Part shown: one piece after another, positions 1 through 64,000 of the stretch
Position numbering within the stretch: the stretch's first letter is position 1
Layout: the number at the start of each line of letters is the position of its first letter
From: Obrimoposthia wandeli
Taxonomy: Eukaryota
DNA length: 64,000 nucleotides
Assembly: GCA_977020255.1 (NCBI GenBank)
Contig: CDROCS010004705.1
Location: forward strand, 1 to 64,000
Direction of reading: 5' to 3'
Notes under the pieces: generated by a model
The model's input: only the letters and a program-made list of their open reading frames with translations
Databases searched by the model: none
Told to the model about the DNA's origin: nothing
Made by a program: the position numbers and the translations under genes

Positions 1-113
1 TATGGCAGATAAATCGAGCGGCCAATCAACATTCACAGTACCACTACAGATTAGATAAATTCGTAGCTTTTTTTAAACGTGGTGCATGTAACAAGGAGTT
101 AGAAAAAGAGTGA
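1..113 (+). CDS. 3' end of an unidentified CDS running in from the left edge
   Basis: Open frame from nt 3 (WQINRAANQHSQYHYRLDKFVAFFKRGACNKELEKE) to TGA 111-113, followed by a hairpin at 141-163. Confidence 0.4.
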   Translation, partial: WQINRAANQHSQYHYRLDKFVAFFKRGACNKELEKE

Positions 114-132
114 AGAGGAGAGATACTTAGCT

Positions 133-163
133 AAAAAAAGAGGCTACCCAAAAAGGGTAGCCT
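133..163 (-). terminator. Intrinsic terminator of sRNA copy 1
   Basis: Stem aggctaccc/gggtagcct (141-149/155-163); A7 at 133-139 on + is the U-tract on -. Confidence 0.85.
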
Positions 164-260
164 AAAATGACAAGAACCGTGTACCCCTATAAAACTTAAT
201 GTGAAGTAATATAAGAGTGGTGAAGATAACCCGATGATCAAATCGTGTTGTCTTGCGAGC
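133..260 (-). ncRNA. Putative Fur-repressed small RNA, copy 1 (RyhB/PrrF-like in layout)
   Basis: Promoter TTGCAA-17-TATCCT overlapped by a Fur box; ~128 nt body conserved in a second copy; ends in a hairpin plus U-tract. Confidence 0.75.
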
Positions 261-266
261 AAAGAA

Positions 267-296
267 AGGATAATGCAATTGAGAATGATTTGCAAT
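267..296 (-). promoter_or_regulatory. sigma70 promoter with overlapping Fur box
   Basis: Minus strand TTGCAA atcattctcaattgcat TATCCT; + strand TGAGAATGATTTGCA (280-294) resembles the Fur 7-1-7 repeat TGATAATnATTATCA. Confidence 0.75.
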
Positions 297-554
297 AGTA
301 TTTGCAATAAAAATATAAATAATGACTTTGAAATAGATCAGCAGTTCGCCACTCAACTTAGCGGGCGGTAATAAGACAAGAAAAACACTGGCGTCATAGC
401 TACATTTGCTGGTGCAAACGCACTAATTGCGTCGATTTATAGTGCCGTATTACTGGTATCTCAGTAGCGTAATGTCTCACACTTGCTTGAGGCTTAAATG
501 TAATGTGAGCTTTTTCAGCTACACTTGAAGGAGTGAGTTGTTGAGGTAATCAAA

Positions 555-737
555 ATGCGCTATCAAGAAATAGTTATAAAATTACTCAAATATTATGCAG
601 GTTATGCGTTTACACTCGCCTTCATGCTACAAAGTAGCTGGGTTTTAATACTCGCAGTAGCTGCGTTGTTAGGCGTTGTATCAATAAGAAAAATACCCAA
701 GAAATATTTTAAACCGCAGAAGAAACTAAAGTTTTAA
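555..737 (+). CDS. Small 60-aa membrane protein
   Basis: RBS GAGGT before ATG; hydrophobic core followed by a Lys-rich C-terminus. Confidence 0.6.
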   Translation: MRYQEIVIKLLKYYAGYAFTLAFMLQSSWVLILAVAALLGVVSIRKIPKKYFKPQKKLKF

Positions 738-822
738 ATAGTTAAATGCGTGTCGTAAACAAATAGAAGTTGTGTGCACAGAAGGTATTTCAGAGGGTGT
801 TTAAAGTAACAATCATTAGGTT

Positions 823-954
823 AAAAAAAGGGAGCTACCCAAAGTGGGTAGCCTAAAATGACAAGAACCGTGCATACTCACGTGCTACCTAAAGGTAAGT
901 AACACAAGAGCGGTGAAGATAACCCGATGATCAAAATCGTGTTGTCTTGCGAGC
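823..954 (-). ncRNA. Putative Fur-repressed small RNA, copy 2
   Basis: Paralog of 133-260; promoter TTGCAA-17-TACTAT; terminator stem gctaccc/gggtagc (834-840/846-852) plus U7. Confidence 0.75.
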
Positions 955-960
955 TAGGTA

Positions 961-990
961 ATAGTAATGCTATTGAGAATGATTTGCAAT
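961..990 (-). promoter_or_regulatory. sigma70 promoter with overlapping Fur box
   Basis: Minus strand TTGCAA atcattctcaatagcat TACTAT; same TGAGAATGATTTGCA motif at 974-988. Confidence 0.75.
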
Positions 991-1433
991 AGCGTTTTGT
1001 GTGTAAGTTGAATAAATAAGCTAAATAAATAGAGGGTTTTTTATTGTGGCTATTTGGGAGCGAAATAGAGTCTTGAGATAGAAAATCTGCATGTTAGCCT
1101 TTTAAAGAAGTTTAACCACAGAGGACACAGAGAAAAGATAAAGAAAGAATCTTAATGGTGGATTTTTTCGTTATGAGTAGGGCACAGGTTTGTAAAATTG
1201 GCTTGTTGTCGATATTTAGGCATGGTTGTCTGATAGTTCTAAGTTAATGTGGAAATCGATAAAATGAGGCCATTATTAATTTTAGAATAATCTCACAGGT
1301 AGCTACTATTCCTTAGAAGGTAATATCCGTGTTAGTTATAATTACTCTGGCACCATGTTTTTTTTTAGCCATTAAACAACATTCTCTGGTATAGCACTCG
1401 TCAGGGAATTACAGATACTCTTTTGTCATAGCA

Positions 1434-2311
1434 TCAGTAGACATTCCGTAAATAGATGCTTGAACTGTCCTTAAAGATATCATTCTCAACTATTGTAAGT
1501 GCGGTACCTGATGTAGTTAATAATCCAGGTTTAAGTACACCAGCATTGTTCTTATAAACAAGGCAGTAATCACTAGATGCATAAATCGAGTTAACTGTTA
1601 CATTTATGGTCACTGCTTTGCCTTTGTACTGGTTTTTTGAAATAAAATATTTTTGTGGATTAGGAGGATAGTCATTTTCATATTCATCCGATGTGCCGGC
1701 TACTTCACCTCCTAGACCTAAACTTTGAAGTTCAATGTTAGCTAATACCAATGTAGATGAATCATTTGGAATAGTTAAAGTAGAGCCATTATTAAATTTC
1801 CATCCATAATTGGCATCAGGGTTGTCTTTACAGCTAGGGGAATTTTGATTCCCCAACCATCTCTGAATACTGCAATTTTACTTATGGTTTTACCATTGTT
1901 ATCACAAATTGATTTATAACCAGTTGGCCTGAGATATGGACCTTCCCAATTAGGATCATCAGTCCAATTCCCAGTTGGAGTTAATGCTTCGCAATCAATT
2001 TCATTATCTTCTTCAGAAGGAATTGAACAATGTTTATTGCTCATCAAATTCTCAATAGAAGCAGGCAGTCTCCCTGTATCCGCTATAAAACCACTAATTG
2101 TTGGTTGTCCATTAAGTGATCTTGAACTATCACCAATAATTGCATAGCGTATTTGCTCCATGCGCTGTTTAGTCGTTTCAAAGCGTTGCTGGTTTGTTTC
2201 GTTGATTACAAAGTCACTGGCTAAACTGGTAACTAAGCCGAGTAGGCCGATAACGACGATTAGCTCAAGTAGCGTATAGCCGCTTTGTTTTTTTGCGTTA
2301 GATCCAATCAT
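1434..2311 (-). pseudogene. Minor pilin/pseudopilin (GspG-like), split by a 1-nt frameshift
   Basis: Prepilin motif QSG|YTLLELIVVI and WEGPY motif. ORFs 1775..2311 and 1434..1856 join as RDGWG-NQNS if one G is added to the G4 run at 1851-1854, giving ~292 aa. Confidence 0.75.
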
Positions 2312-2339
2312 TTGTTTATCCTCAATACTTCTACTGTCA

Positions 2340-3143
2340 TCACGTTTCTATAGAGCAATCAACCTGGGTGGGATCTGAATCATAATCGCCATTCTTACCT
2401 AAACTGATCAGTGCAATGCATCCATTGATACTGCTTTCTAAGCAATCAGGATATAGATCATTTTTGAAACTTGTTTCATAGCGATAAGCTTGTCCTGCAT
2501 AATCATTAGCGATATTGCTTCTAGTAGAGGCCGATTTATCCTTCTTGGTTTTTACAATAGCGAAACATGAGGAAGTAGAGGTAAAAGTTAATGCTTGTTT
2601 AAAAGGATCTTGAATTGCTGAATATGAATTATCAGCATTTAAATTCCCTAAGGCTTCTAGCTCGCAATTACTTTGAGGATCAGAGCCTTTAAAATGCATT
2701 CTTTGTTGTGTGTTTCTAGTCATATAAGGGCCGAACCAGCCGATAGCTGAATCGATGTTTTGTGGAGATACTGGTGTGTCACAATCGCTGGCCTTACATT
2801 GGAGCGGCTGTGTATAAAATCAAAAATTCTGATCTTCCGATACAGTAATTGGATATTGATATGCATATTTACCATCTGGCGCAGCAAATATTCCAGTCTT
2901 TGGAAAATACCCCGTATCACTTTTAAACTTATAAATAGCATCGGCAATATTACTCATTTCAACATGCACCAGCTCTTCACGAGCTTTTTCGTTATAGCCG
3001 CCTACTGCTGAAGTGGCGATGCCGGCTATTGCCGCTAGAATGGAAACGACGACGAGTAACTCTAACAGCGTGAAGCCTTGCTGTGATGCTTTTAGCTTAA
3101 CGGTTGCTTTTTTATGAGTGTCTAAATTATGTATTAATTTCAT
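2340..3143 (-). pseudogene. Minor pilin/pseudopilin (GspG-like) with an in-frame TGA
   Basis: QQG|FTLLELLVVV motif and RBS GAGG. The frame continues past TGA (2820-2822) as FYTQPLQC...GWFGPY into ORF 2340..2723. Confidence 0.8.
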
Positions 3144-4482
3144 GCTCAACCTCTTTCTCTGCAGTGCTCTGGTTATCGTCAAGTTGCGCTTGTAATACGC
3201 GAGGTTCTCTGACTTTGAAGCCTTCTAATAGCCCCAGCACGCGCTCAACTTCATCGATATCGGTAATGCCTTGTTTTACTTTATTTAAAGCACTGCGGCG
3301 TAAATCTTGAATGTTTTGGCTTTGTGCATAAGTTTCTATTTGTGAATCACTAGCACCTTGTGCAATCAACTCTGCCAAGTCTTTGGTGATAGGTAGCACT
3401 TGATAGATACCGATACGCCCTTTATAACCTGATTCATTGTTTTGAATGCGCGCCCTAAACAAGGTTAGATCAGGGATCTCTTGCTCAGTGAAACCTAATG
3501 CCAGCAAACGATCAGTCGGCACTACAATTTCTTCAGCGTTTTCAGGGTCAAGTTTGCGTAATAAACGCTGACTTATCACTAAGCTAACCGTAGAGGCAAT
3601 GTCATGTGGGGCAACACCTAAGTTGCGTAGGCGCATCACTGATTTTGCCGCCGTATTAGCGTGTAGTGTCGATAAAACTAAGTGGCCGGTGTGGGCGGCT
3701 TTGATAGCGGTATCGATGGTTTCGCTGTCGCGCATTTCGCCCAGCATAATGACATCAGGGTCTTGGCGTAAAATGGTTCTAGCAGATTCTGCAAAACTTA
3801 AACGCTCATCAATACTAATTTGGTTGATGCCATTAAGGTCTATCTCAACAGGATCTTCTACTGTGTAAATGCTGCGTGGTTGCTGGTTTATGTGTTTTAT
3901 TAAGGTATATAAAGTCACAGTCTTACCACTACCTGTAGGGCCTGTCACTAACACCATGCCTTGCAGTTGGCTAATAGCGTTGCGTATAGCGGGTAGCTGT
4001 TGTGTCTCAAAACCTAGTAGGTTTAAATCTAACAGTGTTTCGGGCAAATAAAGTAAGCGCAGCACAATAGTTTCACCGTGCAAGGTAGGAATAGTTGAGC
4101 ATCTAAAATCTAAACCTTGTTGCTCGCTTAACAATAATTTAAAGCGCCCGCCTTGTGAAATACGGTGTTCAGAAATATCTAAACCGGCAATGACTTTAAT
4201 ACGCGCTGCTATTTGCTGGCCAAAACCTCTGGGCATTTCAGCTGTTTCTCGCATCACACCATCCACACGCATACGAATGCGAAAGCGTTCGGCGAAAGGT
4301 TCAAAGTGTATATCTGATGCACCAAAATTTATCGCATCTAATAACGTGCGATTCAGATACAAAGGGACACTCATTTCTTGATGAATCGCTTGTGCATTGT
4401 CAGTGTTATCAATGGTGCTGGCGCTAACGGCGAAATTTAAATTAGCGGGGTCGAGCTTGAGATCTTGTATGGGTAAATTCAT
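3127..4482 (-). CDS. PilB/GspE-family ATPase, short form without tetracysteine motif
   Basis: Walker A GPTGSGKT, EDPVE Asp box, RQDPDVIMLGEMRD, His box TLHAN. Confidence 0.9.
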   Translation of the reverse strand: MNLPIQDLKLDPANLNFAVSASTIDNTDNAQAIHQEMSVPLYLNRTLLDAINFGASDIHFEPFAERFRIRMRVDGVMRETAEMPRGFGQQIAARIKVIAGLDISEHRISQGGRFKLLLSEQQGLDFRCSTIPTLHGETIVLRLLYLPETLLDLNLLGFETQQLPAIRNAISQLQGMVLVTGPTGSGKTVTLYTLIKHINQQPRSIYTVEDPVEIDLNGINQISIDERLSFAESARTILRQDPDVIMLGEMRDSETIDTAIKAAHTGHLVLSTLHANTAAKSVMRLRNLGVAPHDIASTVSLVISQRLLRKLDPENAEEIVVPTDRLLALGFTEQEIPDLTLFRARIQNNESGYKGRIGIYQVLPITKDLAELIAQGASDSQIETYAQSQNIQDLRRSALNKVKQGITDIDEVERVLGLLEGFKVREPRVLQAQLDDNQSTAEKEVEHEINT

Positions 4483-4521
4483 ATCTAATACCTGTTATAG
4501 CTAAAGGTGATAGTCCACAGA

Positions 4522-5751
4522 CTAACCAGCAGAGACTTTGATCATGGCAGTAAAGAAACCAATGTAGACAAATGCCACCATGCCGCCGACGATAATAGTC
4601 ATCGCGGGTTCTATCATTGATATCATCGCTTTAATACGGGATTCAGCGCTTTGCTGGTAATACTTACCAAGCTCTAACATCACGTGCTCTAGCTCACCGC
4701 TGCGCTCACCAATGCCTGTCATGTGCTGTACCATCAAAGGAATATGAGATTGTTGTAAACCGTAAGCTAAGCTGCGCCCAGCAAGAATTTCACTGCCAGC
4801 TTTATCAAAACAAGCAGCTAAGCGCAGGTTGCCCGTGATGCTGTGCATAACTCGAAGCGCCTCGATTACCGTAAGGCCTGAGCCTAATAGCATTGACATA
4901 GTCCAACCCATTTGAGCCATACCTGAAGTGCGAATGCTAGAGCCTATCAAGGGTGTGTTTAGCAGTATTTTATCAATCACTTTTTTACCGGGCAAAGTGG
5001 TGTAAGCGGCTAATGCGCCAAAGACAACCACCCCAATAGTGATACCTAAAATAGCACCGTAGTTAACTAACCAAGCTGATACATCTAACATGGCTTGGGT
5101 AATAGGCGGCAAGTCAACCGCTTTGCTTTCAAGCATTTTGGCAAACTTTGGCACAATGCCTAAAGATAAACCTAAAAATACTGCAACAGCGGCTGAAAAT
5201 AAGATACCTGGGTAGGTAAGGCTTGAAATGAATTGGCTTTTCACTTGAGCGCTACGCTCTAAGTTATCGGCCAGACGCTCTAGCGTGGTTTGTAGTTCAC
5301 CCGATACTTCGGCGGCGGCAATTAATTTAGCAGCAATTGGTGGAAACATGCCTTTTTGCTGCTCAATAGCGACTGAGAAACTCGCGCCACTTTGGATGCT
5401 CACTAAGCATTTAACCAAGCTGCGTCTAAGTAAGTTGTTCTCGGTCATTTCACCGCAAATTTCTAAACCCTGTGTTAAGGTATTGCCTGAGCGAATCATT
5501 AACGCTAACTGCCTAAACATCATCACTTTTTGAGCTGATTTAGGTGACCGATATTGGCCAGGGCTTAGCTTGCCAAGTAGGTTAAACATCAACTTAAAGG
5601 GATTAAAACCACTGGCAGCAGCTTTGATATTTAAGATGTGCAAAGACTTACTGCGCAACTGAGCGCTCGCTTCATTTACGCTGGTCGCACTAATACGACC
5701 TTGGGTTTCTTTACCTTGTTGATCTAAGGCTTTGTATTTAAAAACGGCCAT
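4522..5751 (-). CDS. pilC: PilC/GspF-family inner-membrane platform protein
   Basis: MAVFKYKALDQQG start, FRQLALMIRSG, GERSGEL and IEP motifs; duplicated T2SSF architecture. Confidence 0.9.
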   Translation of the reverse strand: MAVFKYKALDQQGKETQGRISATSVNEASAQLRSKSLHILNIKAAASGFNPFKLMFNLLGKLSPGQYRSPKSAQKVMMFRQLALMIRSGNTLTQGLEICGEMTENNLLRRSLVKCLVSIQSGASFSVAIEQQKGMFPPIAAKLIAAAEVSGELQTTLERLADNLERSAQVKSQFISSLTYPGILFSAAVAVFLGLSLGIVPKFAKMLESKAVDLPPITQAMLDVSAWLVNYGAILGITIGVVVFGALAAYTTLPGKKVIDKILLNTPLIGSSIRTSGMAQMGWTMSMLLGSGLTVIEALRVMHSITGNLRLAACFDKAGSEILAGRSLAYGLQQSHIPLMVQHMTGIGERSGELEHVMLELGKYYQQSAESRIKAMISMIEPAMTIIVGGMVAFVYIGFFTAMIKVSAG

Positions 5752-5877
5752 AGGCTAGATGCTCTCTTACTATAAAATTAAGCTGCATCATGGTAAGAAA
5801 AACTTGCCATCAATAGCAGCACCAAATGTGCTAGTACTAGTAAAAAATCTGGCTGGCGGTAGGCTGGCTGGCAGGAT

Positions 5878-7476
5878 TTAGGCGTGATATAAAAGCTCTG
5901 CTTCATGCAAAGTGGTCACGCCTTCAAGTACCTTGTTGCGGGCATCCTGCCATAATGTATTTAATAACTCGTCCTTCAGTGCTTGTTGTTTTAATTGCTC
6001 ATCACTGGCATTTTGATGAATAAGTTGTTCTAAATTTTTATTCATCCACAATGTTTCGTAAATACCAACACGTCCACTATAACCACTGCCCAAACACAGT
6101 GAACAGCCGGCTCCTTTGTACAAGGTGAGCGGTGCTTTTACGGCCAATAACGCAATCTCTTGATCACTGGCGGCATAAGGTTGTTGGCAGTGTTTACAGT
6201 TGCGTCTTAACAAACGTTGCGCCACAACACCCACTAAGGTGCTGGCTATTAAGTAGCTCGCGCAGCCGATATCAATTAAGCGGTTAATCGCTGATACCGC
6301 ATTGTTAGTGTGCAAAGTAGACATCACCATATGGCCAGTCATCGCGGCGCGCACCGCTGTTTCAGCGGTTTCTTTATCACGAATTTCACCCACTAACATG
6401 ACATCAGGGTCATGGCGTAAAAACGAGCGAAGCGCGCTTGAGAAGCTCAGTTTTTCAGTGACTTGTATTTGAGAAATACCTTCAATAACTTGCTCAATAG
6501 GGTCTTCAACGGTCATGATATTCATCTTTTGCGCATCTAATTCACGTAGTGATGCATACAAAGTGGTACTTTTTCCGCTACCTGTAGGTCCTGTCACTAG
6601 CACCATGCCATAAGGTTTTTTAATGCCTTGTTGCATGGGTAACAAAAGATGTTGAGGCATACCCAGTTGCGCTAAACGCATGTCCGCTGTGCTTTGCCCT
6701 AAAATACGCAAAGTGGCGCGCTCACCAAAGCGGGTAGGGATAACGGCTACACGCATTTCAATGTCACCGATATCAGCCCAGTTATTGATACGATAAGCAA
6801 AGCCGCCATCTTGCGCAGTATTTTGCTCAGAAATATCCATCCCAGAAAGCACTTTAATACGGCTCATTAACGCGTTGGCTAACTCTTTATCAATAGGGCG
6901 TTCATAATGTTGCAAGCGCCCATCAACACGCACTCTTAATTGCATGCTGTGCTCTAGTGCTTCAAAGTGTAAATCAGTGGCTTGGCGTAAATACGCTTCT
7001 TTCATAATGTCATCAAAGATACTAATGGCATTAAAATCGTTGGCGTATATGCCAAAGTGCTGGCGCAAAATAGATTCAATCATCATAGGGTCAGCTATTG
7101 CTAAGCTAGCTCTTTCATTAAGGCTGCGTTGCACTGTCTCTAAAACCACCTTATCTAAGGGGTCAGCGCTGAGCACTACCAGTTTTTCATCAATACGAAT
7201 CGGTAAAAATAAGCGGCGTAATATCACTTGGCTGTTGAACGGATTAAGCAGTTTGGCTGAAATTTGAAAGTCATCGCGGCTGTAAAAAGGCAGTTGGTGG
7301 CTACTGGCTAAAGCACGGTAAATAGCGCTCATCGGAAAACGCCCTTCGCGACAAATAAGCTCTAAGCTTGATGCATTTTGCTGACGCGCTTTAGTTTTTA
7401 GCGTTGCAACTTTATCAGCAGCCACTAAACCTGCTTGCACAGCAGCATTAATTAATAGTGTTTCTGATACAGCCAT
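5878..7476 (-). CDS. pilB: PilB/GspE-family extension ATPase
   Basis: Walker A GPTGSGKST, RHDPDVMLVGEIRD, TLHTN, zinc motif CKHC...CSLC; N-terminal domain present. Confidence 0.9.
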   Translation of the reverse strand: MAVSETLLINAAVQAGLVAADKVATLKTKARQQNASSLELICREGRFPMSAIYRALASSHQLPFYSRDDFQISAKLLNPFNSQVILRRLFLPIRIDEKLVVLSADPLDKVVLETVQRSLNERASLAIADPMMIESILRQHFGIYANDFNAISIFDDIMKEAYLRQATDLHFEALEHSMQLRVRVDGRLQHYERPIDKELANALMSRIKVLSGMDISEQNTAQDGGFAYRINNWADIGDIEMRVAVIPTRFGERATLRILGQSTADMRLAQLGMPQHLLLPMQQGIKKPYGMVLVTGPTGSGKSTTLYASLRELDAQKMNIMTVEDPIEQVIEGISQIQVTEKLSFSSALRSFLRHDPDVMLVGEIRDKETAETAVRAAMTGHMVMSTLHTNNAVSAINRLIDIGCASYLIASTLVGVVAQRLLRRNCKHCQQPYAASDQEIALLAVKAPLTLYKGAGCSLCLGSGYSGRVGIYETLWMNKNLEQLIHQNASDEQLKQQALKDELLNTLWQDARNKVLEGVTTLHEAELLYHA

Positions 7477-8552
7477 TAGCTAAATCCGCGCTGTAATAAT
7501 TTGTTAAAGCTTTCAGGGTCTTTACATAAACGTTGCGCCGCTTCAATTGTAATTGCTTTGGCAATGGCTAAACGCGCCAGTGCTTGGTCTAACGTTTGCA
7601 TGCCTTGGCGGCTGCTGCTTTCCATCACTGAGTAAATTTGTTTAGATTTTGATGATTCAATTAAATTGGAAACCGCATTGGTCACCATTAAAATCTCAGC
7701 CACTACTTCACGACCATTACCCCGTGCAGAGGGAATAAGGTTTTGTGCAATCACCGCTTTTAGTGCATGGGCAATTCGCTGGCGTGCCACGCTTTGCTCG
7801 TTACCTGGAAAACTACCAATTAAACGTTCCACCACCCCTACTGCGTCATTAGTATGTAAGGTTGAGAACACTAAATGGCCAGTTTCAGCGGCGGTTATAG
7901 CGGTGCGCATGGTATCTAAATCGCGCATTTCACCAATCATAATCACATCAGGGTCTTCACGTAGTGCCGCTTTTACGGCGCTGGGGAAATCAAGCACATC
8001 AGTGTAGAGCTCTCGCTGGTGAACAATAGAGTTGATATTGCTATGCACAAACTCAATTGGGTCTTCTACGGTTAAAATGTGTTTTTCTTGGTTTTCATTA
8101 ATGTCATTTATAATGGCGGTCAAGGTGGTGCTTTTGCCAGAACCTGTGGCGCCGCAGACTAACACTAAGCCGCTTTTAAGGCTGGTTAAATAACTGATTT
8201 GTGGTGGTAACCCTAGCTCTTTAGTGGTTTTTAAACCGCCATCAAGGTAGCGAATAGCCAGTGCAATAGTCCCCATTTGACGATAAATATTAATGCGAAA
8301 ACGAAAACCTTGCGCTGATGAAAACCCCATATCTAAGGTCATATTTTTCTTGAAATACTCGAGATGGTGGGCATTCATTAAGCTGTAGGCCATCGCTTCA
8401 ATGTCATCAGCCGTTAATGGCGTTACATCGATGCGGGTTATTTTGCCATGAATACGATAAGTAGGCGCTAAAGCGTGTGATATATGTAAATCGGACGCTT
8501 CAAGAGAGACGCAATCGTCCATTAGCTGTCGAATATATTGATTGTTATCCAA
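7476..8552 (-). CDS. pilT: PilT/PilU-family retraction ATPase
   Basis: GATGSGKST, LREDPDVIMIGEMRD, AAETGHLVFSTLHT, GMQTLDQAL. Confidence 0.9.
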   Translation of the reverse strand: MDNNQYIRQLMDDCVSLEASDLHISHALAPTYRIHGKITRIDVTPLTADDIEAMAYSLMNAHHLEYFKKNMTLDMGFSSAQGFRFRINIYRQMGTIALAIRYLDGGLKTTKELGLPPQISYLTSLKSGLVLVCGATGSGKSTTLTAIINDINENQEKHILTVEDPIEFVHSNINSIVHQRELYTDVLDFPSAVKAALREDPDVIMIGEMRDLDTMRTAITAAETGHLVFSTLHTNDAVGVVERLIGSFPGNEQSVARQRIAHALKAVIAQNLIPSARGNGREVVAEILMVTNAVSNLIESSKSKQIYSVMESSSRQGMQTLDQALARLAIAKAITIEAAQRLCKDPESFNKLLQRGFS

Positions 8553-8616
8553 AGTGTTTAGCCTTAAGTGATCGTTGCACGCTACTTGTTATGGGAAAGT
8601 TACTATGTAAAAAGTG

Positions 8617-9261
8617 TTACATTTGCAAATCAAAGGTGATTGCCAATAAGCCGTTATTAGATGCTGCAGTTGCATCATCTTGAATTATGGGTGTAATACT
8701 TAAATTGCGCACAATGCTGTAATAAGGCAATTTAGAAAACTGCTCAGTGAAATTAACAAAGGCAGGGTAAGAGCCTTGGCCGCTCACCCGAAAGATGGGC
8801 CTTTTCTCTAGAAATGCGCGCAACTGTTGGCCATTAAGCGATTTAGGTAGTGGCCTTATTTGCGCATTATCAGTGGTTAAATTGGTAATAATAATGCCTT
8901 GCTCGGCTGCCATACGTGAGAGCTCTAACTTTACTTTTTCTTGTGGTGTAGGTACATCTAATGGCAGCAGCTTAGCGCTATAATTTATTAATTTTCGCTC
9001 TAATATATGCAGCGCTTTCTGCTGGCTATCTAAGCTTTTTTGAGTAACGATGCCATCAATTTCGGGTGTTTTGAAAGTACCTAGGCGTGTCTCTATGCGA
9101 TTAGCTTTACGATTAGCCATTTTTTGCGCTTGAAACATTTCTTCCCACAGTAGTGATGCCAGTAATCCATAGCTGCCAACAATAGTGAATATAATAATAA
9201 ACAACAGTTGCCTGCGCTCTTTTGCTTGCATTGCATAAAAGCGATTTTTTAAGCTAATCAT
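8617..9261 (-). CDS. PilO/GspM-like alignment protein
   Basis: Single N-terminal TM after ERRQLL, coiled coil, ferredoxin-like C-terminus (GSYPAFVNF); follows pilMN. Confidence 0.6.
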   Translation of the reverse strand: MISLKNRFYAMQAKERRQLLFIIIFTIVGSYGLLASLLWEEMFQAQKMANRKANRIETRLGTFKTPEIDGIVTQKSLDSQQKALHILERKLINYSAKLLPLDVPTPQEKVKLELSRMAAEQGIIITNLTTDNAQIRPLPKSLNGQQLRAFLEKRPIFRVSGQGSYPAFVNFTEQFSKLPYYSIVRNLSITPIIQDDATAASNNGLLAITFDLQM

Positions 9262-11275
9262 TAATTTGCACCTCTAGCTCGGTGGCATTGTTAGCGGATT
9301 CTATCGGGGTTTGAGGTAGAGCATTGCGCATTTTGTTACGCAGGTTTGATTGATAATCCAAACTGACTTTTATTTCATATAATTGGTTATCGGTTAGTGC
9401 AACGCTTGAGTGTGTTACTTGGTAATTAAGTGGTTGTAATAAGCTGTTTAAACTATTGATAAACTCATTACCGGTTCGGTTATCTAATGTGTTGGCAGTA
9501 ATAGACCAAAGGTCATTTGATTTAGTGATTTGGGTTAACACTATTTGTGGTGATACAGATAACGCCAAGGTCTTTAAAAACACAGGCGTCACTAGACGGC
9601 GATAACCACGCTCTTTTTCAAGGTCAACCAACATGTTGGTTGTGGCTATCGTTTCACTAGTCACCAAGGCGAAGCTGGTTTTCATATTCTCATTTTGAGT
9701 AAATATAGCGCGCAGCTGTTTTTGTAATTTATCCTCTTTTGAAAACTTTGCCTCTAAGGTTGCTAATCGTTTGGTTTGTACATCAGTATTCCAAAACATC
9801 CAGCTGATAAAACCGATCGCAGCGACCCCTACAATAGAGCCCGTTATCATCATGATTACTTTAGGCTGCAATAGTCGTTGTATGACAGAGACTTTCGCTT
9901 CTTGGCTGTTAATCCAACTTAAACGCGTATTAGGAGTGTGTTTTAAATAATGATTGGCCGCGCCTTGTAAACCTAATAGGGCATCTTTAGAAATGTTAGG
10001 CAGTATCAGTTCGCTTTTAGGTGCACTGAATCGTTGAATATCACATCCTAAACTATTCGCCAGCTCACTCATCAAAGGCGTTAAACTTTGGTTACTACTG
10101 TCAGCGATATAAAGACGGTGTATATCACTGGGTAAAATACCGATTAAATCAAGGCAATCTTGAGCGGTTACTGGGCCAAATTGACGTGCAGCGGTGGTTA
10201 TTTCGGTCACTACATTACGGTTGCCGCTAATCAGTGCGATTTGCTCTTGGTGAATCTCTAATAACAGTTGCTGATCTTGATCACTGTGATGCCAAAGATT
10301 AGCAAACGCGCTACCTAAAGAGGGGTAAAAGGCTTCTAAATGAATATTATTAAGCTTAAAAGCACCAAGCCAGCGACGGCGTACACTTTGGCTAATACCA
10401 CTGACTAACCAGGGGTGGCTACTATCACTGTCTTCTTCTTGTGAAAGTAAAGTTTCATCACTGAGGTTATCTTGTTTAAGCTCACTTGCTTGCCAGCCAT
10501 AGACTAAATCATCGTCAATCGCGACCAGCTTGCCCTGCAAGGTAAAGCACTCTTCTAGTTGCTCTCTGTTGATGTAGCCAAGCTGTACTGCCAAATCACC
10601 AAAGCGGGTCAGTGAGTTAGAACCGCCTTGAGTTTGCCTAAGTTGTAGCTCTTCAACAATTTCATCACGTTGATCAGAGGTTAAATTACCGCGCTCAACC
10701 AGCATTGAACCTATCATCCAATGTTTGTTTTGCTGGCTCATCGCGCCTTCTAGTTCCCAGCGAATCAGCTCTTGCATCTGCTCGTTAGTACGCGGGCGTA
10801 GTGGGCTGACTGGCAATTGTACTAAGGCTGAGACAACAGAGGGAGTCAGTAAAATAGCGTGTTTTGGTAAGCGCTTTTGGTGCTGCTTTAGCTCAGTTAA
10901 CACATCGGCAATTGCACGGGTGAAATCTACCGTGTTAGATTGCGCAACATGAATAATATGTGCTTTTTGTTTGCCGTTTCTGATTAAGGCGCCGCGTAAA
11001 CCAAAGCTGCCTGCCTGAAACGCAATCAGTGAGTAAGACTCGCTCATTAAAGAGGAGAAGTTAGGCAAGCGTAGCGATTTTTTAAGTTTCATCGCGCTAG
11101 CAGCGAGCTCAATATCAAAAGGCTGCTCTTTGGTTTTGCTAAGTGCAGCACTGTCCTTGCTATCAGCTATGGGTGCGCCGCCGCCAGGTGCAAAGGGATT
11201 TTGCATCTCAAAGCTAAATTCAGTACTGCTATGCGCATCATTATGTGATGCTTGTTTAGGTAATACTTTACTCAT
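9254..11275 (-). CDS. PilM-PilN-like fusion with internal MshEN-like motif pair
   Basis: PilM-like N-terminal ~450 aa, TM at about VIMMITGSIVGVAAIGFISWMFW, PilN-like C-terminus; start chosen at the ATG overlapping the upstream stop. Confidence 0.7.
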   Translation of the reverse strand: MSKVLPKQASHNDAHSSTEFSFEMQNPFAPGGGAPIADSKDSAALSKTKEQPFDIELAASAMKLKKSLRLPNFSSLMSESYSLIAFQAGSFGLRGALIRNGKQKAHIIHVAQSNTVDFTRAIADVLTELKQHQKRLPKHAILLTPSVVSALVQLPVSPLRPRTNEQMQELIRWELEGAMSQQNKHWMIGSMLVERGNLTSDQRDEIVEELQLRQTQGGSNSLTRFGDLAVQLGYINREQLEECFTLQGKLVAIDDDLVYGWQASELKQDNLSDETLLSQEEDSDSSHPWLVSGISQSVRRRWLGAFKLNNIHLEAFYPSLGSAFANLWHHSDQDQQLLLEIHQEQIALISGNRNVVTEITTAARQFGPVTAQDCLDLIGILPSDIHRLYIADSSNQSLTPLMSELANSLGCDIQRFSAPKSELILPNISKDALLGLQGAANHYLKHTPNTRLSWINSQEAKVSVIQRLLQPKVIMMITGSIVGVAAIGFISWMFWNTDVQTKRLATLEAKFSKEDKLQKQLRAIFTQNENMKTSFALVTSETIATTNMLVDLEKERGYRRLVTPVFLKTLALSVSPQIVLTQITKSNDLWSITANTLDNRTGNEFINSLNSLLQPLNYQVTHSSVALTDNQLYEIKVSLDYQSNLRNKMRNALPQTPIESANNATELEVQIND

Positions 11276-11849
11276 CAATGGCTTGTGCACCGATAATCAC
11301 TAAACGCGGCCCTTTAGCATAATTATAAATATGCATGGCGTACAACAAGCTGTTAACTGGGGTGGTAATAGTTGAATCAGTGGTTTTGTAAGCTTTGGTT
11401 TTGTGCTTTTTTTGTGCATCAATTAATTGCTGCATCTGTACTGCTGCGCTTTTGGCGACATACACCGCGATTACTTTGTTATCTCCCGCTTGTATAAAAG
11501 CGCTATGGCTAATTTCAGGTAATGGCTGCTCTGATGGCCATAATTGCAAGGCATCATAAACCAGTGAGAATTTGCCGGCTTTAGGTGCTTGCATGATGTT
11601 GGCATTAAATTGAATAGGCGAGGGCGGCAACATTAAGCGCTGCTTCGCTTTAATCATTTTCGCAGGTAACTGGTTGTTATTGATAAAATCTGCCAAGTTG
11701 ATTTTTTTATACTGTTGGGTAATATTTTGTGCGCTAGTGTCAGCAGAGGTTGAAATAGTGTTTTTAGCGGAGCCGTCGGTAGTGGAAGTTTGAGCGTAAC
11801 TAAAACTAGTGCACAAAATACTGAAGGTAAATAAAAAAAGATACTGCAT
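11268..11849 (-). CDS. Hypothetical exported protein of the pilus operon
   Basis: Signal peptide ending SYA; stop overlaps the pilMN start. Confidence 0.7.
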   Translation of the reverse strand: MQYLFLFTFSILCTSFSYAQTSTTDGSAKNTISTSADTSAQNITQQYKKINLADFINNNQLPAKMIKAKQRLMLPPSPIQFNANIMQAPKAGKFSLVYDALQLWPSEQPLPEISHSAFIQAGDNKVIAVYVAKSAAVQMQQLIDAQKKHKTKAYKTTDSTITTPVNSLLYAMHIYNYAKGPRLVIIGAQAIDE

Positions 11850-11873
11850 CTTTGAGTCTCTATAAGCGACTAA

Positions 11874-11893
11874 ATCGACAGTAAACTGCCGAT
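11874..11893 (-). terminator. Hairpin downstream of major pilin (partial terminator or mRNA stabiliser)
   Basis: Minus-strand stem atcggcag/ctgtcgat with a 4-nt loop and weak U-tract. Confidence 0.45.
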
Positions 11894-11928
11894 CTAGTAC
11901 ATGGTATTTAAACGTGAGCCACTATTAT

Positions 11929-12951
11929 TTAGATAGTGTTACGTGTGCCATCCCACTCGCCTAACTCTTCTTCTTTAGTATCGCCAGCGCCATCAACGAT
12001 AGCAGTAAGTGCTACTTGGTCATTAGGTGTTATGACAGTACCAGCAGTATCTAACGTACCGATATTGAACAGTGCAATAAATCGATTATACTGCTGACCA
12101 GAAACGTGTCTGTATACCGGCACAGAAGTCAAACCACCTAAATCGTTAGCGTTGAATAAGCTAGAAGATGGGCCTAATCCAACAGCCATAAGTGCTGGAC
12201 GGGTTGTAGATGTTACAGGAGTTACGTCAAATAGAACGCCTGCGCCGCCTAATACACGCTCATAGCCACCATTCCAGATAGCAACACTAGTTGTATCTCC
12301 AGCATTTACGACTGCACCTGCCGCATCCAGAATCTCACCGTCTTCATCAAAAGCTACAGAATAGCCGCAGCCATTTGCGAGAGGACTCATAAATATATTA
12401 CCAGCAACTACTGCGTTACCACGCGAGGCAATTAGTGCAGGTATATCACTACAGTCGCCTGCGTCAGCTGGGTCTGCAAGAGCATCAGCATGAAGGTAGC
12501 GTAAGCTATTGATACCACCAGCAGACATTACAGAAGCCACAGCAACTGGAAGTGTAACAACATCGAAGTCAGCAATAGCAATAACATCATTAGGTACTAC
12601 TACCGGTGCTTGGCCATCTGCTGCCGGTGTTTGAAGTAACGCGTCAAAGTTAGTAGGTAGCACATTTCTGTTAAGTACACGGAAGGTACGAATACCTTTG
12701 TTTAACTCATCCATCATTGCTACGTGTGCAGCTGCTGATGCACGTGCATCAGTATCTTGTAGTGCGATAGTCGCAGTACCGGCAATTGCCGCTAAGATAG
12801 CCACTACTACTAATAGCTCTAGTAATGTGAAACCGCCTTGTTTTGCTTTAAGCTTAGTAGCTTTAGCACGAAGGCCTGAATCTGCGATGTCAGATGTGTT
12901 GATTGAAGAGAATTTTGCTTTAAGTTGGGCAATTTTTGCTAAAGAGAACAT
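11929..12951 (-). CDS. Large type IV major pilin-like protein (340-aa prepilin)
   Basis: KQGG|FTLLELLVVVAIL class III signal peptide; RBS ATAGG before ATG 12951; first pilin after the promoter; followed by a hairpin. Confidence 0.85.
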   Translation of the reverse strand: MFSLAKIAQLKAKFSSINTSDIADSGLRAKATKLKAKQGGFTLLELLVVVAILAAIAGTATIALQDTDARASAAAHVAMMDELNKGIRTFRVLNRNVLPTNFDALLQTPAADGQAPVVVPNDVIAIADFDVVTLPVAVASVMSAGGINSLRYLHADALADPADAGDCSDIPALIASRGNAVVAGNIFMSPLANGCGYSVAFDEDGEILDAAGAVVNAGDTTSVAIWNGGYERVLGGAGVLFDVTPVTSTTRPALMAVGLGPSSSLFNANDLGGLTSVPVYRHVSGQQYNRFIALFNIGTLDTAGTVITPNDQVALTAIVDGAGDTKEEELGEWDGTRNTI

Positions 12952-13221
12952 GGTAAACCTATAAGTTAATAAATCGAAAGTTAGTAGACCGTTGACATAA
13001 GCGCAGACTTCCCCCAAGGAAGCTGTGGCAACTTAACCAGTCCGATTTAAAACGCTTCCTTTGGCAGTGTTGATAAATATCCTGCTATTAACACTGTCGT
13101 TTCAGCTGATGTCCTTGTCAGCCTACCTAGTTCTTTTTACCCCCCAAGAGCAATAAAAGAACGTTAAACCTTCCTAAGCTACAGCTTAATGAAAAATAAG
13201 CTGATTGCTTTAAACCTTTCT
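12952..13221 (-). promoter_or_regulatory. 270-nt structured leader upstream of the pilin
   Basis: Four stem-loops (13130-13162, 13105-13122, 13065-13096, 13014-13064); six GGA triplets, two of them in loops. Confidence 0.5.
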
Positions 13222-13482
13222 TTACTTAAGCAAGTCACGCTTTAATAGATGCTTTAATGCTGATTCATTGACTAACGCTTGATCGCAATCAAGTACAAAG
13301 CGATGCTGCTTACCACAGTGAATAATGACTTCTTTTTGACCACGACGCAGAATTTTCATCTCAATACTAAAGTCACCATAACCATCGTGACTAAAAAGCT
13401 CTGAATAGACTTCTATCAGCTTTTCAAACACATCTTTATGTTTAATATCTTGATTAAGTTGAGTGTCTGCTACTTCGTTCAT
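13222..13482 (-). CDS. Small 86-aa protein, first gene of the pilin transcript
   Basis: ATG ~30 nt below the promoter; ordered-looking core LFSHDGYGDFSIEMKILRRGQKEVIIHCGKQHRF. Confidence 0.75.
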   Translation of the reverse strand: MNEVADTQLNQDIKHKDVFEKLIEVYSELFSHDGYGDFSIEMKILRRGQKEVIIHCGKQHRFVLDCDQALVNESALKHLLKRDLLK

Positions 13483-13507
13483 GGCTAAATTGTTTCCTGT
13501 ATTTGAT

Positions 13508-13543
13508 GCTAGTGATTATCATTCGTATTTGATTTTTTGTCAA
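13508..13543 (-). promoter_or_regulatory. Strong sigma70 promoter with Fur box over the -10
   Basis: TTGACA (13543-13538), 17-nt spacer, GATAAT (13520-13515). ACGAATGATAATCACTAGC matches the 19-bp Fur consensus at 14/19. Confidence 0.8.
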
Positions 13544-13590
13544 TTTAATTTTCATAAATATGACGATTTATTTTATTTTTTTCCTCTAAC

Positions 13591-15684
13591 CTATGGTTTT
13601 CTCGAGATTAAATACACATAACTAGTATCAGTGATGTTGTTGTTGCTGACATCTTTTGCAGCAAGAAAAGGCTGCTCTCTTGCTGCGCTCAGCCAGCGAC
13701 CAGGTAATGACTGTAAATTGATAGGCTGGCTTACATTGCTGGTGTTTTTAAGTTGAAAAACACTGATGACTAGCTTTTCTTGCTGATAGCTGGCGATAGC
13801 ATTGCTGGTAATGTTTGGGTTGGAAAAAAGCTTAGATGAAGCTGTAGGTAAGGGCGCTGAAACTATGCTGTTATCTTTAGGTCTATTGCCACTCATTGCC
13901 ATCGCGGCGTAGCGATTTAAGTAAAGGTAGCTTTCTTTTTTACTGCGCTTAGCAGTGATTTCTGTTGCGAAAAGCACTAATTTGAGCTTTACTAGCCAGA
14001 TTTTATTAGAAGCATTGCCAGCTTGGTGCCAAGCTGGATTGCTGTTAGGATACGTGCGGGTGATTAGCATAATGTATTGCGATTTACTTTTGCTTTTGCT
14101 TTCAGAGCTGAAGAGTGCCTGTTTACCGGGATGCCGCCAAGGGGAGATCTGGTATAGTACGGGTTGCTAACTCAATATCGCTATTCGACGGTTGTGACAA
14201 TGTTATTTCCCCACCTAAAGCGATAGTGGCACCATTTTTAGCTATTGCGACCGTTCGAATACTAGATTCTTCATAACTTGGCAGGTCTTGCGTTGTGATG
14301 GTGGCGTTTGTGGCATCCCATAGTGGATATTGCAGGAAACCATGCCGCTTTCAATAATGTTATATTATTTGTTGAAAAAAATATCTAATGGTGACTTTTA
14401 CTCCTGCGTACGCTTGATGCTAGGTTGTATTGCTAGGGTATTGCCTATATCTACTTCTTTAACTGATAATGTCCTGTTGTCAGAGCTAATGGTTTGGAGA
14501 GAGAAAATCATACTGTTGCCTGCATCAATTGTTGTGGTTGAAGTTGAAGCAGGTGTTATGCCTGTGGCTATGATTTGTTTGTTGCCAATAAATATTCTAG
14601 CGGGGCGGTTGTTTGATGCTAATAGTAAAGGTTTAGTAATAGTCGTTACTAAATTTGTGCGCTCAAGCGCTTCGAGGCGAAGATTGATGTATCTGCTGTA
14701 AAATTCGTAAAAGCCACCGGTCGCGGCTGCTAGCCCTAATCGTGTTCTTTGAGTATTTCTAAGAATCTCCCCTTCACTTAAAGCGGGGTCATCGTCAAAA
14801 TCTAAACCTAAACTGAAAGATTTGTCGTTTGTATTGGTGATGCGGATGATTTTAGTTTCTAGCAATACTTGTGGCGTAGGTCGATCACTGGTGCGAATTA
14901 ATGAGGCTATTTCGCTCATGGCTTCTTTATCACTAGTACGAACATGAATTAGATTGTGGATGCGGTTAGTGGCAATAAAAATAGGTGTTTGAATGCCTAA
15001 CTTTTTATCGAGATCATTTGCTGAGATATTGCTCGCTTGAGCGTTGCGTAATGCGCCATCGCTTACCTCGCCTTGAGCTTGCTGCTTTATGGTGGCGTTA
15101 CTGGCTTGATCTCTTTGAGTGGTGTCCACCGTCGCAGTTGAACTGTTGCTGGATGAAGTGCTGGTACGGGTGTCAGTTACAGTTGTGTTGCCAGAAACTC
15201 TGAAGCTATCAGATAAACCATCAAAGTCATCTTGCTGGTTTTGCTGTTTAAGGATGACACGCTCACCAAATAAGCTTTGTATTGTTAAGGCGGTGGCGCG
15301 AACATTTTGATGTTTTAGAGTGAATGAGCGAATAGTGTCATTGCGATAAACCACGATGTCGCTCTGGTATTCACCTTTCGTCATAATTAAATAACTGTTG
15401 TTTTCGCTATTTCGGCGATACCAAAGGCCGGTGATGCGCGATAAGGTTTCAACAGCATGTTCAAGGCTGATATTTTGCAATAGTAAATCAACGGTTTTAT
15501 TGCTAGCAGCTTGAGTGACGGTGATATTAGAATTGCTTAAGCTTGATAAAATACGCGCGGCATCACGTATATTGGCCCCTTTAAGCTCAACTCTATCAAG
15601 TTGCACGCCAAAGGCTTGCGTTGCTAGTAGTAATGAAAAAACGCAGATGCTTATTATATTGGTTAAACGTGTTAGGTAAATCAT
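13591..15684 (-). pseudogene. Secretin (PilQ/GspD family) with probable C-terminal DUF3438/TraK-like domain, broken by multiple indels
   Basis: N0/N3 and secretin motifs in 14398..15684. Secretin C-terminal pieces (TVAIAKNGATIALGG, LGGIPV, LFSSES...YIMLIT) lie in three frames in 14071-14326. ORF 13591..14070 is in the original frame. Confidence 0.75.
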
Positions 15685-16257
15685 TTATTGCACCACCATC
15701 TTTTCTTTGTAGCTACCGGTTTCAACGATAATATTTAATTCATTAATTTCTAATATGTGCAGTACAGCTGAAGAGCTACCTACTTGCCTTATACCTACCT
15801 TGTCGCCTACTTTGACAATAAAAGTGCCTTGCCCCTGGATTTTTAATAAGGCTATTTTCTTCTCACCTGATTGCAATATACCCTTAAAGCTCAAAGCGGG
15901 TATCTCGCCTTGAAATTGGGCCGGTGCGCTTTTATTGCTAGGCGCACTGTTAGTAGCAGTTGGCGTGAATAGCGAATCTTTAATGGCTGCATTAGCTGCT
16001 TTAGCATTGGTTAGCGTGTTGGCAAAAGGGTCTCTTGATCTATTCGCAGATCTTTTGTTGAGTTGTTGGTCGATGGCTTGATAGTAAGCTTCTATTGTTT
16101 GTAATGAACTTTGGGTGCCTAAAATTAAGCTGTTGGCATCAGCAAAAGATGATGAGCAAAAACAAGCTAAAATGAACAGGCAGGCAATTTTTGAGCGACG
16201 TATTACGTACCGCTTTGTAGTGGATATTTGCATAGTGTGTTGCGCGCTAGTAGCCAT
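15685..16257 (-). CDS. PilP/GspC-like exported protein
   Basis: Signal/TM segment, RDPF motif, C-terminal beta domain LSFKGILQSGEKKIALL...IVKVGDKV; directly before the secretin. Confidence 0.55.
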   Translation of the reverse strand: MATSAQHTMQISTTKRYVIRRSKIACLFILACFCSSSFADANSLILGTQSSLQTIEAYYQAIDQQLNKRSANRSRDPFANTLTNAKAANAAIKDSLFTPTATNSAPSNKSAPAQFQGEIPALSFKGILQSGEKKIALLKIQGQGTFIVKVGDKVGIRQVGSSSAVLHILEINELNIIVETGSYKEKMVVQ

Positions 16258-16429
16258 TTTTTATCTGTAACACCGATGAAGAGATTGCAGTTTTGATACA
16301 AAATTTATTTTGGTGAAGCATTGGCTAGAACATGTAGTGCATTTTCAGCATACAGCTTGGCTAGTTATTTTGTGTTCATAAACAGCTATTTAGCTTAATA
16401 TTCTAAGCGAACAATAGTGGATGGCGGGC

Positions 16430-16474
16430 ATTCTATAGGTTAAAAAATATAAATCAACATGATAATCATTATTA
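16430..16474 (-). promoter_or_regulatory. Fur box overlapping a putative sigma70 promoter for the secretin operon
   Basis: CAACATGATAATCATTATT (16455-16473) matches the Fur consensus at 15/19; minus-strand TTGATT-16-TAGAAT. Confidence 0.7.
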
Positions 16475-16708
16475 TTTGCATTTGTATTGTTTTGTTCTAT
16501 GAGCTGTGGCAAAATCCGCTGGTATTTAAGATTAATGCCTTTTTTGATGTTTGAATTATTTAAGATTAACCTTGCGAGATTGTATGAAATCTCCATATAT
16601 AGATATTTCGAGCTTGTATTGCGGTGTGTCTCAATAAGCTTTAGTTTTAAATTGCGTTAACAGCCTAGCTATACACACTTTAATTATTGAGATTTAGAAA
16701 GCTTCATT

Positions 16709-16930
16709 ATGAAAAAAATGAGTCAAAAAAAGATATCATCAACCGTTATATTGTTATTTATGGTTATTTTTAGTTCAGGTTGTGCGAGTCAAGGGTGGCA
16801 AAAATTTTCACCTCAAAGCGTAGAGCAAAAAGCATCGGCTAATACCAGCGGTAAAGTAAAGCAGCAGTTAGAGGTGTTTATTTTTGCAGAAGGTGAGCAA
16901 GCTGCTAGCCAAACAGTGATTGATATTTAA
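16709..16930 (+). CDS. Small lipoprotein
   Basis: Basic N-terminus, hydrophobic stretch, lipobox SSGC. Confidence 0.55.
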   Translation: MKKMSQKKISSTVILLFMVIFSSGCASQGWQKFSPQSVEQKASANTSGKVKQQLEVFIFAEGEQAASQTVIDI

Positions 16931-16986
16931 TTGCCAAATATTTTTCGATAGAGAATTGTAGCGTGCCAAAATTTTGCTGTATAAAG

Positions 16987-17937
16987 ATGTTTTTTATTAA
17001 CAAATTGACAGCTGGCATTGTTTTTATAATAGTCACTAATGTGATGACTATGAGCAGTATAAAAGCAGAAAGTTTAGGTGGCGTCGCGTTGGGTATTTCG
17101 CAAGGTGTTGAGCGTGCGAAATTAGATTGGAGTATTGGTGGAACTGCACCGCTGCCTAATGTGATTTCTGAATTAAAATGGCAAGATTTACGCATTTATA
17201 AAACGCAAATTGACAGTGAAATTTGGTTTGAAAACAGCTTGGTTGTTAGTGCTTCGCTCAGTAAAGGGCGTGTGGTTAGTGGTAGCGTGAGAGATTCAGA
17301 TTACGCGCAAAATGATCGACAAGCTGAGTATTCTCGCTCTATTTCTAAAGCGAGTGGTAATACAAAAAGTAGCAGTGTTTCGCTAGGTTCAAGGCGATTG
17401 TATTTACAGCCACGCTCAGGGCGAGTGATGTCATTGACGCCTAAAATAGGTTATCAGTTTAACCAGCAAAATTTGACGGTGACGGATGGTAAACAAATAA
17501 TATCGGGCATCGGTAATGTGTTAAATCCACAAACCAAAATAAGTGGGTTAGATAGTAGTTACCAAAGCAATTGGCGTGGACCTTGGTTAGGTTTAGAGTA
17601 CAGGGCACATGGCGAAACACAGCAATTGATCGCTGTGTTGAAACTGCACCGAATGCGCTATAAAGGATTAGGTAACTGGAATTTACGTGATGATTTTCAG
17701 CATCCTATTAGTTTTGAACACACAGCAAAAGCACGTGGTGTGAGCTTAGATATTGATTATGAGCGACGTGTGGCTAAAAATATTTGGGCACAATTAAAAC
17801 TTAGCTATCAGTCGTTTGTGACAAGCACAGGAAATGATACGACTTTCTTTGCTGATGGTTCGGTGAAAACGATAGATTTGAAAGAATCTAGCTGGCAAAG
17901 TTTAGGTTTGCAATTAGGGGCCGTTGTCAGATTTTAG
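16987..17937 (+). CDS. Omptin-like outer-membrane beta-barrel protein
   Basis: Signal peptide, SELKW and RDSDY motifs, alternating beta-strand pattern, C-terminal Phe. Confidence 0.6.
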   Translation: MFFINKLTAGIVFIIVTNVMTMSSIKAESLGGVALGISQGVERAKLDWSIGGTAPLPNVISELKWQDLRIYKTQIDSEIWFENSLVVSASLSKGRVVSGSVRDSDYAQNDRQAEYSRSISKASGNTKSSSVSLGSRRLYLQPRSGRVMSLTPKIGYQFNQQNLTVTDGKQIISGIGNVLNPQTKISGLDSSYQSNWRGPWLGLEYRAHGETQQLIAVLKLHRMRYKGLGNWNLRDDFQHPISFEHTAKARGVSLDIDYERRVAKNIWAQLKLSYQSFVTSTGNDTTFFADGSVKTIDLKESSWQSLGLQLGAVVRF

Positions 17938-18134
17938 AAAACTTAAGCTTTAAAATTTAAGTTATGCGCTTTTTTATATTGTATTATCAGCGTCCTTGGG
18001 GGATGTGATATTGACAGTAAAAATTTATAGCATTGAAACTTAACATCGCTATCTGTGTGCAATTTTGCTGCGCAGTGCGAGTGGTTTTGTGCTGTTTTTA
18101 TTCACTTGTTAATATTGACCTTAGAGGCCCTCAA

Positions 18135-19652
18135 ATGACTATATTTGCTGTTGCAAATAGCTCCCCTGTGAGCAACAAACCACCGACTAACCGCTGGCTA
18201 TTAAAAGTTGGCATCGTTGTTCTTACTGGCACATTAGCGCTGTTTGGCTACACTGTTTACCAATCAAAAATTAAACCACTTGCTGGCTATGGCAACGACT
18301 GGGCTGCGATCGATGCTTTAAAAGCTAAAGATCCTAGAGCCTTATCAGGCGGTGATTTAACTCACTTTATGTTTGGTGATGTGTCGTTTGAAACAGAAGC
18401 TGCGAACCTTCCTTGGCAATTGTCTGCTACTTTTGATGCGGGCGACGGTGTGTTTGAACGCTTTTTTTCACCCGCTAAAGCCTCAGGCTACCGCGATGAT
18501 GCTGATGGCGTCGGCCCGTTGTTTAATATGAATGCCTGTGAAGCTTGTCATATTGCAGATGGGCGAGCAGCGCCCCCAATGCAAACCGGTGATGTTCTAC
18601 AAGGCTTGTTATTTCGTATATCTATTCCTGGTGCTGACGCAGTGGGTGGGCCAAAACCTCATCCTATTTATGGTGGGCAATTGGCTGATAAAGCGATTGA
18701 TGGCCATCAGCCAGAAGTAGCTTATCAATTAGATTTTAAAACCATTACCGGCCAATTTAAAGACGGATCTCGTTATCAGCTACAACAACCTATTTACAGT
18801 TTCCCTGATCAAAATTATGGGCCTTTAGGTGATGATGCAATGATTTCGCCCCGTATAGCACCTTTCATGATTGGCATGGGCTTAATCGATGCCATTACTG
18901 ATGCTGATATTGTGGCGCGTGAAGATATAGATGACAGTGATGGCGATGGTATTTCAGGTAAAGCAAACCGCGTATGGAGCGTTGAAAACAAGGATTACCG
19001 GATCGGTAAGTACGGCTGGAAAGCTGAAACTCCTACTTTAGCTCATCAGTCTATGGATGCCGCCGTGAATGATATGGGGGTTACAAACCCATTATTTCCT
19101 AATGAAAATTGCACATCACAGCAAGCGCAATGTGGGCAAGCTCTATCAGGTACCACTGATGCACCTGTGGAAATGACCGCCTCGAAAATGAATGATGTCG
19201 TGACTTACTTAGAGTTTTTAGCAGTGCCTGGGCGTGATTACTTAGATAAACCTGAGGTGATCAAAGGTGAGCAGTTATTTAAAGAAGTGGGTTGTGAATC
19301 TTGCCATCGTGCTAGCTTTGTTACGGGTGATGAACAACGCCAAAAGCGTTTGCATAATCAAAAAATAGCCCCTTATTCAGATTTCTTGTTACATGATATG
19401 GGCCCTTTGTTGGCAGATAATCGACCAAGTTTTGATGCCACGGGCGTAGAGTGGCGCACCCCTCCATTGTGGGGCATCGGCATGGTTGAAACAGTGAATG
19501 GCCATAGCCGATTTATGCATGATGGGCGTGCTCGTAACTTGCAAGAAGCGATTTTATGGCATGGTGGAGAGGCGAAAGTGAGTAAGCAGAAGTTTGAAGC
19601 TCTGCCGAAAAGTGAGCGTTCTGCTATGGTCAAATTTTTGAAATCTTTGTAG
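18135..19652 (+). CDS. Di-heme oxidoreductase family protein (DUF1111)
   Basis: CEACH and CESCH heme motifs, GPLFN, WRTPPLWGIG, HDGRARNLQEAILWHGGEA; RBS AGAGG before ATG 18135. Confidence 0.9.
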   Translation: MTIFAVANSSPVSNKPPTNRWLLKVGIVVLTGTLALFGYTVYQSKIKPLAGYGNDWAAIDALKAKDPRALSGGDLTHFMFGDVSFETEAANLPWQLSATFDAGDGVFERFFSPAKASGYRDDADGVGPLFNMNACEACHIADGRAAPPMQTGDVLQGLLFRISIPGADAVGGPKPHPIYGGQLADKAIDGHQPEVAYQLDFKTITGQFKDGSRYQLQQPIYSFPDQNYGPLGDDAMISPRIAPFMIGMGLIDAITDADIVAREDIDDSDGDGISGKANRVWSVENKDYRIGKYGWKAETPTLAHQSMDAAVNDMGVTNPLFPNENCTSQQAQCGQALSGTTDAPVEMTASKMNDVVTYLEFLAVPGRDYLDKPEVIKGEQLFKEVGCESCHRASFVTGDEQRQKRLHNQKIAPYSDFLLHDMGPLLADNRPSFDATGVEWRTPPLWGIGMVETVNGHSRFMHDGRARNLQEAILWHGGEAKVSKQKFEALPKSERSAMVKFLKSL

Positions 19653-19787
19653 ATAAATAACTATAAATATTTATCTAGCTTCATCCATATTTAAATAAAA
19701 ACTATTCAGACTTTAAGCCGCCCAGTGCATGTTATTAGTAACTGCACTTTGAGCGGCAAGGGTAAAGTTTATTATCAAGGTTGTTTT

Positions 19788-20735
19788 ATGAACGCAGTTT
19801 TTGATGCTCAATCTCATTCTATTTGCCCACTTATGCAACCAGCGGCAAAGCAGTTAAACACACTCGTGCTAGGTAAGGAGCTGCAAATAAAACTCTCTTT
19901 AAGCTGCATATTAGCGGGTGGGCATTTGTTGATTGACGATTTGCCGGGGATGGGTAAAACAGTGCTTTCTCATGCTTTGGCTAAAGTTTTCGGGCTAGAT
20001 TTTAAGCGTGTGCAATTTACGAATGACTTGTTACCCGCTGATTTACTGGGTGCATCCATATATCAGCGTGAAAGCGGCACGTTTAATTTTGTTAAAGGCC
20101 CGGTGTTTTGCGAGCTATTGCTTGCCGATGAAATTAACCGTGCAACACCTAAAACACAAAGCGCGTTACTTGAAGCAATGGAAGAGCGGCAAATCAGTGT
20201 TGAAGGAAAAGCGCTTGCGTTACCTTACCCTTTTATTGTGATAGCCACTCAAAACCCGAATGATCAGTTAGGGACGTCGCCGTTGCCTGAATCACAGCTA
20301 GATAGATTCATGCTGTGTTTGTCGATGGGCTACCCAGACAAAGAGGCAGAGCTCGCTATTTTGGCCGGGCAGAGCCGTCGTGAATTACTGGCACAGCAAA
20401 GTGCGTTGATTGATCTTAAGCAGCTACGAGATTTTCAAGAGCAGTGCAAAGCGATTGAAGTACCAGCATTAGTGTTGGAATACATATACGCACTACTTAC
20501 TTACACACGACAAAGTGAGACTTTCATCGCTGGCTTATCTACACGCGCAGCACTAGCAGTGATTAGTGTAGCGAGAGCTTGGGCGTGGTTAAGTGGTGAT
20601 GCGATATTGATGCCGCATCATGTACAAAGTGTCTTTGCTTATGTGGCAGGGCACCGTTTACAAAATGCACAAGGCAATGGCATTGGCATTGAGAAATGCT
20701 TGGCTATTATTGATCACGTTGAGATTCCAAGATAA
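19788..20735 (+). CDS. MoxR-family AAA+ ATPase
   Basis: DLPGMGKT, RVQFTNDLLPAD, LADEINRA, ATQNP, LPESQLDRF. Confidence 0.95.
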   Translation: MNAVFDAQSHSICPLMQPAAKQLNTLVLGKELQIKLSLSCILAGGHLLIDDLPGMGKTVLSHALAKVFGLDFKRVQFTNDLLPADLLGASIYQRESGTFNFVKGPVFCELLLADEINRATPKTQSALLEAMEERQISVEGKALALPYPFIVIATQNPNDQLGTSPLPESQLDRFMLCLSMGYPDKEAELAILAGQSRRELLAQQSALIDLKQLRDFQEQCKAIEVPALVLEYIYALLTYTRQSETFIAGLSTRAALAVISVARAWAWLSGDAILMPHHVQSVFAYVAGHRLQNAQGNGIGIEKCLAIIDHVEIPR

Positions 20736-21710
20736 ATGAAACGCTTCTTTCTTACACCCGTTGTGCGCTGGCGCTTAACTTGGCTAGGATACGGTTATTG
20801 TTTAGTGGCCGCTGCAGTGTTTTTGCTGGCTGTAAACTTCAGTAATAACCTGTTGTTTACTTATAGCTTTTTTTTAATTGCTATCATGTTAGTTAATGTT
20901 TTTATGGCGACGGTTAATATTAAAGGCATTAAAACCAAAATGTTGCATGTGAATCATGGTTATCAAGGAGATGAGTACGGTTATGCTTTATTGCTCCACA
21001 ATGAAGACAAATCGAGCTTGCAAATATCTCTAAATAAGCAAGGTTTTGATGATGCTAAGCGCAGTTTTAATTTGCAACGTGCTCAGCAATTGAATTACCA
21101 GCATAAATTGCCCGCCATAGAGCGCGGTGCAATAGCTGAACATTCTTTGCGTGTTTATAGCCGCTGGCCGCTAGGTTTAATTGAAGTTTCTAAACAAGCC
21201 TGTATGTTGCCGCAAGCGTTGGTTTACCCTAAACCAAAGATGTTAGCTGATGCTCCTGTGCTAAATCTATCTAACAGTGAGTTAGTTAAAACTGATCCAG
21301 AAATTTTAGAAGGCGTTAGGGAGTACCGGAATACAGATAGCCCTAGACGTATTCATTGGCAGGCATTTGCTAAAACCGAAACGTTGCAGGTAAAAGATTT
21401 TAGCGGTGGTGAAGGTGATGTAGCCAAATTGCTGTATTGGGATCAACTAAGTCAGCTATCAACAGAAGAGCGTTTGAGTTGTCTTTGTTATTGGCTGTTG
21501 TTCTACCAGCGCCAAGGAGCATTAATAGGTTTACAGCTACCTGGGCAACTAATTATGCCAAAAACAGCCATGCAGTTGAGCAAAACCTTGCAAAGGGAAG
21601 CAACGAAAGAGCTAGGTAGAGAGCTTGGAAATGAAATGGGAGGCGATCAATTACAGCAATGTTTAGCCGCTTTAGCACTCATGCCAAGAGAGCGGATAAG
21701 TAATGTTTGA
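20736..21710 (+). CDS. DUF58 domain protein
   Basis: N-terminal TMs, LVYPKP, GVREYRNTDSPRRIHWQAFAK; follows MoxR. Confidence 0.9.
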   Translation: MKRFFLTPVVRWRLTWLGYGYCLVAAAVFLLAVNFSNNLLFTYSFFLIAIMLVNVFMATVNIKGIKTKMLHVNHGYQGDEYGYALLLHNEDKSSLQISLNKQGFDDAKRSFNLQRAQQLNYQHKLPAIERGAIAEHSLRVYSRWPLGLIEVSKQACMLPQALVYPKPKMLADAPVLNLSNSELVKTDPEILEGVREYRNTDSPRRIHWQAFAKTETLQVKDFSGGEGDVAKLLYWDQLSQLSTEERLSCLCYWLLFYQRQGALIGLQLPGQLIMPKTAMQLSKTLQREATKELGRELGNEMGGDQLQQCLAALALMPRERISNV

Positions 21711-23967
21711 AAGAAAGATTAAAAAACGAGTAGAAAGCACGCATGATTTATCTAATAGCAAATCATTATTAGTCTCCATATTACTATTTTTGGCAATGAT
21801 ACCCGCATTATTAACGCTGTCTTGGCCGTTGTTACTCGTTTTTTTGAGCGTTTTTTTGGCTAAGTTTTTGTGCATCGCTAAGTGGCGCTATGCAATTAAA
21901 TTAAGGTTTTTGTTTAGCTTAGTGTTGCTGGGGCTTTGGGGTACGTATATACAGTGGTCAAATGTTGCTTGGCTAAGCGGTAGCGTGGTGCTCAGCGGTT
22001 TGTTGTTAGTTGTCACTTTAAAATGGTTAGAAGCTACGCGCGCCACTGAATATCAATTTTTAACCTTACTTGCCAGTTTTATCTTTGCGCTAAGTAGTTT
22101 GTATCTTAGTGGTATGAGTGCTCTGAGCTATTTATTTCTCGGCCAATCATTGGTTATTTATACTTTATTACGTTTGAACTGCGTCGAGGTAAATAAGCAC
22201 TTAATTAGCCATTTAAATAAAATTTCATTACCAGCCAGTTTCGTGCCAAATAACCTTAAAGCTGAATTGGCAGATTGCGCAAAAATCATTACCTTATCGC
22301 TGCCTTTTGTCTTAGTGTTTTTTTTACTAATACCACGTTTACAAGGCCCTCTGTGGGAGCTTGGAGTGGTGATGGGGCTGCCACTTGAGATGATGGTTGA
22401 TCAAAAAAATCGGCAGAAATCAGGCACTTTGCAACTGCGCTCAGGCAATGTTTCGCGTGCTAAGCAAGTTGATGAGCCTGTCATCGTGGCTGAATTTGAT
22501 AGCGCAGTACCTTCTAAATCGAGGTTGTATTGGCGTGGGCCTATTTACGATATTTTTGACGGCCAAAATTGGCAGATGTCGACACCTAAAGATAACCGCA
22601 GTGCATTGCTAAAAAGCTCTTTTAAGCGTCGTACGCAACTGGATAAGGCGTTGACTAAAAAACTGGATAGAGTGAGTTATGAAGCGCGGTTGACCACAAA
22701 CGGTGAGCGTTGGCTATATGGATTGGATGTGCCTTATGGGGGCAGCGCTGAAATTTTTATATCGCAAGATTTTCAGGTAATGCACCTTAATAAACGACAA
22801 GGGGAGTTTAATTACAAATTAAGTGCTTATCTTGAATACCGAGGTGGCCGACCTTTAACGCTGTTGCAACGAAAGCGCTATTTAGCGCTTCCTGAAAAAG
22901 GTAATGCTAGATTAAGACGCTGGAGTCAGCAGTTATTAACAAGCAGTGGTGATAAAGATAATTTTATCTTTGCTGTAGGCCAAGCTTTGGCAAGTGGAGG
23001 TTATCAAATAGATGATAATGCTGGTGATATTAACGCTAACAGTGGACAAGTTAATCAGCATGTAAGCGAAGGTTTAAGCAAAAGTGCCAAAAACTCAGAG
23101 TTATTATCGCAATTTGATTATTTTTTCTTTGAGCACAAAAGCGGCAGCCTTGAGCAATTAAATGCAGCATTATCTTTTGCATTTAGGGCAGCGGGTGTTC
23201 CCTCAAGAATTGTCACCGGCTATCGTGGCGGCAGTTTAATTGCGTTAACCAATTATGTGGTTGTTAAAGAAGAAAATGCTCATGTGTGGTTAGAGTTATG
23301 GCAAGATAAAACAGGTTGGCAGCGCTTTGAAGCGAAAGACTTAGTCAAAATAGTTGAACCTGAAAAAGCTAGCAAAAGCGCTACAAATACTCAGCAAGCA
23401 TCGAAAAAGATAGCGGCTAAGGCTGATGAAAACGCTGTCAGTAAAGTGGCATCGGGTGCTCAAAAGGCTACTGAATCTACTGAAAAAAATAACGTTTTAG
23501 ATTCTGTTATCGGTAGCTGGAACTGGTTAACAGCGCTTAGCTCAAGTGTTAAAAATTGGGTGGCTAATTACAGCCCTGAACAGCAAGTAAAAATCCTCAA
23601 AAAAGCAGGCTTAAAGAAAGTTGATTGGAAAAGTTTGTTGCTTATTTCTTTGTTGGCTATGGGTGCTTTGTTATTGCTATTTACTTTACTTAGCCGCTTT
23701 TCACGCAAAGCTGTAGACCCTATCACTGCACAGTTCGTGCTATTAAATAAAATTTTAGCTAAACACGATTTAAACTGTGCCCCCAATGAGTGCCCGCAGC
23801 GCTGGCTACAACGTTTAGCAGCGCGTAATCCTGATTTTTTTCCTGCGCTTAAAATTATAATTGAACACTATATTAAAGCGCGTTATTTACTCATAGATAA
23901 ACAGCAAATAGAGCAACAGCTGGTGCAGTTGAAGCGCGATATTAAGCGACTTAATGGCATGATTTAA
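21703..23967 (+). CDS. TgpA-like DUF3488/transglutaminase-fold membrane protein lacking the catalytic Cys
   Basis: Multi-TM N-terminus, LYWRG, RAAGVPSRIVTGYRGG, NAHVWLE. Confidence 0.85.
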   Translation: MFERKIKKRVESTHDLSNSKSLLVSILLFLAMIPALLTLSWPLLLVFLSVFLAKFLCIAKWRYAIKLRFLFSLVLLGLWGTYIQWSNVAWLSGSVVLSGLLLVVTLKWLEATRATEYQFLTLLASFIFALSSLYLSGMSALSYLFLGQSLVIYTLLRLNCVEVNKHLISHLNKISLPASFVPNNLKAELADCAKIITLSLPFVLVFFLLIPRLQGPLWELGVVMGLPLEMMVDQKNRQKSGTLQLRSGNVSRAKQVDEPVIVAEFDSAVPSKSRLYWRGPIYDIFDGQNWQMSTPKDNRSALLKSSFKRRTQLDKALTKKLDRVSYEARLTTNGERWLYGLDVPYGGSAEIFISQDFQVMHLNKRQGEFNYKLSAYLEYRGGRPLTLLQRKRYLALPEKGNARLRRWSQQLLTSSGDKDNFIFAVGQALASGGYQIDDNAGDINANSGQVNQHVSEGLSKSAKNSELLSQFDYFFFEHKSGSLEQLNAALSFAFRAAGVPSRIVTGYRGGSLIALTNYVVVKEENAHVWLELWQDKTGWQRFEAKDLVKIVEPEKASKSATNTQQASKKIAAKADENAVSKVASGAQKATESTEKNNVLDSVIGSWNWLTALSSSVKNWVANYSPEQQVKILKKAGLKKVDWKSLLLISLLAMGALLLLFTLLSRFSRKAVDPITAQFVLLNKILAKHDLNCAPNECPQRWLQRLAARNPDFFPALKIIIEHYIKARYLLIDKQQIEQQLVQLKRDIKRLNGMI

Positions 23968-23996
23968 AAGCCATGATTTACAAGGAATAACCGACA

Positions 23997-25184
23997 ATGA
24001 AATTTTTAAAAAGCTTAATATTAACCAGTCTATTATGTACAAGCCTTTTATGTACATGGGCAAACGCTGCAGATTATAAAGTTGTTATGGGGCAACTAAT
24101 AAGCAAAGGAGATGCTTTTAGTGAAATTTACCAGCCTGAGCAAGCGCTCAAGTTTGGCAATGCTTTTTCAGGTTTGTATTTTGGCGGTTTTGAAGGTGAA
24201 GGTTTAGAGTTTGCTGTAGGCCAAGCCGATGCCGCTTATATGATTGAAATTGAATTAGCGTTTAGTCAGCTAATCAATAGTGCAGTGACGGGTAAACCTA
24301 TTGAGCAAGTGCAGGGCAATTGGGCAATGTTACGCGCGAAACTAATTGCAGCACCTATGATTGAACAAGATGGCGGCTACTGGCAGTTAGTTGTTCAATC
24401 ATTGCTTATATTATTACGTGAAGGTGTTGAAGCGCTATTAGTTGTCGCTGCGCTGCTGGCATATCTGAAAAAATCAGGCGCTGGTGATAAAACGCCTTAT
24501 ATCTGGGCAGGCGTAATAATGGCTTTAATCGCCAGTGTATTTACAGCATGGGGCTTGCAGGTTCTTCTTGCTGATAGCGGAAAAAATCGTGAAATAATTG
24601 AGGGTATAACGATTTTGGTTGCGGCTGCATTGCTAAGTTATGTGAGTTTTTGGCTTTATTCGCGCAGAGAAGCGCAGCAGTGGCAACGCTTTGTTTCTGA
24701 TAAATTAGGAGGCGCTGTCACAAAAGGCAGTTTAACAGCGATTGCCAGTGTCGCTTTCTTTGCCGTTTATCGTGAAGGGGCTGAAACAATCTTGTTTTAT
24801 CAAGCATTATTAAGCAGTGCGCAATATCAATGGGAGCCTATTCTTTTAGGTGCTGCATTATCACTAGTGCCTCTGGGGATCGTATCAGTGATGATTTTTA
24901 TTCTTTCTATCAAGCTGCCATTAAAGATATTTTTTACGGGCACCGCAGCATTGTTGTTTGTTTTGTCAGTAGTTTTTGTGGGTAAAGGTGTGATTGAATT
25001 GCAAATATCAGGCTGGTTGAATACGACAATCTTGCCAAGTGTGCCTACTATCAGCTGGTTAGGTATTTTTCCCAGTGCTGAGTCACTAACACTACAACTA
25101 GTATTTTTAACGCTACCGATTATTGTGCTGTTTGTTTGTCGTGTGAAAAAAAATCAGAAACAACAGCCAACCCCGCTAGCTTAA
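23997..25184 (+). CDS. FTR1/EfeU-family iron permease with N-terminal periplasmic domain
   Basis: Two REGxE motifs (LREGVE, YREGAE) and multiple TMs. Confidence 0.9.
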   Translation: MKFLKSLILTSLLCTSLLCTWANAADYKVVMGQLISKGDAFSEIYQPEQALKFGNAFSGLYFGGFEGEGLEFAVGQADAAYMIEIELAFSQLINSAVTGKPIEQVQGNWAMLRAKLIAAPMIEQDGGYWQLVVQSLLILLREGVEALLVVAALLAYLKKSGAGDKTPYIWAGVIMALIASVFTAWGLQVLLADSGKNREIIEGITILVAAALLSYVSFWLYSRREAQQWQRFVSDKLGGAVTKGSLTAIASVAFFAVYREGAETILFYQALLSSAQYQWEPILLGAALSLVPLGIVSVMIFILSIKLPLKIFFTGTAALLFVLSVVFVGKGVIELQISGWLNTTILPSVPTISWLGIFPSAESLTLQLVFLTLPIIVLFVCRVKKNQKQQPTPLA

Positions 25185-25203
25185 AAAGTTTGATGTGTGC
25201 TCT

Positions 25204-25830
25204 TTAGGGGGCATTTTTGTATGTCTTGGGCACATACTGATAATGACCGGTGATTTTGTAAGAAAACAACATATCTTCAAGCTCAGGTCCGCGACCAATG
25301 TTATGAACGATCATTGGGTTACCAGTGACTTTTGATTTAGTGCTGGTAACGATGCCGATATGCGGCAGTTTTGCGTTGATCATCCAAGTCACAATATCAC
25401 CCGCACTATATGCGCTCGCCTTGGTAGATATCTCAAGAGCCTGACCTTGGCGTTTAAAAAATGCTTGCAGGTTAGGAACGCGGCGATGATCTATATTTTT
25501 ATCGGTGTTTTTTAAACCCCAAATTCGACGTGATGGATACTGCGAGAAATTTGCTTTCATGTCTTCGTGCACTAGTTTTTGCAGATCGGTCCCCACTGTT
25601 CTATATGATCGAATAATAACGTCGGTACAGACTCCAATATTTGCCGCTACATCTCCATTAGGGTAGGCGATCGCTGTGTACGCGCCATTGTATGTCACGT
25701 TTTGCTGGGTTCTATGATGTGCAGCCGCTACGATGTCAGTAGTGAAAGAGTTCGCACTAACACTCATAGACAATAACAAACTGAAGGAGGTTGTGATGAT
25801 TGAGTAAGGTTTTAAATTAATTGAAAACAT
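25204..25830 (-). CDS. DUF1287 (YijF-like) exported protein
   Basis: YPNGDV...GVCTDVIIR, NIDHRRVPNL, PHIGIV motifs. Confidence 0.85.
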   Translation of the reverse strand: MFSINLKPYSIITTSFSLLLSMSVSANSFTTDIVAAAHHRTQQNVTYNGAYTAIAYPNGDVAANIGVCTDVIIRSYRTVGTDLQKLVHEDMKANFSQYPSRRIWGLKNTDKNIDHRRVPNLQAFFKRQGQALEISTKASAYSAGDIVTWMINAKLPHIGIVTSTKSKVTGNPMIVHNIGRGPELEDMLFSYKITGHYQYVPKTYKNAP

Positions 25831-25978
25831 TTCTGATCCTTAAAATATTTATCAAGCAGAGCTTTTCAGTTGAGCATTATACATGTGCGTCAATGATTAA
25901 GTATAAGGCGAATTCACTACGGTGATAATACATAAGGGTAGCGCTATTTGAGCGCAGTGGCAGGCAGTGTGTATTGGT

Positions 25979-26221
25979 TTATAAAAATGTAAGTGTATTG
26001 AAATGTGGGTTAGCTACACCCGCTTGCATTTTACTAATATCATCTAGTATTACTAAGCGGTCGCCGTTTGAGGTGTTTATTTTTATACACTCTATGCGTT
26101 GTTCATTGCGTTTTGTATCTATTGCTATGCCGTTGACGATAAGCCCCGATCGCAGTGTTAATGCAACCGGGTACTGATACATACAAGCTATTTCAATAAA
26201 ATCGTAATCATCGCATTTCAT
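25979..26221 (-). CDS. rof: Rho-binding antiterminator Rof/YaeO
   Basis: CDDYDFIEIAC N-terminal motif; 80 aa. Confidence 0.8.
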   Translation of the reverse strand: MKCDDYDFIEIACMYQYPVALTLRSGLIVNGIAIDTKRNEQRIECIKINTSNGDRLVILDDISKMQAGVANPHFNTLTFL

Positions 26222-26312
26222 TACGTATTAACCCAGCCGTGTTAGGCTAATGTGCTTTAGTTTTTATACATATTAAAGCAGATAAAGAATCGTACTTTGG
26301 TAAAAAACTATT

Positions 26313-28322
26313 TTAGTTGATAGTAAATTGATCAATCATCTTCTTTTGCTGCTGTGCGAGTTGCGCCAATTGCTCACTACCTTGTGCACTTTGCTGGGCA
26401 TCTTGCGCACCTAGCTCTGCACTGGTGGCAATTTGTTGCACTGAAGCTGATATTTCAGAGCTTACAGCGGTTTGCTGTTCAGCTGCAGCTGCAATGCTAA
26501 TTGACATTTCACGAATATCATTAAGCTGCAATACCATGGTATTAAGAGATTTTTCAGCTTCGCTTGTTTGTTTAACGCTATTAGTGGCTTGTTGTTGGCT
26601 ACTGTCCATGATTTTAACGGCGTTTTGTGCACCTTGTTGTAGCTTTTCAATCATTGACTGAATTTCTTGTGTAGAGCTTTGTGTGCGACTTGCTAATGTT
26701 CTTACTTCATCGGCAACGACTGCAAAACCACGACCTTGTTCTCCAGCTCTAGCCGCTTCTATGGCAGCATTTAAGGCTAATAGATTAGTTTGACTAGCGA
26801 TGCCTTCTATCACAACTAAAATTTTACCAATATTAATAGTGTCTTCATGCAATTGATGTATAACGCCCGCTGATTTTTCAATCTCATCGGCCAGTGCTCC
26901 CACTCTTTCTACATTATCGAGCATGAGTAAGCGGTTTTTGTTCGCTGTATCATCAATTTCGGACACGTGCTGCTGTGCTTTACCTGCATTGCTAGCAACA
27001 TCACTAACGGTAGCCGACATTTCACTTATTGCCTGTGCTACTTGTATGGTTTGAGATTGTTGTGCACTCATCATCTGGCTAGTGCGGTGGTTGATTGTGG
27101 ATGCTTGTTTGGCTGATTCGTCAATTTTCTCTGCGGTGGAGTTTATTTCACGTATGACATGCGCTTGTTTATCTGCTAATTCATTCACATAAGCAGAGAG
27201 CTGGCCAAATTCATCATTTGAAGTGATGTCTAATCTTTTGCTTAAGTTACCGTTGGCGATGATCTTTAATATCGCATTTACTTTGGAAAGTGAATTACGA
27301 ATGTTACGGCTAACCCAAACACCAACGACTATTGCGATGAGTACTGAAATAATACTGATTACAGCATTTATGAGCTGGCTTGTATCGACCTGATCGTGAG
27401 TTTTTAGACTAGATGTGGAGACAAGTTCTTGTGCATCTAGCATTAATTGATTTAAGGCATCACTGCTTTGGTTGGCGCTTACAGAAAAGTTTTGTATTAA
27501 GGTTAATTGCTTCGCATTGAGTGCTAGTTTTTGGCGTTGTGTTTTTGCCACACCATCAGGTGCTGTTGCTGCACTTTCAATCGCGGTCATAAATTTTTGC
27601 AAATCTGGCGCCATTTCGTTGCCATTATCAACGAGCTTTCCTAACCGAGCTTTGAGTCCTAGTAAAGTAAAACCATATTCGGTGCTGGTAAATGATTGTT
27701 CAATTGGAATAATAGTAGCGAGGTCTTGAGCTGCTAATAATTTTTCAAATTGAGTTTGCACTGTCTTCAAGTTTTTTTGTATTTGTCGACCAAGCACTTT
27801 TTCAGATTCGCTCATGCCATAAGTGATGATAGTTTCTAAATCACCTTTAAAAAAGCGAATGTCATTATTTAAAACCAAACTGGTGTCTTCAAGTTGCAGT
27901 TCTAAATCTAAACTTTTTTGATGGAGCTTTAAGGCATCATTTGCGGTTGAAAAGTAATTGCTGGCTTGTGTGTCTAGCTGCTCTATCGTTTGTAATAAAC
28001 CTGGAAAATCATGTGCTAGCTCGAGTAATTCTTTGCGTTGCTGCATATAGCTTGTTTGTTTTTTCTCGAAAATACTATGCTGCATTTCGAGCTCTTTCTT
28101 ATCAGTGGCTCCCATGAAAATTAGTATGGCTTTGTTGGAAGAGAGTAACGAGACAGCCATATCGGCGCTGTGTAGGATAATGGGGTTGATTTGTTTCGCT
28201 GTTTTGTCTAATTGGAGGCTGATTGTATTTAAATTTATATACGAATTGCCACTGAGTGCTAGCAGAAGAACCACTAATAAAGCGAAACCACCGGCGATAC
28301 GTTGAGTAACTGTCATATTCAT
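26313..28322 (-). CDS. Methyl-accepting chemotaxis protein
   Basis: Two TMs, HAMP domain, [31 protein letters not shown]. Confidence 0.97.
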
Positions 28323-28476
28323 TATTGTAGCGTCTTAATTTGTAGCGAAACCAAGTTTTTCCTTAAACTTACCCACATCTAACAAGCGTCATTTTATCCA
28401 TTGAAATGACATTGAAAAAAACATACAGATATAAAGTATAGTAGATCACACTAACTATAGCATTCATACTAAAGGA

Positions 28477-28581
28477 CTAGCAGTCTGTCTAACTTAACAC
28501 TAATCTACTGCGAAAAATCGGAATTTGGCCATATTTTCTGCTTTTTCTCGCTACGATCGGCCAAGCCCGACAGACTGCTAG
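28477..28581. mobile_element. MITE-like 105-bp element with terminal inverted repeats
   Basis: Perfect 13-bp TIR ctagcagtctgtc / gacagactgctag with CTAG at both ends; no transposase. Confidence 0.5.
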
Positions 28582-28775
28582 AAAGAATGCTTAAAAACCA
28601 GATGCTACAGATACATTAAGTAGAGAAGTTAATAACACAGTAATTAATCCAAGTTTAAGTTTAAGCAGTTGGTTATGAAAATATTGCAGCTCAAAGGAAG
28701 CATTTTTAATTATCTCATGCTATTTATTTAGTTTTTTTGTTATGCTGCATCAAATGGAAATTATAGGGGAAACAA

Positions 28776-29720
28776 ATGGCAGGAGCTAGTTTACTTACCT
28801 TGCTAGATGACATCGCTACCGTGTTAGATGATGTTGCTATTTTGAGTAAGGTTGCGGTTAAAAAAACCGCAGGTGTGTTAGGAGATGATTTAGCGCTCAA
28901 CGCTGAGCAAGTTGCAGGTGTAAGGGCAGAGAGAGAGATTCCTGTTGTTTTAGCGGTGGCCAAAGGCTCGTTTAAAAACAAGTTTATTTTAGTACCAGCG
29001 GCATTATTAATTAGTGCATTTATCCCTTGGTTAATTACTCCGTTATTGATGATCGGCGGTGCGTTTTTGTGTTATGAAGGTAGTGAGAAAGTTTGGCATG
29101 CGCTCACACATAAAAAAGATAAAGCTAGCTACGAGGATAAGGTGGAAGAGCTTGCGAGCGTTGTTGATAACGAAGAAGACCTTGTAAAGTTAGAAGATGA
29201 AAAGATTAAAGGTGCTATACGTACCGATTTTATTTTATCGGCAGAAATTATCGTGATTGCTTTAGGTACAGTGCAACAAGCTAATATTACCACTCAGATA
29301 TTAGTAGTGTCGCTGGTGGCTATTATGATTACTTTTGTGGTTTATGGATTGGTTGCTTTGATCGTCAAAATGGATGATGCGGGAATCTATTTGTTAAAAA
29401 AAGACTCAACGTCAAAGTATTTAAAACTGCAACATGCTGTAGGGGCTGCTCTATTGAGTTTCGCACCCAAGTTGATGAAGTCTTTAACCTATATAGGCAC
29501 CGCGGCAATGTTTTTAGTTGGTGGCGGAATTATTGTACATGGCGTGCCAATGCTTGCTTCTATTGCACATGAAATAGAGCAATCAATGATATTAATACCG
29601 AACGTTGGTGCTATTTTAAATGTTATTATACCGTCTGTTTTTGCAGCGTTTATTGGCATTCTTCTAGGGGCTGCATTGTTAGCGGTGCACGAAATGGTTA
29701 ATAAGGTGAGAGGTGTTTAA
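28776..29720 (+). CDS. yedI: DUF808 (YedI) inner-membrane protein
   Basis: LLDDIA...KKTAGVLGDDLALNAEQV...RE(I)PVV, AIRTDFILSAEI. Confidence 0.9.
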   Translation: MAGASLLTLLDDIATVLDDVAILSKVAVKKTAGVLGDDLALNAEQVAGVRAEREIPVVLAVAKGSFKNKFILVPAALLISAFIPWLITPLLMIGGAFLCYEGSEKVWHALTHKKDKASYEDKVEELASVVDNEEDLVKLEDEKIKGAIRTDFILSAEIIVIALGTVQQANITTQILVVSLVAIMITFVVYGLVALIVKMDDAGIYLLKKDSTSKYLKLQHAVGAALLSFAPKLMKSLTYIGTAAMFLVGGGIIVHGVPMLASIAHEIEQSMILIPNVGAILNVIIPSVFAAFIGILLGAALLAVHEMVNKVRGV

Positions 29721-29861
29721 TCGATGTTTGATAGTGATTTTAGGTAAAGCCTAAATTACTAGCAAAAGTACTTTTTATTAAAGTAAACTGATGTGTTGTT
29801 TATAGCTCGCTTCAAAAATGAAAGCGAGCTTTAACGAGAGGGTATTACAAGTTTACTTGTT

Positions 29862-30716
29862 TTATTCTTCGTCTAATTCTTTTAAGCGTTCTTTACGTGC
29901 GCTTTCTTCTTCTAGAATAGCTTTTATTTCATCCATCACAGAATCTACATTGGCGCTGTGCGTATCGTGCTTGAATTTGCCAGTTAACTCTGTATCGATA
30001 AAAAGCTCACCGTTTTCATATTTTTCCCACATCTCTTGCGCATAATGGCTTTGTAAAAGCTCAGGCGCGAAGAGTCCAAAATAATTAGTCATATTGGCTA
30101 CATCACGAATTAGCATTGATTTAGCGTGGTTATTTGCCGCTGCGTCAACTGCTTGAGGTAAATCAATAATAACAGGACCGTATTGATCAACTAATACATT
30201 AAATTCAGATAAATCACCATGAACGATACCAGCACAAAGCATGCGCATGATATATGTCATGAGCAAAGCGTGGTCTTCGCAAGCTTGTTCTGGTGACATC
30301 GTAACATCGCCTAAGCGTGGTGCTACATCGCCGTTTTCATCGACTATTAATTCCATCAATAAAACGCCATCAAGGCAACCAAAGGTTTCAGGCACGCGCA
30401 CGTTAGCAGCAGCTAGCTTGGAAAGCGCATCGATTTCAGCGTTTTGCCAACTCGACTCTTGTTGTTTGCGTCCGTATTTTGAGCCTTTTTCCATAGCTCT
30501 ACCGCGACGACTGTTGCGTACTTTTCGGCCTTCTTGGTAATTCACAGCTTTCTTAAAACTACGCTGAGCTGCGTCTTTGTAGACTTTTGCACAACGTGTT
30601 TGATTATCACAGCGAACGACGTAAACGTCAGCTTCTTTTCCGCTCATTAATCGAGAGATAACTTCGTCGATCAATCCGTCGTCGACTAGGGGTTGTATGC
30701 GTTTTGGAGTTTTCAT
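29862..30716 (-). CDS. RIO1-family serine kinase
   Basis: MKTPKRIQPLVDDG, SGKEADVY, VHGDLSEFNVL, IIDLPQAV. Confidence 0.92.
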   Translation of the reverse strand: MKTPKRIQPLVDDGLIDEVISRLMSGKEADVYVVRCDNQTRCAKVYKDAAQRSFKKAVNYQEGRKVRNSRRGRAMEKGSKYGRKQQESSWQNAEIDALSKLAAANVRVPETFGCLDGVLLMELIVDENGDVAPRLGDVTMSPEQACEDHALLMTYIMRMLCAGIVHGDLSEFNVLVDQYGPVIIDLPQAVDAAANNHAKSMLIRDVANMTNYFGLFAPELLQSHYAQEMWEKYENGELFIDTELTGKFKHDTHSANVDSVMDEIKAILEEESARKERLKELDEE

Positions 30717-31123
30717 GGCGCCTTTATACTGTATCTAATGTGTCGATGGAAATATTTTTACTAAAAATGTCGTAGAAAATGTGATTCTAAGCTATCTCCT
30801 TGGAATAAGATAACTATACGACACTTATAGCACAAAATACGCAAAAACGCCGTGATTGGATGCGATATATTTTATAAGAAACTCAATATAATTAAACTGT
30901 TATTGTGTATATCGTTAAAGCGTCTATCTATCTGTATAACGATGTTCGGTGCTTATTAAGATGTGTTTCCCACAGTAAAGTCGCTAGTTCGCATGCAGCA
31001 ACAGGTGGCAGCTGCGAGGTTACGTTATTTGGAGTAATCAAACATGTTTATAGTGGCGCCGATCTGAAATTACTTCTGAACTCCCACTATTATGCTCTGC
31101 ATGGATAAAGATTGTTAATAAGC

Positions 31124-31819
31124 TTAGTAAGTATAGTCACTTATTTTTACTTTGTTGATGAGCGCTCTTAATTTATTTAAGGATCCTAGTGTTGAGTTTT
31201 GCAGTTGGGAGTTGACTAATAAAGGTGGAATGCTGCCAGCAGGTTCTATCCATGCCGTATAGGTTATTTTAGTAAGTGCTGTTTTTGTCGTGCTATTAGG
31301 TGAGTTGTTATTTAGCGTAGTAAGTTGCCATTGAGCACGCGTATTGATTACTCTTACAAGTGCAGGTGATTTAGGGTGTTTATCAGTGCACGATGTAATC
31401 GAAATAGTAGTGATTTGCTCAGCAAACAAAGTGCTAACACAAGTAATTAACTCTCTATCTTTGAATGGCCAAGGTGAGTCAATGACAGAGCGAATTAAAA
31501 AATTATTATTGTCATATAATTCTAAGCTTTCAATACTGCTTAGCTGGTCGAACCATTGCGGGGTTAGTGCTAAATCAGATAACACTCTAAAAATTAATGC
31601 TCTTGATTTATGGCTATAAAATGTTGCTTGCACTTGCAGAAATTCGCTGTTATCTACAGCGCTCAATTTGATAGAGATAGGGCTGGTTATGTCTGAGTTT
31701 TTGCTAGTATCACTGGATTGTAATACACGCGTTGTTTTGAGATTAGAGCAACCGCTAAGCAATAAAATGCTAGTGAAGCAGGCAAAGACAATAGCGTAAT
31801 AATATCGAGTAGAATTCAT
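31124..31819 (-). CDS. START-domain lipoprotein
   Basis: Lipobox LSGC; PWPFKDRE and EPAGSIP motifs. Confidence 0.75.
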   Translation of the reverse strand: MNSTRYYYAIVFACFTSILLLSGCSNLKTTRVLQSSDTSKNSDITSPISIKLSAVDNSEFLQVQATFYSHKSRALIFRVLSDLALTPQWFDQLSSIESLELYDNNNFLIRSVIDSPWPFKDRELITCVSTLFAEQITTISITSCTDKHPKSPALVRVINTRAQWQLTTLNNNSPNSTTKTALTKITYTAWIEPAGSIPPLLVNSQLQNSTLGSLNKLRALINKVKISDYTY

Positions 31820-31986
31820 TATCAAATACCTAGCTAGCAGAAAAATAAGAGTGATTACAATGGTCGAGTATGAATTTGATTTTTGAAAAGTATCAGTACA
31901 TAGTAATTTTAAAATCATTATACAAAAGATACTATGTAGCACAATAGAGCATTATTAAGTGAATATAAGTTTGCGGAGACTAAAGT

Positions 31987-33315
31987 ATGGATAGCTTTAC
32001 TGTAAAAAGAGTATTAGGCGCAAGTTTATGCGCCATGTTGTTAACGGCTTGTTCTACGGATAAGACGTGGTTAGAGCCAACGGGCAATGCAGCAAGTGTG
32101 CCTAAAGAGAAAAATCAGCCATTTGAGCAATACATCAGTGAAAGTCGTGAGAATATAAGAAATGTGCTGAGTAAAGTGCGTTTTAAAGATGGAGAGTCTC
32201 CTTACGTAGGCGGATATAACCTAGAGCAAGTGGTTGATATGCGCGCTCCGTTTCAAATTCCAGCGGCTTCATCTGCGTTATGTACTGACACAACTAAAGG
32301 GGCAGGAAAAGGCTTTTTGTTGATACATGGACTGACGGATTCTCCATTTTTATTGAAAGACATGGCTAATTCGTTAGCCATAGAATACCCATGTGCATTG
32401 ATTCGTGCAGTGCTATTGCCAGGTCATGGCACGGTTGTGGGTGATTCATTAACTATGCGCTACCAAGATTGGCAAGGTATTACTGAATATGGTGTCAATA
32501 GTTTTAATCAAGACAGTGGCGTGCAAGATTTGTATTTGGTGGGCTTTTCAACTGGAACAGCATTAGCTATTAAACATTTACAGGAAGGTGAAAGTCAGCA
32601 GAAAATTAAAGGATTGATATTGCTCTCTGCTGCGGTGAAAGCATCAAGTAATATGGCTTGGTTAGCCAGTTATGTGAAAGTGTTTAAAAGCTGGTTAGAG
32701 GTTAAAAAAGAGCGCGATGCGGCAAGGTATTCATCGTTTAGCTTTAATGCAGGATCGCAATTTTATGAGTTAACTAAAAACCTAGATGATGAAAAATATA
32801 AAGTTGATATCCCATTGTTGATGGCGGTTAGTGCAGATGACGCGACTATTAATGCAGTGGCTGCGCGGGAGTTTTTCTGTAACAAAGTAAGTTCTGAGCG
32901 AAAGCTGTTGCTTTGGTATAAAGGGTTTTCAAATCAACAAATGCCAAGTTGTGCAGGTATTCGTGAAATAGCTAAACCGAATATCACACAAACTCACCAA
33001 GGGCAGACTTATCAATATGCTAATTTAGCGCACACCGGTATATCCGTTAGCCCTGATAATGCGCACTATGGTGCTGCTGGTAAATATCGAGATTGTAAAG
33101 CTTACGAGCAAGATGGGGATGATAATCAATGGAACATGTGCATGAAAGATGAAGGGCGCAGAGTTTTTGCTGAAAAAAATGTGGCGAATATGCAAGAAGT
33201 GCTCGGCGAGGGTGGCATGTGGCGCAGAGGAACATTTAATAAAGACTATCAGCAACTAGTCGGGAGTATTCGTTGTTTTGTCGATAATCAATGTGATTTA
33301 AATACGATAAAATAG
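31987..33315 (+). CDS. Alpha/beta hydrolase lipoprotein
   Basis: Lipobox LTAC; IHGLTDSPF, LLPGHGT, GFSTG nucleophile elbow. Confidence 0.85.
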   Translation: MDSFTVKRVLGASLCAMLLTACSTDKTWLEPTGNAASVPKEKNQPFEQYISESRENIRNVLSKVRFKDGESPYVGGYNLEQVVDMRAPFQIPAASSALCTDTTKGAGKGFLLIHGLTDSPFLLKDMANSLAIEYPCALIRAVLLPGHGTVVGDSLTMRYQDWQGITEYGVNSFNQDSGVQDLYLVGFSTGTALAIKHLQEGESQQKIKGLILLSAAVKASSNMAWLASYVKVFKSWLEVKKERDAARYSSFSFNAGSQFYELTKNLDDEKYKVDIPLLMAVSADDATINAVAAREFFCNKVSSERKLLLWYKGFSNQQMPSCAGIREIAKPNITQTHQGQTYQYANLAHTGISVSPDNAHYGAAGKYRDCKAYEQDGDDNQWNMCMKDEGRRVFAEKNVANMQEVLGEGGMWRRGTFNKDYQQLVGSIRCFVDNQCDLNTIK

Positions 33316-33377
33316 GATGCGTTAAGTATTTAAAAGCTTTCATTAAATAAAGTAATCTATCAAGAATTAGGTGAGAA

Positions 33378-34205
33378 ATGCCAGAATTGCCCGAAGTAGA
33401 AACAACATGTCGCGGAATAGCTCCACACATTGAAGGGGCTAGTGTTTTCAAAGTAGTGATTAGGCAGCCACAATTGCGCTGGTTAATTCCTTTGCATATA
33501 AAAAAGGATTTAATCAATCTTACCTTATTGCATGTAAAGCGACGTGCTAAGTATATTTTACTTAATTTTTCAACGGGCAGTTTGATTATACACTTAGGCA
33601 TGTCAGGTAGTTTACGAGTGTTGTTAAGCGCGCAAGAACCTTTAAAACACGATCATTTTGATTTGCTATTTGATAATGGTGTGACGCTAAGGCTGACTGA
33701 TCCTAGAAGGTTTGGTGCGGTTTTATGGCAAGAGGGTGAAAAAAATCATTCCTTGTTAGAAAAATTAGGGCCAGAGCCATTAACTGAAAATTTTGATGTC
33801 GACACATTTATTCAAGCTGCAAACAAACGTAAAGTGGCCGTGAAGCAATTTATAATGGACAACAAAGTAGTGGTAGGGGTGGGTAATATTTACGCGGCTG
33901 AGGCGTTGTTTGCTGCGCAAATTCATCCTGAATCGCCTGTTAATAAAATATCAAAAGCTAAATTTACAAAGCTAGTAGGCGCTATAAAATATATTTTGGG
34001 CGTGGCGATTGAAAGGGGAGGGACCACCTTAAAAGATTTTGTGGGAGGAGATGGCAAGCCTGGATACTTTGCGCAAGAGTTACAAGTGTATGGTCGTAAA
34101 GGCCAGAGCTGTAATTTATGTCAAAAACCATTGAGCGAAATCAAGCAAGGTCAACGCTCAACGGTCTTTTGTCCACATTGCCAACGGTTGCCTCGCGGCA
34201 AGTGA
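33378..34205 (+). CDS. mutM: Formamidopyrimidine-DNA glycosylase
   Basis: MPELPEVET start, HLGMSG, GVGNIYA, C-terminal zinc finger. Confidence 0.98.
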   Translation: MPELPEVETTCRGIAPHIEGASVFKVVIRQPQLRWLIPLHIKKDLINLTLLHVKRRAKYILLNFSTGSLIIHLGMSGSLRVLLSAQEPLKHDHFDLLFDNGVTLRLTDPRRFGAVLWQEGEKNHSLLEKLGPEPLTENFDVDTFIQAANKRKVAVKQFIMDNKVVVGVGNIYAAEALFAAQIHPESPVNKISKAKFTKLVGAIKYILGVAIERGGTTLKDFVGGDGKPGYFAQELQVYGRKGQSCNLCQKPLSEIKQGQRSTVFCPHCQRLPRGK

Positions 34206-34218
34206 TGAGGGTACAGTT

Positions 34219-34956
34219 TTAAATCTCATCTTCCTCGTCTTCTAACGCTTCAAGACGTGCTTGTTCTAGAGCAGCTTCTTGTGCTTCATACACTGATTTC
34301 AAAAGCTCCATGTGCTTATGGATTTCAAAAACTTGGCTGTCTAGAGCTTCACATTGGTTTATATTACCCAGTGCTTGTAAAGCAATGTTGAATTTATGGT
34401 AGCTTGCTTTTTCGCCACTAAATTTTTCGGCTTGAATTGCCTCTAAAATTTGAAGATCACAAGCAACTCGATCGAATGCGTCTTTGGTTTGCCAGCCTAA
34501 CTCATTGAAATCGGATTCAGAAATTTGCTTTGATTTACTCAATTCCGCTAACCAGTTTGTGGTTGCTTTCAATTGGCTCAGAGCATGCTGCACTTGACCT
34601 TCATCATCAAAAATATTCATAGACCCTTGAGGGTGATTATTGGTGAATACTTTATTTTTAATACGCTCTTGAAAAGCGTTATGAGAACGCTGACTCTCAT
34701 CTGTAACATGTAAATTATGTAACTTTTGCCATTTGTTATTAATGTAGCGGCTGATAAAGTCATGTAGCTCAGTCGTCATGAACATTTGAGGAACGCCTTT
34801 ATAGATATTTAACGCGTTTCTGATGGTGCTTTTATAAGACATTATTTTGAGCTTTTTCGCTCTTTTTCGCTCCTCTACTGACTGAATGGTGTAAGCAATA
34901 GAGCCGAGAATGACAATAATGCCAATAATCAGCATAACGGTTGATGTTTGTCCCAT
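34219..34956 (-). CDS. Hypothetical protein, single N-terminal TM
   Basis: 245-aa ORF with RBS AGGT; hydrophobic N-terminus and helical body. Confidence 0.75.
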   Translation of the reverse strand: MGQTSTVMLIIGIIVILGSIAYTIQSVEERKRAKKLKIMSYKSTIRNALNIYKGVPQMFMTTELHDFISRYINNKWQKLHNLHVTDESQRSHNAFQERIKNKVFTNNHPQGSMNIFDDEGQVQHALSQLKATTNWLAELSKSKQISESDFNELGWQTKDAFDRVACDLQILEAIQAEKFSGEKASYHKFNIALQALGNINQCEALDSQVFEIHKHMELLKSVYEAQEAALEQARLEALEDEEDEI

Positions 34957-35380
34957 AGGTGACTCACTTATTATTAGCGTAATAAATATGATTATCTATT
35001 ACCAAGAGTTTATATCTGCCTTAAATATTTGATGAAATACAAATGCATAGTCTATCAGTTAATCTAGTGCGCTGCGTTTTCATCCAGTAGAGCGTGATGA
35101 CGGATACTTAGCTCTTTAAATTTTAGCATGTTGATGCTGTTTGTGATCCAGTATAACTGACTCAGATTATACATAAAGTTTAGTTCATAATATTATCTAT
35201 GTAATAAAATCATGAACATGCGTTTAGAAGTTGTACTACAAGCAGTTACAGCTTAGCTACTGTTAAGTTAATATCATATGAAAGTACCGATTATAAGTGC
35301 GCGCTCAGTACAAATAATCGACAACTGAGAAAGAAGAAGTGGATGATTGCATTATATTTTAAATAAAGATGTAAAATTAC

Positions 35381-35419
35381 TTGACGCTATCTCTGTTGTC
35401 GATATAAAATCTGCCCCGC
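35381..35419 (+). promoter_or_regulatory. Promoter of tRNA cluster 1
   Basis: TTGACG, AT-rich -10 (TATAAAAT), GC-rich discriminator CTGCCCCG. Confidence 0.6.
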
Positions 35420-35449
35420 ATTTGAGCAGAGATGTTTAATTGTTATGTT

Positions 35450-35525
35450 GTCCCATTCGTCTAGTGGTCTAGGACACCGCCCTTTCACGGCGGTAACAGG
35501 GGTTCGAACCCCCTATGGGACGCCA
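35450..35525 (+). tRNA. tRNA-Glu(TTC)
   Basis: 76-nt cloverleaf, anticodon loop CTTTCAC, CCA end. Confidence 0.98.
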
Positions 35526-35556
35526 TTATAAGTCTACGTAGTATTTTACGTTGATC

Positions 35557-35632
35557 GCGGGAATAGCTCAGTTGGTAGAGCGCGACCTTGCCAAGGTCGA
35601 GGTCGCCGGTTCGAACCCGGTTTCCCGCTCCA
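35557..35632 (+). tRNA. tRNA-Gly(GCC)
   Basis: 76 nt, anticodon loop TTGCCAA, CCA end. Confidence 0.98.
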
Positions 35633-35653
35633 AGTTACAGATAGATTTGTTAC

Positions 35654-35729
35654 GTCCCATTCGTCTAGTGGTCTAGGACACCGCCCTTTCACGGCGGTAA
35701 CAGGGGTTCGAACCCCCTATGGGACGCCA
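35654..35729 (+). tRNA. tRNA-Glu(TTC)
   Basis: Identical to 35450-35525. Confidence 0.98.
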
Positions 35730-35763
35730 TTTTAAATCTGTAGAGTAAAGTATTATATTGATC

Positions 35764-35839
35764 GCGGGAATAGCTCAGTTGGTAGAGCGCGACCTTGCCA
35801 AGGTCGAGGTCGCCGGTTCGAACCCGGTTTCCCGCTCCA
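35764..35839 (+). tRNA. tRNA-Gly(GCC)
   Basis: Identical to 35557-35632. Confidence 0.98.
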
Positions 35840-35859
35840 AGTTACAGTTAGATTTTTAC

Positions 35860-35935
35860 GTCCCATTCGTCTAGTGGTCTAGGACACCGCCCTTTCACGG
35901 CGGTAACAGGGGTTCGAACCCCCTATGGGACGCCA
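35860..35935 (+). tRNA. tRNA-Glu(TTC)
   Basis: Identical to 35450-35525. Confidence 0.98.
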
Positions 35936-36156
35936 TTTCTAATGCGTTTTCTTATCTCTTCTATCTTTTCAATACACTCTCTAAGCTTTACCACTCGTTT
36001 TATTAATCTTTAATTTTTCTTTTGTTAGTTGCCTGCGCTGTTTATTTTTTTAGCGTTATGGGTGAGCTAAATTTTCTCGCTATTTAAGTAATTTTAACAG
36101 CTGTATTTAAAGGGTTTTTAAGGAAAGCTTAAAAAGGATTAAATGCGAAACTTGTG

Positions 36157-36185
36157 TTGACAAAGATGCCATAGCTCAATATTAT
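36157..36185 (+). promoter_or_regulatory. Promoter of tRNA cluster 2
   Basis: TTGACA-17-TATTAT followed by ACGCG. Confidence 0.75.
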
Positions 36186-36214
36186 ACGCGACTTCCTCAT
36201 TGAGGAAATATGTT

Positions 36215-36290
36215 GTCCCATTCGTCTAGTGGTCTAGGACACCGCCCTTTCACGGCGGTAACAGGGGTTCGAACCCCCTATGGGACGCCA
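36215..36290 (+). tRNA. tRNA-Glu(TTC)
   Basis: Identical copy. Confidence 0.98.
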
Positions 36291-36321
36291 TTATAAGTCT
36301 ACGTAGAATTTTACGTTGATC

Positions 36322-36397
36322 GCGGGAATAGCTCAGTTGGTAGAGCGCGACCTTGCCAAGGTCGAGGTCGCCGGTTCGAACCCGGTTTCCCGCTCCA
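36322..36397 (+). tRNA. tRNA-Gly(GCC)
   Basis: Identical copy. Confidence 0.98.
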
Positions 36398-36418
36398 AGT
36401 TACAGATAGATTTGTTAC

Positions 36419-36494
36419 GTCCCATTCGTCTAGTGGTCTAGGACACCGCCCTTTCACGGCGGTAACAGGGGTTCGAACCCCCTATGGGACGCCA
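36419..36494 (+). tRNA. tRNA-Glu(TTC)
   Basis: Identical copy. Confidence 0.98.
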
Positions 36495-36752
36495 TTTCTC
36501 CAGTCATAAAATTATCTTCCTCTACTTTTTCTATTTACTCGTATACTGTTAAATTAATAAAACTAATTGTCTAATAACTTGTAATTAAGTGTTTCATTAC
36601 TAATCATTTTTTACTTTTCGTCGATATGTATTATAGTTATACAGCTTGATTTAAAAACAGCAGGCAATTGATCACTACTGTTGAGTTATAGAGTGAAATT
36701 GACTAATTAAAAATGGATATTTGCTAAGTATTAAAATTGAGAGGGACACAGA

Positions 36753-38798
36753 TTGCGTAATGATTTGGAAGATCAAAAGCTAAGACCTTTTTTAAGCATA
36801 CGCTGGAAGTTGTTTCTGGGTGTTTCTTGTTTAATAGTACTCATTCATGCGTTGTTTCTGGTAGGAGTGTGGCGTCATCACAGCGCTCAATATGTTGCTG
36901 AAAAGAATAAAGATAACAATGAATTGATGCAATCCCTCGATTCTTCTATAAATTTATTAAGTAACCGCTTGATGAAAAACTTGAAGGTATTGGCGCATAC
37001 GCATAAAAATGAGCAAGACCAATCGCTCACTCACCTTAATCTAGATATCAATGATAATTTTTCAAATATGCAATCATATCAACTAGTTGATTATGCTGAT
37101 TTGTACGATACTTCAGCGAGCTTAATATCTCATTGGGGAGCGTATAGTGAAGTGGATAGCGCGCTTGTATCGCAAGTGATTAAAGAGCGAAAAATGGTGA
37201 CTAGGCTCAACTGTGTGAAAAGTTGTAGTGTGTTAGTCGCTGCTCCAATTTTTGTCAACAAAAAGCAGATGGCTGTTTTAGTGGTGCAGCGGAATATCGA
37301 TTCATTAATTTCCCGTTTTGGATCGGAGCATAATGTAGAATTAGGTATTGTCCGGCAGCTGGCAGTAAAAGCCGATTATGTTAGTTGGAACACTCAAGTG
37401 TTTAACGTGACTCATAGTAGTTTAAGTATTCCTTTATTGGTCCGCTTGTCGCAAAAAGAAACCGTTTTAGAGTCAAGCAGCGAATATGTTGTTCAAGCAT
37501 TTGATCGCGAATATGCAATTAATTTTATTGATTCTCAGGTCAGCTCGAACCCACTGTCAAAATGGGTGTTGATAAAAGATATAACAGAGCGCTCACAGAA
37601 ATTTTCTAACACCACTAAAAATATTTTTTGGTGGAGCGGTGCGTGTTTATTAATTAGCTTATTGTTACTCTACATCATTGTAAACCGCATATCACACCAG
37701 TTACCGCGCATCTTGGCTATATCACATGCCATTGAAGAAGATGAGTCGTCAGGTAAAATGAATCGCGGTGGAGATAGACGAATACTTGATGATGAGCTAC
37801 AGCAGTACGATCGACAGCTTGCTAAAATCAGCCACAAAATGGATTTGTTAAAGCAAAAAGAAGCCAATAACGCTGTTAAATTACAGTCGATGGTACGTGA
37901 GCTCAATCAAACCAAGAATTTCATTGATCGGTTATTAAACGAAGACGAAACAATTATTTTAGTACAAAAACTAGGCGGTGAAATCATTGCTTTAAATCAA
38001 GCAGGGTGCATGCTGTTTGAAATAGATGATTTTCATGGGCTTACTTATGCTGAGATTTTCTGTTCCGATTTATTAGAAGAAGACGGTTTAGCAGCGCTTA
38101 ACTATTTATACCTAGGTGGTGAAACGTTAGTAAAAGCCGAAGTACAGTGGCGCAACAGTCAAGATGAATCATTTGTGTTGTTATGGGTGCATGCACTGTT
38201 GAGTGTGCCGGGTACTATCGAGCCAGTAATATTATCAATATGTGTTGATATAACAGCGCAGCGAAAAGCTGAAGATCGATTAGAATGGCTTGCTTTTAAT
38301 GATCCAAAATTGGTCAATTATAACAAACAAGTCTTTCTTGAGTATTTGCCGTTTGCTATTTCGCGTTCCCTAGAGCGTCATCGAATTTTGGCGTTGCTGT
38401 ATTGCGAAATCAGTGGTTTCCCCAATGAAAACGCAACGGCTGAAGCTGATTTGAAGCAATTTATCTTAAAAGATCTAAGTAAAAGAATGTCGGGATGTTT
38501 ACGCCAATATGACATGTTAACGCAATTAAGCGCTGATCATTTTGTCATTATATTAGAAGGTTTGAGTGACATATCTGATGCAGAAGTAGTTACTGATAAG
38601 ATTATATCGATCTATAATCAACCGATAACAGTAGAGCACCAAGACTATTCCTTGCAGATAGTGATTGGTGTTAGTTATGCGCCGGAACACTCAGAGAGTG
38701 TCCCGCAATTACTTGAAAATGCCGAAACAGCTATGTATCAAGCGAAAAGGAAGGGAATGAGCTGTCTTCCTGCAGAGTTAAACGACGAGCAAGTTTAG
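36753..38798 (+). CDS. Membrane sensor with PAS and degenerate GGDEF domain
   Basis: Two TMs, PAS-like region ending DITAQRKAEDRL, GGDEF fold with RQYD-x5-SADHF, ADxAMY-like AETAMYQAK. Confidence 0.8.
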   Translation: MRNDLEDQKLRPFLSIRWKLFLGVSCLIVLIHALFLVGVWRHHSAQYVAEKNKDNNELMQSLDSSINLLSNRLMKNLKVLAHTHKNEQDQSLTHLNLDINDNFSNMQSYQLVDYADLYDTSASLISHWGAYSEVDSALVSQVIKERKMVTRLNCVKSCSVLVAAPIFVNKKQMAVLVVQRNIDSLISRFGSEHNVELGIVRQLAVKADYVSWNTQVFNVTHSSLSIPLLVRLSQKETVLESSSEYVVQAFDREYAINFIDSQVSSNPLSKWVLIKDITERSQKFSNTTKNIFWWSGACLLISLLLLYIIVNRISHQLPRILAISHAIEEDESSGKMNRGGDRRILDDELQQYDRQLAKISHKMDLLKQKEANNAVKLQSMVRELNQTKNFIDRLLNEDETIILVQKLGGEIIALNQAGCMLFEIDDFHGLTYAEIFCSDLLEEDGLAALNYLYLGGETLVKAEVQWRNSQDESFVLLWVHALLSVPGTIEPVILSICVDITAQRKAEDRLEWLAFNDPKLVNYNKQVFLEYLPFAISRSLERHRILALLYCEISGFPNENATAEADLKQFILKDLSKRMSGCLRQYDMLTQLSADHFVIILEGLSDISDAEVVTDKIISIYNQPITVEHQDYSLQIVIGVSYAPEHSESVPQLLENAETAMYQAKRKGMSCLPAELNDEQV

Positions 38799-39193
38799 TG
38801 CAATAAGTTGAAAATTTTGGCTCTTTCTTTAGCGTAATCAAAAGCACTGCCTGAAGATTCTGCTTCAAAGCGCAATTCATCTAATTGTTGGAATTGTGAC
38901 AGCTCCTCATCGGGCATGAAATGCAGGCAATCTCCAGCAAAAAACCATAATAGATCTCTGGGTAACACGGGTGTTAGCTCAGAGTACCCTCTGATCAGCG
39001 TATTACAAAGTACTTGTCCATTTTCAATATAACCTTCAGTGAAAGCATCGCATTGCTCTATCAACACAACGAAGCTATCGAGAAACGCTTCTTCTTGTGG
39101 CATTAACTCTTCGCTGCTAAAAGGATAGAACGTAATGAGTTGATTATAAGTTTGTTTTAGTAAATCTAAATGGAAACGATGGTATTGATTCAT
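38795..39193 (-). CDS. PA2817-family conserved protein
   Basis: RDLLWFFAGDCLHFMPDEE motif. Confidence 0.75.
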   Translation of the reverse strand: MNQYHRFHLDLLKQTYNQLITFYPFSSEELMPQEEAFLDSFVVLIEQCDAFTEGYIENGQVLCNTLIRGYSELTPVLPRDLLWFFAGDCLHFMPDEELSQFQQLDELRFEAESSGSAFDYAKERAKIFNLLH

Positions 39194-39581
39194 GTGCTTG
39201 CTCAGTGATTGTTTAAAAAAGTGGCACTTGCCTATCGAGTGGTTATATAACCAAAGTGTAGAGCTTAAGTAGTTTGCTATCTGAAAGCAACTGAAGAGCT
39301 GGCTACTCCAAGAATGAATGGTATTCTAGGTAAATAATTTATAAAGCTTCTTATGTGTTGCTAGCTCAGTTAGTTTGATCGATACTTGAAAAAAACGATA
39401 ATGACCCAATTTATGGTGCGGGTCTTTAATTTGAAAGAGTGTTTATTAAGCACGTACTTCGCCGCGCCATGTGGACAGAAAATTTTCATATCTTAAATAG
39501 ACACTTTACTAAATCATGTAGTGTTGTGTAACGATATACAGCTGCATTATCTGATCAACTTCAAATACATAGAGGTTCTTG

Positions 39582-40511
39582 ATGAGCTCGGCATTATCAA
39601 TAAGAAATTTAAGCAAAACATATACTAACGGTTTTCAAGCGCTAAGTGATGTGTCGTTTGAAGTAGCTCAAGGAGATTTTTTTGCGCTATTAGGACCTAA
39701 CGGCGCCGGTAAATCCACTACGCTAGGCATCGTTTCATCGTTGGTGAATGCTACACAAGGTGAAGTGTCTATATTTGGTCATGATTTAGCTTCTGATATG
39801 ACCAAAGCTAAGAAAAATTTAGGGGTTGTGCCACAAGAGTTTAATTTTAATGCCTTTGAAAATGTCTACGATATAGTGCGCACTCAAGCAGGTTTTTATG
39901 GTTTAAGCTCTAGTATTGCAAAACAACGATCTGAGTATTATTTGAAAAAGCTGGGTTTATGGGAAAAGCGTGACACAGCGGCTCGTATGTTATCTGGTGG
40001 CATGAAAAGACGTTTAATGGTAGCAAGAGCGCTAGTGCATGAGCCTAAGCTACTCATATTAGATGAGCCAACAGCAGGTGTAGATATAGAACTGAGGCGC
40101 TCTATGTGGGAGTTTCTGCAAGAGTTAAATGCAGCGGGGACAACGATTATATTGACTACGCACTATTTAGAAGAAGCTGAATTATTATGCAAAAACATTG
40201 CGATTATTGATAAGGGTAAAATTGTAAAAAACACCAGTATCAAGGCATTGTTACAACAATTAGATTCTGAATCGTTTGTGTTAGATATTGCTCCCGCCTT
40301 AATGGACCCTCCAATAATAGAAGGTTATAAAGTCAGTTTAGAAGATGAACATTCTATCTTGGTTGAAGTTAAAAAAGGTCAAACTCTCAGTGAGCTGTTT
40401 GCACAATTAGCACAAAGAGATATTAGTGTGAGTAGTATGCGCAATAAGTCGAACAGGTTAGAGGAGATGTTTATTTCGATGGTTGAGAATAATTTGGAGC
40501 AAGATAAGTGA
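39582..40511 (+). CDS. yadG: ABC transporter ATP-binding protein (YadG-like)
   Basis: GPNGAGKST, LSGGMKRR, LILDEPTAGVD, NRLEEMF. Confidence 0.92.
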   Translation: MSSALSIRNLSKTYTNGFQALSDVSFEVAQGDFFALLGPNGAGKSTTLGIVSSLVNATQGEVSIFGHDLASDMTKAKKNLGVVPQEFNFNAFENVYDIVRTQAGFYGLSSSIAKQRSEYYLKKLGLWEKRDTAARMLSGGMKRRLMVARALVHEPKLLILDEPTAGVDIELRRSMWEFLQELNAAGTTIILTTHYLEEAELLCKNIAIIDKGKIVKNTSIKALLQQLDSESFVLDIAPALMDPPIIEGYKVSLEDEHSILVEVKKGQTLSELFAQLAQRDISVSSMRNKSNRLEEMFISMVENNLEQDK

Positions 40512-41281
40512 GTAATCAAGAAATACTAATAGCGCTGTATACGATTGTTCGCCGCGAGATAAGACGTTTTACCCGGATTTGGGCGCAAACATTATTACCA
40601 CCTGCCATTACTATGAGTTTATATTTCATAATATTTGGCACCTTAATAGGTAGTCGTATTGGTGAAATGGACGGTTTTAGCTATATGGAGTTCATTGTCC
40701 CTGGTTTAATTATGATGTCGGTGATTACAAACTCTTATTCTAATGTCGTCTCTTCATTTTACAGTTCAAAATTTCAGCGCAATGTAGAGGAGATGTTAGT
40801 ATCTCCTATGCCCAATTGGGTTATTTTAGTCGGCTACATAATAGGTGGGATGGCAAGAGGCATTATCGTTGGCTTTATTGTTACGATGCTATCATTGTTT
40901 TTTACAGATTTGCAGTTACACAACTTAGCAATAGTGGTTATCGTCACGCTGCTAACCTCTATTTTGTTTGCTACTGGTGGTTTTATTAATGCCATGCTCG
41001 CCAACTCATTTGATGATGTATCTATCGTGCCGACCTTTATTTTGACGCCGTTAACTTACTTGGGTGGCGTGTTTTATTCAATATCGTTGTTGCCTGAATT
41101 TTGGCAAGGTGTTTCACAGCTCAATCCCATATTGTATATGGTTAGCACCTTTCGCTACGGTGTTATTGGTAGTAGCGATATAAATATTTATGTATCTCTT
41201 GGTGTTATTTTATTCTTTGTGGTGAGCTTATTTACAATCGCACTTAAGATGCTCGATAAAGGAAAGGGAATTCGTTCTTGA
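40508..41281 (+). CDS. yadH: ABC-2 permease (YadH-like)
   Basis: RIWAQTLLPPAIT, PLTYLGGVFYS, GKGIRS C-terminus. Confidence 0.92.
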   Translation: MSNQEILIALYTIVRREIRRFTRIWAQTLLPPAITMSLYFIIFGTLIGSRIGEMDGFSYMEFIVPGLIMMSVITNSYSNVVSSFYSSKFQRNVEEMLVSPMPNWVILVGYIIGGMARGIIVGFIVTMLSLFFTDLQLHNLAIVVIVTLLTSILFATGGFINAMLANSFDDVSIVPTFILTPLTYLGGVFYSISLLPEFWQGVSQLNPILYMVSTFRYGVIGSSDINIYVSLGVILFFVVSLFTIALKMLDKGKGIRS

Positions 41282-42159
41282 TGAATAATGAGACAACACA
41301 AGCTCTGCAAGGCAGCGAGCTTAAAGAGAAACAGTGCCTAGATTCATCACCACTGGGTAATCATACGCAGTATGTGAATCAGTATGATGCCAAGCTTTTA
41401 TTTGCGATAGAGAGAGACCTTAATTGGAGTAAACGCGGGGTAGAACGAGATAACTTGCCGTTTATGCGTGTACAAGGTGCTGTCGATATCTGGAATGGAT
41501 ATGAAATATCTTGGTTGAATAACAAAGGCAAGCCTATTGTACGCATTGCTGAATTTCGATTTAGTGCGCACTCTGCCTTTATTGTAGAGTCAAAATCATT
41601 CAAGCTTTACCTGAACTCTTTTAATTTAAGCGCTTTTACTGATGAGCAAGAGGTTAGTGCAAAAATGCAAGCTGACTTAAGTGCTCTTACTCAAGCACCT
41701 GTTGAAGTTCTTTTCTATGCGCTTGATGATTTTCCTGCTGTGAGTAGCTTCACAGGTATTTGCATTGATGAATGTGATGTCATCATTGAGCAATACACGC
41801 CTGATGCCGCGCTTTTAATGGCAGATAGTGAGCAGTTAGTAGAAGAGTGTTTGTACAGCCATATTCTAAAATCGAACTGCCCGGTGACAGGGCAGCCTGA
41901 TTGGGCAAGTATCAGCATTAGTTACAAAGGCGCTAAATTACAACAGGCAGCTTTACTGCGCTATTTGGTTTCTTATCGTGAACACGGCGATTTTCATGAG
42001 CAGTGTGTCGAAAACATATTTATGGATATATGGCAGCAGTGTAAACCTGAAGAGCTAAGTGTTTATGCGAGATATATTCGACGAGGCGGGTTAGATATAA
42101 ATCCGTTTAGAAGTAGTCTTGATAGTGTGGCTGAGAATATTCGATTATCACGTCAGTAA
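41281..42159 (+). CDS. queF: NADPH-dependent 7-cyano-7-deazaguanine reductase
   Basis: VESKSFKLYLNS, KSNCPVTGQPDW, FHEQCVE, RRGGLDINPFR. Confidence 0.97.
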   Translation: MNNETTQALQGSELKEKQCLDSSPLGNHTQYVNQYDAKLLFAIERDLNWSKRGVERDNLPFMRVQGAVDIWNGYEISWLNNKGKPIVRIAEFRFSAHSAFIVESKSFKLYLNSFNLSAFTDEQEVSAKMQADLSALTQAPVEVLFYALDDFPAVSSFTGICIDECDVIIEQYTPDAALLMADSEQLVEECLYSHILKSNCPVTGQPDWASISISYKGAKLQQAALLRYLVSYREHGDFHEQCVENIFMDIWQQCKPEELSVYARYIRRGGLDINPFRSSLDSVAENIRLSRQ

Positions 42160-42210
42160 TGGCAATATAGTCAGCAAGCATTTAATGAATAGATTTTAAA
42201 AAGGAGCATC

Positions 42211-42768
42211 ATGCAAGCAATTGAGTTATTACACAATAGAGTATCTTCAGCGCAGTTAACTTCACCTGGACCAAGTGCACAGCAGTTAGAGGTTATGTTT
42301 CAAGCAGCCGCTAGAGCGCCTGATCATGGTTGTATAAGACCGTGGCGCTTATTGGTGCTTGAAGGTGAGCAACTCTCTAAATTAGGAGAGGTTTTTGTGC
42401 AAGCTAATTTGCTTAAAAACCCTGGCTTGAATGCTGACCAGCAGCAAAAAATAGCGGCGAAACCCTTACGTGCACCACTCATTATCACGGTTATTGCTTC
42501 GATTGTAGAGCACCCTAAAGTGCCAAGTATTGAGCAAGTGATGAGCGCATCATGTGCGGCTCATGCCATAGAGTTGGCAGCATTTGCGCAAGGTGTTGGC
42601 GCGATGTGGAGATCAGGTGGGATGATGTTTGACGAGCATGTAAAGGCGAGTTTGAGTTTACAAGAAAATGAACAAATTGTAGGCTTTCTTTATTTAGGTA
42701 CGCCTAAGAAAATACGGGCAGTTGGCGTTACTGATAGCAGTAGCTTTGTAAGTAACGCTGCGCTGTAA
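42211..42768 (+). CDS. ydjA: Nitroreductase-family protein (YdjA-like)
   Basis: RAPDHG..PWR, RAPL, GAMWRSG, VGFLYLGT. Confidence 0.85.
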   Translation: MQAIELLHNRVSSAQLTSPGPSAQQLEVMFQAAARAPDHGCIRPWRLLVLEGEQLSKLGEVFVQANLLKNPGLNADQQQKIAAKPLRAPLIITVIASIVEHPKVPSIEQVMSASCAAHAIELAAFAQGVGAMWRSGGMMFDEHVKASLSLQENEQIVGFLYLGTPKKIRAVGVTDSSSFVSNAAL

Positions 42769-42814
42769 CCGTTTTTAGTGTCTGTTATCGGTCAAAATAT
42801 TAGAGAGATTCTAT

Positions 42815-43852
42815 ATGCAACTAACCGATTTATTAACCACGAATTTTCGCAAAGGCCTTTCTAACAATATTAGTGACGTGAGTGGGGTAAGTGTTGGTCA
42901 CACAACCCTCGCTGATAAAGGTATTCAAACGGGAGTAACGGCCTTATTACCACATACGGGGAATGTGTTTCTTAATAAATGCGTTGCGGCGGTTGAGGTG
43001 ATTAATGGTTTTGGTAAATCTGTTGGTTTGATGCAGCTTGAAGAGTTGGGGCAGCTAGAAACTCCTATAGTATTAACTAATACCTTATCGGTGGGTACGG
43101 CTAGTGATGCATTAATTAAGTACATGCTCAAAGATAATCCGTTAATTGGTGCCGATGGAACAGTAAACCCCTTGGTGATGGAATGTAATGATGGATATTT
43201 AAATGATATACGTGCTCAAAACATAGCCCATCAACATGTCGACTCTGCATTGCAGGAAGCTTGTGTTTCGACTGCTAAAGATTTTTTACAGGGCAGTGTT
43301 GGCGCAGGTAGGGGTATGTCAGCCTATAAAATGAAGGGTGGCATAGGCAGTGCATCGCGTATTATAAACATTGATCAACAAGAGTTCACAATGGGTGCAC
43401 TTGTGTTGTCTAATATGGGCAGGCTAAGTGATTTTAGGTATTACAAACCTGAATTCACACAAAAAATTAATAAGCTCTGTTCACAATATAGCAGTGAAAT
43501 AGAAGGCGCTGATCAAGGCTCTATTATTATGATTATTGCTACCGACTTACCTTTAGATGCAAGGCAGTTAAAACGAGTGGCTAAGCGTTCGGTTGCCGGT
43601 TTAGTTAAAACAGGAAGCCAATTAGGTACCGGTAGTGGTGATATTTGTTTGGCTTTTAGTACGGCGAATAAAATTTCACATGAGATCCAGCATGTTGATC
43701 ACATAAATCGCTTCGCAGAAAATCAAATTGATAAGGTATTTGACTGCACCATTGAGGTGATTGAAGAAGCGATTATCAATAGCATGCTTAAGAGTGAAAC
43801 AGTTATTGGTCATCAAGGTCATTGTCGTATAAGTTTGCAAGAGATACTTTAA
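42815..43852 (+). CDS. P1/S58-family peptidase (DmpA-like)
   Basis: ISDVSGVSVGH, NGFGKSVG, ECNDGYLND, GSVGAG, GSGD processing site. Confidence 0.9.
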   Translation: MQLTDLLTTNFRKGLSNNISDVSGVSVGHTTLADKGIQTGVTALLPHTGNVFLNKCVAAVEVINGFGKSVGLMQLEELGQLETPIVLTNTLSVGTASDALIKYMLKDNPLIGADGTVNPLVMECNDGYLNDIRAQNIAHQHVDSALQEACVSTAKDFLQGSVGAGRGMSAYKMKGGIGSASRIINIDQQEFTMGALVLSNMGRLSDFRYYKPEFTQKINKLCSQYSSEIEGADQGSIIMIIATDLPLDARQLKRVAKRSVAGLVKTGSQLGTGSGDICLAFSTANKISHEIQHVDHINRFAENQIDKVFDCTIEVIEEAIINSMLKSETVIGHQGHCRISLQEIL

Positions 43853-44031
43853 TAAGTGGTGTTAATAGTACTATCATCATTAAACTCAAAACAAAGTGAG
43901 CTTGGATTTCCTTTTTGGCTACGATGTAAGGTAATATTAGAGCTGAAAAATGAAATTGAGCAGCATTTTTTTTTGCGGCTAGAATGTATATATACCAATA
44001 TGAAATTCTAGTAATTAAAGAAGGAATGTTG

Positions 44032-44130
44032 ATGCATCAAGTAGATAAACAAGAAAAGGCGCTAGCTCCGCCGTTATTATCTAAATCTAAGTATATGAAT
44101 AGCCTACGTGGTAAGTGTTGCATTTTATGA
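44032..44130 (+). CDS. 32-aa small ORF coupled to the next gene
   Basis: RBS AAGGA; MHQVDKQEKALAPPLLSKSKYMNSLRGKCCIL; ATGA overlap with 44127. Confidence 0.3.
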   Translation: MHQVDKQEKALAPPLLSKSKYMNSLRGKCCIL

Positions 44131-44483
44131 AGAAGAATAAGCAATGGTTTGGTATCAGAAGCGTTTATTATTTTGGTGAAAACACTGCAGGAATTAATGT
44201 TTTCGAAGAAAGAGTGGTTGTGTTTTCGGCTGGCTCATTTGATGAAGCGCATCAAAAAGCAAAATTTGAAGCTGAAGATTATGCTGACGAAAATGAAGTC
44301 TCTATCCATTTAGAGCAAGTAGGATATAGGCAAGAAGAGTGTATCTCTTTGGTGGATGGCTATGAAGTGTGGTCTCAAATGTTTGAAGCAGATATGAGTT
44401 TTGATGATTTTTATAAAGAGCGATACGAAAAGTATACGTATCATCCAGAGCCAATACAGCAGGTGAATAATTTAACACACTAA
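44127..44483 (+). CDS. DUF4288-like protein
   Basis: WFGIRSVY...FEERVVVFSAGSFDEAHQKA pattern. Confidence 0.65.
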   Translation: MKKNKQWFGIRSVYYFGENTAGINVFEERVVVFSAGSFDEAHQKAKFEAEDYADENEVSIHLEQVGYRQEECISLVDGYEVWSQMFEADMSFDDFYKERYEKYTYHPEPIQQVNNLTH

Positions 44484-44578
44484 ACGAGTACGTTTTAGTG
44501 TGTTAGATGCTCTTATATTAAAATCACGGTTTTGCTAATGCACCGAAGATAAGTGCCGTGGTGTTTTTTTACTAACTG

Positions 44579-45907
44579 TTAGCCAAGTAATTTTTGTTCT
44601 GCTTTATTTTGTGTTCTACGTAATTTTTTCTTAAAATCAGATGGGCTTAATGCATGCTTATTAAGCAGCTTATAGAAATCGGTTCTATTTCTCTCAGCAA
44701 TTCGAGCTGCGTGAGTTACATTCCCCTCAGTCACTTGTAGTACTTTAGTTAAATAATCTTTTTCAAACTTGGCGCGTGCTTGATTAAACGAAAGCATAGC
44801 AGAAGTATCATCGCATATGATTCCTGCAATTAGTTTTTCTGATATAACAGGGCTATTGCTTTCAATAACAACTTGTTTAACCACATCACCTAGTTCTTTA
44901 ACATTGCTAGGCCATGTCGCTTTAGCAAGTAAATGCAAAGCACCTGGTGAGATGTTACGTACTTTTCGGTTATATTTTAAACTGTGTTCTGCTAAGAAAT
45001 GTCTCGCTAGCAGCGGTATATCTTCTACTCTGTCGCGCAGTGCTGGGATATTTAAGGTATTGATGTTCAATAGATAAAATAGTTCTCTATCAAAATAGCC
45101 TTGTAGCATGATTTGTTCTAAATTTGTTCTACTAGAGCAGATGATTCGCAAATCGCTATCTGATTGTGGTGATGCAGCAATTGCGCGCTGACAGCTTTGC
45201 AGACCGGTTAATAATGCTTGCTGTAATGAGGTTCCCAATTTATTAATGTTATCTAAAAAAATGGTCGCCTTGGTGTCTTTATTGAGATTGTTCAGCAATT
45301 GCTCATTTAACTGGTCTTCATCAAGGTTTGTACAATCAATATAAATAAATGGTTTTTTATCATTAGCCGCTACGGCATGAATTGATTTAGCTAACAGTTT
45401 TTTACCGCAACCTTTAGGTCCTTGGATAACAACATTGATGTTAGATTCTGCAACATGGTGCGCTTGGTCCAGCACTTTTTCCATTTCTTGAGTGCAAGTT
45501 AAAATACCGCTTTTCCAATCAGTATTATTTCTTCTTTTTACTGAGGTAAGTGCGGTTCTGGTCATTTCATTTAAAAGTTTAGCGTCAACGGGTTTAGCAA
45601 TAAAACCAAAAATACCTTTTTGTGAAGCCACTAAAGCCTCTGCTAGTGCAGTGCTGTGAGTGGTAATCAGTATCGGTAAAAACTGATATTGAGCTTGGGC
45701 TAATTTGTAAAGTTTATTGCCGTTAACTAAGCTGAGTTGAAAGTTAGTTATCAATAAATCAATTTTATTTTGCTGTAAAATAAGGAGTGCTTGATCGCCG
45801 TCTGATGTGCAGAAAACTTCATAGCTCTGTTCTAGAAGCAAATTTTTAACTTGTTCTAAATGCTCCTTATCTTCATCAGCTATAAGGATATTGGTTTTAG
45901 TCATCAT
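44579..45907 (-). CDS. GlrR-like receiver/AAA/HTH regulator, catalytically degenerate
   Basis: Receiver domain, AAA remnant, and C-terminal GNVTHAARIAERNRTDFYKLL as in GlrR/QseF. Confidence 0.8.
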   Translation of the reverse strand: MMTKTNILIADEDKEHLEQVKNLLLEQSYEVFCTSDGDQALLILQQNKIDLLITNFQLSLVNGNKLYKLAQAQYQFLPILITTHSTALAEALVASQKGIFGFIAKPVDAKLLNEMTRTALTSVKRRNNTDWKSGILTCTQEMEKVLDQAHHVAESNINVVIQGPKGCGKKLLAKSIHAVAANDKKPFIYIDCTNLDEDQLNEQLLNNLNKDTKATIFLDNINKLGTSLQQALLTGLQSCQRAIAASPQSDSDLRIICSSRTNLEQIMLQGYFDRELFYLLNINTLNIPALRDRVEDIPLLARHFLAEHSLKYNRKVRNISPGALHLLAKATWPSNVKELGDVVKQVVIESNSPVISEKLIAGIICDDTSAMLSFNQARAKFEKDYLTKVLQVTEGNVTHAARIAERNRTDFYKLLNKHALSPSDFKKKLRRTQNKAEQKLLG

Positions 45908-46365
45908 TAACAGAATACTCCAAGTATGAAACTCTTTATCATGTGATCCATTTTATTCATTACGTGCTCATTGATTAGGTCTTAATTGTACGTTGTTACC
46001 CTTAATGTTAACCGTCTGATAGATGAACAAAATCTTAAGAAAAATATTAAATTGTCTAATATTAAATATCAGTTAAGTATTTAGTCATTTAAGTTTATGT
46101 ATATAATGGTTAAAAAAATAATTATTAAATATTTACTCTCATATAATTGCGTAAATTAATGTTGTTTATTTTAAAAAACTATTATAAATCAAAATATTGA
46201 GTAACTACTTGTTTTATGTGAATAGAAATAAAGAGAGATATATGCAATATGAATTATATTGCTAATTAAGATAATCAAGTAGAGTTGCTTGTAGGGTTTC
46301 ATAATATATTTTGTATTTAACGTTATGAAATTAAATAATAAAATTTAAAAAAATGGTTTTTTTGT

Positions 46366-47337
46366 ATGAAAACGAAAATCTGTCTTGCGATTAAGTTTGC
46401 TTCAGTTCTATTATTTTCGATATGGCTTAGTGGATGTATGTTGCTGTCAAAACCTGAGGAAGTGGTATCTGAAAAAGCATTTAGTAAATTTTTGCGTGCC
46501 ACCATTTATTTAGAGAACTCCAAATATAAAATGCGCATATGTGGTAGCACAAATATCAATCAATTATTTGATCCATATCAATTTTTAAAAGCACATTTTT
46601 TTAAAGATAATGAAGCTATACCCTCTTTATATGCTGAGTTTGATGCAGTGGCTGCCGATGATTTGAACTGGCAGCTAGAAGAGTTATCTTTTGTTTCTTC
46701 TAGCCCGCAAGAGTGTGGAACAAAAATTCAATCATTAGATTTTTTAGCGGCATCTAAAGAAGGTCAATGGCAAGCTTATGTGACTGATAATTTAGTGAAA
46801 GTGTCTAAACAAGATGTTTATACGCAGCTGCATTTTACATCCGCGAATCATCAAAATAATAAATGGCAAGGTGAGATGTTATTGTCACAAGGGCGCCGTT
46901 ACAAAATGTCATTGCAGGTCAAAGATGGAGCATGCATTGATGATAAGGAGCAGTGGTACCGTTCATCAGCAATATTTAACATCAATGGAGTCACGCATAA
47001 AGGGTGTGTAAGAAAAGGGGATAAGACACAGAAATTTGCCAGTGGTAAGTACAGTAATGTTTTGGCGATCGACAATGCGTTTATTGTGTTGAATTTAGCA
47101 CAAGATTACAGTGCTGACCTGATTTTAGATTACCGAAATGGTCATCCAATGATTGTAAGTAAAGGTCAGTGGAAAATGCTGTCTGATAATACGCTTGAGT
47201 TAAATTTAACAGAGCAAGATTTAGATTCAGAACAAAATATTATGTTGTTTGAGGTTTTTAATAGCAGCGAATTAAGATTAAAAGGGTTTTCTGAGCTGTT
47301 AGGAAGCGAAGGGCTAAAACTATTGCCTATTAAATAA
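46366..47337 (+). CDS. Lipoprotein with COG3650-like and NlpE-N-like segments
   Basis: Lipobox LSGC; C...D...GC segment; C-terminal beta domain. Confidence 0.65.
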   Translation: MKTKICLAIKFASVLLFSIWLSGCMLLSKPEEVVSEKAFSKFLRATIYLENSKYKMRICGSTNINQLFDPYQFLKAHFFKDNEAIPSLYAEFDAVAADDLNWQLEELSFVSSSPQECGTKIQSLDFLAASKEGQWQAYVTDNLVKVSKQDVYTQLHFTSANHQNNKWQGEMLLSQGRRYKMSLQVKDGACIDDKEQWYRSSAIFNINGVTHKGCVRKGDKTQKFASGKYSNVLAIDNAFIVLNLAQDYSADLILDYRNGHPMIVSKGQWKMLSDNTLELNLTEQDLDSEQNIMLFEVFNSSELRLKGFSELLGSEGLKLLPIK

Positions 47338-47380
47338 CCGCTGAATAATGGGTTGAGCAAGTGTGGATAATAAAGCCTGC

Positions 47381-47848
47381 TTAAGAATCACATTTTTTAA
47401 TTAAGAATTCCCTAGCGGCATCTAATTGCTGTATTTGATCTGGGCTAGCATTCTCTGATTCAAGCTCGCGTAGTTTTTGGCGATGGGCTTGTACGATCTG
47501 CTCTCGATTTGGATTAGTTGATAAGCCTAATAAATCAATTGCTTCTTGTTCTGTTGGTTGTTTATTTGTTGGGGCCATTTTTTGCTGTACATAATTACCC
47601 GCTAACATTTTTATAAATGGAATAAGCAGTTGTTGCACTGCAAATTTTTTGAATAAAAAAATTGCTACAACGGGAATACCTAAAAGTATGGGTAAGCGGC
47701 CTGTGGTGATTAACACGATAATAATTACACCAACAATTATAAATACTGCTTTTAAAGCGGTGACGCCTTGGCTTTTAGATGCATTTTTGAACCAATAAAT
47801 GATGGCAATAGTTGAGCAAACGAGTAAAAAAATAAAAAATGGATTCAT
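47381..47848 (-). CDS. Membrane-anchored J-domain-like protein without HPD
   Basis: TMs followed by EAIDLLGL...REQIVQAHRQKL...QLDAAREFL. Confidence 0.65.
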   Translation of the reverse strand: MNPFFIFLLVCSTIAIIYWFKNASKSQGVTALKAVFIIVGVIIIVLITTGRLPILLGIPVVAIFLFKKFAVQQLLIPFIKMLAGNYVQQKMAPTNKQPTEQEAIDLLGLSTNPNREQIVQAHRQKLRELESENASPDQIQQLDAAREFLIKKCDS

Positions 47849-48139
47849 AATGAGGCTCTTTAGTTTGTTGGGTATGTTATTGCCAATATGTTTGACGCTC
47901 TCAAATAAAAGAGAGTTGAAGAGCTTGTAGTGCTTTTTTAGATAAGCTCGTACTACCAAGGTGTGAAAAGTATTATTGCAGAGCAGTTGGGGTTTGTCAT
48001 TAGATGTAAAAGATATTTAGCGGTCATTGAAGGAGTGTTCGTTCTTTAGCTGTATCTAAAATGTTTTGTCGTATTCATGCCCAGTACTTTCCTGTGATGT
48101 TATAAGATGATTAATCATAAACGAAAATGGATCAGATTT

Positions 48140-49162
48140 ATGAAATTTCTGAAGTGTCATTATTATTTAATGATGTTACTAAGTTGTTTGTTCAGCAGTG
48201 CTGTTATGGCGCAAAAGCAAGTGATTACCTTAGGTACAGGTGGCGTGACGGGTGTCTACTACCCAACAGGTGGTGGTATTTGTCGAGTGGTTAATAAATT
48301 GAGAGCTGAGCACGGTATACGTTGCGTTTTACAAGCCACAAATGGCTCTGTTGCCAATATATCAAGAGTATTAGGTAAGAGTTTGGATTTAGGGATAGCG
48401 CAGTCTAATTGGATTTATCACAGTTATAATAATGATTTGATAAACCAGGCTGTAGCAAAAAGTCGGCCGCACAGTGACGATAGAAATAATAAAGAAGTTC
48501 AGAGTAATGATTCTCTTAGAACGTTGCTAGTGCTGTACCCGGAATATTTCACAGTGATAGTACCTAAATATTCAACGATTAAGCATTTTAATGATATTAA
48601 AGGTAGGCGAATAAGTATGGGCACAGAGGGCTCAAGTTTACGTGCCACTATGAATGATTTACTGCTTAAGAAAAATTGGCACAAAAGTGATTTTTCACAA
48701 GTACTTAGTTTAGGAGCAGCTGATCAGGCAAGTGCCTTGTGTGATGGGCGTATTGATGTGATGATTTATACGGTAGGTCATCCATCGGGAGCCGCTAGAG
48801 AGGCTACACAAGATTGCGAGAGTCGCTTGATCTCAATGCAGGGGCCAGCGATTGAAAAGCTAATAGCTGAAAACTCTTATTACCGGTGGGCTAAAATTCC
48901 TGGTGCTATATATAAAGGTAATATTAAATCGGTACCCACTTTTGGTGTTAACTCAACTTTATTTGCCAGCACCAGATTGTCAGAAGCTGCCGCATATTCA
49001 ATTGTTAAAACAGTGTTAGAGAATTTGGATGAGTTTCGTGGTTTGCATCCAGCGTTTGCAAGGTTAGATCCTGAGCAAATGGTGAAAGGCCCATTCGCTG
49101 CACCGCTTCATAAAGGCGCTATAAAATACTTTAAAGAAATAGGATTAATAGCGATGAATTAG
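48140..49162 (+). CDS. TAXI-family TRAP solute-binding protein (orphan)
   Basis: TLGTGGVTGVYYPTGG, GSVANI, PLHKGAIKYFKE. Confidence 0.93.
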   Translation: MKFLKCHYYLMMLLSCLFSSAVMAQKQVITLGTGGVTGVYYPTGGGICRVVNKLRAEHGIRCVLQATNGSVANISRVLGKSLDLGIAQSNWIYHSYNNDLINQAVAKSRPHSDDRNNKEVQSNDSLRTLLVLYPEYFTVIVPKYSTIKHFNDIKGRRISMGTEGSSLRATMNDLLLKKNWHKSDFSQVLSLGAADQASALCDGRIDVMIYTVGHPSGAAREATQDCESRLISMQGPAIEKLIAENSYYRWAKIPGAIYKGNIKSVPTFGVNSTLFASTRLSEAAAYSIVKTVLENLDEFRGLHPAFARLDPEQMVKGPFAAPLHKGAIKYFKEIGLIAMN

Positions 49163-49352
49163 GCAGAGCCTAATTCATCAGAAACTAAGGATTGGTTAGA
49201 ACTTCACAGAGATGAATTAGGCAGAGCCTAACTCATCAGAAGCTAAGGATTGCTTAGAGCTTCACAGAGATGAATTAGACACAGCCTAGCTCATCAAAAT
49301 AGAAATATATTTAGAATCTTGTAGAGATGAATTAGGCACAGCTTAATTTATC
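49153..49352. repeat. Array of four 27-bp REP-like palindromes with 57-58 bp period
   Basis: gatgaattaggcaSagcctaattcatc-type units at 49153, 49211, 49269, 49326; spacers 1 and 2 are near-identical. Confidence 0.85.
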
Positions 49353-49383
49353 AGAATTGAATCAGAAAACAGCTTCAATGCCT

Positions 49384-50982
49384 TTAAATAGAACGCTCGG
49401 GCGCCGCTTGTGCGATATTGGGTTGATCTAATATAATTTGAAAGTGTGCTCCATGCTTTGATGCTAGGCAAGCGATGTTGCCTTTTAAAAGCTGAGTAAC
49501 AATGTTGTAACTAATATGCATACCTAGTCCGCTACAACCGATACTGCGTTTGCTCGTGGCAAACGGCTCAAACACCTTACTCATCCATTCGCTATTTAAG
49601 CCCATGCCAGTATCTGAATAATCAATGATAAGTTGATCGTCTTCACAAACGACGTTAATCAGAATATCAATGTGGTCGTCAGGAGATGTTGGTCCATGTA
49701 TTAATGAGTTTATAATTAAGTTGTTGAAAATTTGATAGAAACTTCCAGGATAGCTATCAAGCATTAATGATTCAGGGCAGTTTATTGATACTCTTGCATG
49801 GGTGTTACGTAATTTTGGTTTGAGAGACAGTAAGATTTCATGCAAATAGTTATCTAAGTTGAAGCGTCTGCTTTTTTCGTTTGCTTGATCGACAGAAACT
49901 TGCTTAAAAGCTGTGACTAAGCTGGCGGCGCGCTCTAAGTTTTTACAAATCATTTGGCTGCTTTCAATCGCGATATCTGCTAAGTCGCCTTTATGCTGTA
50001 GCGCTTGCTGTTCAAGGTATGAAGCGGCTGTATATCCTATGCCAATAGGGGTGCTTATTTCATGTGCAACGCCCGCTACTAAATTACCCAGAGAGGCCAT
50101 TTTCTTTGATTGAATTAATTGTGTTTGCGTTTGCTTTAAATTATCAAGGGTCGATTTTAATTCTGTGTTAGCTTGCTGTAGTTGGGCTGTTCTTTGCTGC
50201 ACAATTTGTTCAAGATTTTCATTTATGTGGGCAAGTTGCTGCTCTGCTGTTTCGCGCTTCAATAAATCTTCCTGCATATTGGTACGCATGCTGTTAAATG
50301 AATCGGTAACATTTGAAAGCTCATCAGGCGCCATGGGCTTTCTTCGATTTAAAACCAGTGCTGAGGTTAATTTGTTCAAATGTAGAGCTCTAGCATATTT
50401 GGCCATAGCGGCTAAGTGCTGGGTTACTAAATGATGGAAGATAGATAAGATAAACATCGAAACTAAAAATGTTTTGATGCCTTGAGAGAGTAGGATTATC
50501 AACGTTTTTCCCCATAAACGTTGGTGTAAATTTTCGAGGCTAATGACAATTTTCAATATGCCTAAACGATAGTTTTTGCCGTTTTGGGTATGAGTAAGGC
50601 GGTATTCTTTTTTGATAACAGCGCTGCTTGTTAAAGTACCGCTACTGTAATGCTCGTTAAAGGGGGTATCTATTGATAAGTACTCTATATCTCTTAATTT
50701 GTTCATGCCCTCAAGCTGCAATTGAATTTGTTCCGGACTGATTTCCCATAAGCTGTTTTCTAAACTGGCCAAAGAGCTGGACTCTATTTGAGCCACTCCC
50801 TCTTCGATGGCTTTTCTTTCATACTGATAATCAAAATATAGTTGTGAGCCGGTCGCTAATAAGGTGATCACTGAGCTGCATAAGACGATGGATGCTAGCA
50901 GCTTAATCGCGAGTGGATTGTGTCTAGTGTAAGTGGAGAAAAAACCACTGATATGCATAAGTTGCTCCGAAGGCTTTAGCAA
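49384..50982 (-). CDS. Membrane sensor histidine kinase
   Basis: Two TMs, HAMP, H-box GVAHEISTP, N-box NLIINSLIHG, DTGMG, GSGLG-like CSGLG. Confidence 0.93.
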   Translation of the reverse strand: MLKPSEQLMHISGFFSTYTRHNPLAIKLLASIVLCSSVITLLATGSQLYFDYQYERKAIEEGVAQIESSSLASLENSLWEISPEQIQLQLEGMNKLRDIEYLSIDTPFNEHYSSGTLTSSAVIKKEYRLTHTQNGKNYRLGILKIVISLENLHQRLWGKTLIILLSQGIKTFLVSMFILSIFHHLVTQHLAAMAKYARALHLNKLTSALVLNRRKPMAPDELSNVTDSFNSMRTNMQEDLLKRETAEQQLAHINENLEQIVQQRTAQLQQANTELKSTLDNLKQTQTQLIQSKKMASLGNLVAGVAHEISTPIGIGYTAASYLEQQALQHKGDLADIAIESSQMICKNLERAASLVTAFKQVSVDQANEKSRRFNLDNYLHEILLSLKPKLRNTHARVSINCPESLMLDSYPGSFYQIFNNLIINSLIHGPTSPDDHIDILINVVCEDDQLIIDYSDTGMGLNSEWMSKVFEPFATSKRSIGCSGLGMHISYNIVTQLLKGNIACLASKHGAHFQIILDQPNIAQAAPERSI

Positions 50983-51555
50983 TCAAAATGAGTACATCTT
51001 TTGAATTATATGTTTGCCGCTCTACTACACGCTATGCCTGAATAAGAGCTAGAAAATTAACCCGCAGCATAGAGTAATTAGCGAGTATTATTAAGTGTTT
51101 TTTTTACTTAGCCACCTGCAATCAAGATTAATAAGGATTTGGCAGATGTTGGCTAATAATAAGCTCGCTTAATGGTGAGCTTTGTATGCTCTACTTGCTA
51201 GATGAAGATAAAAAATAAACCTAAATGCTCAGAAAGAAAAATAATTGAATGAGTTTGGCACGTTAGGATATAAATATGGCACGATTAATATAAAACCTGA
51301 AACGATAAATAGATATTCTTGTTCCATGGTTTAGTTCATCTGAATCATACCTTAATAAGTTTGGTCTGATTGTGCTTTATACACATGATCAGATCCTTTT
51401 TAAGATAGGCAGTTTGATAATGCTGTCAGCCTATTAGGAATATAGGCATTAGTAACGCTCCAGCAGTGTTTACTTAGGTTTAAAGGAATAATAATCGAAT
51501 AGCCAAAATCTACTCACAGATACTTAATCTATCAGATAACAATAATAGGATTCTT

Positions 51556-52554
51556 ATGTCTTTCAATAAAAAAACAATCAGAAATCAGTTAGCGACTGCG
51601 TTCTTGTCTACTAGTGTAGCAATCGCAGCATCGTTCTCAGCTAGTGCTTCTGCTGCTGAAACGTTCGTAACAATCGGTACAGGCGGACAAACAGGTGTTT
51701 ATTATGTCGTAGGTGGATCTATTTGCCGCCTAGTGAATAAAAAAACCTCAGAGCATGGCATCAAATGTACGCATACTACTGGTGGATCCGTTAAGAATAT
51801 CAATGGTATTCGTAATGGCGATCTAGACATGGGTGTTGCTCAGTCAGATTGGCAGTTCCATGCATACAATGGAACAGCTGCAAAACAATTCCCTGATGGA
51901 GCGTACAAAGATTTACGTGCAGTTTTCTCTGTACACGGCGAGCCGTTCACTGTTGTAGCACGTAAAGATTCAGGCATTAACTCTTTTGCTGATTTAAAAG
52001 GTAAGCGTGTCAATGTAGGCAACCCAGGTTCTGGTCAACGTGGCACAATGGAAATTGTCATGGAGAAAATGGGCTGGACTATGGATGACTTTAAACTTGC
52101 ATCAGAGCTAAAGTCGTCTGAGCAAGCGCAAGCGCTATGTGACAACAACGTAGATGCAATTATCTTTACAGCTGGACACCCGAACGGTTCTATCAAAGAA
52201 GCAAGTACTTCTTGTGATGTGAAGCTAGTCAGTGTTCAAGGTCCAGTTATCGATAAGTTAGTATCTGATAATGCGTATTATGCTACAGCAACAATCCCAG
52301 GTGGCATGTACAACGGTACTGATGAAGATGTAACTACTTTCGGTGTAGGCGCAACATTTGTTAGCTCAACAGCTACAACTGAAGCAACTATGTACCAAAT
52401 GGTTAAATCTGTTTTTGAAAACTTCAAGCGTTTCAAAAAGCTACACCCAGCTTTCAACAACTTGAAGAAAGAAGATATGGTTGTTAATAACCTGTCAGCT
52501 CCATTACACGATGGCGCAGTTAAGTACTACAAAGAAGCTGGCTTAATCAAGTAA
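51556..52554 (+). CDS. TAXI-family TRAP solute-binding protein
   Basis: TIGTGGQTGVYY, GNPGSGQR, PLHDGAVKYYKE. Confidence 0.95.
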   Translation: MSFNKKTIRNQLATAFLSTSVAIAASFSASASAAETFVTIGTGGQTGVYYVVGGSICRLVNKKTSEHGIKCTHTTGGSVKNINGIRNGDLDMGVAQSDWQFHAYNGTAAKQFPDGAYKDLRAVFSVHGEPFTVVARKDSGINSFADLKGKRVNVGNPGSGQRGTMEIVMEKMGWTMDDFKLASELKSSEQAQALCDNNVDAIIFTAGHPNGSIKEASTSCDVKLVSVQGPVIDKLVSDNAYYATATIPGGMYNGTDEDVTTFGVGATFVSSTATTEATMYQMVKSVFENFKRFKKLHPAFNNLKKEDMVVNNLSAPLHDGAVKYYKEAGLIK

Positions 52555-52568
52555 CAGCTCTTTAAATT

Positions 52569-52590
52569 TGGGCAGCAGGGATGCTGCCCA
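52569..52590 (+). terminator. Hairpin after TAXI gene
   Basis: tgggcagca-ggga-tgctgccca; no strong U-tract. Confidence 0.55.
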
Positions 52591-52751
52591 TATTGTAATA
52601 CCAGTATAAAATAATAATTTTTTAACGGTTTTACTTAGTTAATCTGAAAATAATAATAAAAAATTGCTGTAGATTTAAGGAAGGTAAGTGTCTTAGACGA
52701 GATTTCTTTAGTACGCGGCAAATTTTTAAAGCATGTAACTGAGGATCTTTC

Positions 52752-55376
52752 ATGAGTGAATCAACTCAAACTAAAAAAGCGAGTAGTGCAGAATTAGACG
52801 ATTTAGTCGCCTCATCTGACACAGGTGGCCGTAACCCTACAGGCCCCATCGGTAAATTGCTCGCAGGGGTCGCACTTGCTTGGGCTCTCTTTCAAATCTG
52901 GATCGCATCGCCGCTACCATTTATTATTGGTATTGGTGTTTTTAACGACACTGAAGCGAGATCTATACATTTAGCGTTTGCTATTTTCTTAGCTTTTACT
53001 GCATTCCCTGCAGGTAAAAACTCTCCACGTGATTACATTCCTGCTGTTGATTGGGTGCTAGCAATAGTCGCATCAAGTTCAGCTGCTTATCTGTATGTGT
53101 TTTATGAATCGCTGTCAAGTAGACCAGGTAACCCAAATCAAATCGATATTGCGATCGCCTGTATAGGCATCGTTCTGCTGCTACTGGCTACAGTGCGTGC
53201 ATTGGGTCCGCCACTGGCAATTGTTGCGTTAGTGTTTTTGTTATATTGCTTTGGTGGTCAAAGCATGCCAGGCATATTGGCTTGGAAAGGGGCATCGTTC
53301 GGTGCAGTAGCTGATAACCAATGGGTATCAACAGATGGTGTATTTGGTGTGCCTTTAGGCGTATCAACTAAATTTGTTTTCTTGTTTGTATTATTTGGTG
53401 CCTTACTGGATAAAGCAGGCGCTGGTAACTATTTCATTAAAATCGCATTTGCCAGCTTAGGGCATTTACGCGGTGGTCCAGCTAAAGCAGCTGTGGTTGC
53501 ATCAGCAATGACGGGTTTGATTTCAGGTTCATCAATTGCCAACGTAGTAACCACCGGTACCTTTACCATTCCGATGATGAAACGTGTTGGCTTTTCTGCT
53601 GAAAAAGCAGGCGCCGTTGAGGTTGCCTCTTCAGTGAACGGGCAAATTATGCCGCCAGTCATGGGGGCTGCCGCTTTCTTAATGGCGACATCGCTTGATA
53701 TGGCTTACTTTGATGTAGTAACGCACGCGTTTGTGCCTGCCATCATTTCTTACATTGCATTAGTATATATCGTACATTTGGAAGCGATGAAAGCTGACCT
53801 TAAGGGTTTGCCACGTCGTAGTCCACCTAGCCCATTTCTAACCTTTATTTTTAAATTCTTACTAGGTGTGGCGGGTATATCTACTGTAGGCTTTGCTGTT
53901 TATTACGGTTTAGGTTGGCTAAAGCCTATTGCAGGTGATGCGGCTAGTTGGATTGTTGCAGCGCTTTTAGGGGGTGTTTACGTTTGGTTGGCGAAAAGCT
54001 GCTCAAAGTATCCTGACCTTGAAATTGATGATCCTAATGCGCCTATTGTTGAGTTGCCAGAGCTTGGTCCAACGGTTAAATCAGGATTCCATTACATCTT
54101 GCCGGTTGTAGTATTGGTGTGGTGCCTTATGGTTGAGCGTTTAAGCCCTGCATTGTCAGCTTTTTGGGCTACTGCTTTAATGATCTTTATTTTGTTAACT
54201 CAGCGTCCATTGTTTGCATTCTTTAGAAACAGAGACGATGTTGGCGAGAAGCTTAAGCAAGGTTTTAATGAGCTAATTGACGGTTTGATTTCTGGCGCAC
54301 GTAACATGATCGGTATCGGCATAGCGACAGCAGCAGCGGGTATTATCGTTGGTGCAGTTTCTTTGACAGGTGTCGGTTTAGTATTGGCTGAGCTCGTTGA
54401 AATTATGTCGATGGGTAATGTAATGCTGATGCTGCTGTTAACAGCTGTATTGAGTCTTATATTAGGTATGGGATTGCCTACAACGGCAAACTATATTGTT
54501 GTATCCTCATTGTTAGCGCCCGTTATTGTGCAGTTAGGTCAGCAAAATGGCTTAATAGTACCGTTAATCGCCGTGCATTTATTTGTATTCTATTTTGGTA
54601 TTATGGCCGACGTGACACCGCCAGTAGGACTTGCATCCTTTGCTGCTGCCGCAGTCTCGGGAGGCGATCCGATTAAAACGGGCTTTGTTGCATTCTTCTA
54701 TAGTTTGAGAACAGCCGCGCTTCCTTTCTTGTTTATTTTCAATACCGACCTGTTACTGATAGATGTTACCTGGATGGAAGGCATCTTTGTCTTTATCGTG
54801 GCAACATTAGGTATTTTAGTCTTTGCGGCGTCTACACAAGGGTATTTCTTTGCGAAAAACCGTTGGTACGAATCCGTCATGTTGTTGTTGATTGCATTCA
54901 CCCTGTTTAGACCTGGTTATTGGATGGATATGGTTTCACCACGTTATGATGTGGTTGGGCCTGCTTTGATGGCTGAGAAGCTAAAAGCAACTCCTGCAGG
55001 GGCAGAGATGCGCTTTACCGTATTAGGTGAAGGAGATGCCGGTGGAGAGCGTGAGTTCGTCATTATCTTGCCAGTAGGCGAGGGCACGACTGCTGAAGAG
55101 AAGCTAGAGAGTTCAGGTTTAGCCATTATTAAAAATGACGAAGGCAAGTACATTGTTGATGATGTTGGTTATGAAAGTGCAGCGCAAACAGCTGGGCTAG
55201 ATTTTGATCAGCAGATATTAAAAGCATGGGTACCAATCGATCATTTACCTAAGCATCTTATGTATATACCTGCATTGATATTGTTAGGCTTTATCGTCAT
55301 GATTCAGCGTAAACGCTACAAGTTAACGTTAGATGATAAAGATAACTCAAGTACAGCTAAGCCAGTTAACGCCTAA
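52752..55376 (+). CDS. TRAP transporter fused 4TM/12TM permease
   Basis: GGPAKAAV, GSSIANVVTTG, GQIMPPVMGAAAF, GMGLPTTANY, ADVTPPVGLA. Confidence 0.96.
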   Translation: MSESTQTKKASSAELDDLVASSDTGGRNPTGPIGKLLAGVALAWALFQIWIASPLPFIIGIGVFNDTEARSIHLAFAIFLAFTAFPAGKNSPRDYIPAVDWVLAIVASSSAAYLYVFYESLSSRPGNPNQIDIAIACIGIVLLLLATVRALGPPLAIVALVFLLYCFGGQSMPGILAWKGASFGAVADNQWVSTDGVFGVPLGVSTKFVFLFVLFGALLDKAGAGNYFIKIAFASLGHLRGGPAKAAVVASAMTGLISGSSIANVVTTGTFTIPMMKRVGFSAEKAGAVEVASSVNGQIMPPVMGAAAFLMATSLDMAYFDVVTHAFVPAIISYIALVYIVHLEAMKADLKGLPRRSPPSPFLTFIFKFLLGVAGISTVGFAVYYGLGWLKPIAGDAASWIVAALLGGVYVWLAKSCSKYPDLEIDDPNAPIVELPELGPTVKSGFHYILPVVVLVWCLMVERLSPALSAFWATALMIFILLTQRPLFAFFRNRDDVGEKLKQGFNELIDGLISGARNMIGIGIATAAAGIIVGAVSLTGVGLVLAELVEIMSMGNVMLMLLLTAVLSLILGMGLPTTANYIVVSSLLAPVIVQLGQQNGLIVPLIAVHLFVFYFGIMADVTPPVGLASFAAAAVSGGDPIKTGFVAFFYSLRTAALPFLFIFNTDLLLIDVTWMEGIFVFIVATLGILVFAASTQGYFFAKNRWYESVMLLLIAFTLFRPGYWMDMVSPRYDVVGPALMAEKLKATPAGAEMRFTVLGEGDAGGEREFVIILPVGEGTTAEEKLESSGLAIIKNDEGKYIVDDVGYESAAQTAGLDFDQQILKAWVPIDHLPKHLMYIPALILLGFIVMIQRKRYKLTLDDKDNSSTAKPVNA

Positions 55377-55629
55377 GTAAGTAGCGTTGATATACATTTG
55401 ATTAAGCAGTTTAAGAGTAACGAGGGCATGTTAAATATTTACAGTAGTTACATATAAGTATCATCGCCTAAGTTAGGCGATGATTATGTGTGAGGGCAGT
55501 GAGTATTTAGTACATGTCTTTTATTTTGATCTTGAAAGCGTTCATTAGATCGCTTCAAAGTCTTGTTTGCTTATAGATGCTTTTTAAAATTATATTGAGA
55601 GCGTGCGTTAATAGAAATAGGAGATAACG

Positions 55630-56061
55630 ATGTTTAAGAAAGTATTAGTACCTGTTGATCTACAAGATACAGAGTTTTGTATGAGTGCACTTAACTATGC
55701 ATTACGTGAAGTCAAATTGAGTGGTGGCGAATTACATATTATTACCGTTCTACCTGGGTTTAATAACAATGTTGTATCTACGTTTTTCAAAGAGAAAGAT
55801 CACAAAGAAGGCTTGAAGCAAATAGCACAATTGTTAATAGACTTTGCTGATAAACATGTGGACAGTGATGTTAAGCCAAAACTGAAAGTGCTAGAAGGAT
55901 CGGCACCTGAAGAAATTAATCGCTATGTTCAAAATTCTGGTATCGAGCTTGTAGTCATGAGAGCGCACCAGCGTAGTAAAATAAACGAATTCCTACTGGG
56001 ATCTGTTTCATCAAGAGTAGTAGAACGAGCTTATTGCTCAGTGCTTGTTTTAAAGGACTAA
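55630..56061 (+). CDS. Universal stress protein
   Basis: KKVLVPVD, LVVMRAH, LLGSVSSRVV...CSVLV. Confidence 0.92.
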   Translation: MFKKVLVPVDLQDTEFCMSALNYALREVKLSGGELHIITVLPGFNNNVVSTFFKEKDHKEGLKQIAQLLIDFADKHVDSDVKPKLKVLEGSAPEEINRYVQNSGIELVVMRAHQRSKINEFLLGSVSSRVVERAYCSVLVLKD

Positions 56062-56125
56062 GTAGAATTTATTTTACTTAAAAAGTAAAAATAACTGACA
56101 CGGTTGAACGTGCAGTTAACAGAAT

Positions 56126-56185
56126 TATGGATGAATAGTGACCACTGCTCAAGGATGAGTGATGGTCACTTTTGACAAGGATGTC
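56126..56185 (+). other. Cluster of GGA-loop hairpins (CsrA/RsmA-site-like)
   Basis: ctca-AGGA-tgag nested in stem agtgacca/tggtcact; gaca-AGGA-tgtc; a third TGGA at 56128. Confidence 0.5.
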
Positions 56186-56304
56186 GCCCCCCATATGCCT
56201 TTGTTTTCGCAATATTATGTTGATTAATTAACATGAAGAAAACAGATACTAGGCCCGCACTCTGTGCACCAGTTTCTTAAGAAACACTAAGATAATAAAT
56301 TTTG

Positions 56305-57396
56305 CTAGATGCTGAGTGTATATTCGATCAAGCAAGATGCTTGCGTTTTAGATAATGCAGCATTGGTGTCAATTTGTCCGTCATAAAAGTTAGCTAATTG
56401 ATCTAACTGCAGCAATAAGATAGTTTGCCAAGGTGGGTGAATAACCTTTTGGTTGGCGTGTCCTAAAAATTTAATAGATAGTTTATTAGTATCAGCTTCG
56501 CACTTACCTATATGAATCAACAGCTGAGTATCAGAAGATTTATCAAAGCGACACATTGCAATCTCTAGCAGTGTAATCAGCAGTGTATTAAACCAGTGAA
56601 TATCTATGTCGATGGAAGAGGCGAGTTGCTCGTTAACTTCGTAATCAATGATCCAATTTTCATGTTTAGCTTGGGGAAGGTAGCGGCTCACTAACAGGTT
56701 GAGCTGGTCATCAATATTAACCTTAGTAGCGGTTACTTGACTGATAGGTTGTAATAAAAAATTAATAACTGACAATTGCTCGCAATGGCCTTTTAATTGG
56801 CTGATGAGGTCAGCTACCATTGGTTTGTGACTAAGTTGTGCAAGTTTGCTTGATTGAGCGAGTAGTGGAACGATCTTAGTGGCTAAGTATTGAGACAAAC
56901 CTTCTAATAGTAGAGGTTCTGTGATCTGTTCTGTGGCTAGGGAGGTTGTTAATAAAGCTGTTTTAGCTTTGGGCTTAACGCTTTGTATATCCCTAAAAGA
57001 GCGTAACGCAACGACAACAGAGGTTAATAAGCGTGAAGCAGAGAGTTCAGCTTTTGATAAGTAGTCATTAATATCGTATTGAATAACCACCTCAGCCTCG
57101 GGTGCAAACCCTGGATGGCCGGTTCTTAAAATAATGCGGATATCTTTGTTATTGAGATCATCGCGAATGAAATTGACAAGGTTTAGTCCCTCTTGGTCAG
57201 TTTCCATCACAACATCTAAAATAGTGACGGCAATATCGTTTTGCTCGCACAGTATTTTTTTTGCCTTGGAGCCGCTTAATGCATTGATGAGTTCAATGGG
57301 GCGATTTTCAAATTCATAGCCTCGAAACACCATACGCGTAATGCTATGGATGCCTTCATCATCGTCAACTATTAAAATTTTCCAAGGTTTGTTCAT
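56305..57396 (-). CDS. Response regulator (receiver plus DUF3369-type region)
   Basis: ILIVDDD, ILDVVME, RIILRTGHPG, YDINDY. Confidence 0.85.
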   Translation of the reverse strand: MNKPWKILIVDDDEGIHSITRMVFRGYEFENRPIELINALSGSKAKKILCEQNDIAVTILDVVMETDQEGLNLVNFIRDDLNNKDIRIILRTGHPGFAPEAEVVIQYDINDYLSKAELSASRLLTSVVVALRSFRDIQSVKPKAKTALLTTSLATEQITEPLLLEGLSQYLATKIVPLLAQSSKLAQLSHKPMVADLISQLKGHCEQLSVINFLLQPISQVTATKVNIDDQLNLLVSRYLPQAKHENWIIDYEVNEQLASSIDIDIHWFNTLLITLLEIAMCRFDKSSDTQLLIHIGKCEADTNKLSIKFLGHANQKVIHPPWQTILLLQLDQLANFYDGQIDTNAALSKTQASCLIEYTLSI

Positions 57397-57584
57397 TTTT
57401 TTAATTTAATCCCAGTTGTCTCTATCGCTATATTAGCGCGAAAAGAACGCTAAGCAAGATTTTTTTATGATGCAGATCTGTTTTATTTTGTAGCTCTTTT
57501 ACTAGGTTACAATTATGCACGCATGATAACTCAAGCCGAGCAGTTAGTATTGCGTTTATGTTAAGGCGTCTCGTTGTTTAAAAC

Positions 57585-60500
57585 TTACTGAAGCCATAAG
57601 CTTAAATAGCCTTCTTTCCTCTCGCTGCATAGTGTGCTGAGCGCGGGGTGTTTGGTTTTTAATAAGAGGGCATAGTAATGATAAAATAATATTTTATGTT
57701 GCAGATGTGCTTGTTTCTCAATACGAATAAAGGCCGTTTCAAAATGAGGCACTGCCTGCTCAAAAGAGGAAAACTTGGCGTGATAAGCTGCTTGTGCGAT
57801 AGCGTGCTGTACACTGAAATTCTCGCTTTGTAGCTTTCCCCACATATTTAAACGATTAATATCGCCATCAAAACGCGCTTTAATTAAAGGGCTATGTTGG
57901 CTGCTATCTGCATTATGAATACGCATTAAAGTACACATAAAAACGGCTTCAGTGGCAATGTAGTGGCTTGAAATGTCACTTTCTATCAGTGCATCCCAAT
58001 TTTGTAGTAAAGGCCAAAGAAAATTATCAAAACGGTACAGTGCGCTGAAAATTTGGCCGAATGCGTTACTGCTATTGATGTAGCTCGGTGTTTTAAAAAG
58101 GGTGCCAGCAGGTGCTTTTATGCACTTGATGGTGTTAAGCATGAGTGATAATGCGTGGCTGCTATCAGCGCTTAAAGAGCTGGCTTCTAATATCTGTTGG
58201 CAGTTATTGCTTATATTATTTAAGCTCTCGCCTGTGCACATTAACAATTGTTGTAATAATACTTGTCTTTGTAATGCGTTTTTGTCGGTGAGTTGATTGT
58301 GAAATTCAGCTTCTAATTGCAGAGTGTGAATCGATTGTAAAAGAGGCTCTAGCCAATGATTTACTTTACTAAAGAGTATAAGCTCACAGGTTTGTAAATG
58401 TGCAACGCTGTGCTTTTTTGCGAGAAATAACGATCGATCACGACAGCTCTTGGCTAGTCCAATGTCAGCAGCAAACCAGCTACAAACCCAAGAAAAGTGC
58501 GCACAAGCAAAGGATGCATAATAGTGATCACAATGGGTTAGTGTAATCGCGAACATTTTAGCAATAGCGCCTGCGGCTTTAAGTGACCAGTTTTCGTGTA
58601 AGCAAATAGTGATTATCTTTTGTAAGATGCTGAGTTTATTGTTTAATTGATCGCTCAGTTTGCTATGTGCTAGTGGTTGAGTAAATTGCTCAGGGTTTTT
58701 CTGATAAAAACTATCAAGAAACTCTAGCTGATGAGATATGTCGATCAGCACATTATTTTGATCACTGGTGGCGTCGGCTATACCGCAATACTCCACTGCT
58801 GTTTGCGTTAATAAGTTAAGCGCCTGTTCTGCTTGCTTAAGCTCAACTAACAGCCCAGAAGCGATAATAGAGAGCTCAACACGTTGGTTTAATGACAGCG
58901 TTTGTTCAAGCAAGTAGCTGACTCTAGGTTGAGCTTTTTCTAAATGATTTAATTCAACCCAGATGGCAACTTGCTCAATGCATAATTGATTAATCAGCTG
59001 TTGTTCTTCGTTGTTTAATTTTAGGCAATCAATTTGTAGTTGATACAGCGTATTTAAATGCGCGCTATTACCTGCATTACCGGTGCGTATTTGATGCTCG
59101 CAAAAAATGGCGATGTGTTGTCGATGTTGTGGTTTTAATTGTTGTAGCTCAGCTAGCAGGTAGTGTTTGAGTGCTAGTATCGGTTTTTCTTGAGTTTGAT
59201 AGAAACCTGCAATAGCAAAATGTTGCTGTGTTATAACGGTAGTGGTTTGCTCTTTTAAAATTAGCGTCATTATCAGTTGTGGGGTGAACTGTATGATCGC
59301 TGCTTTTGGATCAATGTTGTCTGTATTTTCTATTAGCTGTTCTTGTTGAGCTGGCCATAAATAAATACTCAAGCGGGCGATAGAGTTTTTACTTATTTTA
59401 GATAACTGCTCAAGAGTGAGTGCTTGTTCATTGGTTTGTTGTGCTAGTGCAGCAATGATCAGTAAATGCTTAGAGAAATTACCGATATTATTCAGCTTGG
59501 TTTTAATGGCATTGCTCAGTTGATCTTCATTCATTGCAATGTGCCACGAAGGGGAAGTGAGCTGCGCTTTTGTGGAGCTGTTTTTTTCTGCCTGTATAAA
59601 GGCGATTTGCTTGCGGTATTGGCTAGGCGAAACTTTCATCCAACGCTTGAACGCTTTTTGAAACGCTGAAAGGTTTGAAAAACCCAGTTTGTAGGCTATT
59701 TGCCCAAAATTAATGTTAGGCTGCGTCATGAATTGTAAGCAGGTTTCGTGGCGTACGGTATCATAAATTTTTTGAAAATTACTGTCTTGTGCATTTAGCT
59801 TTCGCTGAAAGGTGCGTAAGCTCATATTCAAACTAGCAGCAATGTGTTCACGTCTAATGGCTAGCCCTTCATCGTGCGCAGGGTCTTGTAATACTTTGCG
59901 AATGTGATGTTTTGTTTGGGCTATCAGCGCTTGTTTTTGAGAAGACTTTACTAGTAATGAGTCGGCAAATTTACAGTGTAACTGGTGCATGTCTGGATTG
60001 GTTTCAGAGCAAGCCAAATTCATATACTGATTATGTATAACCACTTGGTTACATGCATGATCAAATGAGACATTAAGCGCTAGTTGCTGCTGGTAGCTGG
60101 CAGGGTTAGCAGGGGAAAAATTATAACTGATAGATTGTGCGGGTATGGCGCGACCTGTTAGCCATCTTGGCCAATTTAGCAGGCAGCCCACGAAAAATTC
60201 ACTGACTTGTGGGCTGTCGTGGGTGAAATGTAAATTTAAAATGCAATTTTCTTGTTCGTGAAGAATTTCTAAATGTACGCCTTCATAAACAAGTGGGAAA
60301 TAGTCACTGAGCATTTGATACGCATCGAGTAACGTATTGGCAGTGGTCATCACAAAACCAAGAGATCCTAACATTCTAGGTTGCGTTACTTCGGCGGCCA
60401 ATGTTGCAAACTTTGAGTTGCCAGTGGTATCAATTAAATGGCTAAGCAGTGCTTCAAAGGCTTGGGTGGGGTAGCGCTGTCCTGGTGTGTCTAACGTGTC

Positions 60501-60623
60501 TTGTTTGATAGCGCTGTGTGCTAAGGCGTTTTCTAAGCTCACACCTTGATGCTTGGCTAATTGCAATAAAGCATGTACCAATTTAAGATTGAATCGTGTG
60601 ATCACTGCTTTATTATTTGGCAT
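57585..60623 (-). CDS. AraC-family regulator with ~660-aa C-terminal helical extension
   Basis: OruR-type N-terminal domain, HTH SLRTFQRKL...LGFSNLSAFQKAFKRW, long alpha-helical tail. Confidence 0.85.
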   Translation of the reverse strand: MPNNKAVITRFNLKLVHALLQLAKHQGVSLENALAHSAIKQDTLDTPGQRYPTQAFEALLSHLIDTTGNSKFATLAAEVTQPRMLGSLGFVMTTANTLLDAYQMLSDYFPLVYEGVHLEILHEQENCILNLHFTHDSPQVSEFFVGCLLNWPRWLTGRAIPAQSISYNFSPANPASYQQQLALNVSFDHACNQVVIHNQYMNLACSETNPDMHQLHCKFADSLLVKSSQKQALIAQTKHHIRKVLQDPAHDEGLAIRREHIAASLNMSLRTFQRKLNAQDSNFQKIYDTVRHETCLQFMTQPNINFGQIAYKLGFSNLSAFQKAFKRWMKVSPSQYRKQIAFIQAEKNSSTKAQLTSPSWHIAMNEDQLSNAIKTKLNNIGNFSKHLLIIAALAQQTNEQALTLEQLSKISKNSIARLSIYLWPAQQEQLIENTDNIDPKAAIIQFTPQLIMTLILKEQTTTVITQQHFAIAGFYQTQEKPILALKHYLLAELQQLKPQHRQHIAIFCEHQIRTGNAGNSAHLNTLYQLQIDCLKLNNEEQQLINQLCIEQVAIWVELNHLEKAQPRVSYLLEQTLSLNQRVELSIIASGLLVELKQAEQALNLLTQTAVEYCGIADATSDQNNVLIDISHQLEFLDSFYQKNPEQFTQPLAHSKLSDQLNNKLSILQKIITICLHENWSLKAAGAIAKMFAITLTHCDHYYASFACAHFSWVCSWFAADIGLAKSCRDRSLFLAKKHSVAHLQTCELILFSKVNHWLEPLLQSIHTLQLEAEFHNQLTDKNALQRQVLLQQLLMCTGESLNNISNNCQQILEASSLSADSSHALSLMLNTIKCIKAPAGTLFKTPSYINSSNAFGQIFSALYRFDNFLWPLLQNWDALIESDISSHYIATEAVFMCTLMRIHNADSSQHSPLIKARFDGDINRLNMWGKLQSENFSVQHAIAQAAYHAKFSSFEQAVPHFETAFIRIEKQAHLQHKILFYHYYALLLKTKHPALSTLCSERKEGYLSLWLQ

Positions 60624-60917
60624 GTTAGGATATGTTCAGTTGCGCTTGTTATATTTTTAGGTCGGATTGAGTGTGTTATAATGTGCCAATTTAACAATAA
60701 AAGATAGTTAGTGTCCATCCATAAACGGGGCCGTCACGAGAGCGATTCAATGATTAGAGATGGGCGCTACTAGATATGGGCGTTTGGTTATTGTAAACAA
60801 CTAAATCTAGTCGTGCTCAGATCAGGTCAGTGAAACGTTCGCAATAGGCATCTGTTTGTGAATGGGCACTAGTTAATCATAGAAATGATAAGTTTAGTGA
60901 AATCACTGAGAGAGACG

Positions 60918-61676
60918 ATGGGTAATTCGATTAATCACTTTAAAAGAAAGCTTTATAAATGCTGTTTGTTGGCAAGTATTTTTGCAATGTGTAGCAGTGC
61001 GCCGCTATGGGCACAAACTACATTAAGAGTGGGTATGCCGATGCCAGGTCAGGTACCTTTCCTGTGGGAAAATAAAGCAGGGGAAGTCACTGGTATCTAC
61101 GCTGATACCTTGCGCGAAATTGCCAATAAAATGCAGTTCAAAATAGAATATGTGCCTTTGTCGCAAGCGCGTTTAGCTAGATTGTTTATGGCAGGTGAAA
61201 TTGATTTAGAAATAGGTGTGTCAGCGCAAACTAAGGAAGACAACTTGTTAGCGAAAGCGTCAATTTTTACGCGTTCTTTTGGTATTGCCAACGAAGTGAT
61301 GGTTTATAGCCCTGATTTGCATTTTCCAGCATTTATCCTAAAAGACTTAAAAGGTAAAACTGTCGCGACTGTTAGAGGCGCTGTGGTGCCTGATTATATC
61401 GTGCGCGAAAACTTTGCCTCTCCTTTGCAGATAGCTAAGCGTGTTAACAGAGGCTGGAGCCAAGTTGGTCTTATGCGCGAAGCGCCGGCGCTACACTACA
61501 AAACAAACCAAGGTATGAAGTATCAAATATCATTGCCTTATCAAAGTAATTTAATTGGATTTAGATTGCATAAAAGTCGCAGTGGCTTGCTGCAAAAAAT
61601 GAATGTAACGATAGAGGAGCTAGAGTCAAAAGGAGTGTTGGAAGAGATTATTTGTAAGTATTTATGTGGCAGCTAA
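60918..61676 (+). CDS. Periplasmic solute-binding protein, family 3
   Basis: Signal peptide, PFLW...GIYAD, DLKGKTVATVRG, GVLEEIICKY. Confidence 0.8.
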   Translation: MGNSINHFKRKLYKCCLLASIFAMCSSAPLWAQTTLRVGMPMPGQVPFLWENKAGEVTGIYADTLREIANKMQFKIEYVPLSQARLARLFMAGEIDLEIGVSAQTKEDNLLAKASIFTRSFGIANEVMVYSPDLHFPAFILKDLKGKTVATVRGAVVPDYIVRENFASPLQIAKRVNRGWSQVGLMREAPALHYKTNQGMKYQISLPYQSNLIGFRLHKSRSGLLQKMNVTIEELESKGVLEEIICKYLCGS

Positions 61677-61817
61677 TAGCGATGGTTTTTAAATATTTTG
61701 AGTCAGGTAAAGAAAGGTAAATCGCTGAGCTAAAAGCTAGCAGGTACCCGTGAGGGCAGAGTATAAAATTTTTTTTAAAAAGAGGTGTCTAAGAGGTAAA
61801 ACAAGAATTTGAATAGA

Positions 61818-61845
61818 TGGTGCCGACACCAAGAGTCGAACTCGG

Positions 61846-61886
<41 letters not shown>

Positions 61887-61893
61887 TGTCGGC
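61818..61893 (-). tRNA. tRNA-Thr(TGT)
   Basis: gccgacatagctcag...cttgtaa...tcggcacca, 76 nt. Confidence 0.97.
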
Positions 61894-61921
61894 GCATTTA
61901 TTATATTGCTTTTCATTTGAA

Positions 61922-61949
61922 TGGTGCCGACACCAAGAGTCGAACTCGG

Positions 61950-61990
<41 letters not shown>

Positions 61991-61997
61991 TGTCGGC
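61922..61997 (-). tRNA. tRNA-Thr(TGT)
   Basis: Identical tandem copy. Confidence 0.97.
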
Positions 61998-62056
61998 ATT
62001 TTTAAAACAGTTAATCGATTAGCAATAAAATAGTTTGTTGCTAATCGAGGGCGCAA

Positions 62057-62085
62057 ATAATAATAGCGAAAGAAGCCAGTTGCAA
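62057..62085 (-). promoter_or_regulatory. Promoter of tRNA-Thr pair
   Basis: TTGCAA-17-TATTAT followed by GCGCCC discriminator. Confidence 0.7.
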
Positions 62086-62106
62086 GCAAAAAATCACTTT
62101 TTTAAA

Positions 62107-62220
62107 GATGAATTAGGCGGAGCCTAAATCATCCAAACAAATTAAAAGAAAATAAGGTTAAATCTTAATCAAAACTCATTATAAGAGGAAAAAGATGAAT
62201 TAGGCACAGCCTAAATCATC
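62107..62220. repeat. Two more copies of the 27-bp REP-like palindrome
   Basis: gatgaattaggcggagcctaaatcatc (62107-62133) and gatgaattaggcacagcctaaatcatc (62194-62220). Confidence 0.85.
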
Positions 62221-63797
62221 AATGCCGCATTCATCAATTGTTGCGTATATGGATCAGTAGGGTTATTAAAAATAGTATCGCAACTTCCTGTTTCAACCAC
62301 TTTACCTTCACGCATTACTATGACTTTATGACTTAGTGCTCTAACGACGGTTAGATCATGGCTAATAAAAATATAACTTAAGTGATATTTTTTCTGCAAA
62401 TTACGCAGTAATTCAATGATTTGAATTTGAATTGTACGGTCTAAACTTGAAGTCGGTTCATCTAAAATAATAAAGCGTGGCTTTAAAATAAGAGCACGTG
62501 CAATCGCAACGCGTTGTCTTTGTCCACCTGACAGCTCGTTAGGGTATCGCTCGCGCCAACTAGGATCAATTTCAACCTCTTTCATCACTTCAATAATACG
62601 CGCTTCACGCATCGCGCAATCGCCTTGCTGATGTATTTCTAAACCTTCACTGATGATATCACCCACTGACATTCTCGGGCTTAAGCTACCATACGGATCT
62701 TGAAAAACAATTTGCATAGATTGGCGGTGAGGGCGCATTGCTTTAGCGCTGATATTTTGAATGTCATAGCCTAGAAAAACGATTTTTCCCTGACTTTTAA
62801 TCAATTGTAAAATAGCTTTGGCAAGGGTTGATTTACCTGAACCGCTTTCGCCAACAATACCTAAGGTTTCACCGCTTCTAAGGCATAAATCAATACCATC
62901 TACAGCTTTGAAATGATCAACAGTGCGCTGGAAAACGCCTTTGCGAATAGGAAACCACACTTTAAGTTGGTCGGTGGTTAAAGTAAGTTCTTCACCTACC
63001 GTATCTGGAGCGCAGCCACTAGGTTCTGCTGCTAGCAATCGCTTCGTGTAAGGATGCTGCGGATCTGCAAATATTTGTGTTTTACTGGCTGATTCAACAA
63101 TACAGCCTTTCTCCATTACGGATACTTGATCAGCAATGTGTTTAACCACTGCTAAATCGTGAGTTATAAACAGTACACCCATACCGGTTTCTTGTTGTAG
63201 TTCAATAATTAGCTGTAATATTTGCGCTTGAATGGTCACATCAAGAGCAGTAGTGGGCTCATCAGCAATTAACAAATCAGGCTCGTTTATCAAAGCCATT
63301 GCAATCATCACGCGCTGTCGTTCGCCACCTGAAAGCTGATGTGGAAGTGCTTTTAGTTTCTGTTCTGGGTTACGTATGCCTACTTTCTTCAGCCAAGCTA
63401 GCGTTTGTATGCTGGCCTCTTTATGACTACAAAAACTATGTAGCAATACCACTTCACTAATTTGCTTTTCAACAGAATGTAATGGGTTAAGTGATGTCAT
63501 TGGTTCTTGAAAAATAACACTGATTTTATCACCACGGATAGTGCGTAAATCAGCTTCGCTTGAGGTGATTAAATCAGTGTCTTGCCACAGAATATTGCCA
63601 CTGATGAAACGCAGTGGTGGGCTATCGAGCAATTGTAAAATGCTCATAGCAGTAACTGATTTGCCTGAGCCGCTTTCGCCAACAAGCGCGTGAATTTCGC
63701 CTTTATTGATTTTTAAATCAAGGTCAAAAACAACTTGCCTGACTTCATTGCCTGCTTGAAAGCCTAAATTTAGTTTTTTGATATCTAGCAGTGCCAT
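62211..63797 (-). CDS. yejF: Peptide ABC transporter dual ATPase (YejF-like)
   Basis: Two NBDs (GESGSGKS twice, LSGGERQR / LSGGQRQR); follows a yejE-like permease. Confidence 0.9.
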
Positions 63798-64000
63798 TAA
63801 TAAGTGCCTCGCGGGTCAAATGCATCGCGTACTGCTTCACCAATAAATACCAATAGCGAGAGCATAAAACCGAGTACTAAAAATGACGATAAACCTAGCC
63901 AAGGTGCATGAAGATTAGCTTTACCTTGCGCTAATAAATCACCTAAAGAAGGTGAGCCTGGCGGCAGGCCAAAGCCTAAAAAATCTAAAGAGGTCAATAT
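63797..64000 (-). CDS. yejE: 3' end of peptide ABC permease (YejE-like), truncated by the window
   Basis: TSLDFLGFGLPPGSPSLGDLLAQGKANLHAPWL...FIGEAVRDAFDPR. Confidence 0.9.
   Translation of the reverse strand: MLTSLDFLGFGLPPGSPSLGDLLAQGKANLHAPWLGLSSFLVLGFMLSLLVFIGEAVRDAFDPRGTY

What the first reader, a model, noticed from the sequence alone, without database searches (positions are those of the whole stretch)
133..990. Tandem pair of unannotated Fur-repressed sRNAs (RyhB/PrrF analogues)
Seen: two ~130-nt minus-strand units. Each has TTGCAA-17-TA(T/C)(C/T)(C/A)T, the identical motif TGAGAATGATTTGCA in the promoter, the same predicted start (GCUCGCAAG) and an intrinsic terminator. A conserved 5' block and a conserved block before the terminator flank a variable middle. 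UUAUCUUCACC could pair with SD-like GGUGAAGAUAA, and GUUCUUGUCAUUUU with AAAAUGACAAG, which contains an AUG. Known: duplicated Fur-repressed iron-sparing sRNAs occur in Pseudomonas (PrrF1/2) and Salmonella (RyhB1/2). Inference: a lineage-specific family or a remote PrrF relative; the CACGGUU and UUAUCU segments recall PrrF.
Basis: partly seen in the sequence, partly recalled or inferred. Interest (0 to 1): 0.8.

Follow-up and report, generated by a model that had tools for sequence, protein, structure and literature searches.

The report
Paired iron-regulated small RNA genes
Two neighbouring, near-identical small non-coding RNA genes in an uncultured marine bacterium each sit behind a binding site for the iron-sensing repressor Fur, so they are probably this lineage's own version of the iron-starvation RNAs known from E. 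coli and Pseudomonas, though neither expression nor targets could be tested.

Summary
Two minus-strand units (954->823, 132 nt; 260->133, 128 nt) are 91% identical. Each has TTGCAA-17-TAnnnT, the same predicted start (GCUCGCAAG) and an intrinsic terminator.

Similarity starts at about -45 and ends at the U-tract, so the duplicated unit is one promoter-to-terminator gene. No reading frame is conserved on either strand.

The variable middle folds into a hairpin in both copies, kept by compensatory changes. A third copy, rebuilt from the source sample's contigs, has an unrelated middle that forms a perfect 11-bp hairpin.

The 20-mer over the -35 and spacer occurs exactly in 54 unrelated metagenome contigs (GC 31-69%). 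Their neighbours are mainly fur, bacterioferritin, bfd, feoAB and TonB receptor genes, so it is a real Fur box.

No Rfam family matches, including PrrF and RyhB. The RNA was absent from 185,579 reference genomes and JGI metagenomes by exact word, and from syntenic loci of the nearest relatives (Oceanospirillales near the Osedax symbiont Rs2).

Verdict: a lineage-specific family of Fur-repressed sRNAs. Iron dependence, targets and Hfq use are inferred only. The scan's first readers noted two similar single candidates on other pieces of this assembly.

The parts
823..954 (-). sRNA gene A, predicted transcript of 132 nt (+1 G954 to the end of the U-tract)
   Evidence: The covariance model R1 scores it at 160.5 bits. 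Folding z-score is -3.5.
961..991 (-). Promoter and operator of A: 20-mer Fur box TATTGCAAATCATTCTCAAT (972-991) covering the -35 TTGCAA (984-989) and the spacer; -10 TACTAT (961-966)
   Evidence: Sequence. The 20-mer recurs in 54 unrelated contigs next to iron genes. Match to the Fur consensus is 14 of 19, and 11 of 14 in the 7-1-7 form.
833..853 (-). Intrinsic terminator stem-loop of A, followed by a U-tract down to 823
   Evidence: (9 pairs, 5 of them G-C).
876..911 (-). Variable middle hairpin of A
   Evidence: -17.1 kcal/mol, z -2.9. Between A and B it carries 2 compensatory and 3 wobble-compatible changes.
913..929 (-). Conserved, probably single-stranded core CAUCGGGUUAUCUUCAC in A (candidate seed)
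   Evidence: Identical in A, B and the reconstructed copy C.
855..872 (-). Conserved 3' block CACGGUUCUUGUCAUUUU in A, U-rich and directly upstream of the terminator (candidate second seed or Hfq module)
   Evidence: This stretch has the highest extra contig depth in the sample.
133..260 (-). sRNA gene B, predicted transcript of 128 nt (+1 G260)
   Evidence: R1 scores it at 153.2 bits. Folding z-score is -7.7.
267..297 (-). Promoter and operator of B: the same 20-mer Fur box (278-297), -35 TTGCAA (290-295), -10 TATCCT (267-272). A further TATTGCAAAT repeat lies just upstream (about 302-311).
141..163 (-). Intrinsic terminator stem-loop of B, followed by a U-tract down to 133
   Evidence: (9 pairs, 6 of them G-C).
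183..218 (-). Variable middle hairpin of B
   Evidence: -11.5 kcal/mol, z -3.0.
220..236 (-). Conserved core CAUCGGGUUAUCUUCAC in B
164..181 (-). Conserved 3' block CACGGUUCUUGUCAUUUU in B
555..737 (+). Context only: a 60-aa membrane-protein gene between the two sRNA genes, on the opposite strand. It is conserved in Neptunomonas, where no sRNA flanks it.
   Evidence: No Pfam family.

Best explanation
These are two sibling genes of a lineage-specific, trans-acting small regulatory RNA.

Proposed mechanism:
- When iron is plentiful, Fe2+-Fur binds the 20-bp operator that covers the -35 hexamer and spacer of each sigma-70 promoter and blocks transcription.
- When iron is scarce, Fur leaves. A roughly 130-nt RNA is made from G954 or G260 and ends at the intrinsic terminator.
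- The RNA has a conserved, largely unstructured 5' arm (core CAUCGGGUUAUCUUCAC). This is followed by a structural hairpin whose sequence is free to vary, a conserved U-rich block (CACGGUUCUUGUCAUUUU), and a terminator with a poly-U tail.
- The two conserved single-stranded blocks most likely base-pair with ribosome-binding regions of mRNAs, probably with Hfq bound at the U-rich 3' module. This would down-regulate non-essential iron-using proteins, as RyhB and PrrF do.

Shown here: the gene anatomy, non-coding character, conservation of the hairpin, identity of the operator as a Fur box, and absence from known RNA families.

Inferred: transcription, iron dependence, Hfq use, and the identity and direction of the targets.
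For: 1. The unit is gene-shaped. The two copies resemble each other only from about -45 to the U-tract, and the stretch between -10 and +1 diverges while the transcript is conserved from the predicted +1.

2. Both have TTGCAA-17-TAnnnT promoters and strong terminators. Two further copies in the source sample carry -10 variants TATTAT and TAATAT, which still fit TAnnnT.

3. The 20-mer TATTGCAAATCATTCTCAAT occurs exactly in 54 metagenome contigs of GC 31-69% with unrelated flanks.
- Of the 83 nearest ORFs scanned, matches are FUR 6, Ferritin 5, TonB-receptor Plug 4, Fer2_BFD 3, FeoA 3, FeoB 2, ZnuA 2 and DtxR-type repressor 2.
- In several contigs a TATAAT-like -10 follows at the same 17-18 nt spacing.

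4. It is non-coding. No ORF is shared by copies A, B and C on either strand, and the indels are 1 and 2 nt.

5. RNA structure is under selection.
- The middle hairpin keeps pairing through 2 double and 3 single wobble-compatible changes between A and B.
- Copy C has an unrelated middle that forms a perfect 11-bp hairpin (z -4.6).
- Whole-RNA folding z-scores are -7.7 and -3.5.

6. The method that found PrrF was exactly this: a Fur box plus a Rho-independent terminator in an intergenic region (PMC4211561).

7. The setting is iron-regulated. A near-consensus Fur box (15 of 19; 13 of 14 in the 7-1-7 form) lies at 16455-16479, between the neighbouring pilus-like operon and a Pom/di-haem oxidoreductase cluster.
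Against: - There is no expression evidence. The only public runs holding the sequence are contig sets of the source sample, and none is shown to be RNA.
- Against the classical 19-bp Fur consensus the site scores only 13-14 of 19. Matches that good occur about 30 times per shuffled 64 kb, so the Fur assignment rests on the cross-genome recurrence.
- No homologue was found outside the source sample, so there is no phylogenetic covariation beyond paralogues.
- No target stands out among the 53 translation-initiation regions in the window.
- The typical targets (sodB, sdh, acn, bfr) lie outside the window.
- At least three to four additional diverged copies in the sample could also mean a dispersed repeat.
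Confidence: 0.7

Rival explanations
1. These are genuine Fur-controlled sRNAs, but they do not spare iron. They could regulate something else, such as the adjacent Fur-boxed type IV filament genes, siderophore or uptake genes (as OmrA/B do), or the oppositely oriented small membrane-protein gene through terminator read-through antisense transcription. A long read-through RNA from A to B, like PrrH, is also possible.
For: - They lie directly downstream of a pilus-like operon that has its own strong Fur box.
- Unit A points into the 3' end of the small ORF at 555-737, so read-through would be antisense to it.
- The pattern of conserved ends with a variable middle resembles OmrA/OmrB, which control outer-membrane and iron-acquisition genes (PMC4211561).
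Against: - No significant pairing was found with any translation-initiation region in the window, pilus genes included.
- Both terminators are strong.
- Neptunomonas has the small ORF and the operon but no sRNA between them, so the RNAs are not an integral part of that locus.
Confidence: 0.17
2. This is a remote member of the PrrF family. It would have been inherited from the common ancestor of Pseudomonadaceae and this Oceanospirillales clade and then diverged beyond model recognition, with a hairpin inserted between the anti-SD segment and the CACGGUU block.
For: - CACGGUUCUUG matches CACGGUUUUUG of PrrF1 at 10 of 11 positions, in the same place just upstream of the terminator. The PrrF1 sequence was assembled from primers printed in PMC2851614.
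- Both are Fur-box driven, and both occur as tandem siblings.
- The host belongs to a neighbouring gammaproteobacterial lineage.
Against: - The Rfam PrrF model gives no hit, even at E<=10 on a 141-nt search space.
- The local similarity is marginal (P 0.04-0.05 against shuffles).
- The nearest relatives' syntenic loci lack it.
- Only 37 nt of PrrF1 could be compared.
Confidence: 0.12
3. This is a dispersed repeat or small mobile cassette that happens to carry a Fur-box promoter and a terminator, with no RNA function of its own.
For: - Extra contig depth, and at least 3-4 diverged copies, cover exactly the promoter, the 5' block and the 3' block in the source sample.
- The syntenic site in the closest complete genome is occupied by a different 262-nt repeat family.
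Against: - There are no terminal inverted repeats or target-site duplications.
- Only two copies occur in 64 kb.
- Variation is patterned: the -10 stays TAnnnT, the hairpin is kept by compensation, and the single-stranded blocks are invariant. That is what selection on a transcribed RNA produces.
Confidence: 0.05
4. This is a small-protein gene or a type I toxin-antitoxin pair of the Sib/Ibs type.
For: - It is multi-copy and tandem, about 130 nt long, and short ORFs exist on both strands.
- The antisense strand has an SD-like GGUGAAGAU, then 6 nt, then AUG.
Against: - No ORF is conserved among copies A, B and C.
- A 1-nt indel right after the antisense AUG shifts the frame.
- None of the peptides is a conserved hydrophobic toxin.
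Confidence: 0.02

Closest known systems
PrrF1/PrrF2 of Pseudomonas (Rfam RF00444)
   Same: - Sibling sRNAs, each with its own Fur-box promoter and Rho-independent terminator.
- Tandem and on the same strand in P. aeruginosa (PMC4211561).
- Shares the string CACGGUU(U/C)UUG just before the terminator.
- PrrF was found by the same Fur-box-plus-terminator logic.
   Different: - No covariance-model match.
- The copies here are 91% identical and 562 nt apart, with an opposite-strand gene between them. PrrF1/2 are 95% identical and 95 nt apart.
- These RNAs have a long variable hairpin in the middle.
- The host is an uncultured Oceanospirillales bacterium, not Pseudomonas.
- Targets and iron response are untested.
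RyhB and its siblings (RyhB1/2, RfrA/B; Rfam RF00057)
   Same: A Fur-repressed promoter with the operator over the core promoter, a short Hfq-type architecture (single-stranded seed, U-rich stretch, terminator with poly-U), and duplicated copies in some species.
   Different: The RyhB model scores 14.3 bits against a threshold of 55, on the terminator of copy B only. There is no RyhB core sequence.
OmrA/OmrB of enterobacteria
   Same: A tandem sibling pair with nearly identical 5' and 3' ends and a divergent middle.
   Different: OmrA/B are OmpR-controlled, shorter (82-88 nt) and unrelated in sequence. Here the divergent middle is a conserved hairpin, not a free specificity region.

Membership tests
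PrrF (RF00444) | Match to the family covariance model at or above the gathering score | tested here: not met
   No PrrF hit at the gathering threshold, at E<=10 on 1.3 kb, or at E<=10 on each unit alone.
PrrF (RF00444) | Recognisable sequence similarity to PrrF1/PrrF2 | tested here: inconclusive
   Only 37 nt of PrrF1 were available, from primers printed in PMC2851614. The best local match is CACGGTT(T/C)TTG, 10 of 11, P 0.04-0.05.
PrrF (RF00444) | Fur box in the promoter and a Rho-independent terminator | tested here: met
PrrF (RF00444) | Induced by iron limitation; represses sodB, sdh and other iron-protein mRNAs | not testable with these tools
   No RNA run holds the locus, and the target genes lie outside the window.
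RyhB (RF00057) | Match to the family covariance model, including the conserved core | tested here: not met
   14.3 bits against a gathering score of 55, E=2, covering only the terminator of unit B. Nothing for unit A.
Fur-repressed trans-acting sRNA (functional class, not a homology family) | Fur operator overlapping the core promoter | tested here: met
   The 20-mer covers the -35 and spacer. The exact 20-mer recurs upstream of fur, bfr, bfd, feoAB and TonB-receptor genes in 54 unrelated contigs.
Fur-repressed trans-acting sRNA (functional class, not a homology family) | Independent non-coding transcription unit ending in an intrinsic terminator | tested here: met
   The transcription start is predicted, not mapped.
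Fur-repressed trans-acting sRNA (functional class, not a homology family) | Conserved RNA structure and conserved single-stranded seed among family members | tested here: met
   This rests on paralogues only (A, B and the reconstructed C).
Fur-repressed trans-acting sRNA (functional class, not a homology family) | Base-pairing with defined mRNA targets; Hfq dependence | tested here: inconclusive
   The in-window scan of 53 initiation regions is no better than shuffled seeds. A U-rich stretch plus a terminator with 7-8 U is present, but Hfq binding cannot be tested.
Type I toxin-antitoxin (Sib/Ibs-like) | Conserved small hydrophobic ORF antisense to the RNA | tested here: not met
   no ORF is conserved among the copies on either strand.

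The most novel reading that the evidence does not exclude
This is a previously undescribed, multi-member family of Fur-driven modular sRNAs, with two copies here and several more in the same sample. It is confined to an uncultured Oceanospirillales clade near the Osedax bone-worm symbionts and is unrelated by descent to RyhB or PrrF. Two invariant single-stranded arms are separated by a hairpin whose sequence turns over completely while its structure is kept. This would be an independent invention of the iron-starvation sRNA, with more siblings than any known Fur-regulated sRNA.
Probability: 0.4. Interest if true: 0.55.

Novelty: new member of a known kind. Interest (0 to 1): 0.45.

Why it matters
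Fur-repressed sRNAs have arisen repeatedly (RyhB, PrrF, NrrF, FsrA, IsaR1, IsrR) and are a textbook case of convergent regulatory evolution. A new family with no recognisable sequence similarity to any Rfam family, in an uncultured marine and host-associated Oceanospirillales clade, would add another such case.

With several siblings that share seeds but differ in a structural hairpin, it would also offer a natural series for asking what sibling sRNAs are for.

In practice it gives annotators a covariance model seed and a validated Fur-box word for this clade. It is not a new principle. The mechanism proposed is the standard one, and nothing is shown experimentally.

Tried and rejected
- **Rfam:** whole window at gathering, 1.3 kb at E<=10, and each unit alone at E<=10. 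Only terminator-driven noise appeared (suhB, RyhB 14 bits); there was no PrrF hit.
- **Exact-word scans for the RNA:** the 19-mer of the 5' core in 185,579 reference genomes gave 0 hits. The 21-mer of the 3' block in JGI metagenomes gave 0 hits.
- **Plasmid collection,** distant blastn: no match.
- **Syntenic loci of the 14 nearest relatives,** reached through the pilus ATPase: BLAST and covariance model R1 found nothing real. The L009/L010 hits (15 bits) lie inside a coding gene.
  - The closest genome has an unrelated 262-nt repeat at that site.
  - Neptunomonas has no space for an sRNA there.
- **Closer relatives through protein look-ups:** the contigs ended before the site or carried no DNA.
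- **Model R1 on the 54 Fur-box contigs:** nothing. Rfam on 20 of them found no known sRNA.
- **Target scan of 53 initiation regions in the window:** not better than shuffled seeds.
- **RNA-seq evidence:** none available.
- **Full PrrF sequence from the literature:** recalled strings were not found, and only primer fragments were recovered.
- **Rejected readings:** small-protein or type I toxin, and MITE or other repeat with terminal inverted repeats.
- **Taxon from the protein atlas:** phylum level only.

Full report
**What is there.**
Read on the minus strand, window 1-1500 holds two units, A (954->823, 132 nt) and B (260->133, 128 nt). Aligned with their promoters they are 85% identical, and as transcripts 91%.

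Similarity starts at about -45 and stops a few bases after the U-tract. Inside that span the 6 nt between the -10 and the start differ completely (TACCTA against TTCTTT), and identity resumes exactly at GCUCGCAAG. What was duplicated is therefore one promoter-to-terminator gene.

- Promoters: TTGCAA-17-TACTAT in A (984-989 and 961-966) and TTGCAA-17-TATCCT in B (290-295 and 267-272).
- Terminators: 9-bp G+C-rich stems with U-tracts (3 found in 1.5 kb against 0.7 expected).
- The conserved 5' and 3' blocks and the operator each occur exactly twice in the 64-kb window, against at most 0.07 expected.
- There are no terminal inverted repeats and no tandem repeats.

**It is RNA, not protein.**
The copies differ by 1-nt and 2-nt indels. 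No ORF is shared among A, B and a third copy on either strand. This also excludes a Sib/Ibs-type toxin.

Both RNAs fold much better than shuffles (z -7.7 and -3.5). The variable middle is a hairpin in both, and between A and B it keeps pairing through two double (A-U to G-C) and three wobble-compatible changes.

**More family members.**
The only public runs holding the locus are contig sets from one sample, with 7.3 million contigs, so it is metagenome-like. Laying those contigs at 80% likeness showed extra depth exactly over the promoter, the 5' block and the 3' block. It also showed at least three to four further diverged copies.

From the difference table I rebuilt one of them, copy C.
- It has the same operator.
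- Its -10 is TATTAT.
- Its 5' arm is GCUCGUAAGAUAACACAAUUUACACAUCGGGUUAUCUUCAC.
- Its 3' block is unchanged.
- Its middle is entirely different, yet folds into a perfect 11-bp hairpin (z -4.6).

Another copy has -10 TAATAT. The pattern is the signature of selection on a transcribed, structured RNA:
- the -10 always stays TAnnnT;
- CAUCGGGUUAUCUUCAC and CACGGUUCUUGUCAUUUU are invariant;
- the hairpin is kept in structure but is free in sequence.

Whether the extra copies are paralogues in this genome or orthologues in co-occurring relatives cannot be told. First readers of this scan noted single 'Fur sRNA' candidates on two other pieces of the assembly. I did not see those sequences.

**Is the operator a Fur box?**
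Against the classical 19-bp consensus it scores only 13-14 of 19 (11 of 14 in the 7-1-7 form). At 40% G+C that is unremarkable, since about 30 such sites occur per shuffled window.

The decisive result came from scanning JGI metagenomes for the exact 20-mer TATTGCAAATCATTCTCAAT. It gave 54 contigs, with G+C from 31 to 69% and unrelated flanks.

The nearest ORFs on either side (83 scanned) hit these families:

| Family | Hits |
|---|---|
| FUR | 6 |
| Ferritin/bacterioferritin | 5 |
| TonB-receptor Plug | 4 |
| Bfd | 3 |
| FeoA | 3 |
| FeoB | 2 |
| ZnuA | 2 |
| DtxR-type repressor | 2 |

In several contigs a TATAAT-like -10 follows TTGCAA at 17-18 nt, the same geometry as here. The word is thus a widely reused Fur operator that doubles as the -35 and spacer. 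Placed there, it should repress. None of those contigs holds the sRNA or, in the 20 checked, a known sRNA.

**Whose genome, and is the RNA found elsewhere?**
Two independent genes place the organism in Oceanospirillales.
- The pilus-type ATPase is 82% identical to 'Oceanospirillales bacterium MAG-10' (CP093399), then 68% to Motiliproteus and Neptunomonas.
- YejF is 76% identical to CP093399 and 75% to an 'Osedax' symbiont Rs2.

The RNA's 19-mer core is absent from 185,579 reference genomes. Its 21-mer 3' block is absent from JGI metagenomes, and nothing matches in plasmids.

In relatives the gene order is conserved: pilus operon, 60-78-aa membrane protein, then a 74-aa protein. The sRNAs are not there.
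- Neptunomonas japonica has no room for them.
- CP093399 has an unrelated 262-nt repeat family instead.
- Model R1 finds only a chance hit inside a gene.

The family is therefore young or lineage-restricted, or it sits elsewhere in those genomes.

**Known families.**
No Rfam family matches at gathering or at E<=10, even on each unit alone. RyhB reaches 14.3 bits against 55 on a terminator, and PrrF does not appear at all.

Primers printed in PMC2851614 give PrrF1 ...CUCCUCAUCAGGCUAAUCACGGUUUUUGACCCGGCAC. CACGGUUCUUG matches 10 of 11 in the same pre-terminator position, but P is only 0.04-0.05.

So it works like PrrF and RyhB by anatomy. By the tests available it is not a member of either family.

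**Mechanism and limits.**
The best reading (0.7) is that Fe-Fur occludes the promoters. On iron starvation, two (or more) sibling RNAs of about 130 nt are made. Their conserved single-stranded arms then pair with mRNAs, probably with Hfq on the U-rich 3' module.

An iron-sparing role is the default by analogy (PMC4211561). It is untested. No RNA data exist, the classical targets lie outside the window, and an in-window scan was no better than shuffled seeds.

The neighbourhood is itself iron-regulated, with a strong Fur box at 16455-16479.

**Verdict.**
This is a sound first-stage call. The finding is a credible new sRNA family of a well-known functional kind. It is of moderate interest and needs a Northern blot and a whole-genome search.

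Noticed in passing
window 1434-2311 (-): The last pilin-like gene of the neighbouring operon is split into two overlapping ORFs (178 aa at 1775-2311 and 140 aa at 1434-1856). Its homologue in Neptunomonas japonica is one 289-aa protein (L004 12033-12902). This points to a frameshift or a sequencing error near 1775-1856.
   Followed up: partly
window 16455-16479: This is the best Fur box in the window (15 of 19; 13 of 14 in the 7-1-7 form). It lies between the start of the pilus-like operon (minus strand, 16257) and a plus-strand cluster beginning with a Pom-type porin (16963) and a di-haem oxidoreductase (18033).
   Followed up: partly
metagenome loci L081-L134: The exact 20-mer TATTGCAAATCATTCTCAAT is a recurrent Fur operator across bacteria of 31-69% G+C. 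It often serves as -35 plus spacer in front of bfd, bfr, fur, feoAB and TonB-receptor genes, which makes it a useful search word for Fur regulons.
   Followed up: partly
L001 13135-14496 (CP093399): At the site syntenic to the sRNA pair, the closest complete genome carries three to four copies of an unrelated, G+C-rich repeat of about 262 nt (90-95% identical). One copy of the same kind seems to sit at the end of contig L135.
   Followed up: no
window 555-737 (+); L004 12904-13140: A small hydrophobic protein (60 aa here, 78 aa in Neptunomonas) is conserved next to the pilus-like operon. It has no Pfam family.
   Followed up: partly
window 996-1210: Several short contigs of the source sample match this stretch upstream of unit A at under 95% identity, with a 9-nt indel (CACAGAGGA) at 1116. 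This means strain variants or another repeated element.
   Followed up: no
window 35450-36494 and 61818-61997: There is an array of eight alternating tRNA-Glu(UUC) and tRNA-Gly(GCC) genes, and a pair of identical tRNA-Thr(UGU) genes.
   Followed up: no

Follow-up and report, generated by a model that had tools for sequence, protein, structure and literature searches.

The 64,000-nt window, i.e. the whole stretch of DNA analysed, derives from a bacterium that is a low-coverage passenger within an animal genome assembly. It contains the genes of a putative type IV filament system, all located on the minus strand between positions 1434 and 16257 and identified with Pfam and NCBIfam profiles, two promoter-like sites and a divergent partner operon:

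16709..25184, plus strand: divergent partner operon, in which all genes are intact
16430..16479, minus strand: outer promoter-like site TTGATT-16-TAGAAT, with a Fur-box-like array over the -35 element
15685..16257, minus strand: PilP-like lipoprotein or periplasmic protein of 190 aa (Pfam PilP, E 4e-4, below cutoff)
13591..15684, minus strand: secretin with a C-terminal DUF3438/TIGR03749-like domain, disrupted (profile matches and frame analysis)
13508..13543, minus strand: internal promoter-like site TTGACA-17-GATAAT (11/12), with a Fur-box-like site over the -10 element
13222..13482, minus strand: 86-aa cytoplasmic protein C, a hallmark of the family and always the first gene before the large pilin
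11929..12951, minus strand: large type IV pilin D, 340 aa (N_methyl, E 1e-7)
11268..11849, minus strand: exported protein E, 193 aa, with a signal-peptide-like N-terminus
9254..11290, minus strand: PilM-PilN fusion F, 678 aa, assigned by predicted fold
8617..9261, minus strand: PilO-like bitopic protein G, 214 aa
7476..8552, minus strand: PilT-family retraction ATPase, 358 aa (TIGR01420, 405.8 bits; cutoff 319.1)
5878..7476, minus strand: main assembly ATPase I, 532 aa (T2SSE, 386 bits; MshEN, E 1e-11)
4522..5751, minus strand: PilC/GspF-like platform protein J, 409 aa (T2SSF, E 4e-43)
3127..4482, minus strand: second assembly ATPase K, 451 aa, a PilB-clade paralogue
2340..3143, minus strand: minor pilin LM, 260 aa, one ORF in relatives and interrupted here
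1434..2311, minus strand: minor pilin NO, ~295 aa, one ORF in relatives and with a frame change here

Pfam, NCBIfam and, for the PilMN protein, the predicted fold confirmed all component gene types that an earlier note on this DNA had named. A class III signal peptide/N-terminal methylation motif (PF07963/TIGR02532) was identified in three cluster genes. Pilin D, the candidate major pilin of the filament, exhibits a basic leader of ~38 aa, a G|FTLLE site, one Cys pair and a mature length of ~300 aa, and clusters of 300-350-aa pilins were retrieved with it from the Atlas. Walker A and B motifs of PilT are intact, as are the Walker motifs of both assembly ATPases (T2SSE, 386-394 bits). ATPase I contains an N-terminal MshEN/GSPII domain and a tetracysteine motif, and ATPase K lacks both an N-terminal domain and the Cys motif. 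The best Foldseek matches of the AF2 model of fusion F (pLDDT 75) are PilM (E 4e-11), and the PilM part is apparent only from this predicted fold; comparison of F with the PDB by sequence returned nothing, and NF053729 scored 25.7 bits, below its cutoff. A helical insert in F (residues ~190-252) carries a tandem MshEN-like (c-di-GMP-type) motif, which is near-invariant in the family. The PilO-like and PilP-like labels are based on weak family-level Pfam matches, obtained for 5/12 orthologues of protein G (PilO, best E 4.5e-5) and 3/13 orthologues of the PilP-like gene (PilP, best E 4e-5); PilO is also the best-ranked, non-significant match of G among PDB profiles.

The 86-aa protein C shares 57-86% identity across the syntenic Oceanospirillales and Colwellia loci and is modelled as a helix and three strands. 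No match to it was found in Pfam and no fold match in the PDB, and its neighbours in AFDB and the Atlas are all uncharacterised. Exported protein E keeps its position within related loci, with neither Pfam nor the Atlas providing a lead. As noted earlier for the window, a prepilin peptidase is absent, and tblastn extended this to 34 related loci; the enzyme may be encoded elsewhere in the genome, by analogy with MSH.

The comparison of homologous loci that the earlier note had called for showed the gene order to be conserved in 15 Oceanospirillales loci, and synteny extends to Colwellia, Nitrospina and others. The family is recognised by protein C (86 aa) preceding a ~340-aa pilin with a long leader, by the MshEN-like insert of its PilM-PilN fusion, by the DUF3438-like tail of its secretin, by PilT being encoded in the locus (as in every relative) and by the lack of a prepilin peptidase. 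Intact copies are encoded by the cultured Neptunomonas japonica, Motiliproteus coralliicola, Pontibacterium sinense and Neptuniibacter spp. Members of the family occur widely, in marine as well as other bacteria, with 388 clusters (50% identity clustering) recovered by a profile of protein C.

The proposal that the architecture is non-canonical is supported by this conserved order and by the separate position of the main ATPase. In the ATPase tree, ATPase I falls into a separate clade (SH-aLRT 99) that includes none of the GspE, PilB and MshE references, and the phylogeny thus showed no grouping with a described T4P or T2SS subtype within a small reference set of one MshE, three GspE and three PilB-type sequences. 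The single MshE reference is placed on a long branch, separate from the I-type clade, with deep nodes that lack resolution. ATPase K is sister to PilB and PilF, which ATPase I is not. Scores with the TIGR02538 (PilB) model were 448 bits for I and 499 bits for K (cutoff 675), with the GspE model 452.9 (cutoff 630), with GspF 265.6 for platform J (cutoff 424), and for the secretin 28.9 with GspD (cutoff 351) and 42 bits with the PilQ model (cutoff 284).

Like the MSHA pilus (msh of Vibrio and Aeromonas), which belongs to a T4aP-derived branch (PMC6668835), the system is encoded in a single locus that lacks a prepilin peptidase, and contains an ATPase with an MshEN/GSPII N-domain, a fused or adjacent PilM/PilN-like protein and a c-di-GMP-type motif in the machinery. 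In contrast to MSHA, the locus includes PilT and a second PilB-like ATPase, follows another gene order, carries the c-di-GMP-like motif in the PilM-like protein rather than in the ATPase, and encodes a large long-leader pilin and a Fur-boxed 86-aa gene. Neither an MshM-like (ExeA-type AAA) nor an MshN gene was identified among the cluster ORFs, whereas a true MSH locus (L035) has both, and F, G, A and the secretin gave no tblastn match at E<=0.01 to MshI/J/K/L of the Aeromonas MSH locus. MSH membership was rejected on these two grounds. Features shared with T4aP (pilBCD, pilMNOPQ, pilT) are the PilT-family ATPase, the affiliation of ATPase K with the PilB/HofB clade, the PilM fold, and the PilO-like, PilP-like and secretin parts. 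Unlike in T4aP, a single locus contains all genes, PilM is fused to PilN, ATPase I falls outside the PilB clade, the pilin has a 38-aa leader and a mature length of ~300 aa, and the secretin has a DUF3438-like tail; canonical T4aP was rejected on the missed PilB cutoff, the PilM-PilN fusion, the long leader and the large pilin.

Similarity to T2SS is seen in the GspG-like pilin N-termini and in ATPase I and platform J, which score slightly higher with GspE/GspF than with PilB/PilC models. Together with the single locus and its three pilin-like proteins, these scores would be compatible with a T2SS-like machine that exports an iron-scavenging protein under iron starvation without forming a surface pilus, the export candidate being, for instance, the 193-aa protein E or the di-haem protein. 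We consider this quite improbable, since PilT exceeds its family cutoff and never leaves the locus, equivalents of GspC/L/M/H/I/J/K were not detected in the cluster, the candidate major pilin is long-leadered with 300 mature residues, and ATPase I is positioned outside the GspE clade. Membership of T2SS proper was rejected on the Gsp scores far under the equivalog cutoffs, the missing GspC/L/M and GspH-K, and the presence of PilT. Because the locus fits neither MSH, T2SS nor canonical T4aP, its sequence identifies it as an undescribed type IV filament subtype of the T4aP/MSH/T2SS branch; a literature search found no description of such a filament system.

Both promoters are sigma-70-like and, as the earlier note had claimed, overlap Fur-box-like sites. 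Scored against the E. coli-type 19-mer rather than a lineage-specific matrix, the outer array (16455-16479, over the -35) reaches 15/19 and the internal site (13508-13526, over the -10) 14/19 matches. Nine sites with >=14/19 matches are present in the window, compared with 2.7 expected. The outer site is located in a 450-nt divergent intergenic region common to the plus-strand Pom/DHOR operon, ~200 nt from the first filament gene; in this genome, its main target could be the DHOR operon. This distance, the mere 14-15/19 matches and the AT-rich intergenic DNA would all agree with boxes that are chance matches or DHOR-only sites, leaving the filament without iron regulation. However, Fur-like boxes were found upstream of the PilP-like gene in 13/14 and of the 86-aa gene in 10/14 Oceanospirillales loci (loci counted at p<=0.04), as well as upstream of the 86-aa gene in 5/6 distant homologous loci. 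Conservation was judged against composition-matched shuffles of the same upstream segments, which seldom attain the observed scores. The conserved boxes include contigs of 52-59% GC, and in Neptuniibacter (L009) the layout of internal promoter and Fur site is identical and the boxes persist beside divergent neighbours (DoxX, aldolase and enolase) of which none is an iron gene. Chance or DHOR-only sites are thus highly unlikely, and putative Fur control, suggested earlier from this one sequence, is supported more strongly than could then be known, by boxes conserved at orthologous promoters.

The partner operon encodes a 73-aa lipoprotein, a Pom-family porin, a di-haem oxidoreductase (DHOR), a MoxR ATPase, a DUF58-like protein, a TgpA transglutaminase and an FTR1 iron permease, in agreement with the DHOR and FTR1 genes previously noted at the flank of the cluster. 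Of 19 informative loci, 16 have MoxR and/or DHOR beside the filament cluster, with three different arrangements among them. DHOR, MoxR, TgpA and FTR1 are placed on either side of the cluster or within it, depending on the locus. In Colwellia, the MoxR-DUF58-TgpA genes are inside the filament cluster. Furthermore, a ferric-type ABC transporter and a multicopper oxidase adjoin the locus in L046-48, and a ferritin does so in L050. The twin sRNAs that had been reported at the other flank are present as a pair of sRNA-like elements (84% identical over 171 nt), which match no Rfam family at gathering or permissive thresholds. No counterpart was found beside the filament locus in other genomes, and they are therefore regarded as neighbours rather than parts of the system.

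The cluster is not intact as assembled, contrary to what the earlier note implied. The reading frame of the secretin changes at least twice and contains additional stops, and the gene is divided into three pieces (15684-14401; 14350-14126 in another frame; 14166-13591): its main frame ends at a stop at 14398-14400 and is picked up again after 14167, and only the other frame, at 14350-14126, encodes the conserved secretin core. Minor pilin LM is interrupted by an in-frame TGA at 2820-2822, which is a base substitution rather than an indel, and minor pilin NO changes frame at ~1856-1869, just past a conserved DGWG motif. The minor pilins and the small ORFs around them together amount to two genes, each of them broken. 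In the closest relative (L001), the same three genes are single ORFs of 698, 260 and 295 aa, the 698-aa secretin having a complete Secretin domain (110.8 bits) and DUF3438, and all orthologues of the three genes in the related loci compared are intact.

In the single public read run, the bacterium is thinly covered, 69% of the words of the secretin stretch and 8% of those of the pilin stretch being present. Contigs of this run end on either side of the disrupted secretin segment, at 13957 and 14511; one of them diverges there into different sequence, and the segment itself is not covered. No RNA run was found to contain the locus. Strain mixture or misassembly may underlie the lesions, the bacterium being a low-coverage passenger of an animal assembly, and four disruptions inside 300 nt are unusual for natural decay. 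That the disruption of all three genes is artefactual, and that the living bacterium has a complete and working system, nevertheless appears rather unlikely: one lesion is a substitution that creates a stop codon, and the lesions strike three genes of one system, whereas no split gene was found in the other ~47 kb of the window as judged by ORF lengths and spacing alone. The copy in this genome is most likely a recently inactivated remnant, and because the secretin and both minor pilins are disrupted, it is unlikely to build an external filament. The disruption in a bacterium associated with an animal suggests that such a niche may not require the filament.

In intact relatives, the system might operate as follows. 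Under iron-replete conditions, Fur-Fe2+ would block the outer promoter at its -35 element and the internal one at its -10, and both would fire upon iron starvation. ATPase I would then polymerise pilin D on PilC inside a PilMN/PilO/PilP scaffold, with the PilB-like paralogue K as a potential helper in Oceanospirillales and Colwellia. The pilin D filament would be pushed out via the secretin and retracted by PilT, and the MshEN-like module of PilM may gate this activity through c-di-GMP. Its likely purpose would be to attach to iron-bearing particles or surfaces and draw these closer, together with the products of the linked DHOR, MoxR-DUF58-TgpA and FTR1 genes. The case for such contact with iron, or for its import, comes from the putative regulation and the neighbouring genes and is one of guilt by association. 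Taken together, the reading of the locus as an undescribed, Fur-controlled single-locus filament clade that forms an iron-contact pilus, with the copy here inactivated, has in our judgement an even chance of being correct.

Alternatively, iron may only be a cue, low iron acting as a proxy for host or particle-poor conditions that switches on an adhesion, colonisation or biofilm pilus, with the iron genes as co-regulated neighbours. Fur commonly regulates functions unrelated to iron, adhesion and motility are the typical uses of pili with a PilT, and a motif check revealed no CxxCH or other haem or metal motif in the pilins or accessory proteins. We regard this explanation as credible though doubtful, as diverse iron-related genes remain linked to the filament system through rearrangements and in distant lineages, and the Colwellia MoxR-DUF58-TgpA genes lie within the cluster itself. 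A more far-reaching version of the iron-contact reading is a true iron-acquisition organelle, in which PilT retraction of a Fur-derepressed, c-di-GMP-gated pilus brings iron-bearing material towards a specialised secretin or through it, and DHOR, MoxR-DUF58-TgpA and FTR1 process and import the iron. The material in question would be colloids, minerals or iron proteins. Such an organelle is improbable; if it existed, it would give type IV filaments a function that had not been attributed to them before. A type IV pilin has been tied to iron in Legionella pneumophila, where PilA2 promotes low-iron growth through an apparently separate iron-uptake pathway, independently of pilus assembly, PilD and PilT (PMC13170364). 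In the present system, by contrast, the whole machinery is Fur-boxed, and no dedicated Fur-boxed filament locus is described for Legionella.

Among type IV filaments, only few classes have been studied, and hundreds of detected systems are still classified as 'generic' (PMC6668835). The locus described here defines one such unstudied class with clear hallmarks. The iron-repressor signature of this class is conserved, and genes for iron handling remain associated with it. In the sea, bacteria are limited by iron, and little is understood of how they use its particulate and colloidal forms. A pilus induced by iron starvation would be a concrete, testable candidate for such use, and as intact copies are present in several cultured species, the idea is directly amenable to experiment.

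The cluster spans 15 genes or gene pieces on the minus strand (16257-1434). Pfam and NCBIfam searches identified three prepilin-type proteins, a PilC/GspF platform protein, two assembly-type ATPases, a secretin fragment, a weak PilP-like protein and a PilT-family ATPase scoring above its curated cutoff (405.8 vs 319.1 bits). The main assembly ATPase (I, 532 aa) combines an N-terminal MshEN/GSPII domain with a tetracysteine motif, both of which are absent from the second assembly ATPase (K, 451 aa), and Walker A and B motifs are intact in all three ATPases. The large pilin (D, 340 aa) has a basic leader of ~38 aa followed by G|FTLLE. PilO was matched in Pfam by 5/12 orthologues of the 214-aa PilO-like protein (G), and PilP by 3/13 orthologues of the first gene (A). 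Pfam and PDB sequence searches with the 678-aa protein F gave no match. In its AlphaFold model (pLDDT 75), residues 88-450 form a PilM actin-like domain, with PilM of P. aeruginosa and Thermus as top Foldseek matches (E 4e-11), followed by a helix of ~100 residues and then a small alpha/beta domain in a PilN-like arrangement; as modelled, F is thus a PilM-PilN fusion (PilMN). Its helical insert contains two MshEN-like 24-residue motifs, which are near-invariant among family members and score below the NF053729 threshold.

PilMN has only 68 detectable homologues among 5.8 billion clusters, every one of them unnamed. Among 34 genomic loci fetched for synteny comparison, the full order of A, secretin, 86-aa protein (C), D, exported 193-aa protein (E), F, G, PilT, I, PilC, K and the minor pilins LM and NO is kept in 15 Oceanospirillales loci, from Neptunomonas, Motiliproteus, Neptuniibacter, Pontibacterium, Amphritea and one Oleiphilaceae MAG. 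Colwellia shares this order, but genes for MoxR, DUF58 and a TgpA transglutaminase lie within the cluster, between secretin and C (L015, L016 and L018), an insertion which hints that they act together with the pilus machine. In Nitrospina, Nitrospirota, Methylophilaceae, Gemmatales and an anammox MAG, the core is rearranged and has only one assembly ATPase. No prepilin peptidase was found in any of the 34 loci. The best family marker is C, for which a profile search retrieved 388 clusters at 50% identity. C lies directly upstream of a ~315-365-aa pilin in 4/4 annotatable contexts (L043, L046-48, L050, L052), the longer contigs of which encode further pilins, an F-like protein and ATPases downstream; L049 and L051 were also sampled, on contigs too short to reveal the gene after C. 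In Nitrospina (L020:5438-5893) and a Nitrospirota MAG (L022:5665-6063), the 86-aa family protein carries a long C-terminal (D/E)RR-repeat tail.

ATPase I scored about equally against the GspE and PilB models, below the cutoff of each, and PilB is the closest match of ATPase K. In a tree of 53 sequences with a small reference set (the GspE proteins of E. coli and Yersinia, and XcpR; PilB/PilF/HofB; Aeromonas MshE), the I-type ATPases of the family form one clade (SH-aLRT 99) separate from all of these references. The K-type ATPases, restricted in this tree to Oceanospirillales and Colwellia, form a clade (100) that is sister to Acinetobacter PilB and Neisseria PilF. In TXSScan, mshM is mandatory for the MSH model (PMC6668835), whereas neither MshM nor MshN is present in the cluster, and no similarity was detected between F, G, A or the secretin and Aeromonas MshI/J/K/L; MSH membership was rejected accordingly. 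T2SS and canonical T4aP membership were also rejected, with ATPase I below the GspE and PilB cutoffs and outside both clades. The cluster therefore falls outside all three. Sequence comparison, with few ATPase references, clearly places the system as a type IV filament in the same broad branch as MSH, T2SS and T4aP.

Scored against the classical 19-bp E. coli-type consensus rather than a lineage-specific matrix, the window contains nine Fur-like sites with at least 14/19 matches (2.7 expected). Fur-like sites overlap both promoter-like sequences of the cluster:

16455-16479, upstream of A, overlapping the -35 of TTGATT-16-TAGAAT
13508-13526, upstream of C, overlapping the -10 of TTGACA-17-GATAAT

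In the 300 nt 5' of orthologous genes, tested against composition-matched shuffles, a significant box precedes A in 13/14 and C in 10/14 Oceanospirillales loci, and C in five of the six distant C-family loci, among them some on contigs with 52-59% GC. Neptuniibacter (L009) shares the TTGACA-17-GATAAT and box layout of the window; next to it, DoxX, an aldolase and an enolase-family enzyme are encoded divergently, so its outer box is assigned to the pilus operon. Chance could produce such consensus matches, which is unlikely given the box conservation across loci. By comparison, the Fur control of the pilus cluster proposed in the earlier note is well supported. In Neptunomonas and Motiliproteus (L003-L005), additional Fur-like boxes between ATPase I and PilC (~15280-15390) suggest that some relatives have a third start under iron control. 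Two sRNA-like elements on the minus strand of the window (126-300 and 826-995) share 84% identity across 171 nt. Both begin with a Fur-like box (13/19 and 14/19) and have a strong terminator hairpin, and the DNA separating them contains a 60-aa membrane-like ORF (555-737). The elements matched no Rfam family, and none was found beside the pilus locus of other genomes.

The gene cluster is real as noted earlier, but disruptions of the secretin, LM and NO had been overlooked. In the closest relative, an Oceanospirillales MAG (L001; 73% PilMN protein identity), the minor pilins are single ORFs (260 and 295 aa) and the secretin is a single 698-aa ORF in which a complete Secretin domain is accompanied by a DUF3438-like domain at the C-terminus, as in Neptunomonas L004. 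In the window, the secretin frame stops at 14398-14400, the conserved core is open only in another frame (14350-14126) and the original frame is back after 14167, amounting, as assembled, to at least two frame changes and two in-frame stops, or four frame changes. As assembled, LM contains an in-frame TGA (2820-2822) and NO a frame change directly past the conserved DGWG motif. The remaining cluster genes equal their L001 orthologues in length. No split gene was seen in the other 47 kb of the window, as judged from ORF lengths and spacing, not homology; this region includes eight tRNA genes in tandem (35450-36491; two types alternating, ~100 nt spacings) and a separate pair of identical tRNAs (61821-61997).

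The window derives from an animal genome assembly also containing bacterial pieces, and the lesions were checked in the sole public run with window DNA, which has thin coverage (8% of sequence words present for 1780-2900). Run contigs are identical to the window at 13550-13957 and 14511-15700, none matches 13958-14510, and one extends beyond 13957 with related but different sequence. The mismatch coincides exactly with the secretin disruption and would fit either the presence of another strain or allele or an assembly error, so that strain mixture or misassembly may account for this segment instead of decay. Real decay is favoured across the secretin, LM and NO, since one lesion is a substitution and all lie within one functional unit, and the window locus itself is probably a remnant. 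The secretins of the family carry a ~150-aa C-terminal domain (L001:7300-7679 and orthologues; window 13591-14070) resembling DUF3438/TIGR03749 of integrating conjugative elements, an unusual extra for a type IV filament secretin.

MoxR and/or di-haem oxidoreductase (DHOR) genes adjoin the system in 16 of the 19 informative loci, whether divergently upstream, downstream or within the cluster. The partner operon in the window encodes a Pom porin, DHOR, MoxR, a DUF58-like protein, TgpA and FTR1, and separate lineages have as neighbours a ferric-type ABC transporter and multicopper oxidase, or ferritin. This comparative evidence points to a functional tie of the pilus system to iron handling. A different single-locus filament system on a Candidatus Manganitrophus plasmid (CP114559), comprising a 553-aa PilM, two very large pilins, two assembly ATPases, PilC and PilT, has a ferritin-like gene directly 3' of PilT.

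Most likely, the family encodes a retractile pilus that was inactivated in the window genome: Fur derepression would switch on the cluster, PilT would retract the filament, c-di-GMP might gate it via PilM, and the pilus and its linked genes would serve iron-related contact or uptake. As the main alternative, the pilus would serve adhesion or colonisation, with iron acting only as its cue. Secretion in the manner of a T2SS is less likely, as PilT is kept in every locus. In Legionella, the major pilin aids iron acquisition independently of piliation (PMC13170364). This finding sets a precedent for linking a pilin to iron, though it does not extend to a dedicated machine with Fur boxes. The family merits experiments in cultured relatives.

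Follow-up and report, generated by a model that had tools for sequence, protein, structure and literature searches.

A stretch of 64,000 nucleotides from the Obrimoposthia wandeli assembly GCA_977020255.1 (contig CDROCS010004705.1, positions 1 to 64,000; hereafter the window) was found to encode a true MshEN_N-type tandem-motif domain, a conclusion on which sequence, profile and two independent structure searches concur. In pilus ATPases of the MshE/PilF type, MshEN_N is a bundle of four helices with two motifs and takes up a single c-di-GMP molecule. In the window, the bundle occurs within a PilM-PilN-like protein, which is a new domain architecture, while the receptor domain itself is known. 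The widespread, unnamed pilus family concerned may, by prediction, read c-di-GMP at its platform and not at its motor, because a motor-type c-di-GMP domain sits in a membrane protein at the base of the machine.

Position and parts of the inserted bundle

A first-pass annotation of the window had proposed a tandem MshEN-like motif at 10535-10717. This interval (minus strand) corresponds exactly to residues 192-252 of the open reading frame 9254-11290, and both peptides were located in the encoded 678-residue protein, namely MIGSMLVERGNLTSDQRDEIVEELQ at residues 192-216 and RFGDLAVQLGYINREQLEECFTLQ at residues 229-252. The insert was divided as follows:

10526..10714, minus strand: MshEN_N-like four-helix bundle insert (residues 193-255, secondary structure of the model)
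10646..10717, minus strand: motif A, divergent 24-residue MshEN copy (residues 192-215, hhalign register)
10607..10645, minus strand: spacer between the motifs, 13 residues where the canonical length is 5 (residues 216-228)
10535..10606, minus strand: motif B, near-canonical copy (residues 229-252, NF053729 match)

In the model, the helices of the bundle comprise residues 193-199, 205-221, 230-237 and 242-255, with a short spacer helix at 224-227. The insert is flanked by a long helix (169-191) and a beta-strand (262-268). The first helix of the bundle (alpha1) is nearly continuous with the preceding PilM helix (169-191), and the PilM beta-strand follows directly after helix 4, with no alpha/beta MshEN_C (T2SSE_N1) subdomain in between.

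The key residues of motif A, with motif positions in brackets, are M192 (1), G194 (3), G201 (10), R208 (17), V212 (21) and L215 (24). Those of motif B are R229, F230, G231, L245 (17), F249 (21) and Q252 (24). Motif B shows the pattern of the second MshEN_N motif (R/K-h-G, hydrophobic residues at 17 and 21, Q at 24) and passes Wang's relaxed pattern. The first motif of MshEN_N has R/K at position 1, a hydrophobic residue at 17 and a Q-type residue at 24, and motif A instead carries M192, R208 and L215 at these places; the 13-residue spacer likewise replaces the 5-residue spacer of the 53-residue MshEN_N unit. The earlier grading of the second copy as a good fit and the first as a partial one was thus right, motif A being off at positions 1, 17 and 24. 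A weak match to TIGR03029 (EpsG N-terminus) was also observed across both motifs of the insert. No runs of N and no sequence resembling human DNA were encountered.

Homology to MshEN_N

The checks named in the first-pass annotation included an MshEN profile search, a structure prediction and a survey of homologues for the insert. The NCBIfam profile NF053729 (c-di-GMP_motif) matched residues 229-252, with E 7e-6 and 25.7 bits for the whole protein and E 3e-7 and 30.1 bits for the insert alone, both scores lying below the curated cut-off of 38 bits and the match covering profile positions 1-24 only. No match to the full MshEN/GSPII domain PF05157 was obtained on the 678-residue protein. When the homologous inserts were searched, NF053729 matched 25 of 25, with a best E of 1.7e-10.

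Comparison of profiles extended the similarity to both motifs. The insert alignment was matched by hhalign to canonical MshE N-termini with a probability of 96.6% (E 6.9e-10, 59 columns), with both motifs in register and an 8-residue insertion at the spacer. A profile search of the PDB with the insert retrieved MshE 5HTL and, at E 6e-5 and over the two motifs together, PilF GSPII-C. A second, word-based protein search with the insert alone returned only members of the host's own family.

The structure prediction yielded the expected four-helix bundle. An insert-only model of 77 residues reached pLDDT 84.5, and its best Foldseek match among 350,542 chains was MshE 5HTL (prob 0.98-0.99, TMq 0.58-0.65, rmsd 1.8-2.6 A). 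In an exhaustive VIA-align search of 48,161 chains, the top five matches were all GSPII N-subdomains (Z 9.3 to 6.9). Rank 1 was again 5HTL, with Z 9.3 and rmsd 2.8 A over 60 residues at 27% identity, and XpsE 2D28 (Z 7.7), X. citri PilB 7LKM (Z 6.9) and PilF GSPII-A were ranked close behind the binders. The fold is superposable on MshE residues 1-64, with the tandem 24-residue motifs in register, as in MshEN_N.

It is extremely improbable that the bundle, as an amphipathic helical repeat, resembles MshEN by coincidence and without common descent. Short helical motifs are common, the Foldseek E against 5HTL is weak (0.35-0.5) for a model of 77 residues, and the Pfam scan found nothing. Such a coincidence is nevertheless effectively refuted by the NF053729 matches in all 25 inserts, by the hhalign result with both motifs in register and by the first ranks of MshE, PilF, XpsE and PilB N-subdomains in both structure searches, the exhaustive one included.

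A second match to NF053729, in a 733-residue open frame (726-residue ORF) on contig C4901, was examined and set aside. It belongs to a CheA kinase with an internal MshEN_N, which is a known architecture and not a relative.

Host protein

The protein that carries the insert was also described in the first-pass annotation, as a PilM-PilN fusion. For the PilM part, this description was borne out by structure (Foldseek and VIA-align to PilM) and not by sequence family; the PilN-like part is a predicted one. The following parts were distinguished:

9254..11290, minus strand: bitopic PilM-PilN-like fusion, host of the insert, GspL-like layout (678-residue ORF)
9896..11062, minus strand: actin-like (PilM/FtsA-type) cytoplasmic domain, insert included (approximately residues 77-465, structural alignment to PilM)
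9791..9865, minus strand: predicted membrane-spanning start of a long helix (approximately residues 476-500, hydrophobic run; boundaries approximate)
9320..9541, minus strand: predicted C-terminal alpha/beta periplasmic domain, PilN/PilO-type ferredoxin-like (approximately residues 584-657, model)

The AF2 model of the whole protein (mean pLDDT 84) shows a PilM-type actin-like domain followed by a membrane helix, a coiled coil and an alpha/beta domain. A continuous helix at 476-578 contains the predicted membrane span, and the C-terminal part has the order beta-beta-alpha-beta-beta. PilM structures 5EOY, 5EOU and 2YCH were the best Foldseek matches (E 7e-10 to 7e-9). VIA-align gave Z 18.1-18.3 against PilM, with 272-279 residues aligned over the model range 77-465, and Z 12.3-12.6 against EpsL. 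Approximately 100 residues of this span were left unaligned to PilM, which fits the inserted bundle together with an acidic loop.

The Pfam scan of the 678-residue protein returned zero matches at E up to 0.1, the PilM family PF11104 included, so the PilM assignment rests on predicted structure. The closest family-named Atlas clusters were PilN (PF05137) and PilM_2+PilN. Alignment of the host family to five canonical PilM_2 proteins of the same assembly by hhalign was weak (probability 11.6%, 54 columns only), too weak for mapping by sequence; the insertion point was therefore placed from the secondary structure of the model and the residues unaligned in VIA-align. On this basis, the insertion site is taken to be PilM subdomain 1C. 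The host protein is, as judged from its predicted fold and without any sequence-family match, a PilM-PilN-like fusion, and it is the probable stator or platform protein of a distinct type IV pilus-like machine.

Gene cluster and partner ATPases

Three genes downstream of the fusion on the same strand were distinguished:

5878..7476, minus strand: PilB-like assembly ATPase, 532 residues, cognate (Pfam T2SSE, 1e-115)
7476..8552, minus strand: PilT-family retraction ATPase (TIGR01420, 1.5e-121, above cut-off)
8617..9261, minus strand: 214-residue protein directly downstream of the fusion, in the PilO position (by position only)

The neighbours of the fusion gene encode PilB, PilT, PilC, a secretin and pilins, as in a type IV pilus cluster, and a third ATPase of the pilus family, an N-terminally short T2SSE ATPase, was also found. 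The same gene order was observed in Neptunomonas, Colwellia, Nitronauta and one metagenomic relative. The 214-residue protein has no Pfam or NCBIfam match, and its position is kept in all related clusters.

The N-terminus of the PilB-like ATPase carries a GSPII fold signature, with an MshEN PF05157 match at residues 60-142; this match is the non-binding C-terminal subdomain. NF053729 did not match residues 1-100. The earlier statement that the PilB N-terminus lacks RLG is right for this protein, and the relaxed c-di-GMP motif was present in none of the cognate PilB-like ATPases of the 35 clusters examined. The first-pass annotation had proposed that c-di-GMP input has moved to the alignment complex. 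The PilB-like ATPases of these clusters resemble ordinary PilB proteins, which are not known to carry the motif; nothing therefore shows a transfer of the motif from ATPase to PilM.

Sources of the signal were searched for as well. No ORF containing GG[DE]EF was found in the window, and a relative was found to carry a GGDEF-EAL gene at a distance of 9 kb. GGDEF matches are present in the whole assembly; they are not assignable to this bacterium because the assembly (1.35 Gb) combines the DNA of many organisms. Dual iron and c-di-GMP control had also been proposed in the first-pass annotation. In the window, the 19-bp Fur consensus of E. coli was not matched even when three mismatches were allowed, and only looser Fur-like sequences were seen upstream.

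Conservation across homologues

Approximately 70 homologues of the host protein were collected (at least 68 sequence clusters), all of them unnamed, annotated as 'hypothetical' and without Pfam matches. They span at least 34 species and at least five phyla, from Oceanospirillales to Planctomycetota; Neptunomonas japonica DSM 18939, Motiliproteus coralliicola C34, Pontibacterium sinense N1Y112 and Neptuniibacter are cultured relatives. The survey for the insert, another of the proposed checks, found it in 33 of 34 species loci, Planctomycetota and Nitrospirota included, and the bundle is among the best conserved parts of the host family. The spacer has 13 residues in 58 of 69 homologues, within a range of 11-19.

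In motif A (n = 69), position 1 is occupied by L in 43, M in 13, K in 6 and R in 1 of the homologues. Position 3 is G in all 69 (G194, invariant), position 17 is R in 65 and position 24 is L in 62. Wang's relaxed motif was found in motif A in none of the 69 homologues; RLG or RIG occurs there in deep-branching members and in P0055. P0055 shows RLG in motif B as well, and a planctomycete member combines RLG or RIG in motif A with Val at position 17.

The residues of motif B (n = 69) are kept as R in 65, F in 66, G in 68, L in 61, F in 60 and Q in 68, and its R, G and Q are retained at 65-68 of 69 down to an overall identity of approximately 25%. The relaxed motif was recognised in motif B of just 27 of the 69, chiefly owing to loss of the turn glycine at position 10. 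Four residues, W191, R200, E247 and C248, are invariant in the family and have no counterpart in MshE; they may belong to a contact surface for another protein and not to a ligand site.

Possible c-di-GMP sensing at the stator

The Arg and Gln of the motif have no structural role in MshE and are lost from non-binding ND0 domains. The MshEN_C subdomain supplies a single ligand contact in MshE and strengthens binding in PilF. The inserted bundle is tentatively read as a putative c-di-GMP sensor on the PilM-PilN-like stator, and the retention of the ligand-contacting positions of motif B in 60-68 of 69 homologues was counted as a sign of selection in favour of this reading, as was the complementary absence of the motif from the 35 PilB-like ATPases. 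Against binding stand the deviations of motif A at positions 1, 17 and 24, the low pass rate of motif B under the relaxed motif, the 13-residue spacer, the NF053729 score below the cut-off, the near continuity of alpha1 with helix 169-191, the family-specific invariant residues and the absence of the MshEN_C subdomain.

In MshE, positions 1, 17 and 24 of the first motif contact the first guanine or its phosphate, and changes of Arg9 and Gln32 shifted affinity less than 5-fold (PMC5013675). PilF GSPII-B, which has Lys and Leu at position 1, reaches 6 nM for c-di-GMP; replacement of one Gln by Glu weakens binding approximately 100-fold without abolishing it, and the apo helix alpha1 is one turn longer and unwinds upon binding (PMC11731258). 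MshEN_N on its own binds; in PilF GSPII-A, the site is closed off by an alpha1 that is longer and more stable, and binding was lost when position 1 of one motif was Ser (PMC12002112).

According to the proposed mechanism, the bundle would still bind a cyclic dinucleotide, most likely c-di-GMP. The second half-site would be intact (R229, F230, the G231 backbone, L245, F249 and Q252, plus I193 from motif A), and the first would be a remodelled one, with G194 kept, L/M in place of Arg at position 1, Arg208 in place of Leu at 17 and the Gln at 24 lost. Affinity would probably be micromolar, not nanomolar. A ligand held at the stator could then tune the docking or the work of the PilB-like, PilT-like and third ATPases, and pilus assembly would be coupled to c-di-GMP without a sensor on the motor.

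There is real room for a degenerate, nucleotide-free MshEN_N/ND0 that serves as a protein docking or spacing module on the stator. Its partner might be the N-terminal domain of one of the three ATPases (PilB-like, PilT-like or third) or a small adaptor, which would make it comparable to the Xanthomonas PilB ND0 that binds PilZ. The failure of motif A to pass the relaxed motif in 69 of 69 homologues, the long spacer, the four family-specific invariant residues and the proximity of the non-binders XpsE 2D28, X. citri PilB 7LKM and PilF GSPII-A to binders in the structure ranking all agree with such a role, and the ND0 of X. citri PilB sets an example of it (PMC8389850). In PilF GSPII-A, the full domain did not regain binding once the consensus had been restored (PMC12002112). 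Known non-binding ND0s, and the PilB N-termini of the same clusters, however, lose R-h-G and the terminal Gln, whereas motif B keeps its R, G and Q even in distant homologues and G194 is invariant. Under pure docking, the retention of precisely those residues that contact guanine and phosphate would have no explanation.

Of the two half-sites, one alone is canonical; the changes in the other are conserved and not random (R208 in 65 and L215 in 62 of 69). A different or asymmetric nucleotide, such as 3'3'-cGAMP, pGpG or another cyclic dinucleotide, could accordingly place its guanine at motif B and its other moiety at motif A, and a measurable but weak affinity of MshEN_N for cGAMP has been reported (PMC5013675). 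This was judged improbable: guanine O6/N7 are recognised by a backbone-amide pocket that requires the position-3 glycine, which is invariant in motif A too, no neighbouring gene suggests a cGAMP synthase, and the idea is speculative.

Because PilF binds with Lys or Leu at position 1 or with one Gln lost, sensing of c-di-GMP was preferred with reserve, and nucleotide-free docking was kept as a substantial alternative. A more elaborate version of c-di-GMP sensing appears rather unlikely as a whole. In it, c-di-GMP on the stator bundle would gate which of the three ATPases (PilB-like, PilT-like or N-terminally short T2SSE) docks, and the bundle might pair in trans with the N1 subdomain of the ATPase to form a 'split MshEN', the stacking Arg having moved from position 1 to 17 in a re-engineered first half-site.

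In all described cases, c-di-GMP controls type IV pili via the extension ATPase, through MshEN on MshE, PilB2, PilF and M. xanthus PilB, or via soluble adaptors, through FimX and PilZ (PMC11656802). If true, an MshEN_N bundle in a PilM-type stator would be a third c-di-GMP entry point to pili. The insert also gives a first clue to function for a large family that lacks any annotation and defines a distinct pilus-like gene cluster, and the first half-site of the insert (L/M at 1, Arg at 17, Leu at 24) offers a test case for the c-di-GMP recognition rules under study in PilF.

Comparison with known systems

No MshEN_N insert in PilM or GspL was found reported, and neither Supplementary Table 4 of Wang et al. 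2016 (PMC5013675) nor the 2024 review of PilB regulation (PMC11656802) lists PilM, GspL or any pilus platform protein with MshEN_N. A platform protein would be a new partner among the known architectures of the MshEN receptor (PMC5013675, Supplementary Table 4). The host protein shares its actin-like cytoplasmic domain with PilM (2YCH, 5EOU, 3JC8) and T2SS GspL/EpsL, and this domain is predicted to be joined, in the manner of GspL, via one membrane helix to a periplasmic PilN-like part. In contrast to PilM and GspL, it has no PF11104 sequence match and carries an MshEN_N insert of approximately 65 residues.

The insert resembles the MshEN_N of Vibrio cholerae MshE (5HTL; Wang et al. 2016, PMC5013675) in its four-helix bundle with two tandem 24-residue motifs and in the R-h-G, L, h, Q pattern of motif B. 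It differs in being internal to a PilM-like protein, whereas that of MshE is at the N-terminus of the ATPase, in its spacer (13 versus 5 residues), in lacking MshEN_C and in motif A, where positions 1/17/24 are L/M, R and L versus R, L and Q.

PilF GSPII-B and GSPII-C are naturally occurring MshEN domains whose position 1 is not Arg (Lys/Leu in GSPII-B, Pro in motif II of GSPII-C) and which bind c-di-GMP all the same; GSPII-C was the best profile match over both motifs. Unlike the insert, the PilF domains belong to the ATPase, retain a hydrophobic residue at position 17 as well as the two Gln residues, and possess a C-terminal subdomain.

MshEN_N-only architectures comprise EpsG-type tyrosine kinases, CheA (internal MshEN_N), CheX, REC and M23 peptidase (Wang et al. 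2016, PMC5013675, Supplementary Table 4). As in these proteins, the four-helix subdomain occurs here as a lone module, and even as an internal insert, as in CheA. The ND0 of Xanthomonas citri PilB (7LKM; PMC8389850) has the same four-helix fold (Z 6.9); its motif residues are lost, whereas the insert described here retains those of motif B.

Identity and Fold of the Insert

The 678-aa protein encoded at 9254–11290 on the minus strand contained both peptides in which the first-pass annotation had recognized a tandem MshEN-like motif, at residues 192–216 and 229–252, and the interval 10535–10717 (minus strand) corresponded exactly to residues 192–252. This interval encodes an MshEN motif, as profile matching, a PDB profile search and profile–profile comparison agreed. 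The two 24-residue units are referred to here as motif A (residues 192–215) and motif B (residues 229–252).

The NCBIfam model NF053729 (c-di-GMP_motif) matched residues 229–252 with E-values of 7e-6 (25.7 bits) for the whole protein and 3e-7 (30.1 bits) for the insert alone, both scores lying below the curated cut-off of 38 bits and the match covering only profile positions 1–24 of 53. The same model matched all 25 homologous inserts tested, with a best E-value of 1.7e-10. An insert profile searched against the PDB retrieved V. cholerae MshE (5HTL) as well as Thermus thermophilus PilF GSPII-C, the latter over both motifs (E 6e-5). When the inserts were compared with the N-termini of canonical MshE proteins encoded in this assembly, the probability was 96.6% (E 6.9e-10, 59 columns), with motif A placed on motif I, motif B on motif II, and a spacer insertion of 8 residues.

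The insert forms a bundle with predicted helices at residues 193–199, 205–221, 230–237 and 242–255. For the insert modelled by itself in AlphaFold (pLDDT 84.5), the best Foldseek match among 350,542 chains was MshE 5HTL (probability 0.98–0.99, rmsd 1.8–2.6 Å), the E-value being weak for so small a domain. In an exhaustive alignment against 48,161 representative chains, the first five places were all taken by GSPII N-subdomains, with Z values of 9.3, 8.7, 7.7, 7.5 and 6.9 for MshE, PilF GSPII-B, XpsE, PilF 6F8L and X. citri PilB, respectively.

The Host Protein

A Pfam scan of the 678-aa protein gave no match, and its 68 homologues were all labelled 'hypothetical', none with a precomputed Pfam domain. 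The full-length model, built on a 69-sequence alignment (mean pLDDT 84), showed an actin-like domain, then a long helix beginning as a hydrophobic membrane segment (residues ~476–500), a coiled coil up to residue 578, and a β-β-α-β-β domain. Foldseek ranked PilM structures first (E 7e-10 to 7e-9), ahead of FtsA and of the GspL/EpsL cytoplasmic domain. VIA-align gave Z values of 18.1–18.3 to PilM (272–279 residues aligned, model range 77–465), 16–18 to FtsA and 12.3–12.6 to EpsL, and by language-model features the neighbours of the protein were PilN and PilM_2+PilN clusters. Judged by predicted structure, the earlier label of a PilM-PilN fusion is a fair description; hhalign of the family against canonical PilM was insignificant.

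In the model, the bundle was located between helix 169–191 and strand 262–268. Their presumed counterparts in ordinary PilM are the 'EL..I..EA' helix and the 'LDF' strand after it, which would put the insert in subdomain 1C.

The Pilus Gene Cluster

The gene belongs to a minus-strand pilus cluster, listed below in transcription order.

15685–16257, minus: PilP-like gene, first in the cluster
13591–15684, minus: secretin with DUF3438 tail, second
13222–13482, minus: 86-aa ORF between secretin and pilin, no family match
11929–13017, minus: large pilin, 5' of the 193-aa ORF
minus: 193-aa ORF, between the large pilin and the 678-aa protein
9254–11290, minus: 678-aa PilM-PilN-like protein carrying the insert
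8617–9261, minus: 214-aa protein in the PilO position
7476–8552, minus: PilT
5878–7476, minus: PilB-like ATPase
4522–5751, minus: PilC
3127–4482, minus: N-terminally short T2SSE ATPase, 3' of PilC
minus: minor pilins, end of the cluster

This order was kept in Neptunomonas, Colwellia, Nitronauta and one metagenomic relative. The secretin was not one open frame, with two frame changes inside the Secretin core relative to the closest homologue: residues 27–431, 459–494 and 517–689 of the relative's 698-aa secretin aligned in frames −3 (15648–14416), −2 (14311–14204) and again −3 (14115–13594), respectively, with six stops in frame −3 between the aligned segments. In relatives, the secretin is a single gene of 698–775 aa (Secretin + DUF3438), and the interruption reflects either a pseudogene or two assembly indel errors. 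All other cluster genes were intact, with 52–89% identity to the closest relative's counterparts.

The 86-aa ORF was 85% identical to its counterpart there, a value exceeded in the cluster by PilT alone, and a small ORF also occupied this position in Neptunomonas and Colwellia. The ATPase at 3127–4482 (451 aa, T2SSE family, Walker A at residue ~180) had no long N-terminal domain, and most related clusters keep it 3' of PilC; the machine thus has three ATPases. The major pilin candidate was unusually large (362-aa ORF; 336–357 aa in the same position in relatives), and its prepilin methylation motif at residues 58–82 implies that the leader is long or that the true start lies further into the ORF.

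A DHOR (di-haem peroxidase-like) gene and a MoxR AAA ATPase adjoined the cluster at 18033–23967 (plus strand). In the compared neighbourhoods of relatives (extracted loci L011, 1–4324, and L012, 2484–6616), DHOR, MoxR and transglutaminase-like genes also flanked the Neptunomonas cluster, and MoxR and transglutaminase-like genes lay between the secretin and pilin genes of Colwellia. The ORF at 21703–23967 (plus strand) occupied the equivalent position. Conservation of this neighbourhood is suggested.

Iron control had also been proposed. No site within three mismatches of the 19-bp E. coli Fur consensus was found in the 64-kb window; looser Fur-like sequences occurred upstream of the 86-aa ORF (~13508–13525, ~14/19 consensus positions by eye) and upstream of the cluster, near 16460–16480.

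Conservation and Distribution

The insert was among the best-conserved regions of the protein in the 69-sequence alignment.

Residues at key motif positions (counts of 69 sequences)
Position 1, canonical R: motif A L 43, M 13, K 6, R 1; motif B R 65
Position 2, canonical L: motif A I 60; motif B F 66
Position 3, canonical G: motif A G 69; motif B G 68
Position 10, canonical G: motif A G 68; motif B G 31
Position 17, canonical L: motif A R 65; motif B L 61
Position 21, canonical L: motif A V 46, L 18; motif B F 60
Position 24, canonical Q: motif A L 62; motif B Q 68

W191, R200, E247 and C248 were near-invariant and family-specific, and the spacer between the motifs was 13 residues long in 58/69 sequences. 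The relaxed pattern of Wang et al. (PMC5013675) matched motif B in 27/69 sequences, failing mostly at the turn glycine, and motif A in none. The earlier grading, with a good fit for the second copy and a partial one for the first, is correct.

When one genome per species was scanned with three patterns, the family was found in 34 species, and the insert was recognizable in 33 of them, a sample leaning to insert-bearing members because one pattern was derived from the insert; in the exception, a Lysobacterales fragment, it was degenerate. The closest relative was Oceanospirillales MAG-10 (73% identical). Hosts included Oceanospirillales, Colwellia, Litorilituus, Methylophaga, Methylophilaceae, Hyphomicrobiales, Nitrospina, Nitrospirota, Gemmatales and Candidatus Anammoxibacter. 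Planctomycete members carried RIG or RLG in motif A with Val at position 17, and one homologue (P0055) had RLG in both motifs, so the ancestral insert was probably nearer the canonical form, the gammaproteobacterial branch having lost the position-1 Arg with an Arg present at position 17.

The Partner ATPase

The PilB-like ATPase indeed lacked RLG at its N-terminus: NF053729 found no match in residues 1–100 of the PilB-like ATPases of five clusters, and not even one copy of the relaxed motif occurred in the long-N-terminus ATPases of 35 clusters. A stator with the motif and a motor lacking it is thus the pattern throughout the family. The Pfam MshEN match at residues 60–142 of the window's PilB-like ATPase corresponded to the non-binding subdomain, TIGR02538 matched weakly, and these N-termini look like ordinary PilB, which is not known to carry an MshEN motif. 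The supposed movement of the motif from ATPase to stator is not demonstrated by any data here.

Potential for c-di-GMP Binding

In MshE, each guanine is held between its own motif's position-1 Arg and a Leu triangle to which that motif contributes positions 17 and 21 and the partner motif position 2; O6 and N7 are read by main-chain amides at positions 3 and 4, and the position-24 Gln contacts ribose and phosphate (PMC5013675). On this map, the second-guanine site was complete (R229, I193, L245, F249, G231, Q252). In the first-guanine site, G194, V212 and F230 were kept, with M192 in place of Arg, R208 of Leu and L215 of Gln.

Several published results favour binding. PilF GSPII-B, whose position-1 residues are Lys and Leu, binds at 6 nM, its single Gln-to-Glu mutants retain 0.5–1 µM affinity, and the first turn of its α1 unwinds upon ligand binding (PMC11731258). 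Changes of MshE Arg9 and Gln32 cost less than fivefold (PMC5013675), and the N-subdomain alone suffices (PMC12002112). On the other side, restoring the consensus does not make PilF GSPII-A bind, owing to inter-subdomain contacts and an α1 that is elongated and capped, and Ser at position 1 of one motif abolished binding in PilF (PMC12002112). In the predicted model, α1 of the insert runs on almost directly from helix 169–191. Arg at position 17 has no known tested precedent. The insert may bind c-di-GMP, a tentative reading set slightly short of an even chance.

A nucleotide-free docking role, for which X. citri PilB ND0-PilZ provides a precedent (PMC8389850), is a credible, somewhat less probable alternative. 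The balance is tipped toward a ligand-binding role by what has been retained over very deep divergence, namely motif B's solvent-exposed Arg and Gln and the position-3 Gly of both motifs. That the ligand is another nucleotide appears improbable.

The source assembly (1.35 Gb, 6,912 contigs) is mixed or host-plus-microbes; its numerous separate bacterial contigs reach several Mb in some cases. Its more than 150 GGDEF matches and dozen MshE-type ATPases are not assignable to the bacterium of the window and are no measure of that bacterium's own c-di-GMP enzymes.

Comparison with Known Architectures

The MshEN_N-only proteins of Wang et al. comprise tandem MshEN_N, REC, EpsG-type kinases, CheX, M23 peptidase, adenylate cyclase, CheA and TrxB (PMC5013675). 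A 726-aa CheA-type histidine kinase with an internal tandem motif (IRLGEMLIAIG... and KPIGEILIDQN...), encoded by a different bacterium of the assembly (locus L009, 6066–8246, minus strand, contig C4901), belongs to an architecture already on that list.

The list holds no PilM, GspL or any platform protein (PMC5013675), and searches of open-access literature for MshEN together with PilM, and for MshEN_N, found no description of such a fusion. In a 2024 review of PilB control, c-di-GMP input occurs via the ATPase N-terminus or FimX/PilZ only, and PilM is a passive stator socket (PMC11656802). Set against this open-access record, a PilM-type protein with an MshEN_N insert is a new domain architecture, and MshEN_N in a stator protein is likely a new input point for c-di-GMP.
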